Source: Verrucomicrobiales bacterium (GTDB taxonomy: Bacteria; Verrucomicrobiota; Verrucomicrobiia; Limisphaerales; JAYPEY01). Taken from it: a stretch of 64,000 nt of DNA. The stretch is taken from NCBI GenBank assembly GCA_038126235.1, contig JAYPFK010000011.1, forward strand, positions 81,863-145,862, read 5' to 3'. This document shows positions 1 through 64,000 of the stretch, piece by piece. Under the pieces are notes generated by a model. That model made no database searches, was not told the origin of the DNA, and worked only from the letters and a program-made list of their open reading frames with translations. The position numbers and the translations under genes are program-made. Position 1 is the stretch's first letter. Each line of letters begins with the position of its first letter.

Positions 1-1205
1 CCAAGGCGTATTTCGACCTGACCGAGGCGAAGGGCGCGATCATCGACAACCCGAAGCTGCCTTTCACGATTGAGCGCGCGGTCGCCAGCAAGGGCTTCGA
101 CAAGACCTTCTGCTGGGTCCACGCCCGCGCCGGAGCGATTCCGCCGAAGGCGCCCGGCAACGATTCCGAGAACCCGCTCATGGTCATGACCCTGCAGAAG
201 CTCCAACTCAGCGGCTCCGATGTCTTTTACGCGCTCAACAACATGCGCAGCGACGACCTCGGCGCAACCTGGACCGCGCCGGAACGCCAAGAAGTCTTCG
301 CCCGGCAGAAGGTGGACGATCACGTCGAAATGACCGTCTGCGACTTCTCACCGCGCTGGCACGCCAAGACCGGCAAACTGCTCGGCACGGGCCACACCGT
401 CGTCTACCAGGATAACAAGGTGAAACACGTCCGCCCCCGCGCCACGCCGTATTCCATCTACGATCCCCAGACGCACAAATGGTCGGCGTGGAAGATCATG
501 GCCGTCCCGGACGAGCCGAAGTTCAAGAACGCCGGAGCCGGCTGCGTGCAGCGCTTCGACCTGCCCGACGGCGACATCCTCCTGCCCTTTTACTTCAAGG
601 AACCGGAGGCGAAGCAGTATTCCGTGACCGTGGCCCGCTGCGCCTTCGACGGAAAGACCCTGCGCTACCTGAAGCACGGCAACGAGATGACCATCCCGGT
701 CCAGCGCGGCTTCGTGGAGCCCTCGGTCACCGGCTTCGGCGGCCGGTTCTTTCTCACCCTGCGCAACGACGAGCATGGCCACGTCGCCGTCAGCGACGAC
801 GGCTTGAACTACAGCGAGCCGAAGAAGTGGACCTTCGACGACGGCGAACTGCTCGGGAACTACAACACCCAGCAGCACTGGGTGACGCATGAGAAGGGGC
901 TGTTCCTCTGTTACACCCGCAAGGGCGCGGGCAACGACCACGTCTTTCGCCACCGCGCGCCGCTGTTCATCGCGCAGGTCGACCCGGACAAACTCCAGGT
1001 CATCCGCGCGACCGAGCAGATCCTGGTGCCCGAGTTAGGCGCGCGCCTCGGCAACTTCGGCGTCACGGAGGTGGGTCCCAACGAGACCTGGGTCACCGTC
1101 ACCGAATGGATGCAGACCAAGGCCCCGCATTGGAACGACTCCTCCATCCCCATGGGCTACGGCTCCGACAACCGCGTCTGGATCGCGAAGCTGAAGTGGC
1201 GGTGA
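1..1205 (+). CDS. BNR/Asp-box sialidase-like beta-propeller protein, 5' end outside window
   Basis: ORF 180..1205 stays open in the same frame back to nt 3 (KAYFDLTEAKGAIIDNPKLPF...FCWVHARAGAIP), so the start lies upstream of the window. Asp-box-like motifs SDDLGATW and SDDGLNYS. Family call by eye only. Confidence 0.65.
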   Translation, partial: KAYFDLTEAKGAIIDNPKLPFTIERAVASKGFDKTFCWVHARAGAIPPKAPGNDSENPLMVMTLQKLQLSGSDVFYALNNMRSDDLGATWTAPERQEVFARQKVDDHVEMTVCDFSPRWHAKTGKLLGTGHTVVYQDNKVKHVRPRATPYSIYDPQTHKWSAWKIMAVPDEPKFKNAGAGCVQRFDLPDGDILLPFYFKEPEAKQYSVTVARCAFDGKTLRYLKHGNEMTIPVQRGFVEPSVTGFGGRFFLTLRNDEHGHVAVSDDGLNYSEPKKWTFDDGELLGNYNTQQHWVTHEKGLFLCYTRKGAGNDHVFRHRAPLFIAQVDPDKLQVIRATEQILVPELGARLGNFGVTEVGPNETWVTVTEWMQTKAPHWNDSSIPMGYGSDNRVWIAKLKWR

Positions 1206-1267
1206 GCCGCGGACACGTTTCACGACCGCGGATGACTCGGATGAGCGGTCGGAGAACCTGACCGCCG

Positions 1268-1392
1268 GAGCGCGGTTGTGTCCCGTCTTCGGGGCCAGCC
1301 GCAGCAGCCGCCGATCAGCAAGCGCGCAAAACCTGATCTGACTTCGGTTGTCACCGAGATTGCTGCGGCTGGTCTCCGACACAGCCGCGCTC
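1268..1392. repeat. MITE-like palindromic element, family 1, copy A
   Basis: Left arm 1268-1308 (GAGCGCGGTTGTGTCCCGTCTTCGGGGCCAGCCGCAGCAGC) is the reverse complement of right arm 1360-1392 (TTGCTGCGGCTGGTCTCCGACACAGCCGCGCTC) apart from a short internal indel. The same arms recur at 32263-32388 and 54187-54301. Confidence 0.8.
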
Positions 1393-1486
1393 CGACCGGA
1401 GGGTTCGAAAACGCAATTGAAGAACAATCAGGGTGAATCCCCCGACTCGGTGAACCCTTTTTCCTTCCGGGGCGCTGAACCCATGT

Positions 1487-3298
1487 ATGAAAGCGCATCA
1501 TTGGCTGTTGGCGGCGGGGCTTCTGGTCGGACTTGCAACAGGTTGCGGGAAGGCGGAGCACAGCGGAGACATCAAGGCGGAATACACGCCCGCCTCCGAA
1601 CAAGCGACGGGCGAGGAGATGTCCATGGAACTGGCGGATGTGGCGGGACCTCCCACCGAGATCCGACGGATGGCGGCGAAGTCCGAAGCCGCCCCGGCGG
1701 GAGCGCCCGCAGAACCGCAGGCGAAAGCCATGACCACCAAATCCGGACGTCGGGTCCGCCAACTCGCGCCGACGGACGCTCCCGCGGCGGCGGCGGCGCG
1801 TCCCTCCTCGGAGATTGCTTCCCCAGGAAGTTCGGCGGCGGAAAAGAAGCGTTCCCAGACGCAAGCTGTCGAGAAACGGAAGTTCCAGGCGGAACTGCCG
1901 GCTCCGCCGGTCGCCGGGGACCGCAAACCCGCTCGAGGCCGGGCCAAGCCGCGCTTCAACCCCGAGGTTGCCACGGGCGACAACGCCTTCTCCACCTTTT
2001 CGCTCAATGTCAGTGATGTCGCCTTCCGACTGACCGAGGCAGGGCTGGCAGCCGGCCGCCTGCCCGATCCCGCCGGCGTGCGCGCCGAGGAGTTCATCAA
2101 CGCCATGGACTACCACGATCCCGCGCCCGCCTCGGGCGAGCGGCTGGCCTTCGCCTGGGAACAGGCGCGCGACCCGTTCCAGCACAACCGCGACCTGATC
2201 CGCCTTTCCGTGCAGACCGGCGCGATCGGCCGGTCGAAGGAACAGCAGCTGAACCTCGTCGCGCTGCTGGACAACTCCGGCTCAATGGAGCGGTCGGACC
2301 GCGTGGAGATCGTCAGGCGCGCGCTGGGCGCCTTGGCGCGCAAACTCACGCCGCGAGACCGGATCAGCGTCGTCGCCTTCGCCCGGACGCCGAGGCTGCT
2401 GATCGATGGCGCGCCGGGCGGCGATCCGGCGGCGCTGCTGAAGCGGGTCGCCGGACTGACGCCGGAAGGCGGCACAAACCTGGATGCCGCGCTCGACCTG
2501 GCCTACGAGATTGCCTCCCGACATTTCCAAAAAGAGGGCGTGAACCGCGTGATTCTTCTCACCGACGGTGCCGCCAACCTCGGACGCGTCGATCCAGAAG
2601 CGTTGAAACACAAGGCGGAGGCGCAACGGCGGCGCGGCATCGCGCTGGACTGTTTCGGCGTTGGCTGGGACGGCTACAACGATGCCTTGCTGGAAGCGTT
2701 GACCCGCAACGCCGACGGTCGCTACGGCTTCCTGAACGACCCGCTCGACGCGGAAGGCGACTTCGCGGACCAACTCGCCGGAGCCCTGCGCGTCGCGGCC
2801 CGGGACGTGAAGGCGCAGGTGGAGTTCAATCCCGCCCGCGTCCTGTCCTGGCGGCAGATCGGCTACGAGAAGCGTCAGTTGAAGAAGGAGGACTTCCGGG
2901 ACAACTCCGTCGATGCCGCCGAGATCGGGGCCGCGGAAACCGGGACCGCCGTCTATTCCGTGCAGCTCGATCCGCGCGGAATCGGGCCCTTGGGCGTGGC
3001 GCGCGTCCGGTTCCTGAATCCCGACACGGGACGCTACGAGGAGCGGTCGTGGACGTTGTTTCATCGAGCCAGCGCGCCGGCGTTGGCGGACAGTCCGCCC
3101 GCAATGCGCGTGGCCGGTTGCGCCGCCAAGTTTGCCGGCTGGCTGGCGGGCAATCCCCACGACCGCGGCGCGAGCCTCGCTGAGCTCCGCGTCTGCCTGG
3201 CCGGAACGGACACGGCCTTCGCCCGGGATCCCATGCCGGCCCGCCTGCTGAGGATGATCCAGCAGGCCCAACTGATCGGCGGCTCGGGGGATTCGTGA
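1487..3298 (+). CDS. von Willebrand factor type A domain lipoprotein (YfbK-like)
   Basis: Lipobox-like signal LLVGLATGC, followed by an Ala/Pro/Glu-rich linker. Conserved block FSTFSLNVSDVAF...EEFINAMDYHDP. MIDAS DxSxS motif (LLDNSGSME). Long C-terminal domain as in YfbK-type proteins. Confidence 0.85.
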   Translation: MKAHHWLLAAGLLVGLATGCGKAEHSGDIKAEYTPASEQATGEEMSMELADVAGPPTEIRRMAAKSEAAPAGAPAEPQAKAMTTKSGRRVRQLAPTDAPAAAAARPSSEIASPGSSAAEKKRSQTQAVEKRKFQAELPAPPVAGDRKPARGRAKPRFNPEVATGDNAFSTFSLNVSDVAFRLTEAGLAAGRLPDPAGVRAEEFINAMDYHDPAPASGERLAFAWEQARDPFQHNRDLIRLSVQTGAIGRSKEQQLNLVALLDNSGSMERSDRVEIVRRALGALARKLTPRDRISVVAFARTPRLLIDGAPGGDPAALLKRVAGLTPEGGTNLDAALDLAYEIASRHFQKEGVNRVILLTDGAANLGRVDPEALKHKAEAQRRRGIALDCFGVGWDGYNDALLEALTRNADGRYGFLNDPLDAEGDFADQLAGALRVAARDVKAQVEFNPARVLSWRQIGYEKRQLKKEDFRDNSVDAAEIGAAETGTAVYSVQLDPRGIGPLGVARVRFLNPDTGRYEERSWTLFHRASAPALADSPPAMRVAGCAAKFAGWLAGNPHDRGASLAELRVCLAGTDTAFARDPMPARLLRMIQQAQLIGGSGDS

Positions 3299-3351
3299 GA
3301 ATTTCGGAGGCAGACGCGGGACAAGACCCGCATGAGAAGTCTCCACGATTC

Positions 3352-3423
3352 GCAGCAGCCGAGGTGACAAGGCTCATTTCAGAGGGCCCCATAGAGCATG
3401 AGCCTCCTCACGTCGGCTGCTAC
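3352..3423. repeat. Intergenic GC hairpin element (24-nt arms, 24-nt loop)
   Basis: 3352-3375 GCAGCAGCCGAGGTGACAAGGCTC pairs imperfectly with 3400-3423 GAGCCTCCTCACGTCGGCTGCTAC. It lies between the vWA gene stop and the ABC exporter start. Only one copy in this window. Confidence 0.6.
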
Positions 3424-3565
3424 AAGGTTTTGGGATGTTCCCCGCCGGCCCCGTCACTTCGTCCATCTCACCTCAAAACGACCGCATTTCATACCCACAG
3501 GTTGAGGTTGTGATTTGGGCGGGGTTGGGATAGGGGTGCCCGGACGCGCGCGTTGCGGTCGCCCC

Positions 3566-5452
3566 ATGAAATACCTGAAGAACATACTCGAGTTTGGCCT
3601 GCCGTTCCTGCGGAACTATTGGCGGCGGTTCATCCTGGCGGTGATTCTCGGGGCATTGTTCGGCTTTTCCCACGCGTTCATCCTCGGCGGCGTCAAGGTC
3701 CTGGTCGGGCGCATGGAGCTGTCTTCCAATCACGCCCAGGTGGAAACCGTCGTCCGGGAAGAGCCCGCCTCCCCCTCCGCCATGAAGCGCTTTGGCGAGG
3801 CCCTCGGCGTCGATACCGAGGGCCTGGGCCGCAGTTTCGACGAGACCGTGGACGAATGGCTCCCCCGCCCGGGACGCGAGATCGACGCCCGGCAGATCGT
3901 CGGACTGGTCCTGTTGATCCCGCTGCTGGTGGCGGCGCGCGGCTTCCTCGGCTATGCGAGCAGCTACCTCATGGGCTGGGTCAGCACCCGCGTCATCAAC
4001 GACATGCGGGTGCGCGTCTTGGAGAAGCTGAACGAGCTCTCCCTGGAGTTCTTCAACCGCTCCCAGTCCGGGGACCTGATCACGCGCATCAACGGCGACA
4101 CCATGATGCTGTATCGCGCGCTGAACCTGGGGTTGTCGGACATCATCAAGGAGCCGATCACGGTCGTCGCCATTGCGGTCTGGCTCTTCCTCAACGACTG
4201 GAAGCTGACCCTGACCTTCATGACGGTCGTGCCGGTCATCGTGCTGCCGCTCATCATACTGGGGCGAAAGGTGCGCAAGGCAAGCAAGGGCAAGGTGAAG
4301 GCGGGCGTCGCGCAGTCCAACCTCCTCATCGAGATGCTCGCCGGCATCCGGGTGGTCAAGGCCTTCTGCATGGAAGGCTACCGCATCAACCGGTTCAAGA
4401 AGCTCAGCGGCCAGATCGTGCACAACGACATGAAGGCCATCCAGGCGCAGCAGCTGATCAACCCCGTCCTGGAAACCATCGTCGCGCTCGCCTTCGCCCT
4501 GTTCCTGGTCTTCGTCTTCAAGTCGGGCCGGGACCTTGAAGACATGATCGCCTTCGCGGCGGGACTCGGCCTGGCCTACGATCCCGTCAAGAAGATCTCC
4601 CGGCTGCACATGCTGTTTTCCCAGGCAAGCGTCGGCGCCGACCGCCTGAAGGAGGTCTTCGAGCAGGAGGCCAGCGTGCCCGAACCGGCGACGGCAAAGG
4701 AGATCGAATCCTCGGCCGGCAACGTGACCTTCGAGAATGTGAGCTTCGCCTACAAGGAGGAACCGGTGCTGCGCGGCATCAACCTCACGGTGAAGGCCGG
4801 AGAAAAGATCGGCATCGCCGGGGAGAGCGGCTCCGGCAAGAGCACGCTCATGAACCTGGTCTTCCGCTTTTTCGACCCGACCGAAGGCCGCGTGACCCTG
4901 GGCGGCGTGGATCTCCGGGAACTGCGCAACGCGGACCTGCGCCAACATCTCGCCCTCGTCAGCCAGGAGATCGTCCTGTTCGACATGACCGTCGCGGAGA
5001 ACATCGCCTGCGGGCGTCTCGACGCGACCCGCGAGGAGATCATCGCCGCCGCCAGGGCCGCGCACGCGCACGAGTTCATCGACCGCCTGCCCGACGGCTA
5101 CGACACCCAGATCGGCGAGCGCGGCGTGACGCTCTCGGGCGGACAGCGGCAACGGCTTTCCATCGCCCGCGCCTTCGTGCGCGACGCTCCCGTGCTCGCG
5201 CTGGACGAGGCGACCGCCGCCCTCGATTCGGAGGTCGAGGCCGAGGTGCAACGCACGATCGACGAACTCGCCGAACACCGCACCGTGTTCTGCATCGCGC
5301 ACCGGCTTTCGACCCTCGCGCGCATGGACCGCGTCGTCGTCCTTTCAAAGGGGCGGATCGTTGAGACGGGCGGCTACGAGGAACTGGTGAAGAAGGGCGG
5401 CATATTCGCCGCCATGGCGGCCCGCCAAGGGATCCGCGCCGAAGACCTTTGA
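3566..5452 (+). CDS. ABC transporter permease/ATPase, MsbA-like lipid exporter
   Basis: N-terminal six-TM domain. Walker A GESGSGKST, ABC signature LSGGQRQR, Walker B VLALDEAT. Start placed at ATG 3566 (MKYLKNIL); the ORF-track start at 3515 is a TTG with an Arg/Gly-rich leader. Confidence 0.9.
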   Translation: MKYLKNILEFGLPFLRNYWRRFILAVILGALFGFSHAFILGGVKVLVGRMELSSNHAQVETVVREEPASPSAMKRFGEALGVDTEGLGRSFDETVDEWLPRPGREIDARQIVGLVLLIPLLVAARGFLGYASSYLMGWVSTRVINDMRVRVLEKLNELSLEFFNRSQSGDLITRINGDTMMLYRALNLGLSDIIKEPITVVAIAVWLFLNDWKLTLTFMTVVPVIVLPLIILGRKVRKASKGKVKAGVAQSNLLIEMLAGIRVVKAFCMEGYRINRFKKLSGQIVHNDMKAIQAQQLINPVLETIVALAFALFLVFVFKSGRDLEDMIAFAAGLGLAYDPVKKISRLHMLFSQASVGADRLKEVFEQEASVPEPATAKEIESSAGNVTFENVSFAYKEEPVLRGINLTVKAGEKIGIAGESGSGKSTLMNLVFRFFDPTEGRVTLGGVDLRELRNADLRQHLALVSQEIVLFDMTVAENIACGRLDATREEIIAAARAAHAHEFIDRLPDGYDTQIGERGVTLSGGQRQRLSIARAFVRDAPVLALDEATAALDSEVEAEVQRTIDELAEHRTVFCIAHRLSTLARMDRVVVLSKGRIVETGGYEELVKKGGIFAAMAARQGIRAEDL

Positions 5453-5595
5453 GCAATGAGGTTCTTCGACGTTCTCAGAGGAACGCAGTGGCGGGTCGGA
5501 CTGGAGCGGCATCCGGTTTTTCCCGGCATCTTGTTGTGCGCGCCAGCGTTTTCGTGAACTCCATCGATTCCACTGAAAACGTCGAAGAACCTAAG

Positions 5596-7824
5596 ATGAG
5601 CAAATCCGGCTTCCTTGAATTTCGCCCGCATCGGCTTGGCCAAAATCTGTTCCCCCGCCTTGTCGCGATCCTGTGCCTCGCGCTGTGCGCTGTTCCGTTG
5701 GCTCAGCCCAAAGCGGCGGAGCGGCCCAACATTGTCCTGCTGTTCGCGGACGACATGGGCTACTCGGACATCGGCTGCTTCGGCTCGGAAATTGAGACGC
5801 CGAACCTCGACCGGCTCGCGACCAACGGCGTGCGCTTCTCTCACTTCTACAACACCGGCCGCTGCTGCCCCTCGCGCGCGTCCATCCTGACGGGACTTTA
5901 TCCGCACCAGGCGGACATCGGACACATGGCCGGCGACCTCGGCGTTCGGGGTTACCGGGACCGCCTGAGTTTCAACGCCGTCACGCTGGCCGAGGTCCTC
6001 GGCTCCGCCGGCTATCACACCATCATGTCCGGCAAATGGCACCTCGGCTGGCGCGACGAGGGCTGCCCCACCGCCCGGGGTTTCCAGCAGTTCTACGGGA
6101 CGCGCGGCTACATCGACAGCTACTACACCATCGTCCCGCGCACCGAGGTCTACCTGAACGAGAAGCTCGTCCTGCCCGTCACCGAGAAGCCGGTCAACCA
6201 CCTCCGGCCCGATCAGGAGTGGTACACCACCGATGTCTTCACCGACTACGCGCTGCACTTCATCGACAACGCACGCGCCCGGGACGACCAACCCTTCTTC
6301 CTCTACCTCGCCTACAACGCGCCGCACTTCCCGCTCCACGCCAAACCCGAGGACGTGAAGAAGTATCGCGGACGTTACCGCGACGGCTGGAAGAAGTTTC
6401 GCGAACAACGCCACGCGCGGCTGCAGGAACTGGGCATCGTCGACCAACGCTGGCCGCTTTCGCCGCTCGACGTTCCAGAGTGGGATTCGCTCACCGACCA
6501 GCAGCGCGACGACATGGACTTCAAGATGTCCCTGTTCGCCGCGATCGTGGATCGGCTTGACCAGAACATCGGCCGCGTCGTTGATCACCTGGAGAAGATC
6601 GGCGAACTGGACAACACATTGCTGATCTTCGTGTCCGACAATGGCGGGACCAAGGAGACCGGTCTGTTCGGCATCAAGGGAGACAAGAACACGGTTGCGA
6701 ACTACGACGCCTGGGCGCGTGTGGGCGGCTGGTCCAGCAGCTACGGCCAGGGCTGGGCCAACCTGAGCAACACGCCCTTCCGCCGCTACAAACGTGAAAA
6801 CCACGAGGGCGGCGTCAGCGCCCCGTTCATCGCGCACTGGCCCGCCGGCATCAAGACGAAGGGCGCGCTGCGGAAACAGGTCGCGCACTTGGTCGATCTC
6901 ATGCCGACCTTCGCCGAGGTCGCGGACGCGACCTATCCGACGGAGTTCAAGGGACACAAGATCCAGCCGCTGGAGGGCCGCAGCCTGCTGCCCTTTTTTG
7001 ATTCGACGAAAACCGAACCGCGGACGCTTTTCTGGGAACACGAGGGCAACCGCGCCATCCGCGATGGCGATTGGAAGCTCGTGGGGAGCCGGAACGAACC
7101 CTGCGAGCTCTACCGGATGGATCGCGACCGCACCGAACTGAACGACCTCAGCGGGAAAGAGCCCGGACGTTTTGCCGCTCTGACGAAGAAGTGGGACGCC
7201 TGGGCGGAAAAGGTCGGGGTCCTGACGCCTGAGGAATTCGAGACGACGCGCAAGGCCTTCAACGCCCAACGCGAGAAGTCACTCCCGAAGGTGGGCGTGG
7301 AAGTCTGCGGCGAGGTGTTGCAGTTCGCGAGCCAGCGGACGAAACGCCGCAACGGCGTCTGGGAATTCAATGGCAAGGGCTGGCTCGATCTCCCCCGCAA
7401 GTCCGCGCCCGAGGTGGCGGGCCGACGAAATCTCCGCTTCAGCGGCAGGTTTGAGACGGAGGCTCAGGACGGCGTCCTCGTGGCGCACGGCGGCAATCGC
7501 ATGGGCATTGCCGTCCACCTGAAACAAGGGCGGCTGGTCTTCACGCAGGTCTCGGATTGGAAGCGGGCGGCGGTTCGCTCCCAACCCTTGGGAGCCGGCG
7601 AACATCGCTTCGAGGCGACGCGCCACGCGGACGGCCGCCTGACGCTCCGGGTGGACGATCGGGCGCCGATTTCCGCGACGAGCGCAGTCCTGCAGAACAA
7701 CCCCGGCGACTCGCTCCAGATCGGCGCGGACACCATCCAACCGGTCGGGGAGTATTCGTCGCCGAACGCCTTCCGAGGACGGCTGTGGGACCTGAAGATC
7801 GACTACGGCACCAGAACGCGGTAG
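5596..7824 (+). CDS. Cys-type sulfatase with C-terminal LamG-like domain
   Basis: Signal peptide (LVAILCLALCAVPLAQP). Motifs PNIVLLFADDMGYSD and the formylglycine motif CCPSRASILTG. C-terminal ~200 aa has a concanavalin/LamG-like pattern (GVLVAHGGNRMGIAVHLKQGRLVF...LRVDD...FRGRLWDLKI). Start at ATG 5596. Confidence 0.88.
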   Translation: MSKSGFLEFRPHRLGQNLFPRLVAILCLALCAVPLAQPKAAERPNIVLLFADDMGYSDIGCFGSEIETPNLDRLATNGVRFSHFYNTGRCCPSRASILTGLYPHQADIGHMAGDLGVRGYRDRLSFNAVTLAEVLGSAGYHTIMSGKWHLGWRDEGCPTARGFQQFYGTRGYIDSYYTIVPRTEVYLNEKLVLPVTEKPVNHLRPDQEWYTTDVFTDYALHFIDNARARDDQPFFLYLAYNAPHFPLHAKPEDVKKYRGRYRDGWKKFREQRHARLQELGIVDQRWPLSPLDVPEWDSLTDQQRDDMDFKMSLFAAIVDRLDQNIGRVVDHLEKIGELDNTLLIFVSDNGGTKETGLFGIKGDKNTVANYDAWARVGGWSSSYGQGWANLSNTPFRRYKRENHEGGVSAPFIAHWPAGIKTKGALRKQVAHLVDLMPTFAEVADATYPTEFKGHKIQPLEGRSLLPFFDSTKTEPRTLFWEHEGNRAIRDGDWKLVGSRNEPCELYRMDRDRTELNDLSGKEPGRFAALTKKWDAWAEKVGVLTPEEFETTRKAFNAQREKSLPKVGVEVCGEVLQFASQRTKRRNGVWEFNGKGWLDLPRKSAPEVAGRRNLRFSGRFETEAQDGVLVAHGGNRMGIAVHLKQGRLVFTQVSDWKRAAVRSQPLGAGEHRFEATRHADGRLTLRVDDRAPISATSAVLQNNPGDSLQIGADTIQPVGEYSSPNAFRGRLWDLKIDYGTRTR

Positions 7825-7892
7825 CGCGACAACGAAGCCCGCATCGAAAGACGTTCTTCCCGAACAGCGGAAGAGCGCCTAAAGTCGGCTCA

Positions 7893-11036
<3,144 letters not shown>

Positions 11037-11046
11037 ACCACTAACA

Positions 11047-11133
11047 GGCCCAACGGGCCGGCCCTATGACAGCCCAGGGCAACGCCTTGGGCAAACCGAC
11101 CAAACCAAATCGAGCCCCAACGGGGCGGCCCCA
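11047..11133 (+). repeat. REP-like unit 1 (three GC hairpins with AAC loops)
   Basis: GGCCC-AAC-GGGCC (11047-11059), CCCAGGGC-AAC-GCCTTGGG (11073-11091) and GCCCC-AAC-GGGGC (11114-11126). Confidence 0.85.
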
Positions 11134-11148
11134 AAGAAACGCAACCCG

Positions 11149-11607
11149 ATGCCACAATCCCTCGCCAAGGTCGTCATCCACATCGTGTTCTCAACCAAGA
11201 ACCGACACCCTTGGCTTGCCTCCTCCGACCTGCAATCCGGCCTCCACGCCTACATGGCGACCATTCTCCGAAACAACGTGGATTCACCGGCCATGCTCAT
11301 CAACGGCATGCCCGATCACATCCACGCGCTTTGCCAGTTGAGCCGCAAGTTTGCCATCATGGACGTCCTCAAAGAGATGAAGACCGAAACCAGCAAATGG
11401 CTGAAAGCCCAGTCTGCCAAAACGTCGGATTTTGCATGGCAATCGGGATACGGCGCCTTCTCGGTCAGCGAATCGAACATCCCCAAGGTGCGGGACTATA
11501 TTGCCAATCAGGAAGAACATCACAAGCGGGCGTCGTTCCAGGACGAGTTTCGCGCATTGTGTAAACGACATGGCATTGAATTGGATGAACGATATGCCTG
11601 GGATTAG
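11149..11607 (+). CDS. REP-associated tyrosine transposase (IS200-like, Y1_Tnp family)
   Basis: 152 aa. HUH motif in MPDHIHAL. C-terminal catalytic-Tyr block RDYIANQEEHH. Overall pattern (VVIHIVFSTKNR...WQSGYGAFSVS) matches IS200-like/RAYT proteins. Confidence 0.88.
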   Translation: MPQSLAKVVIHIVFSTKNRHPWLASSDLQSGLHAYMATILRNNVDSPAMLINGMPDHIHALCQLSRKFAIMDVLKEMKTETSKWLKAQSAKTSDFAWQSGYGAFSVSESNIPKVRDYIANQEEHHKRASFQDEFRALCKRHGIELDERYAWD

Positions 11608-11692
11608 GGCCGCCCCGTTGGGGCTTTGGGCCTTTTCGACACGCAGACCCGGGGCGGCGCCCCGGGCTGACATGGAGCCGGCCCTTTGGGCC
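11607..11692 (-). repeat. REP-like unit 2 (inverted, diverged)
   Basis: GCCCC-GTT-GGGGC (11612-11624) is the exact reverse complement of the third hairpin of unit 1. CCCGGGGC-GGC-GCCCCGGG (11648-11666) and GGCCC-TTT-GGGCC (11680-11692) align with the other two hairpins. Confidence 0.75.
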
Positions 11693-11798
11693 TTCAAGGC
11701 AGGCCGCGAAATGAATCGCGGTCAAACGGGCAGAATGACAAAGACGACGACGCGATGACACAGTAGTGGCAGAAATGAACGATGAAACCTCGGCCCCA

Positions 11799-11885
11799 GG
11801 CCCAACGGGCCGGCCTCATGAAAGCCCAGGGCAACGCCCTGGGAAACCCGAACAAATTGAACCGAGCCCCAACGGGGCGGCCCCA
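11799..11885 (+). repeat. REP-like unit 3 (direct copy of unit 1)
   Basis: GGCCCAACGGGCC (11799-11811), CCCAGGGCAACGCCCTGGG (11825-11843) and GCCCCAACGGGGC (11866-11878). Same order and spacing as unit 1. Confidence 0.85.
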
Positions 11886-11998
11886 ATCAAACGCACAGGA
11901 CCTGAACCAACACCGATGAGCCCGGACAATCGACAACTCCCGGCCCGCCTGTTGGGCCTTTCATTCGTGTAATCTGTGTATTCCGTGGTCGAAACAAA

Positions 11999-13444
11999 AT
12001 GAAAACAGACCCGATCGATCAGTGGATTGAACTGGAGACACGGCGGCAGTTCTTCGGCCGCTCAGCCAAGGGGCTCGGCGCGGTCGCGCTGGCCTCGCTG
12101 CTGAACCGCGACGCCTCCGCGGCTCCGGCCGAAGGCGGCGTCCTGAACGGCGGCCATTTTCCCGCCAAGGCCAAACGCGTCATCTGGCTCTTCATGGCCG
12201 GCGCGCCCTCGCAACTCGATCTCTGGGACCACAAGCCCAAGATGCAGGACTGGTTCGACAAGAACCTGCCCGAGTCCGTGCGCGGCGGCCAACGGCTGAC
12301 CACCATGACGGCGAACCAGTCGCGCTTCCCGATCGCGCCGTCGATGTTCAAGTTCACGCAGCACGGCCAATGCGGACGCTTCGCCAGCGAACTTCTGCCC
12401 AAACAGGGCTCCATGGCCGACGACATTGCGGTGATCAACACGATGTGGACCGAGGCGATCAACCACGACCCGGCCATCACCTACATCCAGACCGGCAACC
12501 AAATCCCCGGCAAGCCCACCCTCGGAGCATGGCTCAGCTACGGCCTGGGCAGCATGAACCGCAACCTCCCGGATTACGTCGTGCTCAACTGCGCGCCGCG
12601 CGGACAGGCTCTCTACTCGCGCCTCTGGGGCAGCGGCTTCCTGCCGTCGAAGCACGCCGGCGTCGCCTTCCGCGCGCAGGGCGATCCCGTGCTCTATCTC
12701 TCCAATCCCGGCGGCGTGGACCGCGACGCCCGCCGCCTCATGCTCGACACCCTCCAGGGCATGAACCGCCGCATCCACGACGAACTTGGCGATCCCGAGA
12801 CCCAGGCCCGCATCGCCCAATATGAGATGGCCTTCCGCATGCAGGCCTCCGTGCCCGATCTGATGGACATCTCCCGGGAGCCGAAGCACATCCGTGAGAT
12901 GTACGGCAAGGACGCCGAGAAGCCCGGGACGTTCGGCTACAACTGCCTCCTCGCCCGCCGCATGGCCGAGAAGGACGTCCGCTTCATCCAGATCTTCCAC
13001 CGCGGCTGGGACCACCACAGCGGTCTCCCCTCCAACATCCGCCGCCAGACCGGCGAGGTCGATCAACCCGCCTGGGCCCTGGTGCAGGATCTCAAGCAGC
13101 GCGGACTCCTCGACGACACCCTGATCGTCTGGGGCGGCGAGTTTGGCCGCACCATCTACAGCCAGGGCACGCTCACAAAGACCAACTACGGCCGCGACCA
13201 CCATCCCCGCTGCTACTCCGCCTGGCTTGCCGGCGGCGGAATCAAGGGCGGCTCCCAGCACGGCGAGACCGACGACTTCGGCTACAACATCGTCAAGGAC
13301 CCCGTCCACATCCGCGACCTTAACGCCACCATCCTCCACCAATGCGGCATCCAGCACGACCGCTTCACCGTCAAGCACATGGGCCTCGACCAACGCCTCA
13401 CCGGCGTGCTGGAGACCCGGATCGTGAAGGAGATTCTGGGCTGA
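11999..13444 (+). CDS. DUF1501 family protein (TAT signal, sulfatase/alkaline-phosphatase superfamily)
   Basis: Twin-arginine signal [23 protein letters not shown]. Motifs [15 protein letters not shown] and GGEFGRT...GRDHHP. Ends with LTGV...I.KEILG as in the two paralogs at 35415 and 40618. Confidence 0.9.
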
Positions 13445-13446
13445 GA

Positions 13447-13658
13447 GAACAACCACAGAAGACAAGGAATACACAGAAAGAAACTGCCATTCTTGCTTCC
13501 GCTCGCTTCGGCCTGCGCGGTTGCTTCGCCGCGACCAGCCGTGTATTCCGTGACTCTCCAAACAGCCTTTCGAGCTTATGAAACGCCTCTCCCTTCTGTG
13601 TTCTCTGCGAAGTCGCGCCGTAGCCTTGTGCGTAGGCGGATGTCTTCTGTGGTTGTTC
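13447..13658. repeat. Nested inverted repeats spanning the sulfatase start codon
   Basis: Outer perfect 17-nt pair GAACAACCACAGAAGAC (13447-13463) / GTCTTCTGTGGTTGTTC (13642-13658). Inner 9-nt pair GGAATACAC (13466-13474) / GTGTATTCC (13541-13549). The ATG at 13578 lies inside. Confidence 0.7.
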
Positions 13659-15023
13659 CAGTCTTCAGCGGCGGCGAAGCCGCCGAACATCGTCTTTATC
13701 CTCGCTGACGACCTGGGCTACGGAGACCTGGGTTGCTACGGGCATCCCTACGCGCGCACGCCGAACCTGGACCGACTCGCCTCCGAAGGGACGCGCTTCA
13801 CGCAGTTCCGCGTCACCGGCGTCACCTGCTGCCCCAGCCGCACGGGGTTCATGACCAGCCGTCATCCGGCGAGCTTCCCTAAATACATGTCGGACTTCGG
13901 TTTCGGCGGCCGCGTCACGGTCACGGAACTGTTGAACCAGGCCGGCTACCGCACCGGCCATTTCGGCAAGTGGCATATCGGGCCGGACGAACCAAACGGG
14001 ACCTATGGCATCGACGAGGTCGGCGTGAAGGGGAGCAACAAGGCCGATCCGGGCGGGCGCGACGCGGGCCTGTTCCGCGACGCGATCCGGTTCATCGAGC
14101 GCAACCGGGACAAGCCGTTCTACGTGAACGTCTGGGGGCACATCACGCACTTCCCCGTCGGGCCGGAGCAGTCGCTGGTGGATGAGTTCAAGGACCTGGA
14201 GTTCAACCGCGCGGATTTCGGCGGGCACATGCAGGAAAAGTTCGAGGACGCCCTGGAGCTGCAGGGCGATCTCGCCGACGGCATGCGCAACTACCTCGGC
14301 GATGTCTGGTCGCTGGACCTGCAGGTCGGCGCGCTGCTGACGCGGCTCGATCAGCTTGGCCTGCGGGACAACACGATCGTGGTGTTTTCCAGCGACCAGG
14401 GGCCGGCGCCCGTGAAACTGGCCGGGGGGAAATCCGAACAACCTGAGCGGCGGCCCTTCTCCGTCAACATGCTGGGCTACGCCGGCGGCTTTCGCGGCGG
14501 CAAACACACACAGTTTGAAGGCGGCGTGCGCTCGCCCTTCATCATCCGCTGGCCGGGCAACGTCCCCGCCGGCAAGGTGAATGAAACCTCCGTCACCTCC
14601 GGCCTCGACTGGCTGCCCACGCTTTGCGCCATCGCTGGCGTCAAGATCGACGCCGCCGGGCAGGGCTTCGAAGGGCAGGACGTGTCGGACATCTGGCGCG
14701 GCTCGGATCGCTCACCCGAACGACCGCTGTTCTGGAAGGTCAGTTCCGCCGGCGCCAAGGTCTCCGCGCTGGATGGCAGATGGAAGTTCCACGAAGGCGC
14801 CCGCGGAAGCGCCCAACCGCTGCTCTACGATCTTTCAACCGACCCCAAGGAACGGACCAACCTGGCGGGCGATCATCCCGACATCGTGAAGCGAATGGAG
14901 ACGCTGATCGCAGCCTGGTCCGCCACCTTGCCCGAAGATTACGAGAAAGCGGCCGCAGGCAAGGGCAAACAAAAGGCGAAAGCGAGGCGGAAGGCCAAGG
15001 GCAAAAGGAAATCAAAGAAATGA
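13578..15023 (+). CDS. Cys-type sulfatase (arylsulfatase A-like) with Lys-rich C-terminal tail
   Basis: Signal peptide. Motifs PPNIVFILADDLGYGDLGCYG, the formylglycine motif CCPSRTGFMTS and GKWHIG. The last 24 aa are AAAGKGKQKAKARRKAKGKRKSKK. Confidence 0.9.
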   Translation: MKRLSLLCSLRSRAVALCVGGCLLWLFQSSAAAKPPNIVFILADDLGYGDLGCYGHPYARTPNLDRLASEGTRFTQFRVTGVTCCPSRTGFMTSRHPASFPKYMSDFGFGGRVTVTELLNQAGYRTGHFGKWHIGPDEPNGTYGIDEVGVKGSNKADPGGRDAGLFRDAIRFIERNRDKPFYVNVWGHITHFPVGPEQSLVDEFKDLEFNRADFGGHMQEKFEDALELQGDLADGMRNYLGDVWSLDLQVGALLTRLDQLGLRDNTIVVFSSDQGPAPVKLAGGKSEQPERRPFSVNMLGYAGGFRGGKHTQFEGGVRSPFIIRWPGNVPAGKVNETSVTSGLDWLPTLCAIAGVKIDAAGQGFEGQDVSDIWRGSDRSPERPLFWKVSSAGAKVSALDGRWKFHEGARGSAQPLLYDLSTDPKERTNLAGDHPDIVKRMETLIAAWSATLPEDYEKAAAGKGKQKAKARRKAKGKRKSKK

Positions 15024-15044
15024 GCGACATCATCCGAGTTCCGC

Positions 15045-15260
15045 AGTCCCGGAGGGACGACAAGAAGGTAGCCGGTGGTGAAGGCCGCCAAGCGGCTGAA
15101 ACCACCGGTCGTACCGCCAAACACGGACCGCGCCCTGAAGGGGCGCCAGAACATCGCGCCCACATTGGAATTCTGCCGCCCCTGCCGGGGCTGATGCGCA
15201 ACAAGGCAGCAAGCCGGCGGTTTCACCGCCGGCTACCTTCTTGTCGTCCCCTCCGGGACT
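15045..15260. repeat. 216-bp inverted-repeat (MITE-like) element, family 2
   Basis: Left arm 15045-15082 AGTCCCGGAGGGACGACAAGAAGGTAGCCGGTGGTGAA. The right arm 15222-15260 has reverse complement AGTCCCGGAGGGGACGACAAGAAGGTAGCCGGCGGTGAA, which differs by one indel and one mismatch. Inner hairpin GCGCCC-TGAAG-GGGCGC. Confidence 0.85.
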
Positions 15261-17554
15261 CGCACGCCCCAGAACCCCGCTTAGGTCAGGCGCTTTCACT
15301 ACCCCCTCGCCTCATCTCCTCTCTCCTTCTGTGTCTTCTGTGTTTTCTGTGGTTGTTCCATTCGGCGGCGGCTGCGCCGCCGCGACCCAATGTGGTGTTC
15401 ATCTTCGTGGACGACCAGGGTTACTACGATCTGGGGTGTTACGGGGCCACGGAGGTGAAGACGCCGCGGATCGACGCGATGGCCGCCGAGGGCACCCGCT
15501 TCACGGACTACTACGCGGCGGCGCCAATCTGCAGCCCCTCCCGGGCCGGGTTGATGACGGGCTGCTACCCGCGCCGCGTCGGCAACCACATCTGGGTGCA
15601 TCGCGCCGATTCGAACACCGGCATCCACCCGGACGAACTGACCCTCGCCGAGCTCTTCCAAGAGAACGGCTACGCCACCGCCTGCGTGGGCAAGTGGCAC
15701 TTGGGCTTTCATGAGCCCTTCCTCCCGCACAACCAGGGCTTCGACCATTACTTCGGCCTCCTGCACAACCTCGATCCCGTGGAGGTCGTCTACTTTGAGA
15801 AGGAAGGCGGCGTGCCGTTGATCCGCAACGGCGAGGTCGTCAAACGCCCGGCCGATCCGTCGGAGCTCACCAGGCTCTACACCGACGAGGCCATCGGCTT
15901 CATGGAGAAGAACAAGGACCGCCCCTTCTTCCTCTACCTGCCGCACACCATGCTCCACAACCCGCTCGGCGTGGGCGAGGAGTTCAAGGGCAGTTCCGAC
16001 TGGGGCGAGTACGGCGACGCCATCCAGGAAATGGACCACCACGTCGGCCGCGTCTTCGATGCCCTCAAGCGCCTCGGCATCGCGGACAACACGGTCGTGG
16101 TCTACGCCTCGGACAACGGGCGCGGCCCCGGTCGGGCGCCCGACCAGAAACTGCGCGGCCGCAAGCTCTCGACCTACGAGGCCGGCATCCGCGTCCCCGC
16201 GATCGCCTGGGGACCGGGACTGGGCCTGCAGGCGGGCGAAACCTCCAGCGCAGTCGTCCGGGCGATGGACTGGTATCCCACGCTGGCGACGCTGGCGGGA
16301 ATCGAAGTCCCCGCCGGGCCGGTGATCGACGGTCGCGACCTCGCGCCCCTGCTGAAGGGTGAGTCAAAGTTCGTGCCGCCGCCCGCGTTGAAGAAGTCCC
16401 TGAACGCCAGCCTTCCGCTGCGCCGGACCTGGAACCCGCCCGGCGAATGGGCGTCCATGATCCAGCGCAACGAATACAACGACGCCTTCTTCTACCACGG
16501 CTCCCAGGGAGCGCTCGCCGCCGTGCGCTGGCGCAACTGGAAGCTCTACCTCAATCCCAGCCTCGCACTCTACGACCTGGCAAAGGACCCCGGCGAATCA
16601 AAGCTCGTCCGGAACGGCGAGATCCTCCGCAAGCTCCGCGGCATGGCGATCCTCTTCCAGCACGAGATGCGCGCCGACGCCCGTCCCGCCGGCGAGGTCG
16701 CGGCGGGCGGAGCCAACGGCCGCACGGCCATTCCCCGCGCGGTTCGCGAGCAGTTGAACAGCCGCATGGACGTGACCTACGCCCGCTACGGCGCCCGGAC
16801 TTTGGAAATGGACATCCATCGTCCCAAGGGCGAATGGGGCAAACTCCCGGCGATCGTCTGCATCCACGGCGGCGGTTGGTGGAAGGGAAATCGCGAAAGC
16901 CACGCCAACCTCGCGCAAGCGCTGGCCGCGCGAGGTTATGTCGCCGCGACCATCTCCTATCGGCTCAGTGGCGAAGCTCCCTTTCCCGCGGCGATCCACG
17001 ACTGCAAGGCCGCCGTCCGCTACCTGCGGGCCCACGCCGACGAACTGGGCATCGACGCCAAACGCATCGGAGCCATCGGGCTTTCGGCGGGCGGACACCT
17101 GACCGCGCTGCTCGGGACTTCAGCCGGCGTCAAGGAACTCGAAGGCGACGGCGGCAATCCGGATTTCAGTTCCGCCATCCAGGCCGCCGTGCCCATGGGC
17201 GCGCAGACGGATCTCCTTTCCGAACGCACGCGGGAAATCTCGGCGACGGAGGAACGCGGCCAGATCTGGCGGCAGTTCCTCGGTGGGTCACTGGCGGAAA
17301 ATCCCGCAACCTATCGCCGGGCTTCGCCGCTCGTCCACCTCGACAAGAACGACCCACCGATGTTCTTCATCACCGGGGCGAAGGACGATCCCAGCACCCA
17401 CGCCGACGTGTGCCGCGCGCGGATGAAAAAATTGGGCATCCGGGAGGGATTGCTGGCAATCGAAGACGCCCCGCACGCCTTCATCGGACGGCAGCAGTGG
17501 TTCGACCAGGGCATCGAGGCGGCGGATGCCTTCTTCAAGCAGGCGCTGAAGTAG
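15194..17554 (+). CDS. Sulfatase fused to C-terminal alpha/beta-hydrolase (esterase) domain
   Basis: N-terminal part: PNVVFIFVDDQGYYDLGCYG, formylglycine motif CSPSRAGLMTG, GKWHLG. C-terminal ~290 aa: oxyanion HGGGWW, nucleophile elbow GLSAGGH, and the acid and His (AKDD, APHAF). Start is uncertain: ATG 15194 is the only ATG/GTG/TTG in frame between the upstream stop region and the signal peptide (LLLCLLCFLWLFHSAAAA), and it lies inside the family-2 repeat. Confidence 0.8.
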   Translation: MRNKAASRRFHRRLPSCRPLRDSHAPEPRLGQALSLPPRLISSLLLCLLCFLWLFHSAAAAPPRPNVVFIFVDDQGYYDLGCYGATEVKTPRIDAMAAEGTRFTDYYAAAPICSPSRAGLMTGCYPRRVGNHIWVHRADSNTGIHPDELTLAELFQENGYATACVGKWHLGFHEPFLPHNQGFDHYFGLLHNLDPVEVVYFEKEGGVPLIRNGEVVKRPADPSELTRLYTDEAIGFMEKNKDRPFFLYLPHTMLHNPLGVGEEFKGSSDWGEYGDAIQEMDHHVGRVFDALKRLGIADNTVVVYASDNGRGPGRAPDQKLRGRKLSTYEAGIRVPAIAWGPGLGLQAGETSSAVVRAMDWYPTLATLAGIEVPAGPVIDGRDLAPLLKGESKFVPPPALKKSLNASLPLRRTWNPPGEWASMIQRNEYNDAFFYHGSQGALAAVRWRNWKLYLNPSLALYDLAKDPGESKLVRNGEILRKLRGMAILFQHEMRADARPAGEVAAGGANGRTAIPRAVREQLNSRMDVTYARYGARTLEMDIHRPKGEWGKLPAIVCIHGGGWWKGNRESHANLAQALAARGYVAATISYRLSGEAPFPAAIHDCKAAVRYLRAHADELGIDAKRIGAIGLSAGGHLTALLGTSAGVKELEGDGGNPDFSSAIQAAVPMGAQTDLLSERTREISATEERGQIWRQFLGGSLAENPATYRRASPLVHLDKNDPPMFFITGAKDDPSTHADVCRARMKKLGIREGLLAIEDAPHAFIGRQQWFDQGIEAADAFFKQALK

Positions 17555-17577
17555 GTCCGGCCGACGGGAGGCGAGGC

Positions 17578-18816
17578 TCACCTTGCCTTGACGTCGTAGC
17601 AGAGCAGGATGTCGTGGTCGCGGAGGTAGAGCTTCCCGTTGGCGACCACCGGATGCGGCCAGGCGCGGTCATTGCTCCGGTCAGGCTGATTGAAACGGCC
17701 GGCCTCCTTCAGGCCTTCGGGCGTGGCGACGATCAAGGCCACCGGCCCTGCCTCGCTGCGCAGGTAGAAGTTCCCATCCGCGTAGACGGTCGCGCCCTTG
17801 CCGACGCTGCGCTCGTTGAACGCCTGTTCGCCCGAAGCGATCTCCACACAGTTGAAGGTGGCGCCGCTGGAACCGAAGACGTGGTCGCCGAGCCGGATGA
17901 CACCGCCGTGGTGATTGGCCATGTTCTTGTTGGCGTAGAGCTCCTCGGTCGACCAGTTCGAACCCTTCTTTGAGACGCGGAAGGCATTGCAACCCACGCC
18001 ATAGGATGAGGTCACGAAGACGATGTCATCCTTCACCACCGGCGTGCTGACGACGGCGGTCTTGCCGGGACGGTCCGCCTTCCAAAGGACCTTGCCGGAA
18101 TCGGGATCGATGCCGGCGACGCTCTGCCCGGTCAACTGCACATACTGCCGCACGCCGTGAATGGTCTTGATCACGACCGAGGAGTAACCGGCGGCGTCCG
18201 TCCATTCCGAGGTTTGCCAGATCTTCTTTCCGTCCTTGCGGTTCACGGCGACCACGGTTCCCTGCGATCCGCCGGGCGTGCACACCACCTTGTCGCCGTC
18301 CACGAGGGGGGATTCGCTGTATTTCCAGCCGGACATCATCCTGCCGCCGAAGTCGTCCATCAGGTTTCGCTTCCAGATGAGCTTCCCGGTCTTGGCGTCG
18401 AGGCAGGCGAGATCGGAGAACTGGTTGAGCACGAAGACCCGACCGCCATCGATGGTCGGCGTGCTTCGGGTGCCGGGGTATTTTTTGTGGCCGCCGGATT
18501 CGCCGATGCGCGTCTTCCAGAGCGGCCTGGCGTCGGATTCGTGGACGGCGATCACGTGGCTGCCGCCGTCGAGATCGCCCAGGGTGTAGATGGTTCCGCC
18601 GGCAACCGCGACGCTGGAATACCCCACGCCGAAGCCTTCCGCCTTCCAGGAAAGTTTCGGACCGTCGGCGGGCCACTTCTTGAGCAGGCCGGTCTCCTTT
18701 GAACGGCCGTCCCGTTCGGGACCGCGCCACTGCGGCCAGTCGTCGGCGGTCGATGTGAACGCCGAGGAAAGGAGAAGAGTTGCCGTGAGGCCCGAAAGCG
18801 AGGTCTTGATCGTCAT
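17578..18816 (-). CDS. PQQ-like beta-propeller repeat protein (secreted)
   Basis: Signal peptide, then DDWPQWRGPERDG, typical of PQQ-binding-like/BamB-like propellers. Repeated Trp/Gly blade pattern. Confidence 0.8.
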   Translation of the reverse strand: MTIKTSLSGLTATLLLSSAFTSTADDWPQWRGPERDGRSKETGLLKKWPADGPKLSWKAEGFGVGYSSVAVAGGTIYTLGDLDGGSHVIAVHESDARPLWKTRIGESGGHKKYPGTRSTPTIDGGRVFVLNQFSDLACLDAKTGKLIWKRNLMDDFGGRMMSGWKYSESPLVDGDKVVCTPGGSQGTVVAVNRKDGKKIWQTSEWTDAAGYSSVVIKTIHGVRQYVQLTGQSVAGIDPDSGKVLWKADRPGKTAVVSTPVVKDDIVFVTSSYGVGCNAFRVSKKGSNWSTEELYANKNMANHHGGVIRLGDHVFGSSGATFNCVEIASGEQAFNERSVGKGATVYADGNFYLRSEAGPVALIVATPEGLKEAGRFNQPDRSNDRAWPHPVVANGKLYLRDHDILLCYDVKAR

Positions 18817-18906
18817 GGTTGCTGGAATTCGGTGAGATTTGAACGGACGCTGGACTTAACCAGGCCCACGCATTCCAAGCAATCAGAAACCCCGGACCGC
18901 TCATCC

Positions 18907-18952
18907 ATGTCGACATGTAAAAATCGCGTACGTGCTTTTTACATGTCGACAT
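18907..18952. repeat. AT-rich 46-bp palindrome (possible operator or regulatory hairpin), copy 1
   Basis: ATGTCGACATGTAAAAA (18907-18923) and TTTTTACATGTCGACAT (18936-18952) are perfect reverse complements around the loop TCGCGTACGTGC. 34/45 identical to 32474-32518. Lies 91-136 nt upstream of the minus-strand start at 18816. Confidence 0.7.
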
Positions 18953-18995
18953 CAGGTCGGGTTCCGGCTGGATCCGGGAAGGGTTGATTGGCCGC

Positions 18996-20300
18996 TCAGC
19001 GGCGCTCCGCCAACGTCAACGTCGCGCAGTAAGCGCCGTCCACCCGGTCAATGAAGGGGAGGAGTTGGCGGTCGGCATCGGCCCGAAACCGACGGTCTTC
19101 CTTGAGAAAATCGATCACGACGCCGCGGTTTTCCTCAGGCTCGAGGCTGCAGGTGCTGTAGACGATCCGGCCGCCGGGCTTCAGCCAGGCCGCCGCCTGC
19201 TTGAGCAGACCGAGTTGGATCCGCCGGAGGCCGGCGATCTCCTCCGCGCCGGCCCGCCAACGCGCATCCACCCGGCGGCGGATCACCCCGGTGTTGGAAC
19301 ACGGCGCGTCAATCAGGATGCGGTCGAAGATCGGCTCGGGTTTGCGCGCATTCAGGGTCTGATTCAGATTCCAGGTCTCGACGCAGTTCGCGCCCAACCG
19401 GACGGCGTTCTCCTTGACGAGTTCCAGGCGGGCGGCGGCGCTGTCCGTGGCCACGACACGGCCTTCGTTCCCGAGGCATTGCGCGATCAACGTGGCCTTG
19501 CCGCCGGGCGCGGCGCAGAGGTCGAGGACGGTTTCGCCGGGTTGAGGATCGAGGGCCATGACCGCAAGCAGGGTGCTCGGGTCCTGGACGTAAAACAGGC
19601 CCCGCCGGAAACTGTCCAAGGATTCGAGAGGCGGATGCGCGGCCAAGCGATACACCGGCGCGAGATCCCAGGTGAGCGGCGCGGATTCGAACTCGACGCC
19701 CTCGCGTCGCCAAAGCGCCTCCAGTTCGTCGACGGAACCGCGCAGCGTGTTCAGGCGGGCGCAGGTGGGAGGCGGAGCGTTGTTCCATTCGAGCAGGCGC
19801 CCGAGCCGTTCCATCCCCCAGCGCGCGCGCCACCGGTCGCACAATCCGTCCGGGTGGGACCAGCCCGCGGCCGGCTCCTCGACGCGCAGCCGCTTCAACA
19901 AGGCCTCGGTGGCGGTCTTTTCCCGGACGTGGGCGCGGAGGACCGCGTTGAGAAATCCGGCCTGCGGACCGAAGCCCATTTCCTTGCCCAGCTGGACGGT
20001 TTCGTGGACGGCCGCATGATCGGGCACGCGGTCCAGCCAGAGTATCTGGTAAAGCCCGAGGCGCAGCAGGTTCTGCAGCCCCTTCTTCTGCTGGCGTCCG
20101 TCGGTCTTCCGTGCAATCAGCCAGTCCAGCGTCCGCTGCCAGCGCGCCACCCCATAAGCAAGCTCTTGGGCGAGAGCCCGATCGACCGGGGCCAGGCCGC
20201 CCTCAGCCTCCCGGCGGAACAGGTTCTCCGTGTACTCCCGGCCCTCCTCGCGTTTTTGCAGGACGCGAAAGGCAATTGTTCTTGGTTTTTGATTCGGCAC
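18996..20300 (-). CDS. rsmB: 16S rRNA (cytosine967-C5)-methyltransferase
   Basis: NusB-like N-terminal half. Motifs FYVQDPSTLLAV...VLDLCAAPGGKAT, DAPCSNTGVIRR and YSTCSLEPEEN. GTG start at 20300. Confidence 0.9.
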   Translation of the reverse strand: MPNQKPRTIAFRVLQKREEGREYTENLFRREAEGGLAPVDRALAQELAYGVARWQRTLDWLIARKTDGRQQKKGLQNLLRLGLYQILWLDRVPDHAAVHETVQLGKEMGFGPQAGFLNAVLRAHVREKTATEALLKRLRVEEPAAGWSHPDGLCDRWRARWGMERLGRLLEWNNAPPPTCARLNTLRGSVDELEALWRREGVEFESAPLTWDLAPVYRLAAHPPLESLDSFRRGLFYVQDPSTLLAVMALDPQPGETVLDLCAAPGGKATLIAQCLGNEGRVVATDSAAARLELVKENAVRLGANCVETWNLNQTLNARKPEPIFDRILIDAPCSNTGVIRRRVDARWRAGAEEIAGLRRIQLGLLKQAAAWLKPGGRIVYSTCSLEPEENRGVVIDFLKEDRRFRADADRQLLPFIDRVDGAYCATLTLAERR

Positions 20301-20350
20301 GACGTAGAAGTAACGCTTTTTGACGCGCTTGGGCGAGCAAACAGAACGCT

Positions 20351-22387
20351 ATGAAAGAAGAATTCGAGAAACTGGTCACCGCGGGAAAAATCAAGGCCGC
20401 CGATGTCGATGCGCTCGTGGCGCTGACGGAGGCGGGCTACTGCATGCACAAGAGCTGGGGGTTCGGTCGCATCACCACGGTGGACACGGTCTTCTCCCGC
20501 TTCACAATCGATTTTGACGGCAAGCCCGGCCACTCCATGGACCTCGGCTTCGGAGCCAAGTCGCTCAAGCCCATCCCCAAGGATCACGTCCTCGCCCGCA
20601 AGGCCTCCGATCTTTCCGGCCTCCAGCAGATGGCGGCCCTGAATCACCTCGATCTGATCAGGCTGGTGCTGCAGAGCTTCGGCGGCAAGGCCACGCTCGA
20701 CCAGGTCCAGGAAATCCTCGTCCCGGACGTCATCGCGGATGACTGGAAGAAGTGGTGGGAGACCGCCAAGCGCGAGATGAAGAAGGACGGGCACTACCAG
20801 CTTCCGCTCAAGAAATCCAACCCCATCGTCTTCCACGAGGAGGAGATCAGCCAGCAGACGCGGCTGATCCAAGAATTCAACGCCGCCAAGGGGCTCAAGG
20901 CGCGGATCCCGGTCGTAATCGAGCTGGAGAAGAGCGTCGGGGATCTGGACGACCCCAAGGCCGCGCCGACCGAGGTCATCACCGCCCTCAACACGGACAT
21001 CGCCAAACACGAACAGACCAAGCCTGCGCTGGCCCTGGAAGCCATCTACGCCCGCGACGACCTGGCCAAGGCCGCCGGTCTGCCGGCGCAGGAGGGCGAG
21101 GTGACGGTCGCCGCCATCTGGGCGCAGGATGGAAACCTCGACGAGCTGGTGAACCAGTTCCCCGCAGCCAAGATCCGCCGCGTCCTTGCCTCCTTCAAAG
21201 AGCATCACCCGGAGACCTGGGTTGAGCCGATCCTTCAACTGCTCAACGCCAATGCGACCAAGCTCACCGCTGAGTGCGCCCATCTCCTGATCCAGAACGA
21301 CAAGCTGGAGCAGCTCAAGGGCACCTTGGCCCAGCTCATCAACCAGCACACCGCCACCACCGAGACGCTCCTGTGGCTCGCGAAGGACCGCAACGACAGC
21401 TTCGCCGACATCCTTGGCCCCGAAGTCTTCCGCGCGATGATGGCGGCCATCGAGCACGACCAGTTCCAGGAGAAGCGCTCCGCCCGGCTCCCGGACTACA
21501 TCGTCGATGACCGCACCCTGCTGCTTGAACTGATCCAGTCTGCAGACATCGACGTCATCAAGGACCTGACCCGCGCCCTGAAGATGAGCCCGGCCTTCGG
21601 GGAGATGGACAAGAACTCCCTGCTCGCCCGCATCGTCAAAAAGTACCCGGCCGTGCAGTCGATCATCTCCAGCGGCTCGCCCAGGCAGGAGACCTCGCTC
21701 ATCGTCTCCTGGGAGAGCCTCAACCGGCGTAAGGCCGAATACGATGATCTCGTCCAGAAACAGATTCCGGAGAATGCAAAGGAACTCGCCATCGCGCGCA
21801 GCTACGGCGACCTCCGCGAAAACCACGAATACAAGGCCGCCAAGGAACGGCGCGCCTTCCTCAACGCCCGCAAGGCCGAGCTCGAGCGCGACCTTGACGC
21901 CGCGCAGGCGACCGATTTCGCCAACGCCGACACCAGCGCGGTGAACATCGGCACCGTGGCGCGCCTGACCGATCTCGACCAGAACGCGCCGGAGACCTTC
22001 ACCGTCCTCGGCGCCTGGGACGGCGATCCCGACAAGGGCCTCATCAGCTACCTGACTCCGCTCGGCCAGTCACTCGTCGGCGCCAAGGTGGGCGAAGAGA
22101 TCTCCTTCGAGGTTGGAGGACAACAGCGTCGCTATCGCGTGGAACAGATCGAAAAGTACGCAGCTCCATCAGCTCCCGCAGCTCCATCAGCTTCGGCTGC
22201 TCCGGCCACCGAGGAAGCCCCGGCCACCGAGGAAGCCCCGGCCACCGAGGAAGCTCCGGCCGCCGAGGAAGCTCCGGCTGCTGAGGAAGCTCCGGCCACC
22301 GAGGAAGCTCCGGCTGCTGAGGAAGCTCCGGCTGCTGAGGAAGCCCCCGCAGCCGAAGAAGAACGCCCTGAAGGGGCGGCGTCGTAA
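20351..22387 (+). CDS. GreA/GreB-family factor with ~470-aa N-terminal extension and acidic repeat tail
   Basis: Gre coiled-coil tip GDLRENHEYKAAKERRAFL and a C-terminal globular domain (VGTVARLTDL...LISYLTPLGQSLVGAKVGEEISFEV). A long unrelated N-terminal region precedes it. The tail carries 8 x EEAPA(T/A). Confidence 0.8.
   Translation: MKEEFEKLVTAGKIKAADVDALVALTEAGYCMHKSWGFGRITTVDTVFSRFTIDFDGKPGHSMDLGFGAKSLKPIPKDHVLARKASDLSGLQQMAALNHLDLIRLVLQSFGGKATLDQVQEILVPDVIADDWKKWWETAKREMKKDGHYQLPLKKSNPIVFHEEEISQQTRLIQEFNAAKGLKARIPVVIELEKSVGDLDDPKAAPTEVITALNTDIAKHEQTKPALALEAIYARDDLAKAAGLPAQEGEVTVAAIWAQDGNLDELVNQFPAAKIRRVLASFKEHHPETWVEPILQLLNANATKLTAECAHLLIQNDKLEQLKGTLAQLINQHTATTETLLWLAKDRNDSFADILGPEVFRAMMAAIEHDQFQEKRSARLPDYIVDDRTLLLELIQSADIDVIKDLTRALKMSPAFGEMDKNSLLARIVKKYPAVQSIISSGSPRQETSLIVSWESLNRRKAEYDDLVQKQIPENAKELAIARSYGDLRENHEYKAAKERRAFLNARKAELERDLDAAQATDFANADTSAVNIGTVARLTDLDQNAPETFTVLGAWDGDPDKGLISYLTPLGQSLVGAKVGEEISFEVGGQQRRYRVEQIEKYAAPSAPAAPSASAAPATEEAPATEEAPATEEAPAAEEAPAAEEAPATEEAPAAEEAPAAEEAPAAEEERPEGAAS
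22211..22354 (+). repeat. Tandem 18-bp coding repeat x8 (EEAPAT/EEAPAA)
   Basis: GAGGAAGC(C/T)CCGGC(C/T)(A/G)C(C/T) repeated head-to-tail 8 times inside the Gre-like gene. It is preceded by 2 x GCAGCTCCATCAGCT(C/T)C(C/G) at 22160-22195. Confidence 0.95.
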
Positions 22388-22413
22388 GAACAGTTTTCCA
22401 ATCCTCGCAAACG

Positions 22414-22447
22414 AGGTCCGCAGGCGGCAAACGTCTGCGGACCTTTT
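22414..22447. terminator. Bidirectional intrinsic terminator between convergent genes
   Basis: AGGTCCGCAG-GCGGCAAACGT-CTGCGGACCT followed by TTT. It sits 27 nt after the plus-strand stop (22387) and abuts the minus-strand stop (22446-22448). Confidence 0.7.
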
Positions 22448-23276
22448 AGGCGACAGTCCCGGCGACTTCCTCGAAGTAACGCCGGAACTCCGCTTCATCC
22501 TCGTTAAGCGCAACCATCCAGCACCAGTCCACGTAAACGAGACTGTATTCCGTCGTGAAGGCGGCCAGGCGCTGCGCGGCAAGGCCGGGATCCTTCGGCG
22601 AGGTCCGGACCGAGCAGCAGAGCGAGGTCGCTATATGTTTGGTCTGCAGGCCGAAGAACTTCATCCCCAAGTCCGATTCAAAGGCGAAGCTGCCCGCCGC
22701 GGGCCGCCGGCTCCCTCCGCAGCTGAATCCTTCCAGCTTCCGTTGGCAGCCCAATCCGTTCTGCGCCTTCTTCACCGGCAGCAAGGTGTCCCACAACGGC
22801 GCCGCGATCTCCTCGCGGAGGTGGATTTCACGAAACCCCGCGCCCTGCCGATGCTCGCGATAGACGCGCTCAATGGCATCCAGTTCCTTGCGGATGCCGG
22901 GAAGATGGGACATGGAGACAAACTCGATCTGCCGCCAGTCGTCCTCGTTGATCGTCAACAGCTTTGAGGGCGGGCATTCCCTGTCGCCCGGCCGCGGCGC
23001 GCCGGTGTCGATCGTCGGCAGGCTGAACAGCACCTTGCCCGGGTCCGCCAGTTCCAGTTCGCGCAGCTTCAGCGTGACCACGCCCTTCTTCGCGAACTCT
23101 TTCTTAAACGCCGGCCGAGCCTCGACGATTTCGTAACGCGTGTCCGCTATGGCGATCTCGCTCTCGGTGTCGAACACGTCCGGCAGGTCGTCCGCCGGAA
23201 CCTCGGACACACTCATCGGCTGGCCGGTGAGCGCGTTCACGAATTCGACGCGGATGTTGGAATTGGATTTCGGCAT
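22446..23276 (-). CDS. Hypothetical protein (no family recognised)
   Basis: 276-aa ORF with a non-repetitive, balanced amino-acid composition (MPKSNSNIRVEFVNALTGQPMSV...), unlike the Arg/Gly/Ala-rich shadow ORFs. ATG start, own terminator, and it fills the gap between flanking genes. Confidence 0.6.
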   Translation of the reverse strand: MPKSNSNIRVEFVNALTGQPMSVSEVPADDLPDVFDTESEIAIADTRYEIVEARPAFKKEFAKKGVVTLKLRELELADPGKVLFSLPTIDTGAPRPGDRECPPSKLLTINEDDWRQIEFVSMSHLPGIRKELDAIERVYREHRQGAGFREIHLREEIAAPLWDTLLPVKKAQNGLGCQRKLEGFSCGGSRRPAAGSFAFESDLGMKFFGLQTKHIATSLCCSVRTSPKDPGLAAQRLAAFTTEYSLVYVDWCWMVALNEDEAEFRRYFEEVAGTVA

Positions 23277-23397
23277 GTTGGCGGAAATGTGTCCGAGCGC
23301 GCAGTGTGTGAGACATCCCTCCCGATGTAAACATAGTCGGCGTGTTTTTGACCATAAACGCCAGGCTGGAAATCAAGGCGGGGCCAATGGCCCCAGC

Positions 23398-23448
23398 AAG
23401 GTAGGGCAAACTGTCCCCAGTGAGCCGACGTGAGCATGTCCCGGCGCG
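23398..23448. repeat. Family-3 repeat (GGTAGGGC.AA.TGTCC.CA.TGAGCC core), copy 1
   Basis: AAGGTAGGGCAAACTGTCCCCAGTGAGCCGACGTGAGCATGTCCCGGCGCG. Related copies at 52536-52612 and 57658-57716. Confidence 0.75.
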
Positions 23449-23493
23449 TTTTGACTTGGTCGAGGCGCCGCTTTGGGCCATGAATCTCCGCGC

Positions 23494-24783
23494 ATGAAAA
23501 TCCTCCTCATCGGCGGCGGCGGGCGCGAGCACGCCATGGCATGGAAACTGGCGCAGTCGGAGCGCGTTGAGAAGATGTGGTGCGCGCCGGGCAACGCCGG
23601 CATCGCGGGCGAAAAACTGGCGAAGAACGACGCCCCCGTCGAATGCGTCGGCATCGGCGCGGAGGAACTCCCCAAACTGCTGCTGTTCGCCCAGGAACAG
23701 GGCGTCGATCTGACCGTGGTGGGGCCGGACAACCCGCTGGGCATGGGCATCGTGGACATGTTCCAGGCCAACGGGATGCGCATCTGGGGGCCAAACCAGA
23801 AGGCCGCGCAGTTCGAGTCGTCCAAGGTCTTCAGCCAGGACTTCATGGAGCGTCACGGCATCCCGACCGCAAAGTCCGGGACCTTCTCCTGCCCGGACGC
23901 CGCCAAATCCTTCGCCGCGACGGTGCGCGGACGTTGCGCCGTGAAGGCGGACGGACTCGCCCTGGGCAAGGGCGTGCTGATCTGCCTGTCCGAGGAGGAG
24001 GCCAACATCGCCATTGACCAGATCATGGTCGCCAAGGCCTTCGGCGACGCCGGCGAGCACATCGTCATCCAGGAGTTCCTCGAAGGAACGGAAGTCTCAC
24101 TGCACGCCCTCTGCGACGGGAAAACCACCCGTCTTTTTCCGACCTCGCAGGACCACAAGCGCGCCCTGGACGGCGACGAGGGACTGAACACCGGCGGCAT
24201 GGGTACGTATTCGCCGGCGCCATTCCTGAGCGACGCGGAACTTGGGAAGGTCGCCGACAGCATCCTCGATCCTTGGCTCAAGGGCTGCCAGGCGGAGGGC
24301 ATCGATTTCCGCGGGATGATCTACCCCGGCGTGATGTTGACGCAGGACGGCCCCAAGGTGCTTGAGTTCAACGCGCGCTTCGGCGATCCGGAAACCCAAG
24401 TCTACCTGATGCGGTTGGAGAACGACCTGATCGATCTCTTCGAGGCCTGTGTGGACGGGACGCTGGACCGACACACGCTTTCCTGGAGCCCGAAATCCGC
24501 CGTCTGCGTGGTCATGGCTTCGGGCGGATATCCTGAAGAGTACGAGAAGGGCAAGCCGATCTCCGGCATCGCCGACGCCGACGCCATGGCAGGCGTGAAG
24601 GTGTTTCACGCCGGAACAAAGCTGTCCGACGGGGAGGTCGTCACCAGCGGCGGACGGGTTCTCGGAGTCACGGCCTTGGGCGACGATCTGGCGTCGGCCC
24701 GCGCGCAAGCCTACGCGGCGGTCGAAAAAATCGGCTTTGAGGGCGCCCACAAGCGAACGGACATCGGGGCAAAAGCACTCTGA
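23494..24783 (+). CDS. purD: Phosphoribosylamine--glycine ligase
   Basis: MKILLIGGGGREHAMAWKL N-terminus, ATP-grasp core, and C-terminal SGGRVLGVTA...AY typical of PurD. ATG 23494 preferred over the TTG at 23473. Confidence 0.93.
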   Translation: MKILLIGGGGREHAMAWKLAQSERVEKMWCAPGNAGIAGEKLAKNDAPVECVGIGAEELPKLLLFAQEQGVDLTVVGPDNPLGMGIVDMFQANGMRIWGPNQKAAQFESSKVFSQDFMERHGIPTAKSGTFSCPDAAKSFAATVRGRCAVKADGLALGKGVLICLSEEEANIAIDQIMVAKAFGDAGEHIVIQEFLEGTEVSLHALCDGKTTRLFPTSQDHKRALDGDEGLNTGGMGTYSPAPFLSDAELGKVADSILDPWLKGCQAEGIDFRGMIYPGVMLTQDGPKVLEFNARFGDPETQVYLMRLENDLIDLFEACVDGTLDRHTLSWSPKSAVCVVMASGGYPEEYEKGKPISGIADADAMAGVKVFHAGTKLSDGEVVTSGGRVLGVTALGDDLASARAQAYAAVEKIGFEGAHKRTDIGAKAL

Positions 24784-24867
24784 ACCCGTCCAACAATTCG
24801 TTTTCCAGGCATTGCATTCGCCCCTGTCCACGGCTAGGGTGCGTCACAACTCGAAAACGTGAATCTC

Positions 24868-25947
24868 ATGCGGTCACGTCTATTATTGTTGATTTTTGCC
24901 CATTTGGCGGTGGTTTTAACCACCGCCGGTGCGGCGGACTTTTCCGAGCCCGCCCCGGATCCGCCCGCCCTTGAGCCGATGCCCGGCTTGGACGAGGTGC
25001 GCGGGATCCTGCTGACCAACCTGACCAAGACCACCTCGACCGAACTGGATCGCGCCGCGGTGAAGGGGATCCTGAACGAATTGGAAGGGAGGATCGAATT
25101 GGTGGAAGCCCCGAAGCCCAAAGCCCCGGGCAAGTTCGTTCCCCTGATCGCCAAGACCGCGGTCCATGACAAGAACTACGGCTACATCCGCGTAAACCGG
25201 GTGGAAAAGGGACTCGCCGCCGCTTTCGACCATGCCTTTTCGGAACTGGAGTTTGACGGGAAGGCCGAGGGGCTGATCCTCGATCTTCGGTTTGCCCGGG
25301 GCGTGGCCTATGCGGAAGCCGCGCGCTTCGTGGACCGGTTCCTCGAAAAGGAACGCAAGCTGTTGACGATCGGCGCGGAGACCATCCGCTCCACCGCGAA
25401 GACCAATGCGATCAAGGTCCCGGTGGCCGCGTTGATCAACGCCAAGACCTCAGGCGCCGCGGAGGCCCTGGCCGCCATGATGCGGCGGGCAAACGTCGGC
25501 CTGCTGGTCGGGTCGGACACGGCCGGCGGCGTGAGCCAGTTTCGGGAGTTTCCCCTGAGCACCGGACAGCGCCTCAGGGTCGCCACGGGCCCCCTACTGT
25601 TCGGCGAAGGCGAAACCCTGATCGACGATGCGGTGCAGCCGGACATCGAGGTCGTAACCCCGCTGCCCGACGAAACGGCCTATCTGGCGGACGCCTTTCG
25701 CGACCCGCCCGGATACGCGGATGACATCGAACGGGAACTGGGCCCCGATCCCTTTCGTCCGCTCAGCGAGGCGGATCTGGTGCGACGTCACAACCAGGAA
25801 TTCGGATTCAACGAGGGCTCCGTCGAAGCTCCGGTCGCGCCGGCGCCGGCGCCGGAGGAGAAGACGGAGATCCGCGACCCCGCCCTGAGCCGGGCCCTGG
25901 ATGTTCTCAAGGCGCTGGCCGTGGTGCGGCAGATCACGCCGTTCTGA
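24868..25947 (+). CDS. S41 (C-terminal processing) peptidase-like protein, catalytic motifs apparently degenerate
   Basis: Signal peptide. Motifs [37 protein letters not shown] and [10 protein letters not shown] resemble CtpA-type S41 domains, but the NPGG, Ser and Lys motifs are substituted. Start at ATG 24868 or GTG 24859. Confidence 0.6.
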
Positions 25948-26065
25948 GGGCGTGGACACCGAGGGAGGCGCGTCAACGGCGTCGACCCGCCACTTTTCCG
26001 GGATCTGGACCTCCGGCCTTCTCCGCTCGACTCGCGTCGCCCACCCGCCTATTTTCAGCCGCTTC

Positions 26066-26857
26066 ATGTCTTTGACGAACAGACCATTGACCATTGCCGG
26101 ACGTGAGTTTCGTTCACGGCTCATCCTTGGCACCGGCAAGTTCTCCTCCAACGAGGCAATGCGCGACGCCATCGCAGCCTCGGGGACGGAGATGGTCACG
26201 GTCGCCCTGCGCCGCGCCGACCTCAGCGGCGGCAACGACCCATTCGCCAACATCCTCGACTTCATCGACCGCGAGAAATACCTGCTTCTTCCCAACACCA
26301 GCGGGGCCATGAACGCGGAGGAAGCCGTTCGTCTCGCGCGACTGGCGGTCGCCGCGGGCCTGCCCAAATGGGTGAAGCTGGAGATCCATCCGGACCCGCG
26401 CTACCTGCTGCCCGATCCGGTCGAGACGCTCAAGGCCGCCGAGACTCTCGCGGGAGAAGGCTTCACCGTGTTGCCCTACATCAACGCCGACCCCGTGCTG
26501 GCCAAACGGCTGCAGGAGGTGGGCGTGGCGACCGTCATGCCGCTCGGCTCGCCCATCGGCTCCAACCGCGGCATTCAGACCCGCGACCAGATCCGCATCA
26601 TCATCGAACAGGCGACCGTGCCCGTCGTGGTGGACGCCGGCATCGGCGCGCCCAGCCACGCCGCGGAGGCCATGGAACTCGGAGCCGACGCCGTTCTGGT
26701 CAATACGGCCATCGCCGTCGCCGGCGACCCGGACCGCATGGCCGAGGCCTTCCGGGCGGCCGTCGAGGCGGGGCGCGCCGCCTACGAAATCGGTTTGGGA
26801 GAACAGCTTTCCACCGCCAGCGCGACCAGTCCGCTCACCGCCTTTCTCGACGCATGA
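26066..26857 (+). CDS. thiG: Thiazole synthase
   Basis: Motifs [16 protein letters not shown] and [14 protein letters not shown]...VVVDAGIG. Length is about 263 aa. Confidence 0.93.
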
Positions 26858-27870
26858 AAACCCTCCCCCGCAAACGCGTCCAGGACCTGCTCGCCAAAGC
26901 CGCGGACCGGCGCGTTCTCGTGGTTGGCGACGCCATGGTCGACCAGTTCATCTGGGGCCGCGTGGATCGCATTTCGCCCGAGGCGCCAGTGCCGGTCGTC
27001 CAGGTCGTGCGCGAGAGCTTCATGCCCGGCGGCGCCGCGAACGTTGCCCGCAACCTCACCTCCCTGGGCGTCGGCGCGGAGTTTCTCGGCGTCGTGGGCA
27101 AGGACGACGGGGCCCGGCAACTCAAGGAGCTTCTCTCCGAGGACAAGGTCGCCTCGCGAGGACTGATCCAGAGCCCCGGACGCAGCACGACCAAGAAGAT
27201 CCGGGTCATCGCGCACACCCAGCAGGTCGCCCGCGTGGATCGCGAGACCCCGCATCCGATCGCGCCGGAGACGGAAAAGCGCCTTGTCGCCGCCATCAAG
27301 CGGCGCCTGCCCGAGGTGGACGCCGTCATCGTGGGGGATTACTGCAAAGGCGTCGTCACTCAGTCGCTGCTGGACGAACTGAAGAGGCTCTGCCGCGCGC
27401 GCGGGATCTGGCTGAGCATGGATCCCAAGCCCTTCCACCGGCTCGATCTCACCGGTCTCTCGCTGATCACGCCCAACCGCAAGGAAGCCTTCGCCCTGGC
27501 CGGGATCGAGGACGATACCCACGGCAAAGCCGCCCCCTTCGACGACGCGCCCCTGATGTGCGCCGTGGAGAAACTGCTGACGGAGCTCAAGCCCGCCCTG
27601 CTGCTGATCACCCTGGGCGATCACGGCATGCTGCTCTGCCAGCGGCACGGCCGCCCCTACCACATCCCCACCATGGCGCAGGAGACCTTCGACGTATCCG
27701 GCGCCGGCGACACGGTGATCGCCTCCTTCACCGCCGCCGTCATCGCCGAGGCTTCCCCCGTCGAGGCGGCGATCTTCTCCAACCACGCGGCAGGCATCGT
27801 CGTCGGCAAGGTCGGCACCGCGACGGTCACACCCGAGGAACTGCTCGCCGATTTCGGGAAGCGCGGATGA
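26854..27870 (+). CDS. rfaE1: D-glycero-beta-D-manno-heptose-7-phosphate kinase (RfaE domain I, PfkB family)
   Basis: Motifs [29 protein letters not shown] and the PfkB motif [11 protein letters not shown]. The ATG overlaps the thiG stop (ATGA at 26854-26857). Confidence 0.88.
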
Positions 27871-28433
27871 GGCCCGCTGTCTTTCTCGATCGCGACGGCA
27901 CGTTGATCGACGAGAAGAAATATCTCGCCGATCCGGACCTGGTCTCGATCGTGCCCGGAACCGCCGAGGCTTTGCGCGAATTGTCTGCAGCCGGATTTCT
28001 GCTGTTCATCGTGACCAACCAGTCCGGCATCGGACGCGGCTACTACACCCTCGATGACATGCACGCCGTGAACGCCCGCGTCGCCTCACTGTTTGCCGGA
28101 CGCGACGTGCAATTCGAGCGGGTCTATTTCGCGCCGGAAGCTCCCGAGCAGCCCAGCCGCGGACGCAAACCCTCGCCGCAGTTCCTCTTCGACGCCCGCG
28201 ATGAATTCGACGTCGATCTCGCGCGCAGCTACATGATCGGCGACAAGCCGGCGGACCTCGAATGCGGTTGGAACGCCGGCGTCTGCCGGAGCTTCCTCGT
28301 CCGCACCGGCTACGGCGCCGAATGGGAAGGCAAACTCGGCGAAGAAGCGAATCGAGCCGTGATCGTGGACGATATCGCCGCCGCCGCGCGCTGGATCCTC
28401 GACCATGCGCGGGACCCCGCTTCCCGCGCTTGA
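27867..28433 (+). CDS. gmhB: D,D-heptose 1,7-bisphosphate phosphatase (HAD-IIIA)
   Basis: Motifs VFLDRDGTLI, IVTNQSGIGRGY and MIGDKPADLECG. The ATG overlaps the previous stop (ATGA at 27867-27870). Confidence 0.88.
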   Translation: MRPAVFLDRDGTLIDEKKYLADPDLVSIVPGTAEALRELSAAGFLLFIVTNQSGIGRGYYTLDDMHAVNARVASLFAGRDVQFERVYFAPEAPEQPSRGRKPSPQFLFDARDEFDVDLARSYMIGDKPADLECGWNAGVCRSFLVRTGYGAEWEGKLGEEANRAVIVDDIAAAARWILDHARDPASRA

Positions 28434-28466
28434 CGGGACTCCCCTCGCTTTCCACCCTCCGCCGCA

Positions 28467-29510
28467 GTGTCGGCGCTGAATGTCGAATTCCATCGCGGCG
28501 CTCCATTCCTGCCGGAACTGGGGTTGTGGCTGGACGCCCGCGACGCGAAGCGCGAGGGCGCGCGGGTCCTTGTCAGCCACGCCCACGCCGACCACCTGGG
28601 ACGCCATCGCGAGGTCATCCTCACCGAACCGACGCATCTCCTGATGAACGTCCGGGTCGGCGGCGGCCGGCTGGCGCACGTGTTGGACTACGGCCAACCC
28701 GCCCCCTTCGAGCACAACGGACGCGAGTTCCGGATCACGCTCCAGCCCGCCGGCCACATCCTCGGCAGCGCGATGGCCCTGATTGAATGCGACGGCGAAG
28801 CGCTGCTCTACACCGGCGACTTCAAGCTCAACGCCGGTTTTGCCGCCGAAGCCTGCCAACCCGTCCCGGCCGACACGCTCATCATGGAGACCACCTTCGG
28901 CCGGCCCGCGTTCCGCTTTCCGCCCGCCAGCGAAACCATGGAGGAAATCGCGAAATTCTGCCGCAAAACACTGAAAAAGGGCGAAACGCCCGCCCTGCTC
29001 GCCTACTCGCTGGGCAAGAGCCAGGAACTGTTGGTCGGGCTGAAGGATCAGGACTTCCAGTTTGTCGTGCATCCCGCTGTGCACGAGATAAACGAGGTCT
29101 ACCGCGCCTGCGGCGTCGTGTTTCCCCGCTACGCACAGATCGGCGACCGACGCATCGACGGCCGCGTCCTGATCTGCCCCTCCTCCGCCAAGCTCCCGGT
29201 CAACATCAGCTCCGACGACCGTTTGAAGAAGGCGGTCGTCTCCGGCTGGGCCATTGAGCGAAGCTGCAAATACCGGCACAAGGCCGACGCCGCCTTCCCC
29301 CTGAGCGACCATTCGGATTTCGATGAACTGGTTGAATTCGTGCGCCGCGTGAATCCCCAACGCGTCTGCACCATGCACGGCTTCGCCTCGGATTTCGCCT
29401 GGACCCTGCGCGACCTCGGTTTCAACGCCCGGGCCATCAGCGAACCCGAGCAGATGACGCTGGCGCTGCCTGGCGCCTTGAACGGCTTTGACGAACCAGG
29501 CGAGGACTGA
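28467..29510 (+). CDS. MBL-fold metallo-hydrolase, beta-CASP-like nuclease
   Basis: HxHxDH motif (SHAHADHLG). Motifs LYTGDFK and the C-terminal DHSDFDELVEFVRRVNPQRVCTMHG. GTG start at 28467. Confidence 0.8.
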   Translation: MSALNVEFHRGAPFLPELGLWLDARDAKREGARVLVSHAHADHLGRHREVILTEPTHLLMNVRVGGGRLAHVLDYGQPAPFEHNGREFRITLQPAGHILGSAMALIECDGEALLYTGDFKLNAGFAAEACQPVPADTLIMETTFGRPAFRFPPASETMEEIAKFCRKTLKKGETPALLAYSLGKSQELLVGLKDQDFQFVVHPAVHEINEVYRACGVVFPRYAQIGDRRIDGRVLICPSSAKLPVNISSDDRLKKAVVSGWAIERSCKYRHKADAAFPLSDHSDFDELVEFVRRVNPQRVCTMHGFASDFAWTLRDLGFNARAISEPEQMTLALPGALNGFDEPGED

Positions 29511-29556
29511 ATCTTTCCTTGTTCGCCGTCGTCCGGAAGGTAAACAATCCCCGCTC

Positions 29557-32256
29557 ATGTTTCATTCCGCCCAACGCTCCTTTCGGGGCGCGGTCTGCGC
29601 CGCGACAATCGCGGCGGCAACCGGCGCCGCCACCGCAGCAGAAACCCTCGTCCCCTCGGATCTCTTCACGACCCTGCCCGGTCTGGAGGTCACCGTCTGG
29701 GCGGCCTCGCCGATGCTCAAGAACCCCACCAACATCGACATCGACAAGGACGGCCGCATCTGGGTCGCCGAGGGCGTCAATTACCGCGGCCACTATGGCC
29801 GACGCGCCGAGGGCGACCGCATCACCGTGCTGGAGGACACCGACGGCGACGGCAAGGCCGACAAGGAGTGGACCTTCGTGCAGGAGAAGTTCCTCGTCGC
29901 GCCGTTGGGCGTGGCGGTTTTTGACAACAAGATCGTCGTGTCCCAGACCCCGGACCTGATCGTCTACACCGACGTCAACCGGAACCTGAAGTTCGACGAG
30001 GGCACGGACAAGCGCGAGGTCCTGCTCTCCGGCTTCAACGGCCGCAACCACGACCACAGCCTCCACAGCGTCTACGCCGGCCCCGACGGCCGCTGGTATT
30101 TCAGCGCCGGCAACTGCGGCGCGAAGTTCACCGACAAGTCCGGCAAGACCTTCCGCATCGGCGGCCCCTACAATCCGCGCTCCACGCACAAGGAGACTCC
30201 CATGCTCTTCAACAACAATGAAATCGCCGGCCAGACCAGCGACGACGGCCACGTCTGGGTTGGCGGCTTTGTGGCGCGGGTCTATCCCGACGGAACGAAG
30301 TGCGAGATCCTCGGCCACAACTTCCGCAACAGCTACGAGCAGACCGTCACCTCCTTCGGCGACATCTTCCAGAACGACAACGACGATCCGCCCGCCTGCC
30401 GCGTCGACTATGTGATGGAAGGCGGCAACGCCGGTTTCGCCTCGGCGGACGGCAAGCGCGACTGGCGCGCGGACAAGCGCCCCGGCCAGGACGTTCCCAC
30501 CGCGGAATGGCGGCAGGAGGATCCCGGCACGATGCCGTCCGGTGATGTCTACGGCGGCGGCTCCCCCACCGGCGTCGCCTTCTACGAGAACGGCGCGCTC
30601 GGCAAGGAGCACGAAGGCATGCTGCTTTCCTGTGAGGCCGGCCGCAATGTGGTCTTCGGCTACAAGCCCCGCCTCGACGGCGCCGGCTTCAAGCTGGAGC
30701 GCTTCGACTTCCTCACCTCGAACAAGGACAAGCAGTTCGCCGGTTCGGACTTCCTCGGCGGCCACAACAGCGTGAACAACGAGCTGAAGACCCTGTTCCG
30801 TCCCTCCGACGTCTGCGTCGGCCCGGACGGCGCGGTCTACGTCTCGGACTGGTTCGACGCCCGCGTCGGCGGTCATGCCGCCCTGGACGAAACGGACTCC
30901 GGCGCGATCTACCGCGTCGCCCCGCGCGGCTTCACGCCGAAGGTCCCGGAACTTGATCTGAAGAAGACCAAGGGCCAGCTCGCCGCCCTCGAAAGCCCCG
31001 CAGTGAACGTCCGCACGCTCGGCTTCAACGCGCTGAAGCAGGAAGGCGGACGCAAGGCGGCCTCCACCGCCGCGAAACTGCTGGGCGACAGCAACCCTTA
31101 CCTCCATGCGCGCGGCGTCTGGCTGCTGGCCAACCTCGGCAGCGCGGGCCTGGGCCGCGTGGAGAAGGAACTGAGCGACAAGGACCCGAACATCCGCATC
31201 GCCGCCTTCCGCGCCCTGCGCCAGATGGACAGCAACGTCCTCATCCATTCCCGACTCCTGGCGAAGGACCCTTCCCCCGCCGTCCGTCGCGAAGTCGCAC
31301 TGGCCATGCGCAACGTCAAGCTCGCCGACGCCCGTGACATCCTGATTGACATCGCCAAGGGCTTCGACGGCAAGGACCGCCACTACCTCGAGGCGATCGG
31401 CCTCGGCTGCAAGGGCAAGGAGGCGCCGATGTTCGAGGCCTTCGCCAAGGCCCTCGGCGGCGACACGGCCGGCCCGCGCTGGTCGCCGAAATACGCGAAG
31501 ATCGCCTGGCGGCTGCATCCGGAAAGCTCGGTCTCGGCCTTCCGCGCCCGGGCGCTGTCCCTGACCCTGTCGCCGGAGGATCGCAAGGAGGCGTTGACCG
31601 CCCTCGCGTTCATCTACACCCAGGCCGCCGCCGACGCGGTGGTCGAGATCGCCGAACGCTCCTCCGGTTCGCTCCAGGCCACCGCCGTCTGGTGGCTGCT
31701 CAACCAGAGCAACCACAACTGGAAGGACTTCGGCCTCCGCGCCAAGCTCAAGGCGAGCGGCATCTACGATCCGGCGACCGTCCAGGTCATGTCGCTGATG
31801 GTCCCCAAACCGGAGGGACCGACCAGGATGAAGGTCGAAGACGTCCTGAAACTGACCGGCAACCCCCAGACCGGCAAACAGATCGCGACCGCCTGCGTCA
31901 CCTGCCATCGCGTCGAGGGCGTCGGCGTCGATTACGCGCCGGATCTGAACGCCTTCGCCAAGACCCAGACCACCGATGTCATCATCCGCTCGATCATCGA
32001 TCCTTCGGCCGACATCTCCCACGGCTACGACGGCTACCAGATCGTCACCAAGGACGACCAGACCATCCACGGCCTGATCCTCTCCGACGGCGATCCCGTG
32101 ATCGTCCAGTCCATGGGCGGCGTGACCCAGATGATTCCAAAGAACCGCATCAAGTCGAAAACCAAGCTCGGCCGCTCCCTCATGCTCTCCGCCGAGCAAC
32201 TGGGACTCACCGAACAGTTCGTCGCCGACATCGTGGCCTATCTGAAGGGGCTGTGA
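29557..32256 (+). CDS. PVC-type heme-binding CxxCH protein (dehydrogenase-like propeller + HEAT repeats + cytochrome c domain)
   Basis: Signal peptide. N-terminal block PMLKNPTNIDIDKDGRIWVAEGVNYRG...DTDGDGKAD. HEAT-like repeats (NPYLHARGVWLLANLG, DPNIRIAAFRAL). C-terminal CVTCHRVEG...GYDGYQIVTKDD domain. Confidence 0.88.
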   Translation: MFHSAQRSFRGAVCAATIAAATGAATAAETLVPSDLFTTLPGLEVTVWAASPMLKNPTNIDIDKDGRIWVAEGVNYRGHYGRRAEGDRITVLEDTDGDGKADKEWTFVQEKFLVAPLGVAVFDNKIVVSQTPDLIVYTDVNRNLKFDEGTDKREVLLSGFNGRNHDHSLHSVYAGPDGRWYFSAGNCGAKFTDKSGKTFRIGGPYNPRSTHKETPMLFNNNEIAGQTSDDGHVWVGGFVARVYPDGTKCEILGHNFRNSYEQTVTSFGDIFQNDNDDPPACRVDYVMEGGNAGFASADGKRDWRADKRPGQDVPTAEWRQEDPGTMPSGDVYGGGSPTGVAFYENGALGKEHEGMLLSCEAGRNVVFGYKPRLDGAGFKLERFDFLTSNKDKQFAGSDFLGGHNSVNNELKTLFRPSDVCVGPDGAVYVSDWFDARVGGHAALDETDSGAIYRVAPRGFTPKVPELDLKKTKGQLAALESPAVNVRTLGFNALKQEGGRKAASTAAKLLGDSNPYLHARGVWLLANLGSAGLGRVEKELSDKDPNIRIAAFRALRQMDSNVLIHSRLLAKDPSPAVRREVALAMRNVKLADARDILIDIAKGFDGKDRHYLEAIGLGCKGKEAPMFEAFAKALGGDTAGPRWSPKYAKIAWRLHPESSVSAFRARALSLTLSPEDRKEALTALAFIYTQAAADAVVEIAERSSGSLQATAVWWLLNQSNHNWKDFGLRAKLKASGIYDPATVQVMSLMVPKPEGPTRMKVEDVLKLTGNPQTGKQIATACVTCHRVEGVGVDYAPDLNAFAKTQTTDVIIRSIIDPSADISHGYDGYQIVTKDDQTIHGLILSDGDPVIVQSMGGVTQMIPKNRIKSKTKLGRSLMLSAEQLGLTEQFVADIVAYLKGL

Positions 32257-32262
32257 GCCGGA

Positions 32263-32388
32263 GCGAATTCTCGGACCGCGGCTGTGTCCCGTCTTCGGGA
32301 CCAGCCGACGCTGCCTCCAACTCGCCGACGCCTCGAAACCTGCCGGAGCAAGATCGCCACCCGCGTTGCTGCGGCTGGTCTCTGACAC
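32263..32388. repeat. MITE-like palindromic element, family 1, copy B
   Basis: Arms GGACCGCGGCTGTGTCCCGTCTTCGGGACCAGCCGACGCTGC and TTGCTGCGGCTGGTCTCTGACACAGCCGCGCAC. Starts 7 nt after the stop at 32256. Confidence 0.8.
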
Positions 32389-32473
32389 AGCCGCGCACCG
32401 GAAACGCCGCGCTCGACTCGGAGGCGCATCATGCGGAATTCCGCTCGACGGAAATCTCTCGCGTGGGATCGAA

Positions 32474-32518
32474 GTCTACATGCAAGAATCACGTACGTTA
32501 CAATTACATGTAAACATC
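32474..32518. repeat. AT-rich palindromic motif, copy 2
   Basis: GTCTACATGCAAGAATCACGTACGTTACAATTACATGTAAACATC is 34/45 identical to 18909-18953. Lies 90-134 nt upstream of the ATG at 32608. Confidence 0.7.
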
Positions 32519-32607
32519 GACTTTCGATTCTTTGGGACGAAGGCGGCTTGGACGCCGAGATTCATGCTTTTCATTCCGCGCGGAGCGGCCACTATGCCGG
32601 ACCCTGA

Positions 32608-35418
32608 ATGAGTATTTTGCGGAAAAAGTTGTTTCAGATGGTTGCCGGCGCCGTCTTGCTCCCGGTCGCGACCTCCCCGGTTGCGGCCGCGGCCGATGGC
32701 GTGGAGTTCTTTGAGAAGGAGATCCGCCCGATCCTGGCCGCGCATTGCTACGAGTGCCATTCCTCCGAAAGCGGGAAGCACAAGGGCGGACTCAACGTCG
32801 ATCACCGAGACGGCCTGCTGAAGGGCGGCGACAGCGGCCCGGCGATTGTCCCCCAGCATCCCGACCGGAGCCGCCTCATCGAGGCCGTCAGCTACCGGAA
32901 CCGGGATTTCCAGATGCCGCCCAAGCGGCCGTTGACGACGGCCCAGGTGGACGCGCTCACCAAATGGATCGAAATGGGCGCGCCCGATCCGCGCGAGGCC
33001 GGACCGGGCGCGGCTGCGAAACACCTGGAGCCGAGCGTCGAGGAAGGCCGAGATTTCTGGGCGTTCCAGCCCCTGGCCTCCCCGGCCGTTCCGCCGTCCT
33101 CCGGCAAAGACGCGAAGATCGCGAATCCCATCGACGCGTTCCACCAGGCGCGCCTAGCCACGGCCGGACTCCGGCCTGCGCCGCCGGCGGACAAGCGCGA
33201 CCTCATCCGCCGCGCGACCTACGACCTCACCGGCCTGCCCCCCACCCCGGGCGAGGTGGAGGAATTCCTGGCGGACGATTCCCCGGGAGCATTCCGCCGC
33301 GCGGTGGACCGGCTGCTGCGTTCGCCGCAGTATGGCATCCGCTGGGGACGCCATTGGCTGGATGTGGCGCGCTATGCGGACTCCAACGGCCGTGATGAAA
33401 ACCTCGCCTTCGGCAACGCCTGGAGGTATCGGGACTACGTCGTCGACGCCTTCAACAACGACAAGCCCTTCAACCGCTTCCTTGTCGAGCAGCTCGCGGG
33501 CGACCTGCTGCCCGACGCCGACCGCGAGACCTTCACCGCCACCGGCTTCCTCCAACTCGGCGCCAAGGTCCTCGCCGAAAGCGACAAGGACAAACTGCTC
33601 ATGGACACCATCGACGAGCAGATCGACACCACGGGCAAGGCCTTCCTCGGCATGACGCTCGGCTGCGCGCGCTGCCATTCACACAAGTTCGACCCGGTTC
33701 CGCAGGAGGACTACTACTCGCTCGCCGCGATCTTCAAGAGCACCGCGACCTTTGACAAAGGCGGCCGCGGCGCGATCCAGTACTGGCATGAGCGCTCCTT
33801 TGCCGACGAGGAGGAGAAGAAGCAAATCGCCGAGGTGGACAAGCAGATCGCCAAGCTGAAATCGGCGGCCTCGAGCTTCAAGTCCAAGGCCACGGTGAAA
33901 CTGCGCGGCGAGGCGCGCGCCCAGGCGGCCGACTACCTTGCCGCGGCGACAAGGTTCAAACCCAGCGCGACGCTGGAGGAGGTGGCAATGATCGCCGCGC
34001 CAGAGGGATTGCATCCGCGCATCCTCCACACCTGCCGCCTGCATCTGGAATACAACAAGACCGATCCCTTCTTCTCCCAGTGGCACGAACGCGCAAACGA
34101 CCCGACCGCGGTGAAAGCGCATTTCGCGAAGGTGTTCGAGGAGGCGGAAGCCGCCTTCGCCGAGGCGCGCAAGAAGGACCCGAAGGAAGCCAAGCTTACC
34201 GACGAGCGCCTTGAACTCGCGCGCGCCGCGCTCTACGACCTCTCGGGTTTTCTCACCGTCCCCGCCAAACCGGAACACGCCTTCGACGCCGAAACCCTCG
34301 CGGAGCACGACCGGTTGAACGAGGAGGCGCGGGTCTTCGAGAGCGCAGCCGCCGACATCACCGCCGCCATGGGCGTCACCGACGGCGAGATCCTGAAGGA
34401 ACTGCCGCTGCACATCCGCGGCAGCCACATCAACCTCGGGAGGCCGGTTCCCCGCGGCGTGCCCCGGGTGATGCGCTTCAGCCGCCGGAGCCTGAAATTC
34501 CCGGACAACCAGAGCGGTCGCCTGGAGCTGGCGAAGTGGATGGCCGACGACCGCCATCCGCTCACCGCCCGCGTCTTCGTCAACCGCGTCTGGCGCTGGC
34601 ATTTCGGCCGCGGAATCGTCGCCACGCCGAACAACTTCGGCGAGCAGGGCGCCCGGCCGACGCATCCCGAACTGCTGGACTGGCTGGCCGGCGAGTTCAT
34701 CCGCTCGGGCTGGAGCGTCAAGGCGCTGCATCGCCTGATCATGAACTCCAACGCCTACCGCATGGCGGCGCACCATTCCGATCCCGCCCTCGCCGATCGC
34801 ATCGATCCCTCGAACCTGCTCTGGTCGCGCTTCGACATCCGTCGCCTGGAAGCCGAGGAGATTCGCGATTCCGCCCTGGCCGCGGCCGGGATGCTGGACA
34901 AGCGTCTGGGCGGCAAGACCATCCCCCTGCGCAACCGCCAGTTCTTCTTCAACCACACCTCCAAGGATCACACCCACTACGAGAAGCTCCGCCGGCGCTC
35001 GCTCTATCTGCCCGTCGTGCGCAACCACCTGTGTGACATCTTCGAGCAGTTCGATTTCCCGGATCCGAACCTCACGGTCGGCAACCGCCAGTCCACCACG
35101 GTCGCGCCGCAGGCCCTGATGATGATGAACTCCACCCTGTTCATGGATGCCGGCGACGCCCTCGCCGAGCAGCTTCTGGAAACTGGAGCCGACGACGCCC
35201 GGCGCGTGGAGCTGGCCTACGAACGCGCGCTGGTCCGTCCGCCCACAGATGCCGAGCGCGAACGCGCGCTGCAATTCGTCGCCGAAATGACCGGCCCGCC
35301 CGCCCTGCTGAACTCCTCGACCGTGGATGAAGCCGCGACCGCTGAAGCCCGCCGGGAAGCCTGGTCGCTGTTCTGTCAAAGCCTGCTGGCGTCGAATGAG
35401 TTTGTTTATCTGAAATGA
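32608..35418 (+). CDS. PSCyt1/DUF1549/DUF1553 (PSD1) family protein
   Basis: Signal peptide, then CxxCH (AAHCYECHSSE). Motifs PIDAFHQARLATAGLRP and GCARCHSHKFDP. DUF1553-type C-terminus (HPELLDWLAGEF...NRQSTTVAPQALMMMN). Confidence 0.9.
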   Translation: MSILRKKLFQMVAGAVLLPVATSPVAAAADGVEFFEKEIRPILAAHCYECHSSESGKHKGGLNVDHRDGLLKGGDSGPAIVPQHPDRSRLIEAVSYRNRDFQMPPKRPLTTAQVDALTKWIEMGAPDPREAGPGAAAKHLEPSVEEGRDFWAFQPLASPAVPPSSGKDAKIANPIDAFHQARLATAGLRPAPPADKRDLIRRATYDLTGLPPTPGEVEEFLADDSPGAFRRAVDRLLRSPQYGIRWGRHWLDVARYADSNGRDENLAFGNAWRYRDYVVDAFNNDKPFNRFLVEQLAGDLLPDADRETFTATGFLQLGAKVLAESDKDKLLMDTIDEQIDTTGKAFLGMTLGCARCHSHKFDPVPQEDYYSLAAIFKSTATFDKGGRGAIQYWHERSFADEEEKKQIAEVDKQIAKLKSAASSFKSKATVKLRGEARAQAADYLAAATRFKPSATLEEVAMIAAPEGLHPRILHTCRLHLEYNKTDPFFSQWHERANDPTAVKAHFAKVFEEAEAAFAEARKKDPKEAKLTDERLELARAALYDLSGFLTVPAKPEHAFDAETLAEHDRLNEEARVFESAAADITAAMGVTDGEILKELPLHIRGSHINLGRPVPRGVPRVMRFSRRSLKFPDNQSGRLELAKWMADDRHPLTARVFVNRVWRWHFGRGIVATPNNFGEQGARPTHPELLDWLAGEFIRSGWSVKALHRLIMNSNAYRMAAHHSDPALADRIDPSNLLWSRFDIRRLEAEEIRDSALAAAGMLDKRLGGKTIPLRNRQFFFNHTSKDHTHYEKLRRRSLYLPVVRNHLCDIFEQFDFPDPNLTVGNRQSTTVAPQALMMMNSTLFMDAGDALAEQLLETGADDARRVELAYERALVRPPTDAERERALQFVAEMTGPPALLNSSTVDEAATAEARREAWSLFCQSLLASNEFVYLK

Positions 35419-36839
35419 ACGACAACGCCCCATTGATCACCCGCCGCCGGATGCTCCGCGACAGCGCCGTGGGCTTCGGCAACATCGCCCTGCTGTCGAT
35501 GCTCCATGGCGAGGCCTCGGCATCCAACGCCGTCAAGCCGGGCAATCCCCTGGCCGCGAAGATCCCGCACATTGCGCCGCGGGCGAAGCGGGTCGTGTTC
35601 CTGTTCATGAAGGGGGGGCCGTCGCACGTGGACACCTTCGATCCCAAGCCGCTGCTCACCCGCGACCACGGCAAGAAGCCGCCCTTCGACCTGCCGCGCG
35701 TCACCTTCGCCAAGCAGGGCAATCTCCTGAAGTCGCCCTGGGAGTTCAAGCAACACGGCCAGAGCGGCCTGCCCGTCAGCAGTCTCTTCCCCAACGTCGC
35801 GAAGTGCATCGACGACCTCTGCATCCTGCGTTCGGTGCACGGCACCAATCCCGCGCACGGCGGCGCGCTGCTCAAGCTGCACACCGGCAGCGACAACTTC
35901 ATCCGGCCCAGCATGGGCTCCTGGGTCGTCTACGGCCTCGGAACGGAGAACGAGAATCTCCCCGCCTTCATCACCATCTGCCCGACCCTGGCCCACGGCG
36001 GCGTGACGAACTGGGGCGCGCAATTCCTGCCGGCCTACTGCCAGGGCACGCCGATCGGCAACGCCAGCCTCGCGGCCAGGACGGTCGGGGTGAAGAACAT
36101 CCGCAACCAGCGCATCGACGCCCGCACGCAACGGCGGCAACTGGACCTGATCGCCGCCATGAACCGCGATCACCTGGAGGCCTCCGGCGCGGAGAAGGCG
36201 CTGCTCGGACGGCTCAACTCCTTCGAACTCGCCTACCGGATGCAAACCTCGATGCCCGAGGCGCAGGACCTTTCCGGCGAATCCGAGGCGACCAAGAAGC
36301 TCTACGGCATCGACGATCCGGTGACCGAGGACTTCGGCCACCAGTGCCTGATGGCGCGCCGCTTCCTCGAACGCGGCGTCCGCTTCGTGCAGGTCACGCA
36401 CAGCGACAGCGAGGTGCAGTGGGACCAGCACAGCAACCTCTACCAGGGCCACACCAAGAACGCCGCCGAGGTGGACAAGCCGATCGCCGGCTTCCTCCGC
36501 GACCTCAAGTCGCAGGGCCTGCTCGAGGACACGCTGGTGATGTGGGGCGGCGAATTCGGCCGCACGCCCACCGCGCAGGGCAACAACGGTCGCGACCACA
36601 ATCCCCACGGCTTCACCATGTGGTTCGCCGGCGCCGGCGTGAAGGGCGGTCACGCCTACGGCGCCACCGACGACTACGGCTACTACGCCGCCGTGGACAA
36701 GATGCACGTCCACGACCTTCACGCCACGATGCTCCACGCCCTGGGCATGGACCACGAGAAGCTGACCTTCCATTACGCCGGCTTCGACCACCGTCTCACC
36801 GGCGTCGAAGGAAACGTCGCGACGGAGATCTTCGGGTGA
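35415..36839 (+). CDS. DUF1501 family protein (TAT signal)
   Basis: TAT signal ITRRRMLRDSAVGFGNIALLSML. Motifs MKGGPSHVDTFDPKP and GGEFGRTP...GRDHNP. The ATG overlaps the upstream stop (ATGA at 35415-35418). Confidence 0.9.
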   Translation: MNDNAPLITRRRMLRDSAVGFGNIALLSMLHGEASASNAVKPGNPLAAKIPHIAPRAKRVVFLFMKGGPSHVDTFDPKPLLTRDHGKKPPFDLPRVTFAKQGNLLKSPWEFKQHGQSGLPVSSLFPNVAKCIDDLCILRSVHGTNPAHGGALLKLHTGSDNFIRPSMGSWVVYGLGTENENLPAFITICPTLAHGGVTNWGAQFLPAYCQGTPIGNASLAARTVGVKNIRNQRIDARTQRRQLDLIAAMNRDHLEASGAEKALLGRLNSFELAYRMQTSMPEAQDLSGESEATKKLYGIDDPVTEDFGHQCLMARRFLERGVRFVQVTHSDSEVQWDQHSNLYQGHTKNAAEVDKPIAGFLRDLKSQGLLEDTLVMWGGEFGRTPTAQGNNGRDHNPHGFTMWFAGAGVKGGHAYGATDDYGYYAAVDKMHVHDLHATMLHALGMDHEKLTFHYAGFDHRLTGVEGNVATEIFG

Positions 36840-36853
36840 CTCCTCTCCGGGGA

Positions 36854-37154
36854 GCTGTGCATTACGCACAAATTCACACTTTCAGACAACGGGGCAAACC
36901 GGTGTGGTTACAACGATTGGAGCCTGTTACACGGTAGGGCGGTCGTTGCATCGCCGCCCACTTCGACATCCTGAAGGGATGAAACAACCCGCCGCCGTGT
37001 ATTGTCGTGAGATGCTTGCGCCCTTTCAGGGCTTTGGGATGGGTCGCGACACAACGCGACCCTACCGTGATTGTCTGTCAGCGGTCGATTCCGCCTCGGA
37101 AAGCCGGGAAATAGACCGATTCCACAAATTGTGATCTTGTGCGGAATGCACAGC
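36854..37154. repeat. Composite nested palindromic element
   Basis: The outer 25-nt arms are 36854-36878 (GCTGTGCATTACGCACAAATTCACA) and 37130-37154 (reverse complement GCTGTGCATTCCGCACAAGATCACA), matching at 22/25. They enclose an inner element at 36930-37069. Its arms CACGGTAGGGCGGTCGTTGCATCGCCGCCC and GGGTCGCGACACAACGCGACCCTACCGTG are related in reverse complement, and each forms its own GC hairpin. Confidence 0.7.
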
Positions 37155-37289
37155 GCCTGAGAGGGGATCAGTGCGTTGGCATGCAGGGGGGAATGATCGT
37201 GTTTCCCAGACGCCAGGAAAGGGGTTTGGTTCGGCCGCATAAAGACGGTTCACATTTCCGGCCGAGCGGTTAGATTTGCGGCTTCGCTT

Positions 37290-40200
37290 ATGAGAAGAAC
37301 CGTTTTCGTCCTTCTGACCGCTGCGCTGTCCGGCGTCGCCTCCGCTTCCTCCGCGCCTTCCGACGTCATCCAGTTCAACCGCGACATCCGGCCGCTGCTT
37401 TCCGACGCCTGCTTCCAATGCCACGGACCCGACAAGAACTCCCGCAAGGCGAAGCTGCGCCTGGACCTGGAGCAGGAGGCCAAGGCCGACCGCAAGGGCC
37501 ACGCCAGCATCGTCCCCGGCGACCCCATGGCCAGCGAGTCCTACCTGCGCATGATCACGGACGACGAGGACGATCTGATGCCGCCGAAGGAATCCGGCAA
37601 GTCGCTCACTCCCGACGAGATTGCGCTGATCAGGAAATGGATCGAACAGGGCGCGCCCTGGCAGGGGCACTGGTCCTTCATCCGTCCCGAACGTCCCGCA
37701 ATCCCGCCCGTCGCCGACACGGAGTGGCCGCAGTCTCCGGTCGATTTCTTCATCCGCGCGCGCCTGGAACAGGAGGGGCTTCAACCGTCGTCCGAGGCCG
37801 ACCGCCGCACGCTGATCCGGCGCGTGACCTTTGATCTCACCGGCCTGCCGCCGACGCCGGACGAGGTGGATGCCTTCCTCGCCGACCGGGATCCAAACGC
37901 CTTTGAGAAGGTTGTCGACCGCCTCCTGCGCAGCCCGCGCTACGGGGAACGGATGGCGATGGCGTGGCTGGACCTCGTCCGCTACGCCGACACCGTGGGT
38001 TACCATGGCGACCAGGATTTCAGCGTCTGGCCCTACCGGGACTACGTCATCCGGGCCTTCAACGACAACATGCCCTTCGACCGTTTCACCCGCGAGCAAC
38101 TGGCCGGCGACCTTCTGCCGAACCCCACGCGCGACCAGCAGGTCGCCTCCGGTTACAACCGCCTCCTCATGATCACCGCCGAGGGCGGCGCGCAGGACAA
38201 GGAATACCTCGCCAAGTACGCCGCAGACCGTGTCCGCACGACCGCCGTGACCTGGTTGGGCGCGACGATGGGCTGCGCCGAATGCCACGACCACAAGTTC
38301 GATCCCTATACCATGGAAGACTTCTATTCGTTGGAGTCCTTCTTCGCCGACCTCGATGAAAAGGGCTTCTACGGGGGCGCCAACCGCGACGGCCGTTGGG
38401 GCCCCAGCATGCAGCTTCCGTCCCCTGAGGAAGCCGACCGTCTCAAGCAGTACGACAATGAGATCGCCCGCCTCGAAGGCGTCCTCAACACCCAGACGCC
38501 GGAACTGGACAAGGCCCAGCGCGAATGGGAGCAGCGTTTTCGCGATCTTCATGCCCGGCTCGAGCTCGCATGGCGCCCGCTCAAGCCGGTCGATGCAAAG
38601 GCCGAAAAAGGCGCTGTCCTCCATCGCAATCCGAACTACTCAATCCGCGCCTTCGGCGATCAGGTCACGCATGACAACTTCACCGTCACCCTGGAAACCG
38701 ACCGGGAACTCATCACCGGCCTGATGCTGGAGACGCTGCCCAGCGGCAAGGGAGACCAGAAGAAGGTCGGCATGAACAGCGGCAACTTCATCCTGACCGG
38801 CTTCGAGGTCGAGGCGTTGGCGCCGGGCGCGGACAAGCCCGCGAACGTGAAGCTCAGCTCCGCCGTCGCCGACTATTCGCAGAAGGGCTTCGAGATTGCC
38901 AAGGCCATCGACGGCAAGAAGGACACGGGCTGGGCCGTGGATGGCCATACGAAGAAGGAAACCCGCAAGGCCGTGTTCACCTTCGCGCAGCCAGTGAAGG
39001 CCGGCCCGGGCACGAAGCTCATCGTTCGCCTCAAGCACGAGTCCAAGCAGAAGAACCACGTCATCGGCCGCTTCCGCGTCTCGGTCAGTTCGGCGGAGCG
39101 GCCCACATTCGACAAGTTCGCCATGCCGCTCAAACGCTGGCAGATCGTCCGGGCGGACGAAAAGGAGCGCACACCCGAGCAGAAGGTTGAACTGGCGAAA
39201 CATTTCAGGAGCATCACGCCGCAACTCGATCCCGCCCGCGCCGAGCTGGCGAAGCAGCAGAGGGAGCGCGCGGCCTTCGACAAGGCGATCCCGACCACCC
39301 TGGTTTCCCGCCAGCGTGAATCGCCCCGCCCCATCCGCATCCTGCCTCGCGGCAACTGGCTCGACGAGTCCGGCCAGGTCGTCACGCCCGCCACCCCGCG
39401 CTTCCTGGGCGGTCCCCGCAGCGGCGGGAAGACCCGCCTCACCCGCCTCGACCTCGCGGACTGGCTGGTCTCCCGCGACAACCCGCTCACCGCGCGCGTG
39501 TTCGTGAACCGACTGTGGCGGCAGTATTTCGGCGTGGGGCTGTCCAAGAATCTCGACGATCTGGGCGCCCAGGGAGAAGCGCCGTCCCATCCGGAACTGC
39601 TCGACTGGATGGCGGTCGACTTCATGGACAGCGGCTGGAACGTCAAGCGCGCCGTCAAGCAGATCGTCATGTCGGCGACCTACCGGCAATCTTCCAAGGG
39701 CTCGCCCGCGTTGGATGAACGCGACCCCTACAACCGCCTGCTCGCGCGTCAGGCGCGCATCCGTCTGGACGCCGAGGTCGTCCGCGACAACGCCCTCGCG
39801 ATCAGCGGCCTGCTGGTGGAGAAGCTGGGCGGGAAGAGCGTGAAGCCCTACCAACCGGCGGATTATTACGCGCAGCTGAACTTCCCCAAGCGCACCTACA
39901 AACACGATTCCGGCCAGAACCAGTATCGCCGCGGTCTCTACACGCACTGGCAACGAACCTTCCTGCATCCGATGCTCAAGGCCTTCGACGCCCCCAGCCG
40001 CGAGGAATGCACCGCCGAAAGGCCCGTCTCCAACACCCCGCTCCAGGCCCTGACCCTGCTCAACGACCCCAGTTACGTCGAAGCCGCCCGCGTCTTCGCC
40101 GAACGCGTCATCCGGGAGGGCGGCGACAGCGTCGACGCAAAGCTCGCCTTCGCCTATCAAACCGCGCTCGCACGAAAACCAGAGGACGCCGAGCGCAAGC

Positions 40201-40382
40201 TCCTCGCCGCGCTTTACGAGAACCACAAGAAGAAGTACGCAGCCGATGAAGAGGCGGCGAAGGCCCTGCTCAGCGCCGGCGAATACGACCGGCCCGCCGA
40301 CCTGCCCATCGCCGAGTCCGCCGCCTGGACCTCGGTGGCGAGGGCGATTCTGAATCTGCACGAAACGATTTCGCGATACTGA
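37290..40382 (+). CDS. PSCyt1/DUF1549/DUF1553 (PSD1) family protein
   Basis: Signal peptide, then CxxCH (SDACFQCHGPD). Motifs PVDFFIRARLEQEGLQP and GCAECHDHKFDP. A central beta-sandwich-like insert. DUF1553-type C-terminus (HPELLDWMAVDF...SREECTAERPVSNTPLQAL). Confidence 0.9.
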   Translation: MRRTVFVLLTAALSGVASASSAPSDVIQFNRDIRPLLSDACFQCHGPDKNSRKAKLRLDLEQEAKADRKGHASIVPGDPMASESYLRMITDDEDDLMPPKESGKSLTPDEIALIRKWIEQGAPWQGHWSFIRPERPAIPPVADTEWPQSPVDFFIRARLEQEGLQPSSEADRRTLIRRVTFDLTGLPPTPDEVDAFLADRDPNAFEKVVDRLLRSPRYGERMAMAWLDLVRYADTVGYHGDQDFSVWPYRDYVIRAFNDNMPFDRFTREQLAGDLLPNPTRDQQVASGYNRLLMITAEGGAQDKEYLAKYAADRVRTTAVTWLGATMGCAECHDHKFDPYTMEDFYSLESFFADLDEKGFYGGANRDGRWGPSMQLPSPEEADRLKQYDNEIARLEGVLNTQTPELDKAQREWEQRFRDLHARLELAWRPLKPVDAKAEKGAVLHRNPNYSIRAFGDQVTHDNFTVTLETDRELITGLMLETLPSGKGDQKKVGMNSGNFILTGFEVEALAPGADKPANVKLSSAVADYSQKGFEIAKAIDGKKDTGWAVDGHTKKETRKAVFTFAQPVKAGPGTKLIVRLKHESKQKNHVIGRFRVSVSSAERPTFDKFAMPLKRWQIVRADEKERTPEQKVELAKHFRSITPQLDPARAELAKQQRERAAFDKAIPTTLVSRQRESPRPIRILPRGNWLDESGQVVTPATPRFLGGPRSGGKTRLTRLDLADWLVSRDNPLTARVFVNRLWRQYFGVGLSKNLDDLGAQGEAPSHPELLDWMAVDFMDSGWNVKRAVKQIVMSATYRQSSKGSPALDERDPYNRLLARQARIRLDAEVVRDNALAISGLLVEKLGGKSVKPYQPADYYAQLNFPKRTYKHDSGQNQYRRGLYTHWQRTFLHPMLKAFDAPSREECTAERPVSNTPLQALTLLNDPSYVEAARVFAERVIREGGDSVDAKLAFAYQTALARKPEDAERKLLAALYENHKKKYAADEEAAKALLSAGEYDRPADLPIAESAAWTSVARAILNLHETISRY

Positions 40383-40464
40383 GGCGGTAGATTGCGCTGA
40401 TGAAGAATCTCAAATCCCAAGCTCCGAGTTCCAAAGAAGCCGGCCGCCTTGGCGCGAGCGCGTT

Positions 40465-40586
40465 GGCAGTCAGGGCGAACCCACCCCGATTCTGCCGCTC
40501 GAATCCGACTTCGTCGGCGCAACAAAATATCCCCTCCCGCGAAGCTATGAGGAGGATGGAATCGGGGTGGGTTCGCAGGGACTGGC
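40465..40586. repeat. Long hairpin element in the PSD-DUF1501 intergenic region
   Basis: 40465-40492 GGCAGTCAGGGCGAACCCACCCCGATTC and 40559-40586 GAATCGGGGTGGGTTCGCAGGGACTGGC match at 24/28 as reverse complements, including a 16-nt perfect core. The loop is 66 nt. The element ends 32 nt before the ATG at 40618, whose SD is AGGAGA. Confidence 0.75.
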
Positions 40587-40617
40587 AATGCGTTTCCGAT
40601 TCTGACAGGAGAACACC

Positions 40618-42060
40618 ATGAACACCCCCAACCCCGACCACCTCCGCTCCCTGAATCGCCGCTCCTTTCTCGCGCGCTCCGGCGCGGGCGTTGGGTCTGC
40701 GGCTCTGGCTTCACTGATGGATCCGGGCCTCTTCGCCAAAGACGCCAAGTCCGCCGCCGATTCCCGCTGGACCGGCATCATCAAGAAGCCGCACTACCCG
40801 CGCCGCTGCAAACGCGTGATCCATCTCTGCATGGCCGGCGGCATGACGCACCTGGAGACCTTCGATTACAAGAAGGTCCTCGCCGAAATGAACGGCAAGC
40901 CCATGCCGGAATCCATGACCAAGGGCCAGCCCATCGCGCAGCTCCAGGGCCGCGAACTCAAGTGCATGGGACCACAGCACGAGTTCAAGAACTACGGGCA
41001 GTCCGGGCAGCACATGACGACGCTGTTCCCGAACATTGGCAAGGTCGCCGACGACGTCTGCATCGTCCGCTCCCTGCACACCGAACAGATCAATCACGAC
41101 CCCGCCCACACCTACATGAACACCGGAGCTCTTGTCTCCGGACGTCCCAGCATGGGTTCCTGGCTGCTTTACGGCATCGGCGCCGAGGCGGACGAACTTC
41201 CCGGATTCGTGGTCCTGACCTCGCTCGGCAAGGGCGGCCAGGCCCAGCCCATCGCCGCGCGCCAGTGGCACAGCGGCTTCCTGCCCAGCAATTTCCAGGG
41301 CGTGCAGTTCCATTCCAAGGGTGACCCGGTGCATTACGTCGGTTCGCCGAGGGGCGTCGATCGCGCGGGGCAACGCGATGTGGTGGACACCGTCAACTCC
41401 CTGAACCGCGTCCTGCAGAGCTCCATCGATGATCCCGAGATTGCCACGCGCATCAGCCAGTATGAGATGGCCTTCAAGATGCAGGCCAGCGTCCCGGACC
41501 TCATGGACACGTCCAAGGAGCCGCAGAGCATTCTGGATCTATACGGGGCCAAGCCCGGCGATGGCTCTTACGCCTCCAACTGCCTCCTCGCCCGGCGTCT
41601 CGCCGAGCGCGGGGTGCGCTTCATCCAGCTTTACCACCGCTCCTGGGACCATCATGGCGACGTGAAGGGCAAGATGAAGGTCAGCGCCAAGGAGGTCGAT
41701 CAGGCCACCATGGCGCTGATCATGGATCTCAAGCAACGCGGCATGCTGGACGAGACCCTGATCATCTTCGGCAGCGAATTCGGCCGCACGCCGATGGCGC
41801 AGGGCAGCGGGCGCGACCACCACATCAAGGGCTTCTCCATGATGCTGGCCGGCGGCGGCATCAAGCCCGGTTCCAGCTTCGGCGCCACCGACGACTTCGG
41901 CTACAACGCCGTCCAGGACAAGGTCCACGTGAGCGACCTCCACGCCACGATGCTCTACCTCCTCGGGATCGAGCACACCAAGCTCACCTACCGTTTTCAG
42001 GGCTTGGACTTTCGCCTGACCGGCGTCGCGGGGAATGTCCTGAAACCGCTGGTGGCGTGA
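40618..42060 (+). CDS. DUF1501 family protein (TAT signal)
   Basis: TAT signal SLNRRSFLARSGAGVGSAALASLM. Motifs MAGGMTHLETFDYKK and GSEFGRTP...GRDHHI. Good SD (AGGAGA) 6 nt upstream. Confidence 0.9.
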   Translation: MNTPNPDHLRSLNRRSFLARSGAGVGSAALASLMDPGLFAKDAKSAADSRWTGIIKKPHYPRRCKRVIHLCMAGGMTHLETFDYKKVLAEMNGKPMPESMTKGQPIAQLQGRELKCMGPQHEFKNYGQSGQHMTTLFPNIGKVADDVCIVRSLHTEQINHDPAHTYMNTGALVSGRPSMGSWLLYGIGAEADELPGFVVLTSLGKGGQAQPIAARQWHSGFLPSNFQGVQFHSKGDPVHYVGSPRGVDRAGQRDVVDTVNSLNRVLQSSIDDPEIATRISQYEMAFKMQASVPDLMDTSKEPQSILDLYGAKPGDGSYASNCLLARRLAERGVRFIQLYHRSWDHHGDVKGKMKVSAKEVDQATMALIMDLKQRGMLDETLIIFGSEFGRTPMAQGSGRDHHIKGFSMMLAGGGIKPGSSFGATDDFGYNAVQDKVHVSDLHATMLYLLGIEHTKLTYRFQGLDFRLTGVAGNVLKPLVA

Positions 42061-42069
42061 CCACCCGAA

Positions 42070-42091
42070 GGACGGGCATCCCTGCCCGTCC
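42070..42091 (+). terminator. GC stem-loop just after the DUF1501 stop (no U-tract)
   Basis: GGACGGGCA-TCCC-TGCCCGTCC is a 9-bp perfect stem starting 10 nt after the stop. The lack of a T-run makes terminator function uncertain. Confidence 0.35.
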
Positions 42092-42152
42092 CCGGCATGG
42101 CACACCGACACTCACTTGAACGGGCGAACTTCGCGCAAGGCCTCCCCGACCA

Positions 42153-42192
42153 ATAAAAACCGCGCGCAGGCCGTTCCAACTGCGAAGCGCGG
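42153..42192 (-). terminator. Putative intrinsic terminator of the minus-strand sigma/anti-sigma/LTXXQ operon
   Basis: On the minus strand: CCGCGC(TTC)GCAG-loop-CTGCGCGCGG followed by TTTTTATTG, about 108 nt downstream of the stop at 42300. Confidence 0.45.
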
Positions 42193-42299
42193 AATTGAAT
42201 CCGCGCCAACGCTGGGTGGAGTCGCGCCGGGAAATGTCGAAAGCCCAGGTTGTCGGAGGTTGATGGGGAATGAACTCCGCGCTCCGTTCAACGCGGCGG

Positions 42300-42788
42300 T
42301 CAGTTCTTCGCGCCGGGGCGCACGCGCATGCGCATACGCTCGTGCAGCATGCGCTCGAAACGCCGCCGCTGTTCGGGACTGAGCACGGCGCGCACCTCCT
42401 CGTTGACGAGGCGCAGTTCCGTGCGAATATCCGGACCGATGCGTTGGGAAATCCGCTGCACGCGTTCCTGCCGCTCGCGGAGGATCCGGTCGATTTCAAG
42501 TCGCTGCTCCTCGCTGAGATCGAGTTGACGGCTTGCGCGCAAGAGGAAATCCACCCTCGCCTTGGCGGCCCATTCAAGGCCCTGCCGGATCGGCGCGGGT
42601 CGGGAAGGCTCTACAGGGGCGGCCGGTTCAACGACGCGCTTGCCCCCGTCTTCAGGCGCGGGAGCCAGACCGGCGCGGGCGGCCGGGGGATTCGCGCGGT
42701 AGACGTGACTCACCACGAGGCCGCCGGTGATGACGCCGCAGGCGAAGATGGCCAGGGCCGCAAAGACGACGTTCCAATACTTCACCAC
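42300..42788 (-). CDS. Periplasmic LTXXQ-motif protein (Spy/CpxP-like)
   Basis: N-terminal TM/signal anchor VVFAALAIFACGVITGGLVV. Two LTXXQ-like motifs (LDLSEEQRLEIDRIL and LSPEQRRRFERML). GTG start at 42788 or 42785 overlapping the upstream stop (GTGGTGA). Confidence 0.7.
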   Translation of the reverse strand: MVKYWNVVFAALAIFACGVITGGLVVSHVYRANPPAARAGLAPAPEDGGKRVVEPAAPVEPSRPAPIRQGLEWAAKARVDFLLRASRQLDLSEEQRLEIDRILRERQERVQRISQRIGPDIRTELRLVNEEVRAVLSPEQRRRFERMLHERMRMRVRPGAKN

Positions 42789-43105
42789 GACTCCTCCCCC
42801 TCGCTGAGTCCGGCCAGGGGAGCCAGCACGATCTGGTCCAATTCGCTCAGGCCGACTTCGGCGCGCATGTCGACGGGAGGCGCCGGCGCGAGAACGCGGG
42901 TCCAGACCGCCAAAGCCAACGCCAGCGCAGCGAACGGAATCGACGCGCGCCAGAGAACCCGCCCCCACAGGCGGGCGGGATCAACCGTCGGCAGGGCCCG
43001 CAGTCGCGCCATGATGCGCTGTTCAAAGGCATACGGCGTCCGTTCGTCCGCGGGTTGCGAACAAACCGCCTCGATGAGCCGTTGATAGAGTTGTTCCATT
43101 TTCAT
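42782..43105 (-). CDS. Putative anti-sigma factor (single-pass membrane protein)
   Basis: Small ORF immediately after an ECF sigma gene. Has one TM helix (IPFAALALALAVWTRVL). No family motif recognised. Start at ATG 43105 (SD-like GGGAGA upstream) or GTG 43141. Confidence 0.55.
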   Translation of the reverse strand: MKMEQLYQRLIEAVCSQPADERTPYAFEQRIMARLRALPTVDPARLWGRVLWRASIPFAALALALAVWTRVLAPAPPVDMRAEVGLSELDQIVLAPLAGLSEGEESW

Positions 43106-43148
43106 CGGTCTGCCTGTTCTCCCGCAGACGGGGCGGGTCACAAGAGGG

Positions 43149-43724
43149 TTACAAATACTTTTCCCGAGAAATCCGCTCCAAGATCTTCCGCATCTTGCCG
43201 CGCGCCCGGAAGGCCCGGACCTTGACCAGCGAGATCGACCAGCCGGTCAGGTCCGCGATCTCCTTCACGCTCCTCCGCTCGATGTCCAGCAGCGTGATCA
43301 CCATCCGGTCCGCCGCCGGGAGCTGGCTCAACAGCCGCTCGACCAGGGCGCGCGCGGCCTCGGCGTCGCCCGGTTCATCGGAAGGGGCGCTGACGACAGA
43401 ATCCAGCCAGCGGTCCTCCTCGTCGGTCAACTCGGCGAGCGGGGTCTCGCGGTTGCGCTGGTGTTTGCGCAGGAAGTCGTAGCAGGTGCGCACGGCGACT
43501 CGCATGAGCCAGTGTTCGAAGGGGGCGTCGGCGCGGAAGCCGGACAGCTTCTGGAAAGCCTTGATGAACACCTCCTGAACGATGTCCTCCACCTCGCTTT
43601 CCCGGCGGGCATAGCGTCGGGCGGTCGCGAAGACTCGCGGTTGGTACTTTCGGACGAGCGGCTCGAAGGAAGACTCATCGCCCTGCAACACCGCGGCGAT
43701 GAGTTCGGCGTCCGGCACGTCCAT
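43149..43724 (-). CDS. ECF-type RNA polymerase sigma-70 factor
   Basis: Region 2 (FEPLVRKYQPRVFATARRY...DIVQEVFIKAF...FEHWLMRVAVRTCYDFLRK) and region 4 HTH (SVKEIADLTGWSISLVKVRAFRARGKMR). Confidence 0.9.
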   Translation of the reverse strand: MDVPDAELIAAVLQGDESSFEPLVRKYQPRVFATARRYARRESEVEDIVQEVFIKAFQKLSGFRADAPFEHWLMRVAVRTCYDFLRKHQRNRETPLAELTDEEDRWLDSVVSAPSDEPGDAEAARALVERLLSQLPAADRMVITLLDIERRSVKEIADLTGWSISLVKVRAFRARGKMRKILERISREKYL

Positions 43725-43732
43725 GGGCGGAC

Positions 43733-45274
43733 CTATTCCTTCTTCCTCCCGACATCCATTAGGCTGATGATCTTGGTCTGATCGTCGTCGGAAGGCAGCC
43801 CGTAATGCCGCTTGTACTTGAACAACTCGCGGACATTGGTCGACTCGTAAGGGCCGTCGAGGATTTCAAAGTGGTCCGTCGTGACCATGGCCGGGTGCCG
43901 CGCGCCGCAGGCCAGGCTCAGCTTCAACAGCTCCTTCCGGAGGGCGACGATGTAATTGGCCATGCGGACCGCCTTGAGGGTGGGATCGAGACCCCGGACA
44001 AGCCATTTGTTATGGGTCGCCACGCCGGCGGGGCAATGCCCCGTATGACACCGTTGCGCCTGGATGCAGCCGATGGACATCATGGGCTCCCGCGCGACGG
44101 CCACCATGTCGCAACCCAGCCCGAAAGCGAACAGGGCCGTCTCCGGGAAGCCGAGCTTGCCGGAGCCCACGAACGCGACCTTCTCGTGGATGCCCCATTC
44201 GGCGAAGCAGTTGTAGACTCGGGAGAAAGCGTGCTTGAACGGCAGCGAAACATGGTCCGCAAAGACCAGCGGCGCCGCTCCGGTGCCGCCCTCGCCGCCG
44301 TCGATCGCCACGTAGTCCACAGCCCGGCCGGACAGGTCGATGGTCTTGGCCAGGTCATTCCAGAATTCCATCTCGCCGACCGCGGACTTGATCCCCACGG
44401 GCAGGCCGGTCCGCTCCGCCAGCAACTCCACGAAATCCAGCAGGCTGTCCACGTCGTGAAAGGCGCTGTGCCGCGGCGGGCTGATGCAGTCCTTGCCGAC
44501 CGGGATGCCGCGAATCTTCGCGATCTCGGGCGTGACCTTCGCCCCGAGCACCATGCCGCCGAGGCCGGGCTTGGCCCCCTGGCTGAGCTTGATCTCCAGC
44601 GCCTTGATCTGATCGTGCCGCTGGCAGACGTCCACCAGCTTTTCGAGGCTGAACTTTCCGTCCGCCTCGCGGCAACCGAAGTAGCCGGTTCCGATCTGCC
44701 AGATCAGGTCGCCGCCCTTCAGATGATGAGGGGAGACGCCGCCCTCGCCAGTGTTGTGCAGGCAGCCCGCGATCGAGCAACCGCGGTTCATCGCCTCGAC
44801 GGCCGCCCAGCTCAACGAGCCAAAACTCATTGCGGAGACGTTGACGACCGACGCGGGCCGGAATGCCTTCTTTCTGCCGCGAAACCGGCCCAGCTTCTTC
44901 GCGCAGGGCAGCTCGTAGTCCGGGTCGTGGTTCTCCTCCCCAGGCTTGGGCTCGATCAACGGGAAGGCGCTCTGCTTGATGATAAGGTAGTCGCTGGCGT
45001 GCTCGAGATCGTTGTCCGTGCCAAAGCCGAAGTAGCTGTTTTGTTTCTTCGAGGACGCGTAGACCCAACGTCGCTGGTCGCGGGAAAACGGTCGTTCCGA
45101 GTCGTTGTCGGTGACGATGTACTGGCGCAGTTCGGGACCAATGGCCTCGAGGATGTAACGGAAATGGCCGACGACGGGATAGTTGCGCAGGATGGCGTGC
45201 TTGCGCTGGCAAAGGTCGTAAACAGCGACGAGGAGAATAAGGGCGAGGATTCCAATGCCGATCCAGCTCAACAT
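43733..45274 (-). CDS. FMN-binding glutamate synthase family protein (GltB domain-2-like), membrane-anchored
   Basis: N-terminal TM (WIGIGILALILLVAV). Motifs LRNYPVVGHFRYILE, GGEGGTGAAP and CHTGHCPAGVATHN. ATG 45274 preferred over the TTG at 45310. Confidence 0.85.
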   Translation of the reverse strand: MLSWIGIGILALILLVAVYDLCQRKHAILRNYPVVGHFRYILEAIGPELRQYIVTDNDSERPFSRDQRRWVYASSKKQNSYFGFGTDNDLEHASDYLIIKQSAFPLIEPKPGEENHDPDYELPCAKKLGRFRGRKKAFRPASVVNVSAMSFGSLSWAAVEAMNRGCSIAGCLHNTGEGGVSPHHLKGGDLIWQIGTGYFGCREADGKFSLEKLVDVCQRHDQIKALEIKLSQGAKPGLGGMVLGAKVTPEIAKIRGIPVGKDCISPPRHSAFHDVDSLLDFVELLAERTGLPVGIKSAVGEMEFWNDLAKTIDLSGRAVDYVAIDGGEGGTGAAPLVFADHVSLPFKHAFSRVYNCFAEWGIHEKVAFVGSGKLGFPETALFAFGLGCDMVAVAREPMMSIGCIQAQRCHTGHCPAGVATHNKWLVRGLDPTLKAVRMANYIVALRKELLKLSLACGARHPAMVTTDHFEILDGPYESTNVRELFKYKRHYGLPSDDDQTKIISLMDVGRKKE

Positions 45275-45324
45275 GCGCTTCCTTCTAACACGCGAAACCG
45301 CCGCCAGCAACCTGACACCTCGGC

Positions 45325-46089
45325 TCAGACAAAATCCGCATGGCTCGTCCCCAAGGGTTCGGCGATCAACCGGTCCACCACGCCGACCACTTTCCCCACG
45401 ATGGCCTCAAACAGCTCTCCCCCCTTCTCCGGGCTGGCCAGGTCCGGCCGGCCGGTTGCGCCGGCCCGTGTGCGCTGCATCATGTCGCGCGAAACAAACA
45501 GGCCGTCTGCCACGTCAGGCAGCCAACCGCTCTGGTCGGCAATCCGGTCGACGTCCACCAAGTCCGGACGGAGGTGCATGATCATCGAGGTCTCAAACTC
45601 GCAGGCGTGGCCGACAAACCGATCCTCCCCCTCCAAGCCGGCCGCAATCTCCTTTTCCGCGATCGACCAATAGGGCGCGCCGGTCAGAAGGGCTTCGGGA
45701 AACTCGAGCTGCAACTGCCGCAGCGCAACGCGCAAGGGATCGATGTTCCCGCCGTGACCGTTGAGGAACATCAGACGCCGGAAGCCGTCCCGCAGCGGTT
45801 CGCGGACGACCTGCTGGAGCAGATCGATGTAACGGTCCAACGCGACATCCACCGTGGCTCCGAAGCGGACATGATGGCTGCTGGCGCCGGGCCAAAGCGT
45901 GGGCAAAAACAGGACCGACTCCGGCCGGCGGGCCTCGACGGCGGCGGCCACCGCTTCACAGATGATCGTGTCCGTGCCGGTCGGCAGGTGCGGGCCGTGC
46001 TGTTCGACGGCGGCGATGGGCAGAACGAGGAGGGTCCGCCCGCGATCGACGGCCGCAATCCGGGCCGAGGTCATTTCGTGAAACTTCAT
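45325..46089 (-). CDS. Creatininase-family amidohydrolase
   Basis: Motifs LVLPIAAVEQHGPHLPTGTD, NGHGGN and ACEFETS. The ATG overlaps the upstream transporter stop (ATGA at 46086-46089). Confidence 0.85.
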   Translation of the reverse strand: MKFHEMTSARIAAVDRGRTLLVLPIAAVEQHGPHLPTGTDTIICEAVAAAVEARRPESVLFLPTLWPGASSHHVRFGATVDVALDRYIDLLQQVVREPLRDGFRRLMFLNGHGGNIDPLRVALRQLQLEFPEALLTGAPYWSIAEKEIAAGLEGEDRFVGHACEFETSMIMHLRPDLVDVDRIADQSGWLPDVADGLFVSRDMMQRTRAGATGRPDLASPEKGGELFEAIVGKVVGVVDRLIAEPLGTSHADFV

Positions 46090-47681
46090 GGTTGGTTCTC
46101 CGGTTTGTCTTTCTGGGTCCGACGCACGACGACGCGGTAGGTGAGCGGTTCCGGCGCGTCGGCGGGACGCGGTTGCAACAGGCTGATCGGAACGGCGATG
46201 ACGATCGCCAACCCGAAGCCGACCGGCCAGAACCACACCGAGAACCAGTGACTGCACGCGTACATGAGATACAGGGTGATCGAGGCCCCAAACAAGGCGC
46301 CGACAAACACTCCGGCCGGGCTCGCGCGACGGAAGAAGAACGCGAGGACAAACACCGCCAGCAACGGGCCGCCAAAGGCCGCGGTCAACTTCTTGCCGAT
46401 GTCGAAGACATTGCCAAGATCCCCCACGAAACAGGCGAGGGTCACCGAGACCGCCCCGATCAACAGGACCAGCAACCGGATGAAATGCACGTCCCGGGCA
46501 TCCTCCCTGGGTTTCCATTTCGGGAACAACCGGTCGCGAAAATCCACCACGATTGCGGTGGTCACCGAATGCACGCCGGAGTCGATGCTCGACATGATCG
46601 CCGCCAGGAGAGCCGCGAGGAAAAGTCCCACCGCGCCGGGCGGAAAATGCGCCCGCACGAAGTTCGGCATGGCGCGGTCGGTCAGGTGGGTTTCCCGCAC
46701 GGCGTCGTCCCACCGGCCGCCGGATTCGAGGACGATCGGGCTCTCCGGGTTGTCCCGGTTGTACTGTTCGACAACCGGCGCCAACTGGTCCGGGTGTTGG
46801 CCGTAGTGGGCGTAGAGGCCGACGCCGGTCAGCAGCAATCCCGGGATCACCACCCACATGCCGAGCAGGTTGATCCACGCGCCGGTCTGGGCCGTCTTTT
46901 CCGACTTCGCGGCGAGGTAACGCTGCACCGCGACCTGGTCCGCCCCAAAGGCGGACACGGATTCGAGAAAGATGCCGATCAGGATGATCCAACTCCCGTA
47001 TTGCAACGTCATGGAGGGCGTGAAATCGAACAGCACGTGGTCGCGCCCCTCGAAATAGGCGCTGAAGATCTCCCCGACGCCCAGACCGCTCTTCGCGACC
47101 AACAGGACCAACGCGATGAGGATGGTCAGGGCGAAGATGAAAAACTGCATCACGTCCGTCCACATCACCGCGCGCAGGCCGCCGATCATGGTGTAGGCGA
47201 TCGCGAAGGCCCCCAACGTCAGGATCACCGCCACCTGCGGCACCCCGGCCACGCCGGCGACCACCACCGAGGCCGCAAAGGTGGCCGACGCCATCCAGCC
47301 GATGCGCAACAGCACAAACAGGCCGCTGGCGAGGCAGCGGACCGAGACGTGAAACCGCTTCTCCAGGTACTCGTAGGCGGTGGCGCAATCCAAGCGGGCA
47401 AAGATCGGGATGAACACGAAGACGATGACCGGGGTCATCAGGGTGAAGGCGATCAACGACAGGCCGATCCGCAGGTTGCCGCCGAAAGCCGCCGAGGGAT
47501 AGAAGACGAAGCTGTTCGAGGAGAACAGCGTCGCCATCACGCTCAGGCCGACGGTGAGCCAGCCCATCTGCCCGCTGGCGCGGAAGAACTCACGGCGCGA
47601 CTGATGCCGCCCAAAGAAGACCCCGATGCCGAGGGTGATCAGCAGGTAGACGACAACGACCGCGATGTCGAGGGGACGCAT
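46086..47681 (-). CDS. Sodium:solute symporter (SSS) family transporter
   Basis: 531 aa with about 13 hydrophobic segments. N-terminal pattern VVVVYLLITLGIGVFFGR...FFRASGQMGWL is typical of SSS proteins. Confidence 0.85.
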   Translation of the reverse strand: MRPLDIAVVVVYLLITLGIGVFFGRHQSRREFFRASGQMGWLTVGLSVMATLFSSNSFVFYPSAAFGGNLRIGLSLIAFTLMTPVIVFVFIPIFARLDCATAYEYLEKRFHVSVRCLASGLFVLLRIGWMASATFAASVVVAGVAGVPQVAVILTLGAFAIAYTMIGGLRAVMWTDVMQFFIFALTILIALVLLVAKSGLGVGEIFSAYFEGRDHVLFDFTPSMTLQYGSWIILIGIFLESVSAFGADQVAVQRYLAAKSEKTAQTGAWINLLGMWVVIPGLLLTGVGLYAHYGQHPDQLAPVVEQYNRDNPESPIVLESGGRWDDAVRETHLTDRAMPNFVRAHFPPGAVGLFLAALLAAIMSSIDSGVHSVTTAIVVDFRDRLFPKWKPREDARDVHFIRLLVLLIGAVSVTLACFVGDLGNVFDIGKKLTAAFGGPLLAVFVLAFFFRRASPAGVFVGALFGASITLYLMYACSHWFSVWFWPVGFGLAIVIAVPISLLQPRPADAPEPLTYRVVVRRTQKDKPENQP

Positions 47682-47744
47682 CCGGGCAGCCTCGTCGCGG
47701 TTCAGATCAGGCGGGATGGCATCGTGTCGCCGACGGCTCCGGGA

Positions 47745-48422
47745 TCATTTCAACTCCCGGATGCGGATGTTGCGCCAACGGACCTCGTAGGGGCCGGTTC
47801 CCTTCTTGATGCCGTGGACCTGCAGCCCGATGAAGCCCGAGGTGTCCATGTCGTCCTTGAAGTCGGCGCACTTGACGCCGTTCACCCAGGACTGGATGTG
47901 GTTGCCCTCGGCGCGGATGCGATACTTGTTCCATTTCCCGTCCTTGAACGCCTTCTTCCCCTCGTCGGAAAGCTCGGTGTGCCACTTCGTCCAGCGGCCC
48001 TCGTCCCAGAAGTTGCCGGAAACGCCCTTGGCTCCCTGGGCGATTTCGCACTGGTAGCCATAGACCTCGCCCTTTTCACGGATGCGCTTGGGCTGGGACG
48101 CCTGCGGCGTGGCCTTCTCATAGACGTGGCTGCGGATCTGGATGCCGGAGTTCAGCTTCGGGTCGCACTTGACCTCCAGCTCCAGCTCGAAATCGGCGTA
48201 GTCCTTCGTGGTGGAGAGGAAGGTGTTCTTGGAGCCCTCCGCCGTCTTGCCCACAATGCAGCCGTCCTCCACGCGGTAGGTGGCGAATCCGCCTTTCGTC
48301 TCAAATCCCTCGATCTTCTTCCCGTCGAACAGGGAGACCCACTTCCCTCCCTTCTTGTCGGCGGCGGAAGCGTTCAGGGCGAGGGTGGAAACGGCGAGGA
48401 GGGCGAGGATCGTTCTTTTCAT
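47745..48422 (-). CDS. DUF1080 (3-keto-disaccharide hydrolase family) secreted protein
   Basis: Signal peptide. Motifs WVSLFDGKKIEGF, YADFELELEV...NSGIQIRS, WNKYRIRAEGNHIQSWVNG and GFIGLQVHG...VRWRNIRIREL. Start at ATG 48422. Confidence 0.85.
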   Translation of the reverse strand: MKRTILALLAVSTLALNASAADKKGGKWVSLFDGKKIEGFETKGGFATYRVEDGCIVGKTAEGSKNTFLSTTKDYADFELELEVKCDPKLNSGIQIRSHVYEKATPQASQPKRIREKGEVYGYQCEIAQGAKGVSGNFWDEGRWTKWHTELSDEGKKAFKDGKWNKYRIRAEGNHIQSWVNGVKCADFKDDMDTSGFIGLQVHGIKKGTGPYEVRWRNIRIRELK

Positions 48423-48572
48423 GGGGCTCCGGAATGAGGGATTGAATCTGTCTTCGGGTTGAACGTGGAATTGGATCGCCGAGCCACGCCGGAAATTCAA
48501 GGAGATTGAGCGCCGTTGTTCGGAGGATTCAGATTGCCAAACCGGCGGCGCGACGGGACAACCGACGCTCAC

Positions 48573-51248
48573 ATGACCTTCCTTCAGCGTTCCTTTGTCC
48601 GTCTCGCCGCCCTTCTTTCGTTCGCCGGCCTGACCTCCCTGCCGGCCGCCGCACCGCCGCGCGTGGCCGACGTGGAGGCGCAACCGCTGCTCTCACAGGT
48701 GAAGCGGCTGCAGGAAGCCCTGACCTATCTCGGCGCGCCCCTCCCCTCCTCGACCCGAACCGCGCTTGCCGCCGCCGCCCGCGAAACGGACGACGCCTTG
48801 GTCGCGCGCCTGGTCCAGGACGCGTTGGATCCCCGGTGCATCGCGGCGGTGACCGTCGGCGGCGACGGCCGACTGGCGGTGACTCCCGCCGGCGGGCCGG
48901 TCGAGCTCCAGGAACAAGGTTGGCGCACGCATCTGGTGAAGGTGATCAACCGGGCCGGGGCGGCGGCCACGCTGCGGGCGTCCAGCCCGAATGCCGGCCC
49001 GCTGCCCAACGCTCCGGCGGACCAGGTCGCGCAACGCTGGCTCGACCTCCAACTCTACAACAGCCGCCCCCTGAAACCGAAGCTCAGCGGCCTGCAGCTG
49101 GAGTACCGCATCATCCAGCTCTATAGCCGGGATGCGGGACGGCGGACGGCGGAGATCGCCTTCAACCTCGGCAGACCCGAGCTCCCCGACCTCGCCGGCC
49201 TGAGCGAGGAAACCCGCCGCACCGGAATCATCCGGGAGTGGAACTTCGACAGCGACATGGAGGGCTGGTTCGTCCAGCGGCACATGGAGATGGAAGCCAG
49301 GGACGGCGCGCTCAAGGGCAGAACGACCGGCAATGACCCGTCGTTCTCCACCCGCGTCCGCGCTCCCGGCGGGAGAATGACGGTCCGCTTCAGCGTCAAG
49401 GCGGACAAGGGCTCGCTCGGCCAGGTGTTCTGGTGGACGACCGACCGGCCCCGCCCCGACGGCGAGCGCCGCGTCAACTTCATGCTCGAACGCAACGGCG
49501 GCCGCTGGAAGGAATACGAGATCGCCTTCGAAGCCGCGGGCGAACTGCGCGGCATCCGGCTCGACCTCGGCAGCGCGCCGGCCAACATCGAGGTGGACCG
49601 GGTCCAGCTTTCCTACGCGGACGCGCCGGGCGCGCAATGGACCGCCGCGAAGCTGGCCTTCAACGCCGTTCCGTCGCGGTCATTGAAGTTCAGGGTCCGC
49701 GACGAGAACGGCCATCCCTGCACCGCCGCCTTTGTCGTGGAGGATCGGGAGGGCCGCGTCTACCCCGCGCAAGCCAAACGTCTCGCCCCCGATTTCTTCT
49801 TCCACCCGCAGGTCTATCGCGCCGATGGCGAGACGTTGCGCCTGCCCGATGGCGGCTACACCATCCGTTGCTCGCGCGGTCCCGAATCTGTCCCCGAAAC
49901 GAAGACCCTGACCCTCGCCGGCGCCGACGCGGTTCTCGACTACCAGGTGCGCCGCTGGGTCGATCCGGCGAAGCGCGGGTGGTATTCCGGCGACCATCAC
50001 ATCCATGCGGCGGGCTGCCGCCATTACGTCAATCCGACCGAAGGCGTGCTCGCCAAAGACATGGCGCGCCACACCCAGGGCGAGGATCTCAAGATCGGCG
50101 CAAACCTCACCTGGGGACCAGGCTTCGATTATCAGAAGCAGTTCTTCACCGGCAGCCTCGACAAAGCCTCCAAGTATCCCTACCTGCTGCGCTACGACAT
50201 CGAGGTATCCGGTTTCGGCTCCCACCGTTCGGGGCACCTGTGCCTGCTGCGCCTGAGCAAGCAGATCTACCCGGGCGGCGACTCCAAGGACCACTGGCCG
50301 ACACTTGGGTTGAACACCCTGAAGTGGGCAAAACGCCAGGGGGCCATCACGGGGCCCGCGCACTCCGCCATCGGGCTCGCCCCCACCGCGCGGCGTGTTC
50401 CGGGGCGGGACGGCCCCGACAACCTGCCCAACTTCGCCATCCCCCGCCACGATGGCATCGGCGCCAACGAGTACATTGTGGACATCACCCACGAGGTCCC
50501 CGGCCCCGAGGGCCGGCCCGTTCCCGCGGTCGATTTCATCTCCACCATGGACACGGACCGCACGGCGGAATTCAACATGTGGTATCACACGCTCAACTGC
50601 GGCTTCCGGGTGCGCGCCAGCGGGGAGACGGATTTCCCCTGCATCAGCGGCGACCGCGTGGGCAAGGGGCGCGTCTACGCGAAGATCGATGGCAGGCTCG
50701 ATTACGAACGTTGGTGCGACGCGATCCGCGACGGCCGCAGCTACGTCAGCGATGGCTTCAGCCACCTGATGGACTTCACCGCCGCCGCCGGAAAAACCGT
50801 CACGCCCCTCGGCGAGAACGGAAGCGAACTGCGGCTGAACAAACCGGGCAAGGTCCGGCTTGCCGCCGTCGCTGCCGCGCGTTTTGAGGACTCCCAACGG
50901 AAGGAGGCGAAGGTCGAGGTCGTGGTGAACGGTTATCCGGTCACCCAACGCGCGATTCCGGCGGACGGCTCCGAACACCGGTTGACCTTCGATGTCGCCA
51001 TCGACCACAGCAGCTGGATCGCCCTGCGGATCTTCCCCTCGTCGCACACCAATCCCATCTTCGTCCCGGTCGGCGACAAGAAGATCCAATCCCGCCGCAG
51101 CGCGCAGTGGTTCCTCACCAGTGTCGATCAGCTCTGGTCGCAGAAGGAGCGGACCTACGACGCGGACGAACTGGAAGATGCGCGCGATGCCTACGATCAC
51201 GCCCGAAGCGTCTACCGGAGACTCGTGAACGAGGCCGTGCGCGATTGA
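48573..51248 (+). CDS. Large secreted protein with C-terminal PHP-like (CehA/McbA-type) metallohydrolase region
   Basis: Signal peptide. About 450 aa of unassigned N-terminal sequence. Then WYSGDHHIHAAGCRHY, a His-cluster pattern I associate with CehA/McbA-family PHP-like hydrolases. The family call is tentative. Confidence 0.5.
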   Translation: MTFLQRSFVRLAALLSFAGLTSLPAAAPPRVADVEAQPLLSQVKRLQEALTYLGAPLPSSTRTALAAAARETDDALVARLVQDALDPRCIAAVTVGGDGRLAVTPAGGPVELQEQGWRTHLVKVINRAGAAATLRASSPNAGPLPNAPADQVAQRWLDLQLYNSRPLKPKLSGLQLEYRIIQLYSRDAGRRTAEIAFNLGRPELPDLAGLSEETRRTGIIREWNFDSDMEGWFVQRHMEMEARDGALKGRTTGNDPSFSTRVRAPGGRMTVRFSVKADKGSLGQVFWWTTDRPRPDGERRVNFMLERNGGRWKEYEIAFEAAGELRGIRLDLGSAPANIEVDRVQLSYADAPGAQWTAAKLAFNAVPSRSLKFRVRDENGHPCTAAFVVEDREGRVYPAQAKRLAPDFFFHPQVYRADGETLRLPDGGYTIRCSRGPESVPETKTLTLAGADAVLDYQVRRWVDPAKRGWYSGDHHIHAAGCRHYVNPTEGVLAKDMARHTQGEDLKIGANLTWGPGFDYQKQFFTGSLDKASKYPYLLRYDIEVSGFGSHRSGHLCLLRLSKQIYPGGDSKDHWPTLGLNTLKWAKRQGAITGPAHSAIGLAPTARRVPGRDGPDNLPNFAIPRHDGIGANEYIVDITHEVPGPEGRPVPAVDFISTMDTDRTAEFNMWYHTLNCGFRVRASGETDFPCISGDRVGKGRVYAKIDGRLDYERWCDAIRDGRSYVSDGFSHLMDFTAAAGKTVTPLGENGSELRLNKPGKVRLAAVAAARFEDSQRKEAKVEVVVNGYPVTQRAIPADGSEHRLTFDVAIDHSSWIALRIFPSSHTNPIFVPVGDKKIQSRRSAQWFLTSVDQLWSQKERTYDADELEDARDAYDHARSVYRRLVNEAVRD

Positions 51249-51393
51249 ATGTCCGCGCCTGGAATTCGTCCCTTCAGCTGGACTTACAACGCCTTTGGCA
51301 TATTGTAATTGAACGGAACCAGCGGCCCGTCATGCTGCAAAACCGAATCGAAAGTCTTTTTGAACATTCCTCGACCTTCAACCTCACAAGATC

Positions 51394-51987
51394 ATGGACG
51401 GCATTGAAACTCTCCTGACTGTCTGCCTCGGAATCGGCCTGAGCGCCGCCTGCGGCTTCCGCGTCTTCGTTCCCATGCTCATCCTGAGCGTCGCCGCCAA
51501 ATCGGGTCACATCGGCCTGGCGAGCGGGTTTGACTGGATCGGCTCCACGCCCGCGCTGGTCACCTTCTCCGTCGCGACAGCGCTGGAGGTCGGCGCCTAC
51601 TACATCCCTTGGCTCGACAACCTCCTCGACAGCATGGCCTCGCCGACGGCTGTGGTCGCCGGCACGGTGGTCACGGCATCGGTTGTAACGGACGTTTCGC
51701 CGTTGATGCAATGGACCATGGCCCTGATCGCGGGCGGCGGCGCGGCGGGGGCTGTGCAGGCGGCGACGGTGCTGGTCCGGGGAGCCTCAACGGCGGGAAC
51801 AGGCGGCCTGGCGAACCCGATCGTCTCCACGGCCGAACTCGGCGGCTCGCTGCTCATGAGCGCCCTGTCCATCTTCCTTCCGCTGCTGGCGGTCGGACTG
51901 GCCGTGGGCGTGGTCGGCTTCGCCGGCTACAAGTTTCACAAGAGCCGGACGACCGGAAAACCAGCGCTCGACGAGCCCGCCGCCTGA
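51394..51987 (+). CDS. DUF4126 family membrane protein
   Basis: Gly/Ala-rich multi-TM protein. N-terminus LLTVCLGIGLSAACGFRVFVPMLILS and YYIPWLDNLLD pattern as in DUF4126 proteins. Confidence 0.7.
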   Translation: MDGIETLLTVCLGIGLSAACGFRVFVPMLILSVAAKSGHIGLASGFDWIGSTPALVTFSVATALEVGAYYIPWLDNLLDSMASPTAVVAGTVVTASVVTDVSPLMQWTMALIAGGGAAGAVQAATVLVRGASTAGTGGLANPIVSTAELGGSLLMSALSIFLPLLAVGLAVGVVGFAGYKFHKSRTTGKPALDEPAA

Positions 51988-52007
51988 CCGGCATCCGCCC
52001 TCCTTTC

Positions 52008-52046
52008 ATCCGCGTCGATTCCATCGGCGCGGATTTTTCTTTTTCC
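52008..52046 (+). terminator. Rho-independent terminator after the DUF4126 gene
   Basis: 12-bp stem ATCCGCGTCGAT-TCC-ATCGGCGCGGAT (one G-U pair) followed by TTTTCTTTTTCC, 21 nt after the stop. Confidence 0.8.
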
Positions 52047-52057
52047 TGAACAGGCGT

Positions 52058-52444
52058 TCAATCGGCATCCACGGGCGCAAACTCTTCCAGCACGCTGCGG
52101 GAGACATACTTCAGGGCCGCTTCGCTGGTGGCCTCCAGGATGACATTAGGCGCCTTGCCGGCGTCGTAGGCCTGCTTCCACCGCGGCGCGCAGAGACACC
52201 AGCGGTCGCCCGGTTTGATCCCCGGAAAACCGTATTGGGGAATGGGCGTGCTGAGATCGTTGCCCACCGACTTGGAATACTCGAGAAACTCGGCGGTCGC
52301 CAGGATGCAGACGGCGTGACAGCCATGGTCATGCGGGCCGGTGTTGCATCGGCCGTTGCGGTGGAATCCGGTCAACGGTTCGAGGCTGCAGGGCTGAAGC
52401 TCGCCTCCCAACACGTTCTTCTCTTCGTTGAAATCCATGGTCAA
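52058..52444 (-). CDS. DUF2237 family protein
   Basis: 128 aa. Motifs GFHRNGRCNTGPHDHGCHAVC and GDRWCLCAPRWKQA match the conserved Cys/His pattern of DUF2237. Confidence 0.75.
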   Translation of the reverse strand: MTMDFNEEKNVLGGELQPCSLEPLTGFHRNGRCNTGPHDHGCHAVCILATAEFLEYSKSVGNDLSTPIPQYGFPGIKPGDRWCLCAPRWKQAYDAGKAPNVILEATSEAALKYVSRSVLEEFAPVDAD

Positions 52445-52535
52445 AGGAGATACGCGGCGGCCGTTGTTTCGTCAACCGGAGGCTCGGGAGGAATCGAAGC
52501 GGAATCACGGTTGCGGCGAAACGCGCTCCAGGGAA

Positions 52536-52612
52536 AAAGGTAGGGCGAATTGTCCTCAATGAGCCGCGCCGGGACATGCTCACGTAGGCTCACTGAGGGT
52601 TGCCCCACCTTT
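52536..52612. repeat. Family-3 repeat, copy 2 (full hairpin form)
   Basis: The left arm is AAAGGTAGGGCGAATTGTCCTCAATGAGCC. The right arm GGCTCACTGAGGGTTGCCCCACCTTT has reverse complement AAAGGTGGGGCAACCCTCAGTGAGCC, so the two pair imperfectly. Confidence 0.75.
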
Positions 52613-52761
52613 GCGGTCATCTCGGCATTCTTCCCTTCATCAGCCCCTGGATTGAGATCGGCTTTCGCGCGCCTCCCGCAAATTACCTTGCGCGACCAAG
52701 CCCCCAAACGTATAGCGGAACCGCCTCAAACAGCTTTCCCAATGCAACGATTCGCAACCTC

Positions 52762-54114
52762 ATGAAAACCACCCGCCGCCAGTTCCTGCAGACCTCCGCC
52801 GTCGCTTCCGCCGCCTTCTCCCTGCCGTCCTTTGCCATCGGCAAGCCGGGCGAATCCGCGAACAACCGGATCAATGTCGCCGTCGTCGGCTGCGGCGGCA
52901 TGGGCGGCTACGCGGTCGGCGAGGCGTTGAAGCAGAATCCCGTGGCCTTCTGCGACGTGGACAACGAGCGCGCCGCCGGAGCCTTCAAGCGCGCCCCGGA
53001 CACCCGGCGCTTCAAGGACTTCCGCGTCATGCTCGACAAGATGGGCAAGGAAATCGACGCGGTCTGCATCTCCACGCCGGACCACACGCACTTCGCCGCC
53101 GCGATGGCGGCCATGGAACGCGGCAAGCATGTCTTCGTGCAGAAGCCGCTGACCCACAACATCTGGCAGGCGCGCACGCTGCGGAAGGCAGCAAAGCATT
53201 ACAAGGTCATCACCCAGATGGGCAACCAGGGCCACACCTTCGACGGCATGCGCCGCATCAAGGAATGGGTGGACGCCGGCGTGGTCGGCGATGTCCGCGA
53301 GGTGATCACCTGGACGAACCGCCCTTGCGCGCCCTGGTTCATCGCGCCGGAGGAATTCCCCATCCGGACGGAGGCCGCCCCCGCGACGCTGGATTGGAAT
53401 CTCTGGCAGGGGCCAGTGAAACATCGAAAGTTCAGCCGCGAATACGTTCCGATCAAATGGCGGTCCTGGTGGGACTACGGTTGCGGCGCCCTCGGCGACA
53501 TCGGCTGCCACACCTTCGACGCGCCGTTCTACTCGTTGGGCCTCGGCTCGCCGACGCGGGTGGAGATCGAGCGCGAGGATCCGCCAGGACCGGGCTTCAT
53601 CCCGATGAAATCCGTCGTCACCTACCATTTCCCGGCGCGCGGAAACAAACCGCCGGTCGTGATGAAGTGGTATGAGGCCGGCTACGAAGTGCCCAAGCCG
53701 AAGCGCTGGGACAAGGGCGAGCCCATTCCGCCCAAGGGAGGCATGTACATGGAGGGGACGAAGAACACCCTCTTCCACGAGGGCATGCGCCCGAACAAAC
53801 CCGTCCTCACGCCCGAGGCCCGCTTAGCCGAGATGGAGGGCGAACTCGACAAGATCGAGCGCCTGCCGTCCGTCGGCAACGGTCCCATCGACGAGTGGTT
53901 CCGCGCCATCAAGGGCGACGGCGCCCTGCCTGGCTCCAACTTCGACTACGCCGCGCCCCTGACCGAGATGGTCCTCCTCGGCGCCCTCGCCCAGCGCACC
54001 GGAAAGAACATCGAGTGGGACGCGAAAAACATGAAGGTCAAGGGCCAGCCCGAATTTGACGAACTCATCAAGGAGCCCGCGCTCAAGGAATTCCGTTACG
54101 GCGAGACGCTTTGA
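52762..54114 (+). CDS. Gfo/Idh/MocA family oxidoreductase with twin-arginine signal
   Basis: TAT signal MKTTRRQFLQTSAVASAAFSL. Rossmann motif INVAVVGCGGMGG. Motifs DAVCISTPDHTHF and KHVFVQKPL. Confidence 0.88.
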   Translation: MKTTRRQFLQTSAVASAAFSLPSFAIGKPGESANNRINVAVVGCGGMGGYAVGEALKQNPVAFCDVDNERAAGAFKRAPDTRRFKDFRVMLDKMGKEIDAVCISTPDHTHFAAAMAAMERGKHVFVQKPLTHNIWQARTLRKAAKHYKVITQMGNQGHTFDGMRRIKEWVDAGVVGDVREVITWTNRPCAPWFIAPEEFPIRTEAAPATLDWNLWQGPVKHRKFSREYVPIKWRSWWDYGCGALGDIGCHTFDAPFYSLGLGSPTRVEIEREDPPGPGFIPMKSVVTYHFPARGNKPPVVMKWYEAGYEVPKPKRWDKGEPIPPKGGMYMEGTKNTLFHEGMRPNKPVLTPEARLAEMEGELDKIERLPSVGNGPIDEWFRAIKGDGALPGSNFDYAAPLTEMVLLGALAQRTGKNIEWDAKNMKVKGQPEFDELIKEPALKEFRYGETL

Positions 54115-54186
54115 CGTTTGAACCGCGTATGGTGGGGCTTTCCGGGAAAACGCAACCGGACGCCCGTGTTTGCGGGACGCCGCCCG

Positions 54187-54301
54187 GAGCGCGCCTGTGT
54201 CCCGTCTTCGGGACCAGCCACAGCAACCACCGATCCGCGGGAGCTTGAAGACTGTCGAGGCGTTGGTTGTTGCCAACGCTGCTGCGGCTACAGCCGCGCT
54301 C
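54187..54301. repeat. MITE-like palindromic element, family 1, copy C (right arm truncated)
   Basis: Arms GAGCGCGCCTGTGTCCCGTCTTCGGGACCAGCCACAGCAAC and GCTGCTGCGGCTACAGCCGCGCTC. Lies between convergent genes. Confidence 0.75.
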
Positions 54302-54315
54302 CCTTCCCCCGCAGC

Positions 54316-55617
54316 TCAGATCGACCAACCCTTGCGGTAGATGTGCTGGATGAACTGGTCGGCCTCGGCGCAGTTGGTCGCCTTGAGGTTCTTCGCGTCC
54401 CATTCCAGTTTCCTGCCGGCGCGGAAGGCGACGTTGCCAAGCAGGGCGGCCTCGGTCAGCGGGCCGGAATACTCGAAGTGACAGGTGGTGGGGCCGCCGT
54501 TGAGGCAGGCCATGACCCATTCCTTGTGGTGGCCGATGGAATCCGGAATCCACGGCTCCGGCGCCTTGAAGCCGGCGAACTTGTCCTCCGGCAGCAGGAC
54601 GTGGCTCCCGTAGTTCGCGAGGAGCATGCCCTCGTTGCCGATGAACAGGACGCCGCTCTTGTAGCGCGCCGCGTATTTCTCCGGCAGACCGGCCGGACGT
54701 TTGCCGCCGTGATACCAGGTGAGATCGACGGGCGGTTGACCGAGGCGGGCGGCGTATTGATAGCGGACCTTGAGCCACGTCGGAACCCCGTAGGGATGAA
54801 CGTCAGGCCCCTCCGCCTCGATGGTGAGCGGGTATTTCAGATCCAGCGCCCAGAAGGGCAGGTCCATGTAGTGGCAGCCAAAGTCGCCGAGCTGGCCGCC
54901 GGAGAACATCCACCAGTCACGCCAGTTCTTGGGGACGTATTGCGAGCTGTAGGGAACCTCCGGCACGGGGCCGAGCCAGAGATCGAAGTCGATGTGCGAC
55001 GGGACCTGCTCCACTTCCGTGGGCAGCTCCTTGCCGCCGCGCCCGCCGGAAACCCAGACATGCACCTCGCCAACCTGCCCGATGGCGCCGGAACGGACGA
55101 GTTCCACCACGCGCCGGTAATTCGCGCCCGAGTGGATCTGCGTCCCGATCTGCGTGACGCGACGGTTCCGGACGGCGGCGTTGGTGATGGCGCGGACCTC
55201 GGAAAGCGTGCGGGCCAGCGGCTTTTCGCAGTAGACGTGGCGCCCGCCGTTCAACGCGGCGACGGCCGCCACGGCGTGCGTGTGGTCCGGAGTGCCGACG
55301 ACGATGGCGTCGAGATCCTTCTGCGCCAACAGCTCGCGGAAGTCGTGGTAGGTCTTCGCGTCGGGGTGCTCGTTGGCGGCGCGGTCGAGATAGTTGTTGT
55401 CGATGTCGCAGAGCGCGCCGACGTTGACGTGCTCCCACACATCGGAGACCCCCTTAAGGTCGGCGGCGGCACGGTTGGCCACGCCGATGAATCCGACGTT
55501 GAGCTTGCCGTTCGCCGATCCCTTGGCGAGCGAGACATAAGGCGCGGCCAGGGCGGCCGACGCGGCCAGGGCGGATTGCTTGAGGAAGGAACGGCGGGTG
55601 GTGGAGGTGGCTTTCAT
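54316..55617 (-). CDS. Gfo/Idh/MocA family oxidoreductase with twin-arginine signal
   Basis: TAT signal MKATSTTRRSFLKQSALAASAALA. Rossmann motif LNVGFIGVANRAA. Motifs DAIVVGTPDHTHA and RHVYCEKPL. Start at ATG 55617. Confidence 0.88.
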   Translation of the reverse strand: MKATSTTRRSFLKQSALAASAALAAPYVSLAKGSANGKLNVGFIGVANRAAADLKGVSDVWEHVNVGALCDIDNNYLDRAANEHPDAKTYHDFRELLAQKDLDAIVVGTPDHTHAVAAVAALNGGRHVYCEKPLARTLSEVRAITNAAVRNRRVTQIGTQIHSGANYRRVVELVRSGAIGQVGEVHVWVSGGRGGKELPTEVEQVPSHIDFDLWLGPVPEVPYSSQYVPKNWRDWWMFSGGQLGDFGCHYMDLPFWALDLKYPLTIEAEGPDVHPYGVPTWLKVRYQYAARLGQPPVDLTWYHGGKRPAGLPEKYAARYKSGVLFIGNEGMLLANYGSHVLLPEDKFAGFKAPEPWIPDSIGHHKEWVMACLNGGPTTCHFEYSGPLTEAALLGNVAFRAGRKLEWDAKNLKATNCAEADQFIQHIYRKGWSI

Positions 55618-55784
55618 GAATCGTCGTGGTCTGATCTTGAATGTCGGAGCTTCCGGCTTTGTCGAGCGTCCTCTGGTAACCACACCAGTCGACGGCGTCA
55701 ATCATTCCACGCCTTTCCCAAACGCGCCGGGAATCACTTTTTTCGAACCTTTCTTCCCGATGTCGGGACCGCAGACTGCACCGG

Positions 55785-57629
55785 ATGGAGAACAACGAAC
55801 AATCGAAGCGACGCCTCGTCTCCATATTCCAAGGCGTCAACTCAGCGCGACGGCTGGCCGTGTTCACTTGTCTTATCATCGGAACTGTGGCGTTCTCTAG
55901 AGCCTCCCTCAACGCGGCTCCCGCCAACAAGGCGCCGAAAACACCGGAAGAATATCGAAAGCAGGCCATGAAGCTGGAGGGCGACGCCTCCCGAGGCGCA
56001 ACGCTCTTCGCGGACGAACAACGCCTCGGCTGCTCGAAGTGTCATTCCACCGACGGCAGCGGCTCCAAGGCGGGCCCGGATTTGGCTTCGGTGGGGGATG
56101 TCTTCGCGCGGGGCGAACTCATCGACGCGGTGTTGACGCCTTCGTCCGCGATCGCTGTGGGCTACAGCACAACCCGCGTGACAACCAAGGCGGACGAAGA
56201 GGTGACGGGCGTGCTCAAGCAGGTGACGGGCGACTGAATCGAACTGGCGGTCGCGGACGGCAGCCGGATCCGCATCGCAACAAAGGACATCCGCCAACAA
56301 CAAGGCAGCGACCTTTCCCTCATGCCGGAGGGCCTGCAGACGTCGCTGAAGGCGCAGGAGTTTGCGGACCTCGTCGAGTTCCTTGTCAGCCGCAAGCAAC
56401 CTGCCAACGCGCTCACGACCCATCACGGCATGCCGGAGGTGATCCCGCAACTGGAGCGCTCCATCGAGTTGAACCCCTTCCTTTCCAAGGAGTTTCGCCT
56501 GCCGCCTCCGCCCAACGAACCGGCCCGGAAGAAACCTAAGACGGGCCTGATCTGGTTCGAACAGATCCCGGGGTTTCCGCAACGGTTCCTTGTCGCCCAC
56601 CAGGCCGGCGTCATCTGGTCGATCGACAAACGGGCCAAGGACGACGGCCGGCGGGTGTTCATCGACTTCTCCAGGGAGACCTACAGTGAGCGGGGCCCCA
56701 ACGGGCTGCTCGGCCTGACCTTCCATCCGAAGTTCCGGAAGAACCGGAAATACTACGTGAAGCGCCAGATCTTCGAGGCGGAGAAGATCTCAACGCTGCT
56801 GGAGGAACGGACGACCACCGCGGATGGCATGCGCGATTCCGGCCGCACGCCCCGGCTCCTGCTGAAGATAGCCGCCGTGGCCGAGCATCACAACGGCGGC
56901 TGCATCCAGTTCGGCCCGGACGGGTTCCTCTATTTCGGCATGGGCGACTCCGCCCCGAACTTCGATCCCCAGGGCTACGGCCACGATCTCGGTCTGCTCT
57001 TCGGCAAGATGCTGCGGATCGATGTCGATCATCAGGACGACGGCCTGCCCTACGCGATTCCCGCCGACAATCCGTTTCGCGAACGTCCCGGCGCGCGGCC
57101 GGAAATCTGGGCCTACGGGTTTCGCGAGCCCTGGCGCTTCAGCTTCGATTCCGCCACCGGCGAGCTCTGGGTGGCCGATCTGGGGCAGGAACGAGGCGAC
57201 GAGCTGGCCATCGTCCACCGCGGGAAAAACCACGGCTGGAATGTCTACGAAGGATTCGAACTGTTCTCGAACGGGCATCGCCGGGAAGGCGAGGTCTACA
57301 CGCCGCCGCTCTTCGCCTCACGCCGCCGGCACGGAGCCGCCATCATGGGCGGCCACGTCTACCACGGCGACAAGGGAGCCTCATTCCAAGGGGTCTACAT
57401 CTTCGGCGACCACCGGTCGAAGCGGATCTGGGGACTGACCCGGGACGGCGCCTCACTCAAGACCATCCGGCAACTGGGCGAATGTCCGCAGTCGATCACC
57501 GCCTTCGCCGCCGACGAACAGGGCAACCTCTATGTAGTCGGCTTCGAGGGCATGGTCTACCAGCTCGATTTCACCGGCGCTCGGTTCGACGGGCCGGTGA
57601 AGGCGGCCGAGGCGCCGTCCGCGCCGTGA
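55785..57629 (+). pseudogene. Cytochrome c (PVC-type CxxCH domain) fused to PQQ-dependent sugar dehydrogenase (SGDH-like), interrupted by one in-frame TGA at 56235-56237
   Basis: ORFs 55785..56237 and 56322..57629 share one reading frame. The 84 nt between them translate without further stops and continue the heme-domain consensus through SLMPEGL...FADLVEFL. Heme motif CSKCHSTDG. SGDH motifs HNGGCIQFGPDGFLYFGMGD, PADNPF, EIWAYGFREPWRFSFD and GKNHGWNVYEG. Confidence 0.75.
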
Positions 57630-57657
57630 AGCCGACGAAGCAGCGCGCTTGTCTGTG

Positions 57658-57716
57658 AAAGGTGGGGCGAATTGTCCCCAGTGAGCCGACGCGAGCCTGT
57701 CGGGACTCGGCTCACC
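57658..57716. repeat. Family-3 repeat, copy 3
   Basis: AAAGGTGGGGCGAATTGTCCCCAGTGAGCCGACGCGAGCCTGTCGGGACTCGGCTCACC. Contains the internal hairpin GTGAGCCGA...TCGGCTCAC. Confidence 0.75.
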
Positions 57717-57831
57717 AGGAACAGTTCGCGCGCCTTTCAACCCATCCGACTTGTCGAATTCCAGCTTGAATTCGGCCATCGGATGCAAAGAATCACGAGA
57801 ATCCCAAAAGCCGTTCCGTAGAACCCCTCTC

Positions 57832-60768
57832 ATGAAACCAATCGCCCTCACCGTCGTCGTTGCGCTTCTCGCCTCCACCTCCTTCGCCGCCGAGATTGAC
57901 GGTCCGCTCACGCCCCAGGATTCGCTGAAACACTTCAAGCTGGAAGCGGGCCTGAAACTGGAACTCGCCGTGGCCGAACCCCTGGTCGTCGATCCGGTCG
58001 CAACCGCCTTTGACGCCGCCGGGCGAATGTATGTCGCGGAGAACCGCGGCTACCCAACCGGCCCTGGCGAGGGCAAGGCCCCGCTCGGTGTCGTCGCGCT
58101 GCTGGAGGACGCAGACAATGACGGCGTCTTTGAGAAGCGCACGGAGTTCGCGAAGGAACTGAGCTACCCGAACGGCCTCCTGCCCTGGCGGGGCGGCGTT
58201 TTCGTCACCTGCGCGCCGGACATCTTCTACCTCAAGGACACCGACGGCGACGGCAAGGCGGACGTCCGCAAGGTCGTGCTGACCGGCTTCCACATCAAGA
58301 GCACGACCCAGCTCCGCGTCAGCCACCCGAAGCTCGGCCCCGACGGCTGGGTCTGGGTGACCGCCGGTCTGCAGGGCGGCGACGTCGAATCACCGCTGAA
58401 CGACAAGCAGGCGAAGGTCTCCTACAAGAAGAGCGACGGGCGGTTTCATCCGGACACCTTCGAGTTCACCACGGTCTCGGGGCAGGCGCAGTTCGGCCTC
58501 ACCTTTGACGACTACGGGAACAAGTTCATCTGCGCCAATCGCAATCCCATCTGGCACACCGTCCTCCAACCCGAACAGCTCCAGCGCAACCCGCGCTACG
58601 CCTTCTCACAGACCGTGAACGTCGTGGGCACGGCCGGGGCCGAGTCCGTGGTTTCCCCCCTGAGTCGAGACACCACCACCGCCGGCTTCCACGCGTCCCT
58701 GCTTTCCAGCCTGCACCTCGGCTCCTTCACTTCCGCCTGCGGCACGCTGATCTTCCGCGGCGACGGACTGACGCCCGACCACTACGGCGACGCCTTCATC
58801 TGCGAGCCGGCGCAAAACCTCGTGCAGCGCCGCGTTCTCATCCCGACCGGAGGCTCCTTCGACGCCCGCATCGCCAAGGACGGCGAGGACTTCCTCGCCA
58901 CGCCCGACACCTGGTCGCGCATCGTTTACGCGGACCAGGGTCCTGACGGCGCGCTCTACCTCACGGACTTCTACCGCAAGACGCTCGACCATCCGCAGTA
59001 CCTGCCCGCGGACATGCGGGACACGGCGGACTTCGTCAGCGGCACAACCCAGGGCCGCATCTACCGCGTCGCGAAGAAGGGCGGAAAAAAGCGCCGCAAG
59101 CCGGAGGACCTCGCCGAGGCGGATTCAAAGAAGCTGGTCGCCGCACTGGACGACGCCAACGGCTGGCGCCGCGACACCGCGCGCCGGTTGCTCCTGGAAC
59201 GCAACGCGCCCGACTCCGTCGCGCCGCTGAAGCAGGCGATGCGCAAGGGCAAGACCCCGGCCGGCCGCGTCGCCGCCCTCTGGACGCTGGCCAATCTCGG
59301 CAAGCTCGAAAACGGCGCCCTTGCCGCGACACTCAAGGACAAGCATCCGCGCGTCCGGGAGAACGCCGTCCGCCTCGTCGAAACGCGCGCAAAGCAGGCT
59401 CCCGGCCTGGTGAAGGCGCTGCTGGCCATGAAGAACGACCCCGACGCCAAGGTCCGGTTCCAACAGGCTCTGGCGCTCGGGGAAACCGACGATCCCGCCA
59501 AGTTGAAACCACTGGCATCCATCGCGTTCCAGAGTCCCGAGGACCAGTGGACGCGCGCCGCGGTCCTGAGTTCCATCGGCGAGGACTCCAAGACCTTCGC
59601 CGTGAACCTCCTAGGTCTTCACGCGCTGACCAACACCAAGAAGCCGCGCGACCTCTCGCCCCTGATGAGCGACCTCGGCCGGATTCTGGGAGCCAGCCGT
59701 TCACCCGAGGATGTCCGTGAAGTGTTCGCCCTCGCGAACAAGTTTGAAGCTCCGTCCGACGCCGCGTGGCAGCGTTCCCTGTTGGCCGGCATCGCCGACG
59801 GTCTCCGCGCCAAGCGCTCCTCCCTCGTCGCGTTGCTCAACGGCTCCGACGCCGGCAAGGCCATGCGGCCCGACGTGGACGCCATCATGAAGCAGGCCGT
59901 CGCCGACGCCGCCGACGCCAAGGCTTCCGAGGCCGCCCGCCTCGCTGCCGTGGAGTTGCTCGCCCATTCCGATTACGCGACCTGCGGGGCGACGCTGCTG
60001 GATCTCGTTGGTTCCCGCGCCCCGCTCGACCTGCAGCAGGCCGCCATCCGGTCACTCACCCGCATCGTCGATCCGAAGATCGGCCCGGCCCTCGTCGAGC
60101 CGAAGAAATGGCGCGCCTATTCGCCGGCCATCAGCCAGGCCGTCGTGGGCGGCATGCTGTCCAACAGCCGCCTGCTGCCCGATCTCATGAAGGCGATGAA
60201 GACCGGCATCGTGCAGAGCTGGATGGTCGAGCCCCGCCGTCGCGCCAGCCTGATGAAATCGCGCGACAAGCAGGTGCAGGCGATCGCGAAGGAGATCTTC
60301 GGCAGCCTCGAATCCGGCGACCGCAAGAAGGCCTACGAGGAGGCGAAGGCCGCAGCCTCCATGAAGGGATCGGCCGCCAGCGGCAAGGTCGTCTACACCA
60401 AGGTCTGCGCGCAGTGCCACTTCTACGAGGGCGTGGGCGTCAAGGTCGGCCCCGACCTGACCGGCATGCGCAACCAGCCCGCCGAGGCGCTGCTCCTGCA
60501 CATCGTCATGCCGAATTACGAGGTCGTCCCCGGCTTCACCAGCTACGAGCTCGACACCAAGGACGACCGCAGCCTCAGCGGCCTGCTCGCCTCCGAGTCG
60601 GACACCAGCGTGACCATCCGCCAGGCGCAGGGCGTCGAGGAGACCGTGCTTCGCTCCAACATCCTCTCGATGCGCTCCACCAGTCTCTCGCTCATGCCGG
60701 AGGAGTTGGAGAAGAGCATCACCAAGCAGGAACTGGCGGACCTGCTGGCGTTCCTGAAGGGGCAGTGA
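57832..60768 (+). CDS. PVC-type heme-binding CxxCH protein (dehydrogenase-like propeller + HEAT repeats + cytochrome c domain)
   Basis: Signal peptide. Motifs EPLVVDPVATAFDAAGRMYVAENRGYP and DTDGDGKAD. HEAT-like repeats (HPRVRENAVRLV, DPDAKVRFQQALALG). C-terminal CAQCHFYEG...SLMPEELEKSITKQELADLLAFLKG. Confidence 0.88.
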   Translation: MKPIALTVVVALLASTSFAAEIDGPLTPQDSLKHFKLEAGLKLELAVAEPLVVDPVATAFDAAGRMYVAENRGYPTGPGEGKAPLGVVALLEDADNDGVFEKRTEFAKELSYPNGLLPWRGGVFVTCAPDIFYLKDTDGDGKADVRKVVLTGFHIKSTTQLRVSHPKLGPDGWVWVTAGLQGGDVESPLNDKQAKVSYKKSDGRFHPDTFEFTTVSGQAQFGLTFDDYGNKFICANRNPIWHTVLQPEQLQRNPRYAFSQTVNVVGTAGAESVVSPLSRDTTTAGFHASLLSSLHLGSFTSACGTLIFRGDGLTPDHYGDAFICEPAQNLVQRRVLIPTGGSFDARIAKDGEDFLATPDTWSRIVYADQGPDGALYLTDFYRKTLDHPQYLPADMRDTADFVSGTTQGRIYRVAKKGGKKRRKPEDLAEADSKKLVAALDDANGWRRDTARRLLLERNAPDSVAPLKQAMRKGKTPAGRVAALWTLANLGKLENGALAATLKDKHPRVRENAVRLVETRAKQAPGLVKALLAMKNDPDAKVRFQQALALGETDDPAKLKPLASIAFQSPEDQWTRAAVLSSIGEDSKTFAVNLLGLHALTNTKKPRDLSPLMSDLGRILGASRSPEDVREVFALANKFEAPSDAAWQRSLLAGIADGLRAKRSSLVALLNGSDAGKAMRPDVDAIMKQAVADAADAKASEAARLAAVELLAHSDYATCGATLLDLVGSRAPLDLQQAAIRSLTRIVDPKIGPALVEPKKWRAYSPAISQAVVGGMLSNSRLLPDLMKAMKTGIVQSWMVEPRRRASLMKSRDKQVQAIAKEIFGSLESGDRKKAYEEAKAAASMKGSAASGKVVYTKVCAQCHFYEGVGVKVGPDLTGMRNQPAEALLLHIVMPNYEVVPGFTSYELDTKDDRSLSGLLASESDTSVTIRQAQGVEETVLRSNILSMRSTSLSLMPEELEKSITKQELADLLAFLKGQ

Positions 60769-60782
60769 CCGACCGCGAACTC

Positions 60783-61397
60783 ATGGTCGAGACGCAGATC
60801 CGCGCCCGCGGCGTCAAGGATCCCAACGTGCTCTCGGCCATGAAACGCGTTCCGCGCGAGGACTTCGTGGGGCGAGCCACGCGGGGCCTCGCCTTCGCGG
60901 ACAGCCCGCTTTCCATCGACTGCGGGCAGACGATCAGCCAGCCCTTCATCGTCGCCTATATGTCCGAACTGCTCCAGGTCGGTCGGGACCACAAGGTCCT
61001 GGAGATCGGGACGGGCAGCGGCTACCAGACCGCCGTGTTGCTGGAACTGGCGGACCGCGTGTTCACCGTGGAGTTCATTCCCAAGCTCCACACGCAGGCC
61101 CGGGTGCGGCTGCTGTCAGAGCGCATGCCCCCGGAGCGATTCCGACTCGGCGACGGCCACGCCGGCTGGCCGGAGGAGGCGCCCTTCGACCGCATCATGG
61201 TCACGGCCGCCGCATCAACGATCCCGCCGGCCCTGGTCGATCAATTGGCGCCGGGCGGCCGGATGGTGATCCCGGTGGGCGATCCCAGCGAGGTCCAGCA
61301 GATTCACGTCGTGACCCGCGATGAACGCGGGCGGACGTCCTGCGCCCGGGACATCGGCGTGCGTTTCGTACCGCTGGTGTCGGGCCAGGGGGCATGA
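60783..61397 (+). CDS. pcm: Protein-L-isoaspartate O-methyltransferase
   Basis: Motifs VPREDFV, QTISQPFIVAYM, the SAM motif VLEIGTGSGYQTAVL, and GGRMVIPVG. An alternative GTG start at 60765 overlaps the upstream stop (GTGA). Confidence 0.9.
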   Translation: MVETQIRARGVKDPNVLSAMKRVPREDFVGRATRGLAFADSPLSIDCGQTISQPFIVAYMSELLQVGRDHKVLEIGTGSGYQTAVLLELADRVFTVEFIPKLHTQARVRLLSERMPPERFRLGDGHAGWPEEAPFDRIMVTAAASTIPPALVDQLAPGGRMVIPVGDPSEVQQIHVVTRDERGRTSCARDIGVRFVPLVSGQGA

Positions 61398-61487
61398 AGG
61401 AAACTCCGACGGCTGCGTCGCATCGAAGCGACTGAGACTGGGGACTATCCGGAAGGTCATACCGGAACCGGTTCGGTACAAAAAAAT

Positions 61488-61563
<76 letters not shown>

Positions 61564-61715
61564 ACCGAAGGGGGTGGAATTTATTCAACCGTCGGGATTT
61601 GTCAACACCCGCATGCGCGCGGGAACAAAACTTTTTTGACGAGGAGGAAGAGGCCAAACCGCCAGGGCGCGTGAAGCGGCTCACGGACTCGATTGCATTC
61701 GCGACGTCCGGGGGT

Positions 61716-63128
61716 ATGATCGCCCCCATGTCCGCGCAATCGAGCCCGGCGTTCGCCGAGAACCCTCCGCTGTTCAAGGACGACCTTGTGCTGAAACAGG
61801 GAGCGGACTTTCGCGGGCTGACCATCCAGAGCCTGCTGGGCAAGGGCGGCATGGGCTCGGCCTTCCTGGCCAGCCATCCCATCCTGCGCGTTCCGCTCGT
61901 GATCAAGACATTCCGGCCGCTGGATGAGGGCGACATCTTCAAGGAGGCGCATCTGGCCGCCCGCGTGTCCTCCCCGCACACCATCGCGGTCGTGGATGCG
62001 GGCTTCGAGCGGGGCATCCCCTTCATGATCCAGGAGTACGTGGACGGGATCGACCTGGGCGAGTTGACGCGCTGGCTGCTCCAGTGCCGACTGGAGGCCC
62101 CGGTGGGCATGGTTGCGCGGATCGCCGCCCAGGCGTCGGAGGGTCTGCACGCCATTCACCAGGCCGGCGTGGTGCATTGCGACGTCAAGCCGCCCAACCT
62201 TTTCCTCCGCGGCGACGGCAACATCACCATCGGCGACTTTGGCATCGCGATTCCGGCAATCGCCGAGCATGGCGCGAACTACGCGGGTTCCCCTTATTTC
62301 GCCGCGCCGGAACAATGGCGCGACGATCCCCTGGACCGCCGCTGTGACATCTATGCGCTGGGAGCCACCATGCACTTCCTGAAACGCCAGGAACCGCCCT
62401 TCCGGGGGCCGGAGATCGAGGATATCCGGGAGGCGCATCTGCATTGCCCCTACCAGCCCCCCGAAACCTCGGATCCCGTCGAGGCCTTCTTCTACCTGAT
62501 CGTCGGGACCATGATGCAGAAACATCCCGACGCGCGTCCCGCCACCGCGGCGATCGTGGCGCGCAACCTGCAGGGACACCAGTTGATGCCGCCGAGTTAC
62601 ACTGCCGAGTCCGAGCATTGCCTCAAGGTCGGCCCCCTGCGCGTGACCCTCAGCGTCGCCGACCTCACCCAGACCAAGGCCGATGTCATCGTCAACGCCG
62701 CCAGCCGGAGCCTGAGCATGCACGATGGACTCGCGGGGGCGCTCCGGGAGGCCGGCGGAGCCGAAATCGAGACCGAGGCCGCCAAGCACGCTCCCGTGGC
62801 GTTGGGGGATGTGATCTGGACGAAGGCCGGCCGACTGCGGGCCAAAGCGGTCGCCCACGCCGCCGCCGCGACCAAGGGCGCCGCCTGCATCCAACGCTGC
62901 GTGCTGCGGACGCTTCTCGGGGCGGAGCGGCGGGGGTTCAAATCCGTCGCCTTTCCGGCCCTTGGCACGGGCATCGCGGAACTCCCGGCCGAGAGCGCCG
63001 CCCAACTCACCCTTGAAGCCATCCGCACCTTCGCCGAATTCCAACCCCGACGTGTGACCGACGCGGAAATCGTCGTCAACAACCTCGAAGTCTACCGTTC
63101 CTGGATGGACATCGCCGATGCGATCTGA
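61716..63128 (+). CDS. Hanks-type Ser/Thr protein kinase fused to a C-terminal macro domain
   Basis: Kinase motifs: GKGGMGSAF (Gly loop), LVIKTF (Lys), HCDVKPPNLF (catalytic loop), IGDFGIA (DFG) and YFAAPE (APE). Macro-like C-terminus: ADVIVNAAS...DGLAGALREAGG...FKSVAFPALGTGIAELP. Start at ATG 61716 or 61728; the ORF-track start at 61599 abuts the tRNA. Confidence 0.8.
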   Translation: MIAPMSAQSSPAFAENPPLFKDDLVLKQGADFRGLTIQSLLGKGGMGSAFLASHPILRVPLVIKTFRPLDEGDIFKEAHLAARVSSPHTIAVVDAGFERGIPFMIQEYVDGIDLGELTRWLLQCRLEAPVGMVARIAAQASEGLHAIHQAGVVHCDVKPPNLFLRGDGNITIGDFGIAIPAIAEHGANYAGSPYFAAPEQWRDDPLDRRCDIYALGATMHFLKRQEPPFRGPEIEDIREAHLHCPYQPPETSDPVEAFFYLIVGTMMQKHPDARPATAAIVARNLQGHQLMPPSYTAESEHCLKVGPLRVTLSVADLTQTKADVIVNAASRSLSMHDGLAGALREAGGAEIETEAAKHAPVALGDVIWTKAGRLRAKAVAHAAAATKGAACIQRCVLRTLLGAERRGFKSVAFPALGTGIAELPAESAAQLTLEAIRTFAEFQPRRVTDAEIVVNNLEVYRSWMDIADAI

Positions 63129-63207
63129 AATAGCTGATAGCTGAGATAGCCGGCGCTGCGTGCGTCACACCCTGGCAACAGACAAAGCGCCGCCAACCAA
63201 GCCCGAC

Positions 63208-63879
63208 ATGAACGAACCTGATCACGAAGTCCGGGACGAGATCCTGAAGAGCCTCGACGGGCTTTACGCCGCCGTCGTTTGCGACGTGCTGGACGCGCTC
63301 GGCTACCGCAACCAGACCCTGCCCTCGCGCATCCGGCCGCTCACGCCGACCAAGGAGGTGCGCGGCCGGGTGTTCACCGCCCGGGCCGAGGCCGTCACCG
63401 AAATCCCCGCCGAGCCCTACAAGCTGGAGATCGGCGCGGTGGACGCCATGACGCGCGGCGATGTGCTGCTGGTCGATGCGGAGGACAACGACACCTGCGG
63501 CTTCTGGGGCGAACTGCTGACAACCGCCTGCATCTACAAGGGCGTCCGCGGCGTCGTGATGACGGCCTGCACCCGCGACCTCTGGGGCCTGACCGAATCT
63601 GGCTTCCCCGTCTTCGGAATCGGCTGTCATCCGGCCGACAGCAAGGGCCGCGCGGACATCGTCGAGATCGGCCAACCCATCGAGATCGACGGCGTCCGGG
63701 CAAAGACCGGAGACTACCTGCTCGGCGACGAGGACGGCGTGGTGGTAATCCCGGAGGAGGCGGCCGTCGATGCCATCCGCAAGGCGCAGGAAAAGGTCTC
63801 CGGCGAAAATGTCGCCCGCGCCGACCTGGCCAACGGCGTCCCCATGGGCGAGGTCTTCAAGAAGTACGGGATACTCTGA
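63208..63879 (+). CDS. RraA-family protein (RNase E regulator / 4-hydroxy-4-methyl-2-oxoglutarate aldolase family)
   Basis: Motifs VVCDVLDALGY, GDVLLVDAEDNDTCGFWGELLTTACIYKGVRGVVMTACTRD and GDYLLGDEDGVVVIP. Start at ATG 63208. Confidence 0.82.
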   Translation: MNEPDHEVRDEILKSLDGLYAAVVCDVLDALGYRNQTLPSRIRPLTPTKEVRGRVFTARAEAVTEIPAEPYKLEIGAVDAMTRGDVLLVDAEDNDTCGFWGELLTTACIYKGVRGVVMTACTRDLWGLTESGFPVFGIGCHPADSKGRADIVEIGQPIEIDGVRAKTGDYLLGDEDGVVVIPEEAAVDAIRKAQEKVSGENVARADLANGVPMGEVFKKYGIL

Positions 63880-64000
63880 AGCGAGGGAGAAAGACATGTT
63901 TCCGTCACCTGCTCCGCATTCTGTTTTCATGAACCTGACTTTGACACGTGAGGTAGGGAGCCGTGGTTTGCGAAGGAGCTCCCAATCACGCGCCAGCGTT

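Follow-up and report, generated by a model that had tools for sequence, protein, structure and literature searches.

The stretch of 64,000 nucleotides of Verrucomicrobiales DNA analysed here (the window) contains three pairs of genes, each encoding a large PSCyt1/PSCyt2/PSD1 protein and a small DUF1501 protein, that are further members of a genuine and previously described module, and the paired genes clearly work together. The pair was described in 2012, including its Laminin_G_3 variants and TAT signals (Kamneva et al., PMC3542564), and He et al. 2017 (PMC5615132) later took the module up again, with both papers calling its function unknown. The initial annotation rightly regarded the co-occurrence as a signature of PVC genomes, since the exact pair is in the 2012 paper, but its candidate for an uncharacterised system has been in the literature since that year. 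Its statement that no role had been demonstrated agrees with our finding no functional study of the DUF1501/PSCyt module in the literature searched. In domain architectures and adjacency the window pairs are the same as the published module of Planctomycetes, Verrucomicrobia and Lentisphaerae, with no essential difference. A sister PVC module, consisting of PSCyt3-type proteins and an unknown neighbour family of their own (He et al. 2017, PMC5615132), follows the same logic of a large Planctomycete-type "cytochrome" protein plus a second protein, but its domain families differ, and an HMM search of the window found the PSCyt2 type only.

Three gene pairs in the window

All six open reading frames were confirmed on the + strand (Table 1), with the large gene first and the small gene second in each pair, and their GC3 values of 0.82-0.92 are typical for coding sequence in a window of 65% GC. 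Pfam searches identified PSCyt1, PSCyt2 (DUF1549) and PSD1 (DUF1553) in L1, L2 and L3, with Laminin_G_3 in addition in L1, and DUF1501 in S1, S2 and S3 (E about 1e-147 to 1e-154). The motifs quoted earlier for the large partners (CFACH/CYECH/CFQCH, GCxxCH(D/S)HK(Y/F)DP and HPELLDW(L/M)A) and for the small ones (RR, GAPSQLD/GGPSHVD/GGMTHLE, G(G/S)EFGRT and GRDH) were all located by regular expression, and HMMs built from these proteins detected exactly three large and three small partners in the window. The module had been called thrice-repeated, which holds for the number of pairs but not in the sense of a recent duplication, the small partners being mutually 38-46% and the large partners 36-38% identical, with S1 closest to S3 and L1 closest to L3. 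At 36-46% identity, the copies are ancient, diverged paralogues and not recent repeats.

The intervals between partners differ among the three pairs. The ATGA overlap reported for pair 2 is real. The 962-bp gap between L1 and S1 exists because a mobile element was inserted there, in which seven copies of the repeat AGSCCCAACGGGSCGGCC flank a Y1 transposase ORF; this insertion is outside the module proper. In the L3-S3 spacer, a long imperfect inverted repeat is predicted to fold into a stable RNA hairpin (-104 kcal/mol over the whole spacer, z = -4.0).

Table 1. Positions of the paired genes, their motifs and intervening elements in the window
Feature	Position	Strand	Remarks
L1, large partner	7893..11036	+	1047 aa; signal peptide, PSCyt1, PSCyt2, Laminin_G_3 insert, PSD1
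L1 PSCyt1 motifs	CFACH 8010-8024; MPP 8166-8174	+	
L1 PSCyt2 motif	8862-8897	+	GCAVCHDHKYDP
L1 PSD1 motif	10236-10262	+	HPELLDWLA
Mobile-element insertion	11046..11973		between L1 and S1
Transposase ORF	11149-11607	+	IS200-like Y1; inside pair 1 gap
S1, small partner	11999..13444	+	481 aa; DUF1501
S1 motifs	TAT TRRQFF 12038-12055; WDHH 13007-13018; GGEFGRT 13133-13153; GRDH 13190-13201	+	
L2, large partner	32608..35418	+	936 aa; PSCyt1, PSCyt2, helical insert, PSD1
L2 PSCyt1 motifs	CYECH 32746-32760; MPP 32914-32922	+	
L2 PSCyt2 motif	33661-33696	+	GCARCHSHKFDP
L2 PSD1 motif	34663-34689	+	HPELLDWLA
S2, small partner	35415..36839	+	474 aa; DUF1501
ATGA overlap	35415-35418	+	4 bp; S2 start / L2 stop codon
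S2 motifs	TAT TRRRML 35439-35456; WDQH 36420-36431; GGEFGRT 36546-36566; GRDH 36588-36599	+	
S2 His148	35856-35858	+	near-invariant; at sulfatase formylglycine position by weak alignment
L3, large partner	37290..40382	+	1030 aa; PSCyt1, PSCyt2, ~200-aa insert, PSD1
L3 PSCyt1 motif	37410-37424	+	CFQCH
L3 PSCyt2 motif	38271-38306	+	GCAECHDHKFDP
L3 PSD1 motif	39588-39614	+	HPELLDWMA
Imperfect inverted repeat	40459..40592	+	L3-S3 spacer; 34-nt arms, 18-nt perfect core
S3, small partner	40618..42060	+	480 aa; DUF1501
S3 motifs	TAT NRRSFL 40654-40671; WDHH 41644-41655; GSEFGRT 41770-41790; GRDH 41809-41820	+	

Adjacency and joint diversification of the partners

We examined 80 related loci from species-representative genomes of at least six phyla, counting the DUF1501 genes whose upstream sequence extended for 1.5 kb or more, 76 in all. 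For 61 of the 76, the next ORF upstream, in the same orientation, was a PSD1 gene, a frequency far above chance expectation; gene order and strand were constant and spacers mostly short, bearing out the proposed conservation of the pair as a unit. Pairing was found in Planctomycetota, Verrucomicrobiota, Armatimonadota, Acidobacteriota (Bryobacterales), Hydrogenedentota, Kiritimatiellia and Bacteroidales, and approximately 20% of the sampled DUF1501 genes had no PSD1 gene within the 6-kb flanks examined. In addition, the large and small partners diversify jointly: their pairwise identities were correlated (r = 0.69, 59 pairs; none of 2000 permutations reached this value), and the nearest neighbour was identical for both partners in 32 of the 59 pairs. 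The orthologues of S2 and L2 sit on contigs of matching length across two homologue lists, and two fragmentary database proteins are in-frame fusions of a PSD1 C-terminus with DUF1501. Orthologues of S2 are 76-80% identical between Verrucomicrobia and Planctomycetes. Both families are large: R. baltica has every large-partner domain in 41 copies, and DUF1501 has 27,637 cluster representatives. The 101 ORFs that directly border related pairs included a single sulfatase, and neither a conserved third partner nor a conserved enzyme, transporter or regulator was found among them; the sulfatase-rich setting described in the initial annotation is thus a trait of the window, not of the module.

Domains of the large and small partners

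In PSCyt1 of L2, C47, C50, H51 and M103-P104-P105 were invariant in 40 homologues, and the PSCyt1 profile matched the dihaem cytochrome FoxE of Rhodobacter ferrooxidans (PDB 5mab; E 7.8e-7), both haem domains of which match with CxxCH and MP(P/L) aligned. The relation is limited to the N-terminal domain of about 100 aa, and FoxE has no PSCyt2, PSD1 part or DUF1501 partner. CxxCH was present in all 46 PSCyt1-bearing partners and MP(P/L) in 43 of them; with CxxCH and the conserved MPP, PSCyt1 shows the sequence hallmarks of a c-type cytochrome domain. It is kept in 82% of large partners and was undetected in 10 of 56, one of these being truncated at its N-terminus by a contig end, and none of the 10 had another N-terminal CxxCH. 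Given these 10, the core chemistry cannot depend on PSCyt1. The PSCyt2 motif CxxCHxH(K/R), by comparison, occurred in 55 of the 56. The PSCyt2/PSD1 core is helical, and searches revealed no PDB relative of this core and no cytochrome relative of the fold bearing the PSCyt2 CxxCH, which could alternatively be a metal or disulphide site. Between PSCyt2 and PSD1, partners carry an insert of 70 to 578 aa and, as had been noticed, the three window copies differ here: L1 has Laminin_G_3, whereas the helical insert of L2 and the lineage-restricted insert of about 200 aa in L3 had no Pfam match, and the L1 and L3 inserts showed no significant mutual similarity.

For DUF1501, the sulfatase-like hallmarks and metallo-hydrolase activity initially proposed go beyond the data. 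Specifically, homology to sulfatases was significant only over the C-terminal 108 columns (hhalign 90.8% probability, E 1.2e-6), where GGEFGRT lies against the metal-binding strand S-D-(N/Q)-G of sulfatases, and the Pfam Sulfatase model gave 13 bits, below its cut-off of 25. DUF1501 is homologous to the type I (S1) formylglycine sulfatases and the alkaline-phosphatase superfamily in its C-terminal half, but the formylglycine motif (C/S)xPxR of the former is absent and, in a weak alignment without statistical significance (E 0.15), their DD metal ligands face M-(K/A) and their formylglycine position faces His148. In the N-terminal half, the order of strands and helices corresponds to that of sulfatases, as does a T-G closing the "nucleophile" helix, and strand 1 is not followed by the canonical first metal ligand. 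The top 35 Foldseek matches of a moderately confident S2 model (pLDDT 67.5) all belonged to the alkaline-phosphatase superfamily, YejM/PbgA domains among them, but were weak, none reaching E 0.001. We found no PDB sequence match for DUF1501 and no recognisable redox-cofactor motif in it. Among 87 diverse representatives, Asp337 was kept in 87, His339 in 86, His148 in 85, Ser/Thr70 in 84 and Glu380 in 83, and the RR motif in 75.

Possible functions of the module

Our leading explanation, in which we have about even confidence, is that each pair specifies a self-contained periplasmic two-subunit enzyme, its reaction redox-linked rather than plainly hydrolytic. DUF1501 would be the catalytic subunit on an alkaline-phosphatase/sulfatase-type scaffold, exported folded by TAT with its metal centre presumably pre-assembled, and would work without formylglycine chemistry, a near-invariant His apparently taking the place of the sulfatase cysteine; its putative active site comprises Ser70, Asp73/76, Lys78, His148, Asp337, His339, Glu380, Arg383 and His395. 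The large protein is exported by Sec, the route that covalent haem attachment calls for; the Sec/TAT division and possible haem binding, both foreseen in the initial annotation, are compatible with the sequences. In a physical complex with DUF1501, it would supply the conserved helical PSCyt2/PSD1 core with its near-invariant CxxCHxH(K/R) site, its variable middle insert would pick the substrate (by a lectin-type domain in pair 1), and the usual, though not universal, N-terminal class-I-type cytochrome c domain would wire the unit to periplasmic electron carriers. It is from these proposed contributions of the large protein that a redox-linked reaction is favoured.

In periplasmic oxidoreductases, for example SorAB, SoxCD and NapAB, the standard arrangement places a TAT-exported catalytic subunit beside a c-type cytochrome exported by Sec. 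The module resembles them in layout only, namely adjacent genes with a TAT signal and with a Sec signal plus CxxCH; DUF1501 has a completely different fold and lacks any signature of molybdopterin, Fe-S or flavin, and the cytochrome partner of the module is about 1000 aa long and mostly of a novel helical fold. We know of no redox enzyme in the alkaline-phosphatase superfamily, which counts against a redox role, as do the partners with undetected PSCyt1, the PSCyt2 fold without a cytochrome relative and the want of a recognisable redox-cofactor motif in DUF1501. The moderate S2 model, weak Foldseek matches, non-significant His148 alignment and solo DUF1501 genes likewise speak against the proposed two-subunit enzyme.

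It is possible, although we think it rather unlikely, that the pair is a plain hydrolase with a specificity or scaffold subunit, which is how the initial annotation read it. DUF1501 would then act as a phospho- or sulfo-esterase that depends on metal and has Ser70 or His148 for its nucleophile, and the large protein would merely bind and present the substrate; CxxCH would serve a structural purpose (metal or disulphide) or hold haem with no electron-transfer role in catalysis. To our knowledge, all characterised members of the superfamily transfer phosphoryl or sulfuryl groups, and TAT export also occurs among hydrolases of the same clan, the PlcH/AcpA-type phosphoesterases. The C-terminal sulfatase homology and the Foldseek matches fit such an enzyme, as do the near-invariant Ser/Thr70, Asp and His residues, the lectin-type insert of L1 and the partners with undetected PSCyt1; however, DUF1501 has neither the canonical first metal ligand nor the formylglycine motif, CxxCHxH(K/R) is near-invariant in PSCyt2, and a PSCyt1 with true-cytochrome hallmarks, retained in most partners, is hard to square with a passive scaffold.

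We consider it improbable that the pair is non-catalytic, with DUF1501 a ligand-binding pseudo-enzyme like the YejM/PbgA periplasmic domain, acting with the large protein in sensing, uptake or the organisation of the envelope. This reading comes near what was proposed in 2012, a connection with PVC internal membranes, one DUF1501 cluster type having correlated at 0.85 with intracellular membranes (Kamneva et al. 2012, PMC3542564), and it agrees with the non-conserved sulfatase catalytic set, the YejM/PbgA matches and the absence of conserved neighbours among the flanking ORFs. Yet the many His, Asp, Glu and Arg residues that are near-invariant across the 87 representatives look like those of an active site, S2 orthologues remain highly similar between two phyla, Armatimonadota, Acidobacteriota and Bacteroidales, groups not known for PVC-type membranes, have the pair as well, and dozens of paralogues per genome are easier to reconcile with diverse substrates than with a structural role. 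Finally, an incidental adjacency of two very abundant PVC gene families forming no functional units, to which their expansion and the solo DUF1501 genes might point, is scarcely credible, the constant arrangement, joint diversification, 4-bp overlap in pair 2 and conservation over at least six phyla weighing strongly against it.

For the published module, the present analysis adds that PSCyt1 is dispensable, that CxxCHxH(K/R) is near-invariant and that a His apparently replaces formylglycine, and it adds the presence of the pair in genomes of Armatimonadota, Acidobacteriota (Bryobacterales), Hydrogenedentota and Bacteroidales.

Three diverged gene pairs in the window

Each of the three pairs consists of a large gene (L1 to L3) followed by a gene for a small DUF1501 protein (S1 to S3). 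All six open reading frames were found on the + strand at the positions that the initial annotation had given them (see table), and their GC3 values of 0.82 to 0.92 mark them as real genes; G+C is 65% across the whole window. HMM searches detected PSCyt1 (PF07635), PSCyt2 (DUF1549, PF07583) and PSD1 (DUF1553, PF07587), in this order and each above its gathering score, in all three large proteins, and DUF1501 (PF07394) at full length (profile positions 1-390) in all three small ones, with scores of 512, 490 and 500 bits against a gathering cut-off of 27. Every motif quoted earlier was located at its exact position in the sequence, and the ATGA overlap reported for pair 2 (L2 and S2) was confirmed. 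HMMs derived from the window retrieved three large genes, three small ones and no others in the 64 kb; the CxxCH motif occurs exactly twice in each large protein, and each large gene lies directly upstream of its DUF1501 gene on the same strand. The central inserts do differ between copies, as had been noted: L1 carries an additional Laminin_G_3 domain (Pfam), the insert of L2 is helical without a Pfam match, and that of L3 (about 200 aa) gave only faint Pfam matches, among them F5/8 type C at E 0.19. A large protein database held 11 homologues of the L3 insert, all in PSD1 proteins without an annotated insert domain, and no similarity was found between the inserts of L1 and L3.

Identities were 38-46% among the small proteins and 36-38% among the large ones, ruling out a recent tandem duplication, as the paralogues are only 36-46% identical. 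In contrast, orthologues of S2 in Planctomycetes (such as Maioricimonas, Stieleria and Rhodopirellula) are 76-80% identical to it and those of L2 about 60%; contigs of matching size recur in both homologue lists, suggesting that the S2 and L2 orthologues share contigs. The low identity between copies, set against these close orthologues elsewhere, indicates that the three pairs are ancient subfamilies, which happen to sit within 35 kb of one another. Public collections already contain all six proteins, their mates in 90% clusters being from Limisphaerales or Verrucomicrobiia MAGs.

Pairs and other features located in the window
Feature	Position	Strand	Remarks
L1	7893-11036	+	large gene of pair 1
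S1	11999-13444	+	DUF1501 gene of pair 1
L2	32608-35418	+	large gene of pair 2
S2	35415-36839	+	DUF1501 gene of pair 2
L3	37290-40382	+	large gene of pair 3
S3	40618-42060	+	DUF1501 gene of pair 3
Formylglycine-type sulfatases	5449-7824, 13578-15023, about 15386-17554		around pair 1
Element between L1 and S1	11046-11973		transposase ORF and repeats
Y1 transposase ORF	11149-11607		IS200-like
GreA/GreB-type transcript cleavage factor domain	20351-22387		residues 452-601 of 678-aa ORF; start putative
DUF7133-HEAT repeats-C-terminal cytochrome c proteins	29488-32256 and 57751-60768		large; one CxxCH each (CVTCH, CAQCH)
Arms of inverted repeat, pair 2-pair 3 spacer	36841-36882 and 37126-37167
Inverted repeat, L3-S3 spacer	40459-40592
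Sodium:solute symporter	46086-47681	-	in 46086-57629 cluster
3-keto-disaccharide hydrolase/DUF1080 protein	47745-48683	-	in 46086-57629 cluster
910-aa ORF	48516-51248		GC3 0.86 (strong coding signal); without a Pfam match up to E 1
GFO/IDH/MocA oxidoreductases	52600-54114 and 54316-55701	+ and -	in 46086-57629 cluster; one with TAT signal
Glucose/sorbosone dehydrogenase-type protein	56322-57629		in 46086-57629 cluster
tRNA gene	61491-61563		opposite strand to, and immediately upstream of, kinase-Macro ORF
Ser/Thr protein kinase fused to Macro (ADP-ribose-binding) domain	61599-63128		509-aa ORF

The gap of pair 1 contains an IS200-like Y1 (tyrosine) transposase ORF (Pfam Y1_Tnp, E 1e-21), flanked on both sides by an 18-nt GC-rich repeat, AGSCCCAACGGGSCGGCC, which occurs in seven copies and both orientations, is absent elsewhere in the window, and reached seven matches in 0 of 100 shuffles. 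The arrangement resembles a REP-associated transposase (RAYT/REPtron) element, which may have uncoupled pair 1 transcriptionally. In the 235-nt spacer between L3 and S3 there is an imperfect inverted repeat of 34 nt, whose core of 18 nt is perfect (GCGAACCCACCCCGATTC); a long RNA hairpin without an Rfam match is predicted there (-104 kcal/mol for the whole spacer, z = -4.0, equalled by 0 of 200 shuffles), with processing, stability or attenuation as candidate roles. Between pairs 2 and 3 lies a 42-nt inverted repeat, 79% complementary, with its arms 243 nt apart. The tRNA was the only match in an Rfam scan of the window, which thus gave no riboswitch hint at a ligand, and a scan for promoters and terminators yielded counts not above those of shuffled controls.

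Among the other genes, the two DUF7133-HEAT-cytochrome c proteins belong to a PVC-typical (Planctomycetes/Verrucomicrobia group) family of putative haem proteins, as yet without an assigned function; the first ends 352 bp upstream of L2. One of the sulfatases around pair 1 has a C-terminal Laminin_G_2 domain; a second carries a fused BD-FAE/alpha-beta-hydrolase esterase domain, and its ORF probably starts later than the listed TTG (14624), since this overlaps the preceding sulfatase. The cluster at 46086-57629 suggests periplasmic oxidative sugar metabolism. With its putative start, the GreA/GreB-type ORF would carry an N-terminal extension of about 450 aa without a Pfam match.

Domains of the large and small proteins

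The N-termini of L1 to L3 look like Sec signal peptides that lack a lipobox. In PSCyt1, residues C47, C50 and H51 and the segment M103-P104-P105 are invariant in 40 homologues, and FoxE, a dihaem cytochrome (5mab), is matched by the PSCyt1 profile in each of its haem domains (E 7.8e-7), with the MP(P/L) segment aligned. Judged by these sequence tests, the invariant CxxCH and Met and the FoxE match, PSCyt1 is predicted to be a cytochrome c domain of class-I type, with His and Met as ligands. The domain is accessory, since ten of the 56 large partners (one cut by a contig end) gave no PSCyt1 match and no other N-terminal CxxCH takes its place in these ten. The motif in PSCyt2 is more constant, CxxCH being present in 56/56 partners and CxxCHxH(K/R) in 55/56; profile and Foldseek searches found no relative of its surroundings among PDB cytochromes, and this CxxCH may be a c-type haem site. 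The AlphaFold2 model of L2 is almost wholly helical (pLDDT 78, large parts above 90) and none of its Foldseek matches in the PDB was better than E 0.75, so that the fold of the PSCyt2/PSD1 core lacks any relative of known structure. The stretch that separates PSCyt2 from PSD1 varies in length among partners, from 70 to 578 aa, as expected for a swappable specificity module.

The small proteins bear the TAT motifs TRRQFF (S1), TRRRML (S2) and NRRSFL (S3), each followed by a hydrophobic stretch, and 75 of 87 diverse DUF1501 representatives also have an RR motif. No useful PDB sequence match was found for the single proteins; profile searches of the PDB returned FoxE for PSCyt1 and only sub-threshold sulfatase or LtaS matches for DUF1501, and NCBIfam has no model for either the large or the small protein. 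The initial annotation had noted hallmarks of the alkaline-phosphatase/sulfatase superfamily in the DUF1501 proteins, and this held in part. In a profile-profile comparison (hhalign) with the three sulfatases of the window, DUF1501 aligned with a probability of 90.8% (E 1.2e-6), the homology being limited to the C-terminal 108 columns, where GGEFGRT lies on the S-D-(N/Q)-G strand and the later metal site of sulfatases, D-(N/H), aligns with E380-F381 (S2 numbering throughout). The AlphaFold2 model of S2 is moderate (pLDDT 67.5, pTM 0.75); its top 35 Foldseek matches, all with E of at least 0.02, all belong to the alkaline-phosphatase superfamily and include S1-type sulfatases, LtaS/LtaP, YejM/PbgA, phosphonate monoester hydrolase, alkaline phosphatase and iPGM. 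This partial but consistent evidence suggests that DUF1501 belongs to the superfamily at fold level. The sulfatase part of this did not stand: the (C/S)xPxR formylglycine motif, sought along the entire sequence, is missing from all three window proteins and occurs in only 2 of 120 close homologues and 3 of 87 diverse representatives, and Pfam Sulfatase, DUF229 and Phosphodiest gave only sub-threshold matches, the best Sulfatase score (S2 only) being 13.1 bits against a gathering score of 25. The name 'Sulfatase' that some databases give to these DUF1501 proteins is unjustified.

A restricted hhalign comparison of the N-terminal halves of DUF1501 and sulfatase was non-significant (E 0.15) and reproduced the order of secondary structures; in this alignment His148 falls on the formylglycine cysteine, T157-G158 on the T-G of the sulfatase signature, and the DD metal ligands of sulfatases on M-(K/A). 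Residues conserved in the 87 diverse representatives are Asp337 (87), His339 (86), His148, Lys78 and Arg383 (85 each), Ser/Thr70 (84), Glu380 (83), Asp76 (82) and His395 (81). These dense conserved polar residues, together with the high identity of S2 orthologues across phyla, lead us to argue for a working active site unlike that of sulfatases.

Association of the two genes across phyla

The association was surveyed with the window-derived HMMs on six-frame ORFs in a sample of one genome per species, which returned 80 loci from Planctomycetota, Verrucomicrobiota, Armatimonadota, Acidobacteriota (Bryobacterales), Hydrogenedentota, Kiritimatiellia and Bacteroidales. The proposed pairing was borne out: of the 76 DUF1501 genes whose upstream sequence extends for 1.5 kb or more, 61 are directly preceded by a PSD1 ORF on the same strand; by our own estimate, from a few dozen copies in a genome of several thousand genes, chance would give fewer than one of the 76. 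In the adjacent cases the large gene precedes the small one without exception, and spacers are mostly short. Pairwise identities of the small proteins correlate with those of the PSCyt2 + PSD1 core (r = 0.69, 59 pairs; none of 2000 Mantel permutations matched it). The two partners share their nearest neighbour in 32 of these 59 pairs, and within the window S1 and S3 are closest to each other, as are L1 and L3. About 20% of the DUF1501 genes sampled are solo, with unrelated genes upstream.

In two fragmentary library proteins (P0350 and P0376), the C-terminal part of PSD1 is fused in frame to DUF1501, the DUF1501 match in P0376 starting at profile position 23, about 10 residues past the end of the PSD1 match. 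These could be natural fusions or artefacts of assembly or gene calling, and because assembly errors are possible they back the unit only weakly as Rosetta-stone evidence.

Among 101 ORFs flanking related pairs, we found no conserved third gene and no Pfam family with more than three occurrences (three for AhpC/TSA and Redoxin, one for sulfatase), and after this census a sulfatase or any third gene was dropped as part of the module. As sulfatase accounts for only one of these ORFs, the sulfatase- and oxidoreductase-rich setting to which the initial annotation had drawn attention is a feature of the window and not of the module. Thiol-disulphide oxidoreductases of the AhpC/TSA, Redoxin and Thioredoxin_8 types were the sole family seen more than twice beside related pairs (3/101, a small number); oxidoreductases of such types can serve cytochrome c maturation.

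The module is a known PVC signature, as had been stated: Kamneva et al. 2012 (PMC3542564) described the same module, including the TAT motif and variants with Laminin_G_3 and F5/8 type C domains, suggested electron transport, and stated the function as unknown. He et al. 2017 (PMC5615132) noted that PSCyt2 genes usually adjoin a family of unknown genes, discussed carbohydrate-binding inserts and sulfatase neighbours, and found PSCyt genes to be commoner in oxic-layer genomes and inversely related to glycoside hydrolase density; Wecker et al. 2009 reported 41 copies of each large-partner domain in R. baltica. Searches of open-access papers and bioRxiv by domain and product names found no functional study, in agreement with the earlier statement. 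The unit is real, but already known as an uncharacterised PVC module, and its sequences are already public. Added here are the adjacency and co-diversification figures, a wider range of phyla, the accessory nature of PSCyt1, the near-invariant CxxCHxH(K/R), a core fold without a PDB relative, the absence of a conserved third gene, and a catalytic set of sulfatases that appears to be lost, a conserved His falling where formylglycine would be in a non-significant alignment (E 0.15).

Possible function of the pair

In the most economical reading, the pair would be a periplasmic heterodimeric enzyme, with DUF1501 as the TAT-exported catalytic metal subunit and the Sec-exported large partner supplying specificity and one or two c-type haems. 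We favour a redox-linked reaction for such an enzyme, because the cytochrome-type domain is kept in 82% of large partners, the second CxxCH is near-invariant, and the TAT/Sec two-gene layout is a classic signature of periplasmic oxidoreductases, the module resembling in this respect SorAB, SoxCD and NapAB. Against a redox-linked reaction, we know of no redox member of the alkaline-phosphatase superfamily, and PSCyt1 is dispensable in some large partners; both points favour a serious rival, in which DUF1501 would be a plain esterase and its partner a scaffold. Set beside the working active site argued for in DUF1501, a non-catalytic role of the pair appears quite unlikely.

The redox-linked reaction can be framed more specifically, although we consider it unlikely that the pair represents a new class of periplasmic redox enzyme with a His-rich redox metal centre, a haem relay and glycan-derived substrates. 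In such a class, the formylglycine/Ca site would have been swapped for a His-rich, redox-active metal centre in the alkaline-phosphatase-fold subunit, and a substituent on a glycan-derived substrate would be removed or converted oxidatively, not hydrolytically. Electrons would pass to a covalent haem in the PSCyt2/PSD1 helical fold and then to the FoxE-like cytochrome domain, and substrate specificity would come from the variable insert, in a role comparable to that of carbohydrate-binding modules in glycoside hydrolases.

The window brings no new kind of object; its value lies in three diverged, intact pairs of one genome, one of them translationally coupled, as expression candidates, and beyond these it makes the important question of function no more testable. 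A global library clustered at 50% identity contains 27,637 representatives of DUF1501, which with its PSCyt/PSD1 partners is among the most expanded uncharacterised families of Planctomycetes and Verrucomicrobia, bacteria with a major part in the breakdown of complex organic matter in oceans, lakes and soils. A reaction assigned to the module would provide an annotation for tens of thousands of genes in one step, and a redox-linked reaction, if true, would be new chemistry for the alkaline-phosphatase superfamily.

Follow-up and report, generated by a model that had tools for sequence, protein, structure and literature searches.

A single in-frame TGA within the heme domain of a Verrucomicrobiales cytochrome c/PQQ-type sugar dehydrogenase fusion gene: a probable recent nonsense mutation

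When two open reading frames (ORFs) lie in the same frame and are parted by a single TGA, it must be asked whether they are two genes or one and, if they are one, whether the internal stop is a mutation, an error in the sequence or a codon that the cell can read as sense. We examined this question for positions 55785–57629 (+) of a 64-kb stretch of DNA (the whole of the 64,000 nucleotides analysed, hereafter the window). Our preferred answer, which we hold to be probable, is a recent nonsense mutation in a gene encoding an exported fusion of a cytochrome c and a PQQ-type sugar dehydrogenase, and the mutated gene belongs to a large, redundant family. The original prediction had left three readings side by side, namely a recent nonsense mutation, a sequencing or assembly error, and recoding of the UGA. 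The first of these is now favoured and the second is weakened by the presence of the TGA in three separately assembled runs; within the third, selenocysteine has become very unlikely and a reassigned code is excluded for the window.

Architecture of the disrupted gene

The whole disrupted gene (55785–57629, +) comprises 614 codons with one internal TGA and is laid out as a signal peptide, a c-type heme domain (TIGR02603), a linker and a GSDH/PQQ-type sugar dehydrogenase beta-propeller (PF07995). As had been proposed, the ORFs at 55785–56237 and 56322–57629 share one frame, and the TGA at 56235–56237 (+; codon 151), opposite which most relatives have Trp (TGG), is the only stop between them; both ORFs are reported by gene callers. 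The upstream fragment of 150 aa (55785–56234, +, with the ORF running to 56237 including the stop) carries a predicted Sec-type signal peptide, recognised by eye from a basic N-terminus, the hydrophobic stretch LAVFTCLIIGTVAF and an SLNA/AP cleavage-like site, followed by the first ~85 heme-domain residues, among them the CSKCH heme-attachment motif (56031–56045, +; C83, C86 and H87). The 84 nt that separate the stop from the next ATG (56238–56321, +) translate to IELAVADGSRIRIATKDIRQQQGSDLSL, which is still heme-domain-like (mean 59% identity to 39 relatives), and a peptide spanning the stop would read, for example, QVTGDWIELAVADGSR.

The downstream ORF of 435 aa (56322–57629, +) starts at M180 with MPEGLQTSLKAQEFADL and contains the tail of the heme domain, the linker and the GSDH propeller. 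The original prediction was correct that its first ATG is the M of the SLMP motif, of which S178, M180 and P181 are invariant in 40 of 40 aligned sequences, and also that it has no signal peptide; inspected by eye, it begins with no basic N-terminus, no hydrophobic stretch and no cleavage-like site. By the same inspection, the signal peptide sits on the upstream fragment, which is a separate chain from the propeller. No Shine-Dalgarno-like sequence was found before either ATG, which says little in this organism, and a scan for internal promoter-like sites returned 0, with terminator-like sites at chance level.

TIGR02603 matched residues 66–202 of the read-through product in one stretch (profile positions 1–133 of 134, 99 bits), and the read-through product was the only one to score above the NCBIfam cut-off of 68.15 bits. 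Because this match runs unbroken across codon 151, the stop falls inside one domain. The Pfam domain Cytochrom_C was found at the CxxCH region of the read-through product, and in a 40-sequence alignment C83 and C86 were invariant and H87 nearly invariant. The stop separates CSKCH (residues 83–87) from the SLMP motif, with M180 lying 29 codons past the TGA, and the 150-aa product is left without M180 and without the C-terminal helix. From ordinary cytochrome c chemistry, M180 of SLMP is presumed to be the distal axial heme ligand. An AlphaFold2 model of moderate confidence (pLDDT 69), in which the heme domain, lacking its cofactor, is poorly modelled, would place codon 151 between strands 139–146 and 153–155, in a small beta module of the heme domain.

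In the second half of the gene, Pfam GSDH (PF07995) matched residues 266–585 at 135 bits against a gathering threshold of 25, and the closest solved structures to this half were the propeller of Hedgehog-interacting protein (HHIP) and the PQQ-type sugar dehydrogenases 3a9g and 2g8s. Conservation in the 40-sequence alignment extends to the HHNGG region, where H368 is nearly invariant and H369, G371 and G372 are invariant. At two other positions, Q400H (56982–56984) and R527H (57363–57365, in the GGxVYRGD motif), His replaces residues that are invariant in the other 39 sequences; these substitutions could be specific to the lineage or could hint that constraint has begun to relax. The propeller is predicted to bind PQQ and to oxidise sugar. 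PQQ-type enzymes work outside the cytoplasm, in the periplasm.

Relatives of the fusion and the codon that was lost

A protein database search returned 7,894 proteins at E ≤ 1e-20, and the best 120 were examined. At least 118 of these 120 were fusions covering 83–100% of the read-through product, most of them ~540–720 aa in length, and most of the 120 carry both the cytochrome c and the GSDH Pfam domains. Named sources among the best 120 were Verrucomicrobia, Limisphaerales or Verrucomicrobiales, and the names given to the proteins included 'PQQ-dependent sugar dehydrogenase' and 'putative heme-binding domain-containing protein'. Cytochrome-c/GSDH fusions of Verrucomicrobia have the same order of signal peptide, TIGR02603, linker and PF07995 and are 54–69% identical over 83–100% of the length; unlike them, the window copy has a TGA at codon 151 together with Q400H and R527H. 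The nearest relative is 66–69% identical, and all aligned relatives have a sense codon at the site. One look-alike split at the site was present in the best 120 (P0001), and it is the window's own 435-aa ORF. GTDB species genomes contributed one locus (66% identity) and JGI metagenomes two loci (56% identity), and exact look-ups returned identical Logan contigs only. A literature search on the TIGR02603/PVC-type heme family yielded no relevant papers.

These searches bear on whether the two ORFs are a functional split, with two polypeptides made separately that either work singly or come together. Such a reading would account for the reporting of both ORFs by gene callers and for the ATG that stands 84 nt past the stop, yet none of 1.84 billion representative proteins starts at the SLMP Met. 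Matches in that set that align from the SLMP Met all have 147–319 further N-terminal residues, and for stand-alone GSDH proteins the alignment starts no earlier than about query residue 77. Because no library protein starts at this Met, we regard the 435-aa ORF as a remnant and not as a natural architecture. A functional split would moreover have its break within one domain, with the CxxCH parted from the invariant SLMP Met, and would direct its products to different compartments, the first ORF being exported and the second lacking a signal peptide; the want of a Shine-Dalgarno-like sequence at either ATG also speaks against it, although this is a weak point in this organism. We consider two working polypeptides to be highly improbable.

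Treating the locus as one gene, we asked which codon the TGA had replaced. The original prediction had proposed Ser, lost through a single change from TCA to TGA, from an alignment with the paralog at 57832–60768 (+), an intact gene with DUF7133, HEAT and a TIGR02603 heme domain that serves here as a comparator only. The alignment itself held up (BLASTP 30% identity over 137 aa, E 2e-19), being gap-free around the stop with Ser opposite it, but the Ser codon of the paralog is AGC, which is two changes from TGA, and closer relatives mostly have Trp (TGG) at this column, which makes the paralog a poor guide. A sense codon stands at the site in 39 of 39 aligned relatives, with W in 24, G in 7, A in 5, R in 2 and E in 1.

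At the nucleotide level, the window reads GGC GAC TGA ATC GAA (VTGD-stop-IEL) where locus L004, from a Verrucomicrobia MAG, reads GGT GAC TGG ATC GAA (VTGD-W-IEL) and locus L007 reads GAC GCT TGG ATC GAA. In a neighbour-joining tree a long branch leads to the window sequence; W is found in its sister P0038 (which is L007, positions 6001–7782 of JADZEL010000038.1 in the Verrucomicrobiales MAG GCA_020850545.1) and in the neighbouring clades, and is scattered over the tree. A G-to-A transition that turned the Trp codon TGG into TGA is the most economical event and the likely one. These comparisons indicate that a distant paralog (30% identity) had misled the inference of the lost codon and that closer relatives give the simpler answer.

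Assembly error, selenocysteine and the genetic code

A sequencing or assembly error, in which the true codon would be TGG or another sense codon, needs a single-base difference only. Against this, exact look-up showed that the Logan assemblies of SRR26337559, SRR26337560 and SRR26337561 carry both ORF products side by side, and three Logan contigs from these separately assembled runs were 100% identical to the window over 3.0–4.1 kb, TGA included. A fourth Logan contig is on record for the same ORF products. The three runs have consecutive accession numbers and may stem from one study, or even be the genome's own reads, and the agreement is a demonstration of reproducibility across runs or libraries, not across populations; a literature search on the accessions found nothing. 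Contigs L001, L002 and L003 all stop at window position 58261, within the DTDGDGKAD motif of the 57832 paralog, and the 31-mer at this contig end is unique within the window. This shared end is probably a branch in the assembly graph that arose from paralogous repeats or strain variation.

The quality of the surrounding sequence was assessed by a scan of the 64 kb for same-frame neighbours, which returned one other coding-like pair (48683–47745 and 47681–46086, −). The pair was rejected as a split gene, as it consists of two unrelated genes with one TGA between them, one for a secreted protein of ~230 aa and the other for a membrane protein resembling sodium:solute symporters. Apart from the gene studied here, the 64 kb contain no same-frame split, and an error-ridden assembly with many split genes was rejected, there being no other broken frame in this stretch. 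Given the agreement of the three runs and the intact frames of the window, we judge an error at this one base to be very unlikely.

For insertion of selenocysteine at UGA-151, the sole support is that the in-frame UGA stands in a redox protein, and this is also the only likeness of the locus to bacterial selenoprotein genes. Unlike those genes, it has no SECIS and no Cys homologs at the site, and the site is non-catalytic: the column holds W, G, A, R or E and never Cys in 39 relatives, and it is a variable position and not a redox centre. The original prediction had raised a SECIS-like hairpin downstream of the stop, which was not borne out, as an Rfam search of the window at the gathering threshold gave no SECIS match, nor did one of 56100–56450 at E ≤ 10, and the 66 nt from the stop (56235–56300) folded no better than shuffled sequences (minimum free energy z −0.36). 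The only tRNA in the 64-kb window is a tRNA-Lys, and tRNA-Sec is absent from it. Selenocysteine was rejected because of the missing Cys in relatives, the missing SECIS and a fold equal to shuffles, and its probability is in our estimation very small.

A reassigned code, in which UGA is read as Trp or Gly, would agree with a stop opposite Trp, and there is a precedent within the phylum, since the Verrucomicrobiota lineage Ca. Pinguicoccus reads UGA as Trp (PMC13092985). The usage of TGA in the window stands against it, in that TGA terminates 27 of 34 coding frames, including the end of the disrupted gene itself (10 of these frames end as TGA-A), and occurs in frame only once in the 64 kb; the window is also 65% GC. 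Reassignment according to tables 4 and 25 was excluded for the window by this stop-codon usage, and we attach next to no probability to a reassigned code.

Constraint, consequences of the stop and genomic context

Divergence was measured on either side of the stop. Mean identity to relatives was 0.68 for the heme domain before the stop (0.72 among the relatives themselves), 0.59 for the 28 codons from the stop to the ATG (0.70), 0.66 for the heme-domain tail (0.78) and 0.69 for the propeller (0.75). At columns that are at least 90% conserved, the window copy deviated at 2 of 41 before the stop versus 18 of 218 after it (Fisher p 0.75). Relative-rate counts put the window lineage at ~2x several relatives and not faster than its tree sister, and the upstream and downstream parts did not differ. 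No second stop or frameshift was found after the TGA, and GC by codon position after the stop (0.66/0.44/0.84) is typical of coding frames in the window. The region after the stop thus shows no measurable decay of its own, and this fits a young mutation and continued use equally well. Because there is neither a second lesion nor faster divergence, the event is either very young or the gene is still of some use.

Under the preferred reading of a recent nonsense mutation, RF2 would terminate translation at the TGA and release an exported 150-aa fragment in which the CxxCH is present and M180 and the C-terminal helix are missing. The dehydrogenase half would remain untranslated or, if translation began at the internal ATG, would lack a signal peptide and end up in the wrong compartment. 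Because the fragment would be incomplete and the dehydrogenase half unmade or mislocated, the gene would functionally be a pseudogene. Some residual activity may come from low-level misreading of the UGA by Trp-tRNA(Trp), which would restore the ancestral Trp and yield some full-length protein, and with W, G, A, R and E all accepted at this column, other near-cognate residues would probably do as well. Our view that the gene has lost its function and that the change is recent is inferred from the sequence, as is any read-through. The locus resembles a nonsense pseudogene in having one in-domain stop, one transition away from the commonest residue, with many full-length relatives and no recoding signal; it differs from the usual nonsense pseudogene in that it has no second lesion and that no faster post-stop divergence was measured.

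Misreading of this kind could also be under selection. The A1 protein of phage Qbeta is a product of leaky UGA termination read by Trp-tRNA(Trp). UGA is the leakiest of the stops, and Trp-tRNA(Trp) competes with RF2 for it, giving 2–4% read-through in E. coli K-12 reporters (PMC10570021); suppressor tRNAs and a tRNA(Trp) with a 4-bp anticodon stem are also known from some bacteria with the standard code (PMC13092985). The window gene shares with the E. coli K-12 reporters and Qbeta A1 the UGA itself and Trp as the residue likely to be inserted, which here would restore the ancestral sequence. A selected read-through of UGA-151, whether programmed or tolerated, in which Trp-tRNA(Trp) or a suppressor tRNA supplies the full-length enzyme at a reduced dose, would be in keeping with the restoration of the ancestral Trp, with the tolerance of the site for W, G, A, R and E and with the absence of decay downstream of the stop. 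It is at odds with several features of the locus: the 66 nt from the stop form no stimulatory structure (their fold being no better than shuffles, z −0.36), the same TGA-A also closes 10 genuine genes in the window, where TGA stands in frame only this once, a stop is found in 0 of 39 aligned relatives (the nearest at 66–69% identity), and P0001 is the sole split-like product among the best 120. We consider selected read-through unlikely. Its more specific form, in which the TGA is maintained within the standard code and is usefully read by near-cognate Trp-tRNA(Trp), or else by a variant or suppressor tRNA, as a throttle on an exported quinohemoprotein, seems to us more doubtful still. If read-through were efficient and the stop conserved, this would be a natural case of a free-living bacterium reading through a chromosomal UGA, and of modest interest as such.

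With a recent nonsense mutation as the preferred reading, the proper annotation of 55785–57629 is one disrupted gene (pseudogene or 'internal stop') and not a small cytochrome followed by a cytoplasmic dehydrogenase. The finding matters little beyond annotation.

Three genes with a TIGR02603 heme domain lie in the 64 kb, at 29482–32256 (+), 55785–57629 (+) and 57832–60768 (+). The first and the third encode large, intact PVC-type heme-binding proteins with TIGR02604 or DUF7133 N-terminal domains, and such redundancy in the heme-domain family may make the loss of one copy cheap. A gene-neighbourhood comparison of the window with the tree sister P0038 revealed no synteny. Because the two gene neighbourhoods are completely different, the fusion family is not syntenic between these lineages; the neighbours of P0038 are Y1 transposase, PAPPA-like and Sel1 genes.

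Just upstream of the split gene is a divergent pair of Gfo/Idh/MocA oxidoreductase genes (52600–54114, +, and 54316–55701, −), for which the best NCBIfam match was glycoside 3-dehydrogenase (BT_2158 family), below its cut-off, and whose N-termini resemble twin-arginine signals. The context of the split gene suggests a periplasmic sugar-oxidation neighbourhood. Further downstream, a tRNA-Lys(CTT) gene lies at 61488–61563 (−), and beside it is an ORF of 509 aa (61599–63128, +) that by eye resembles a Ser/Thr protein kinase, with one more domain at its C-terminus.
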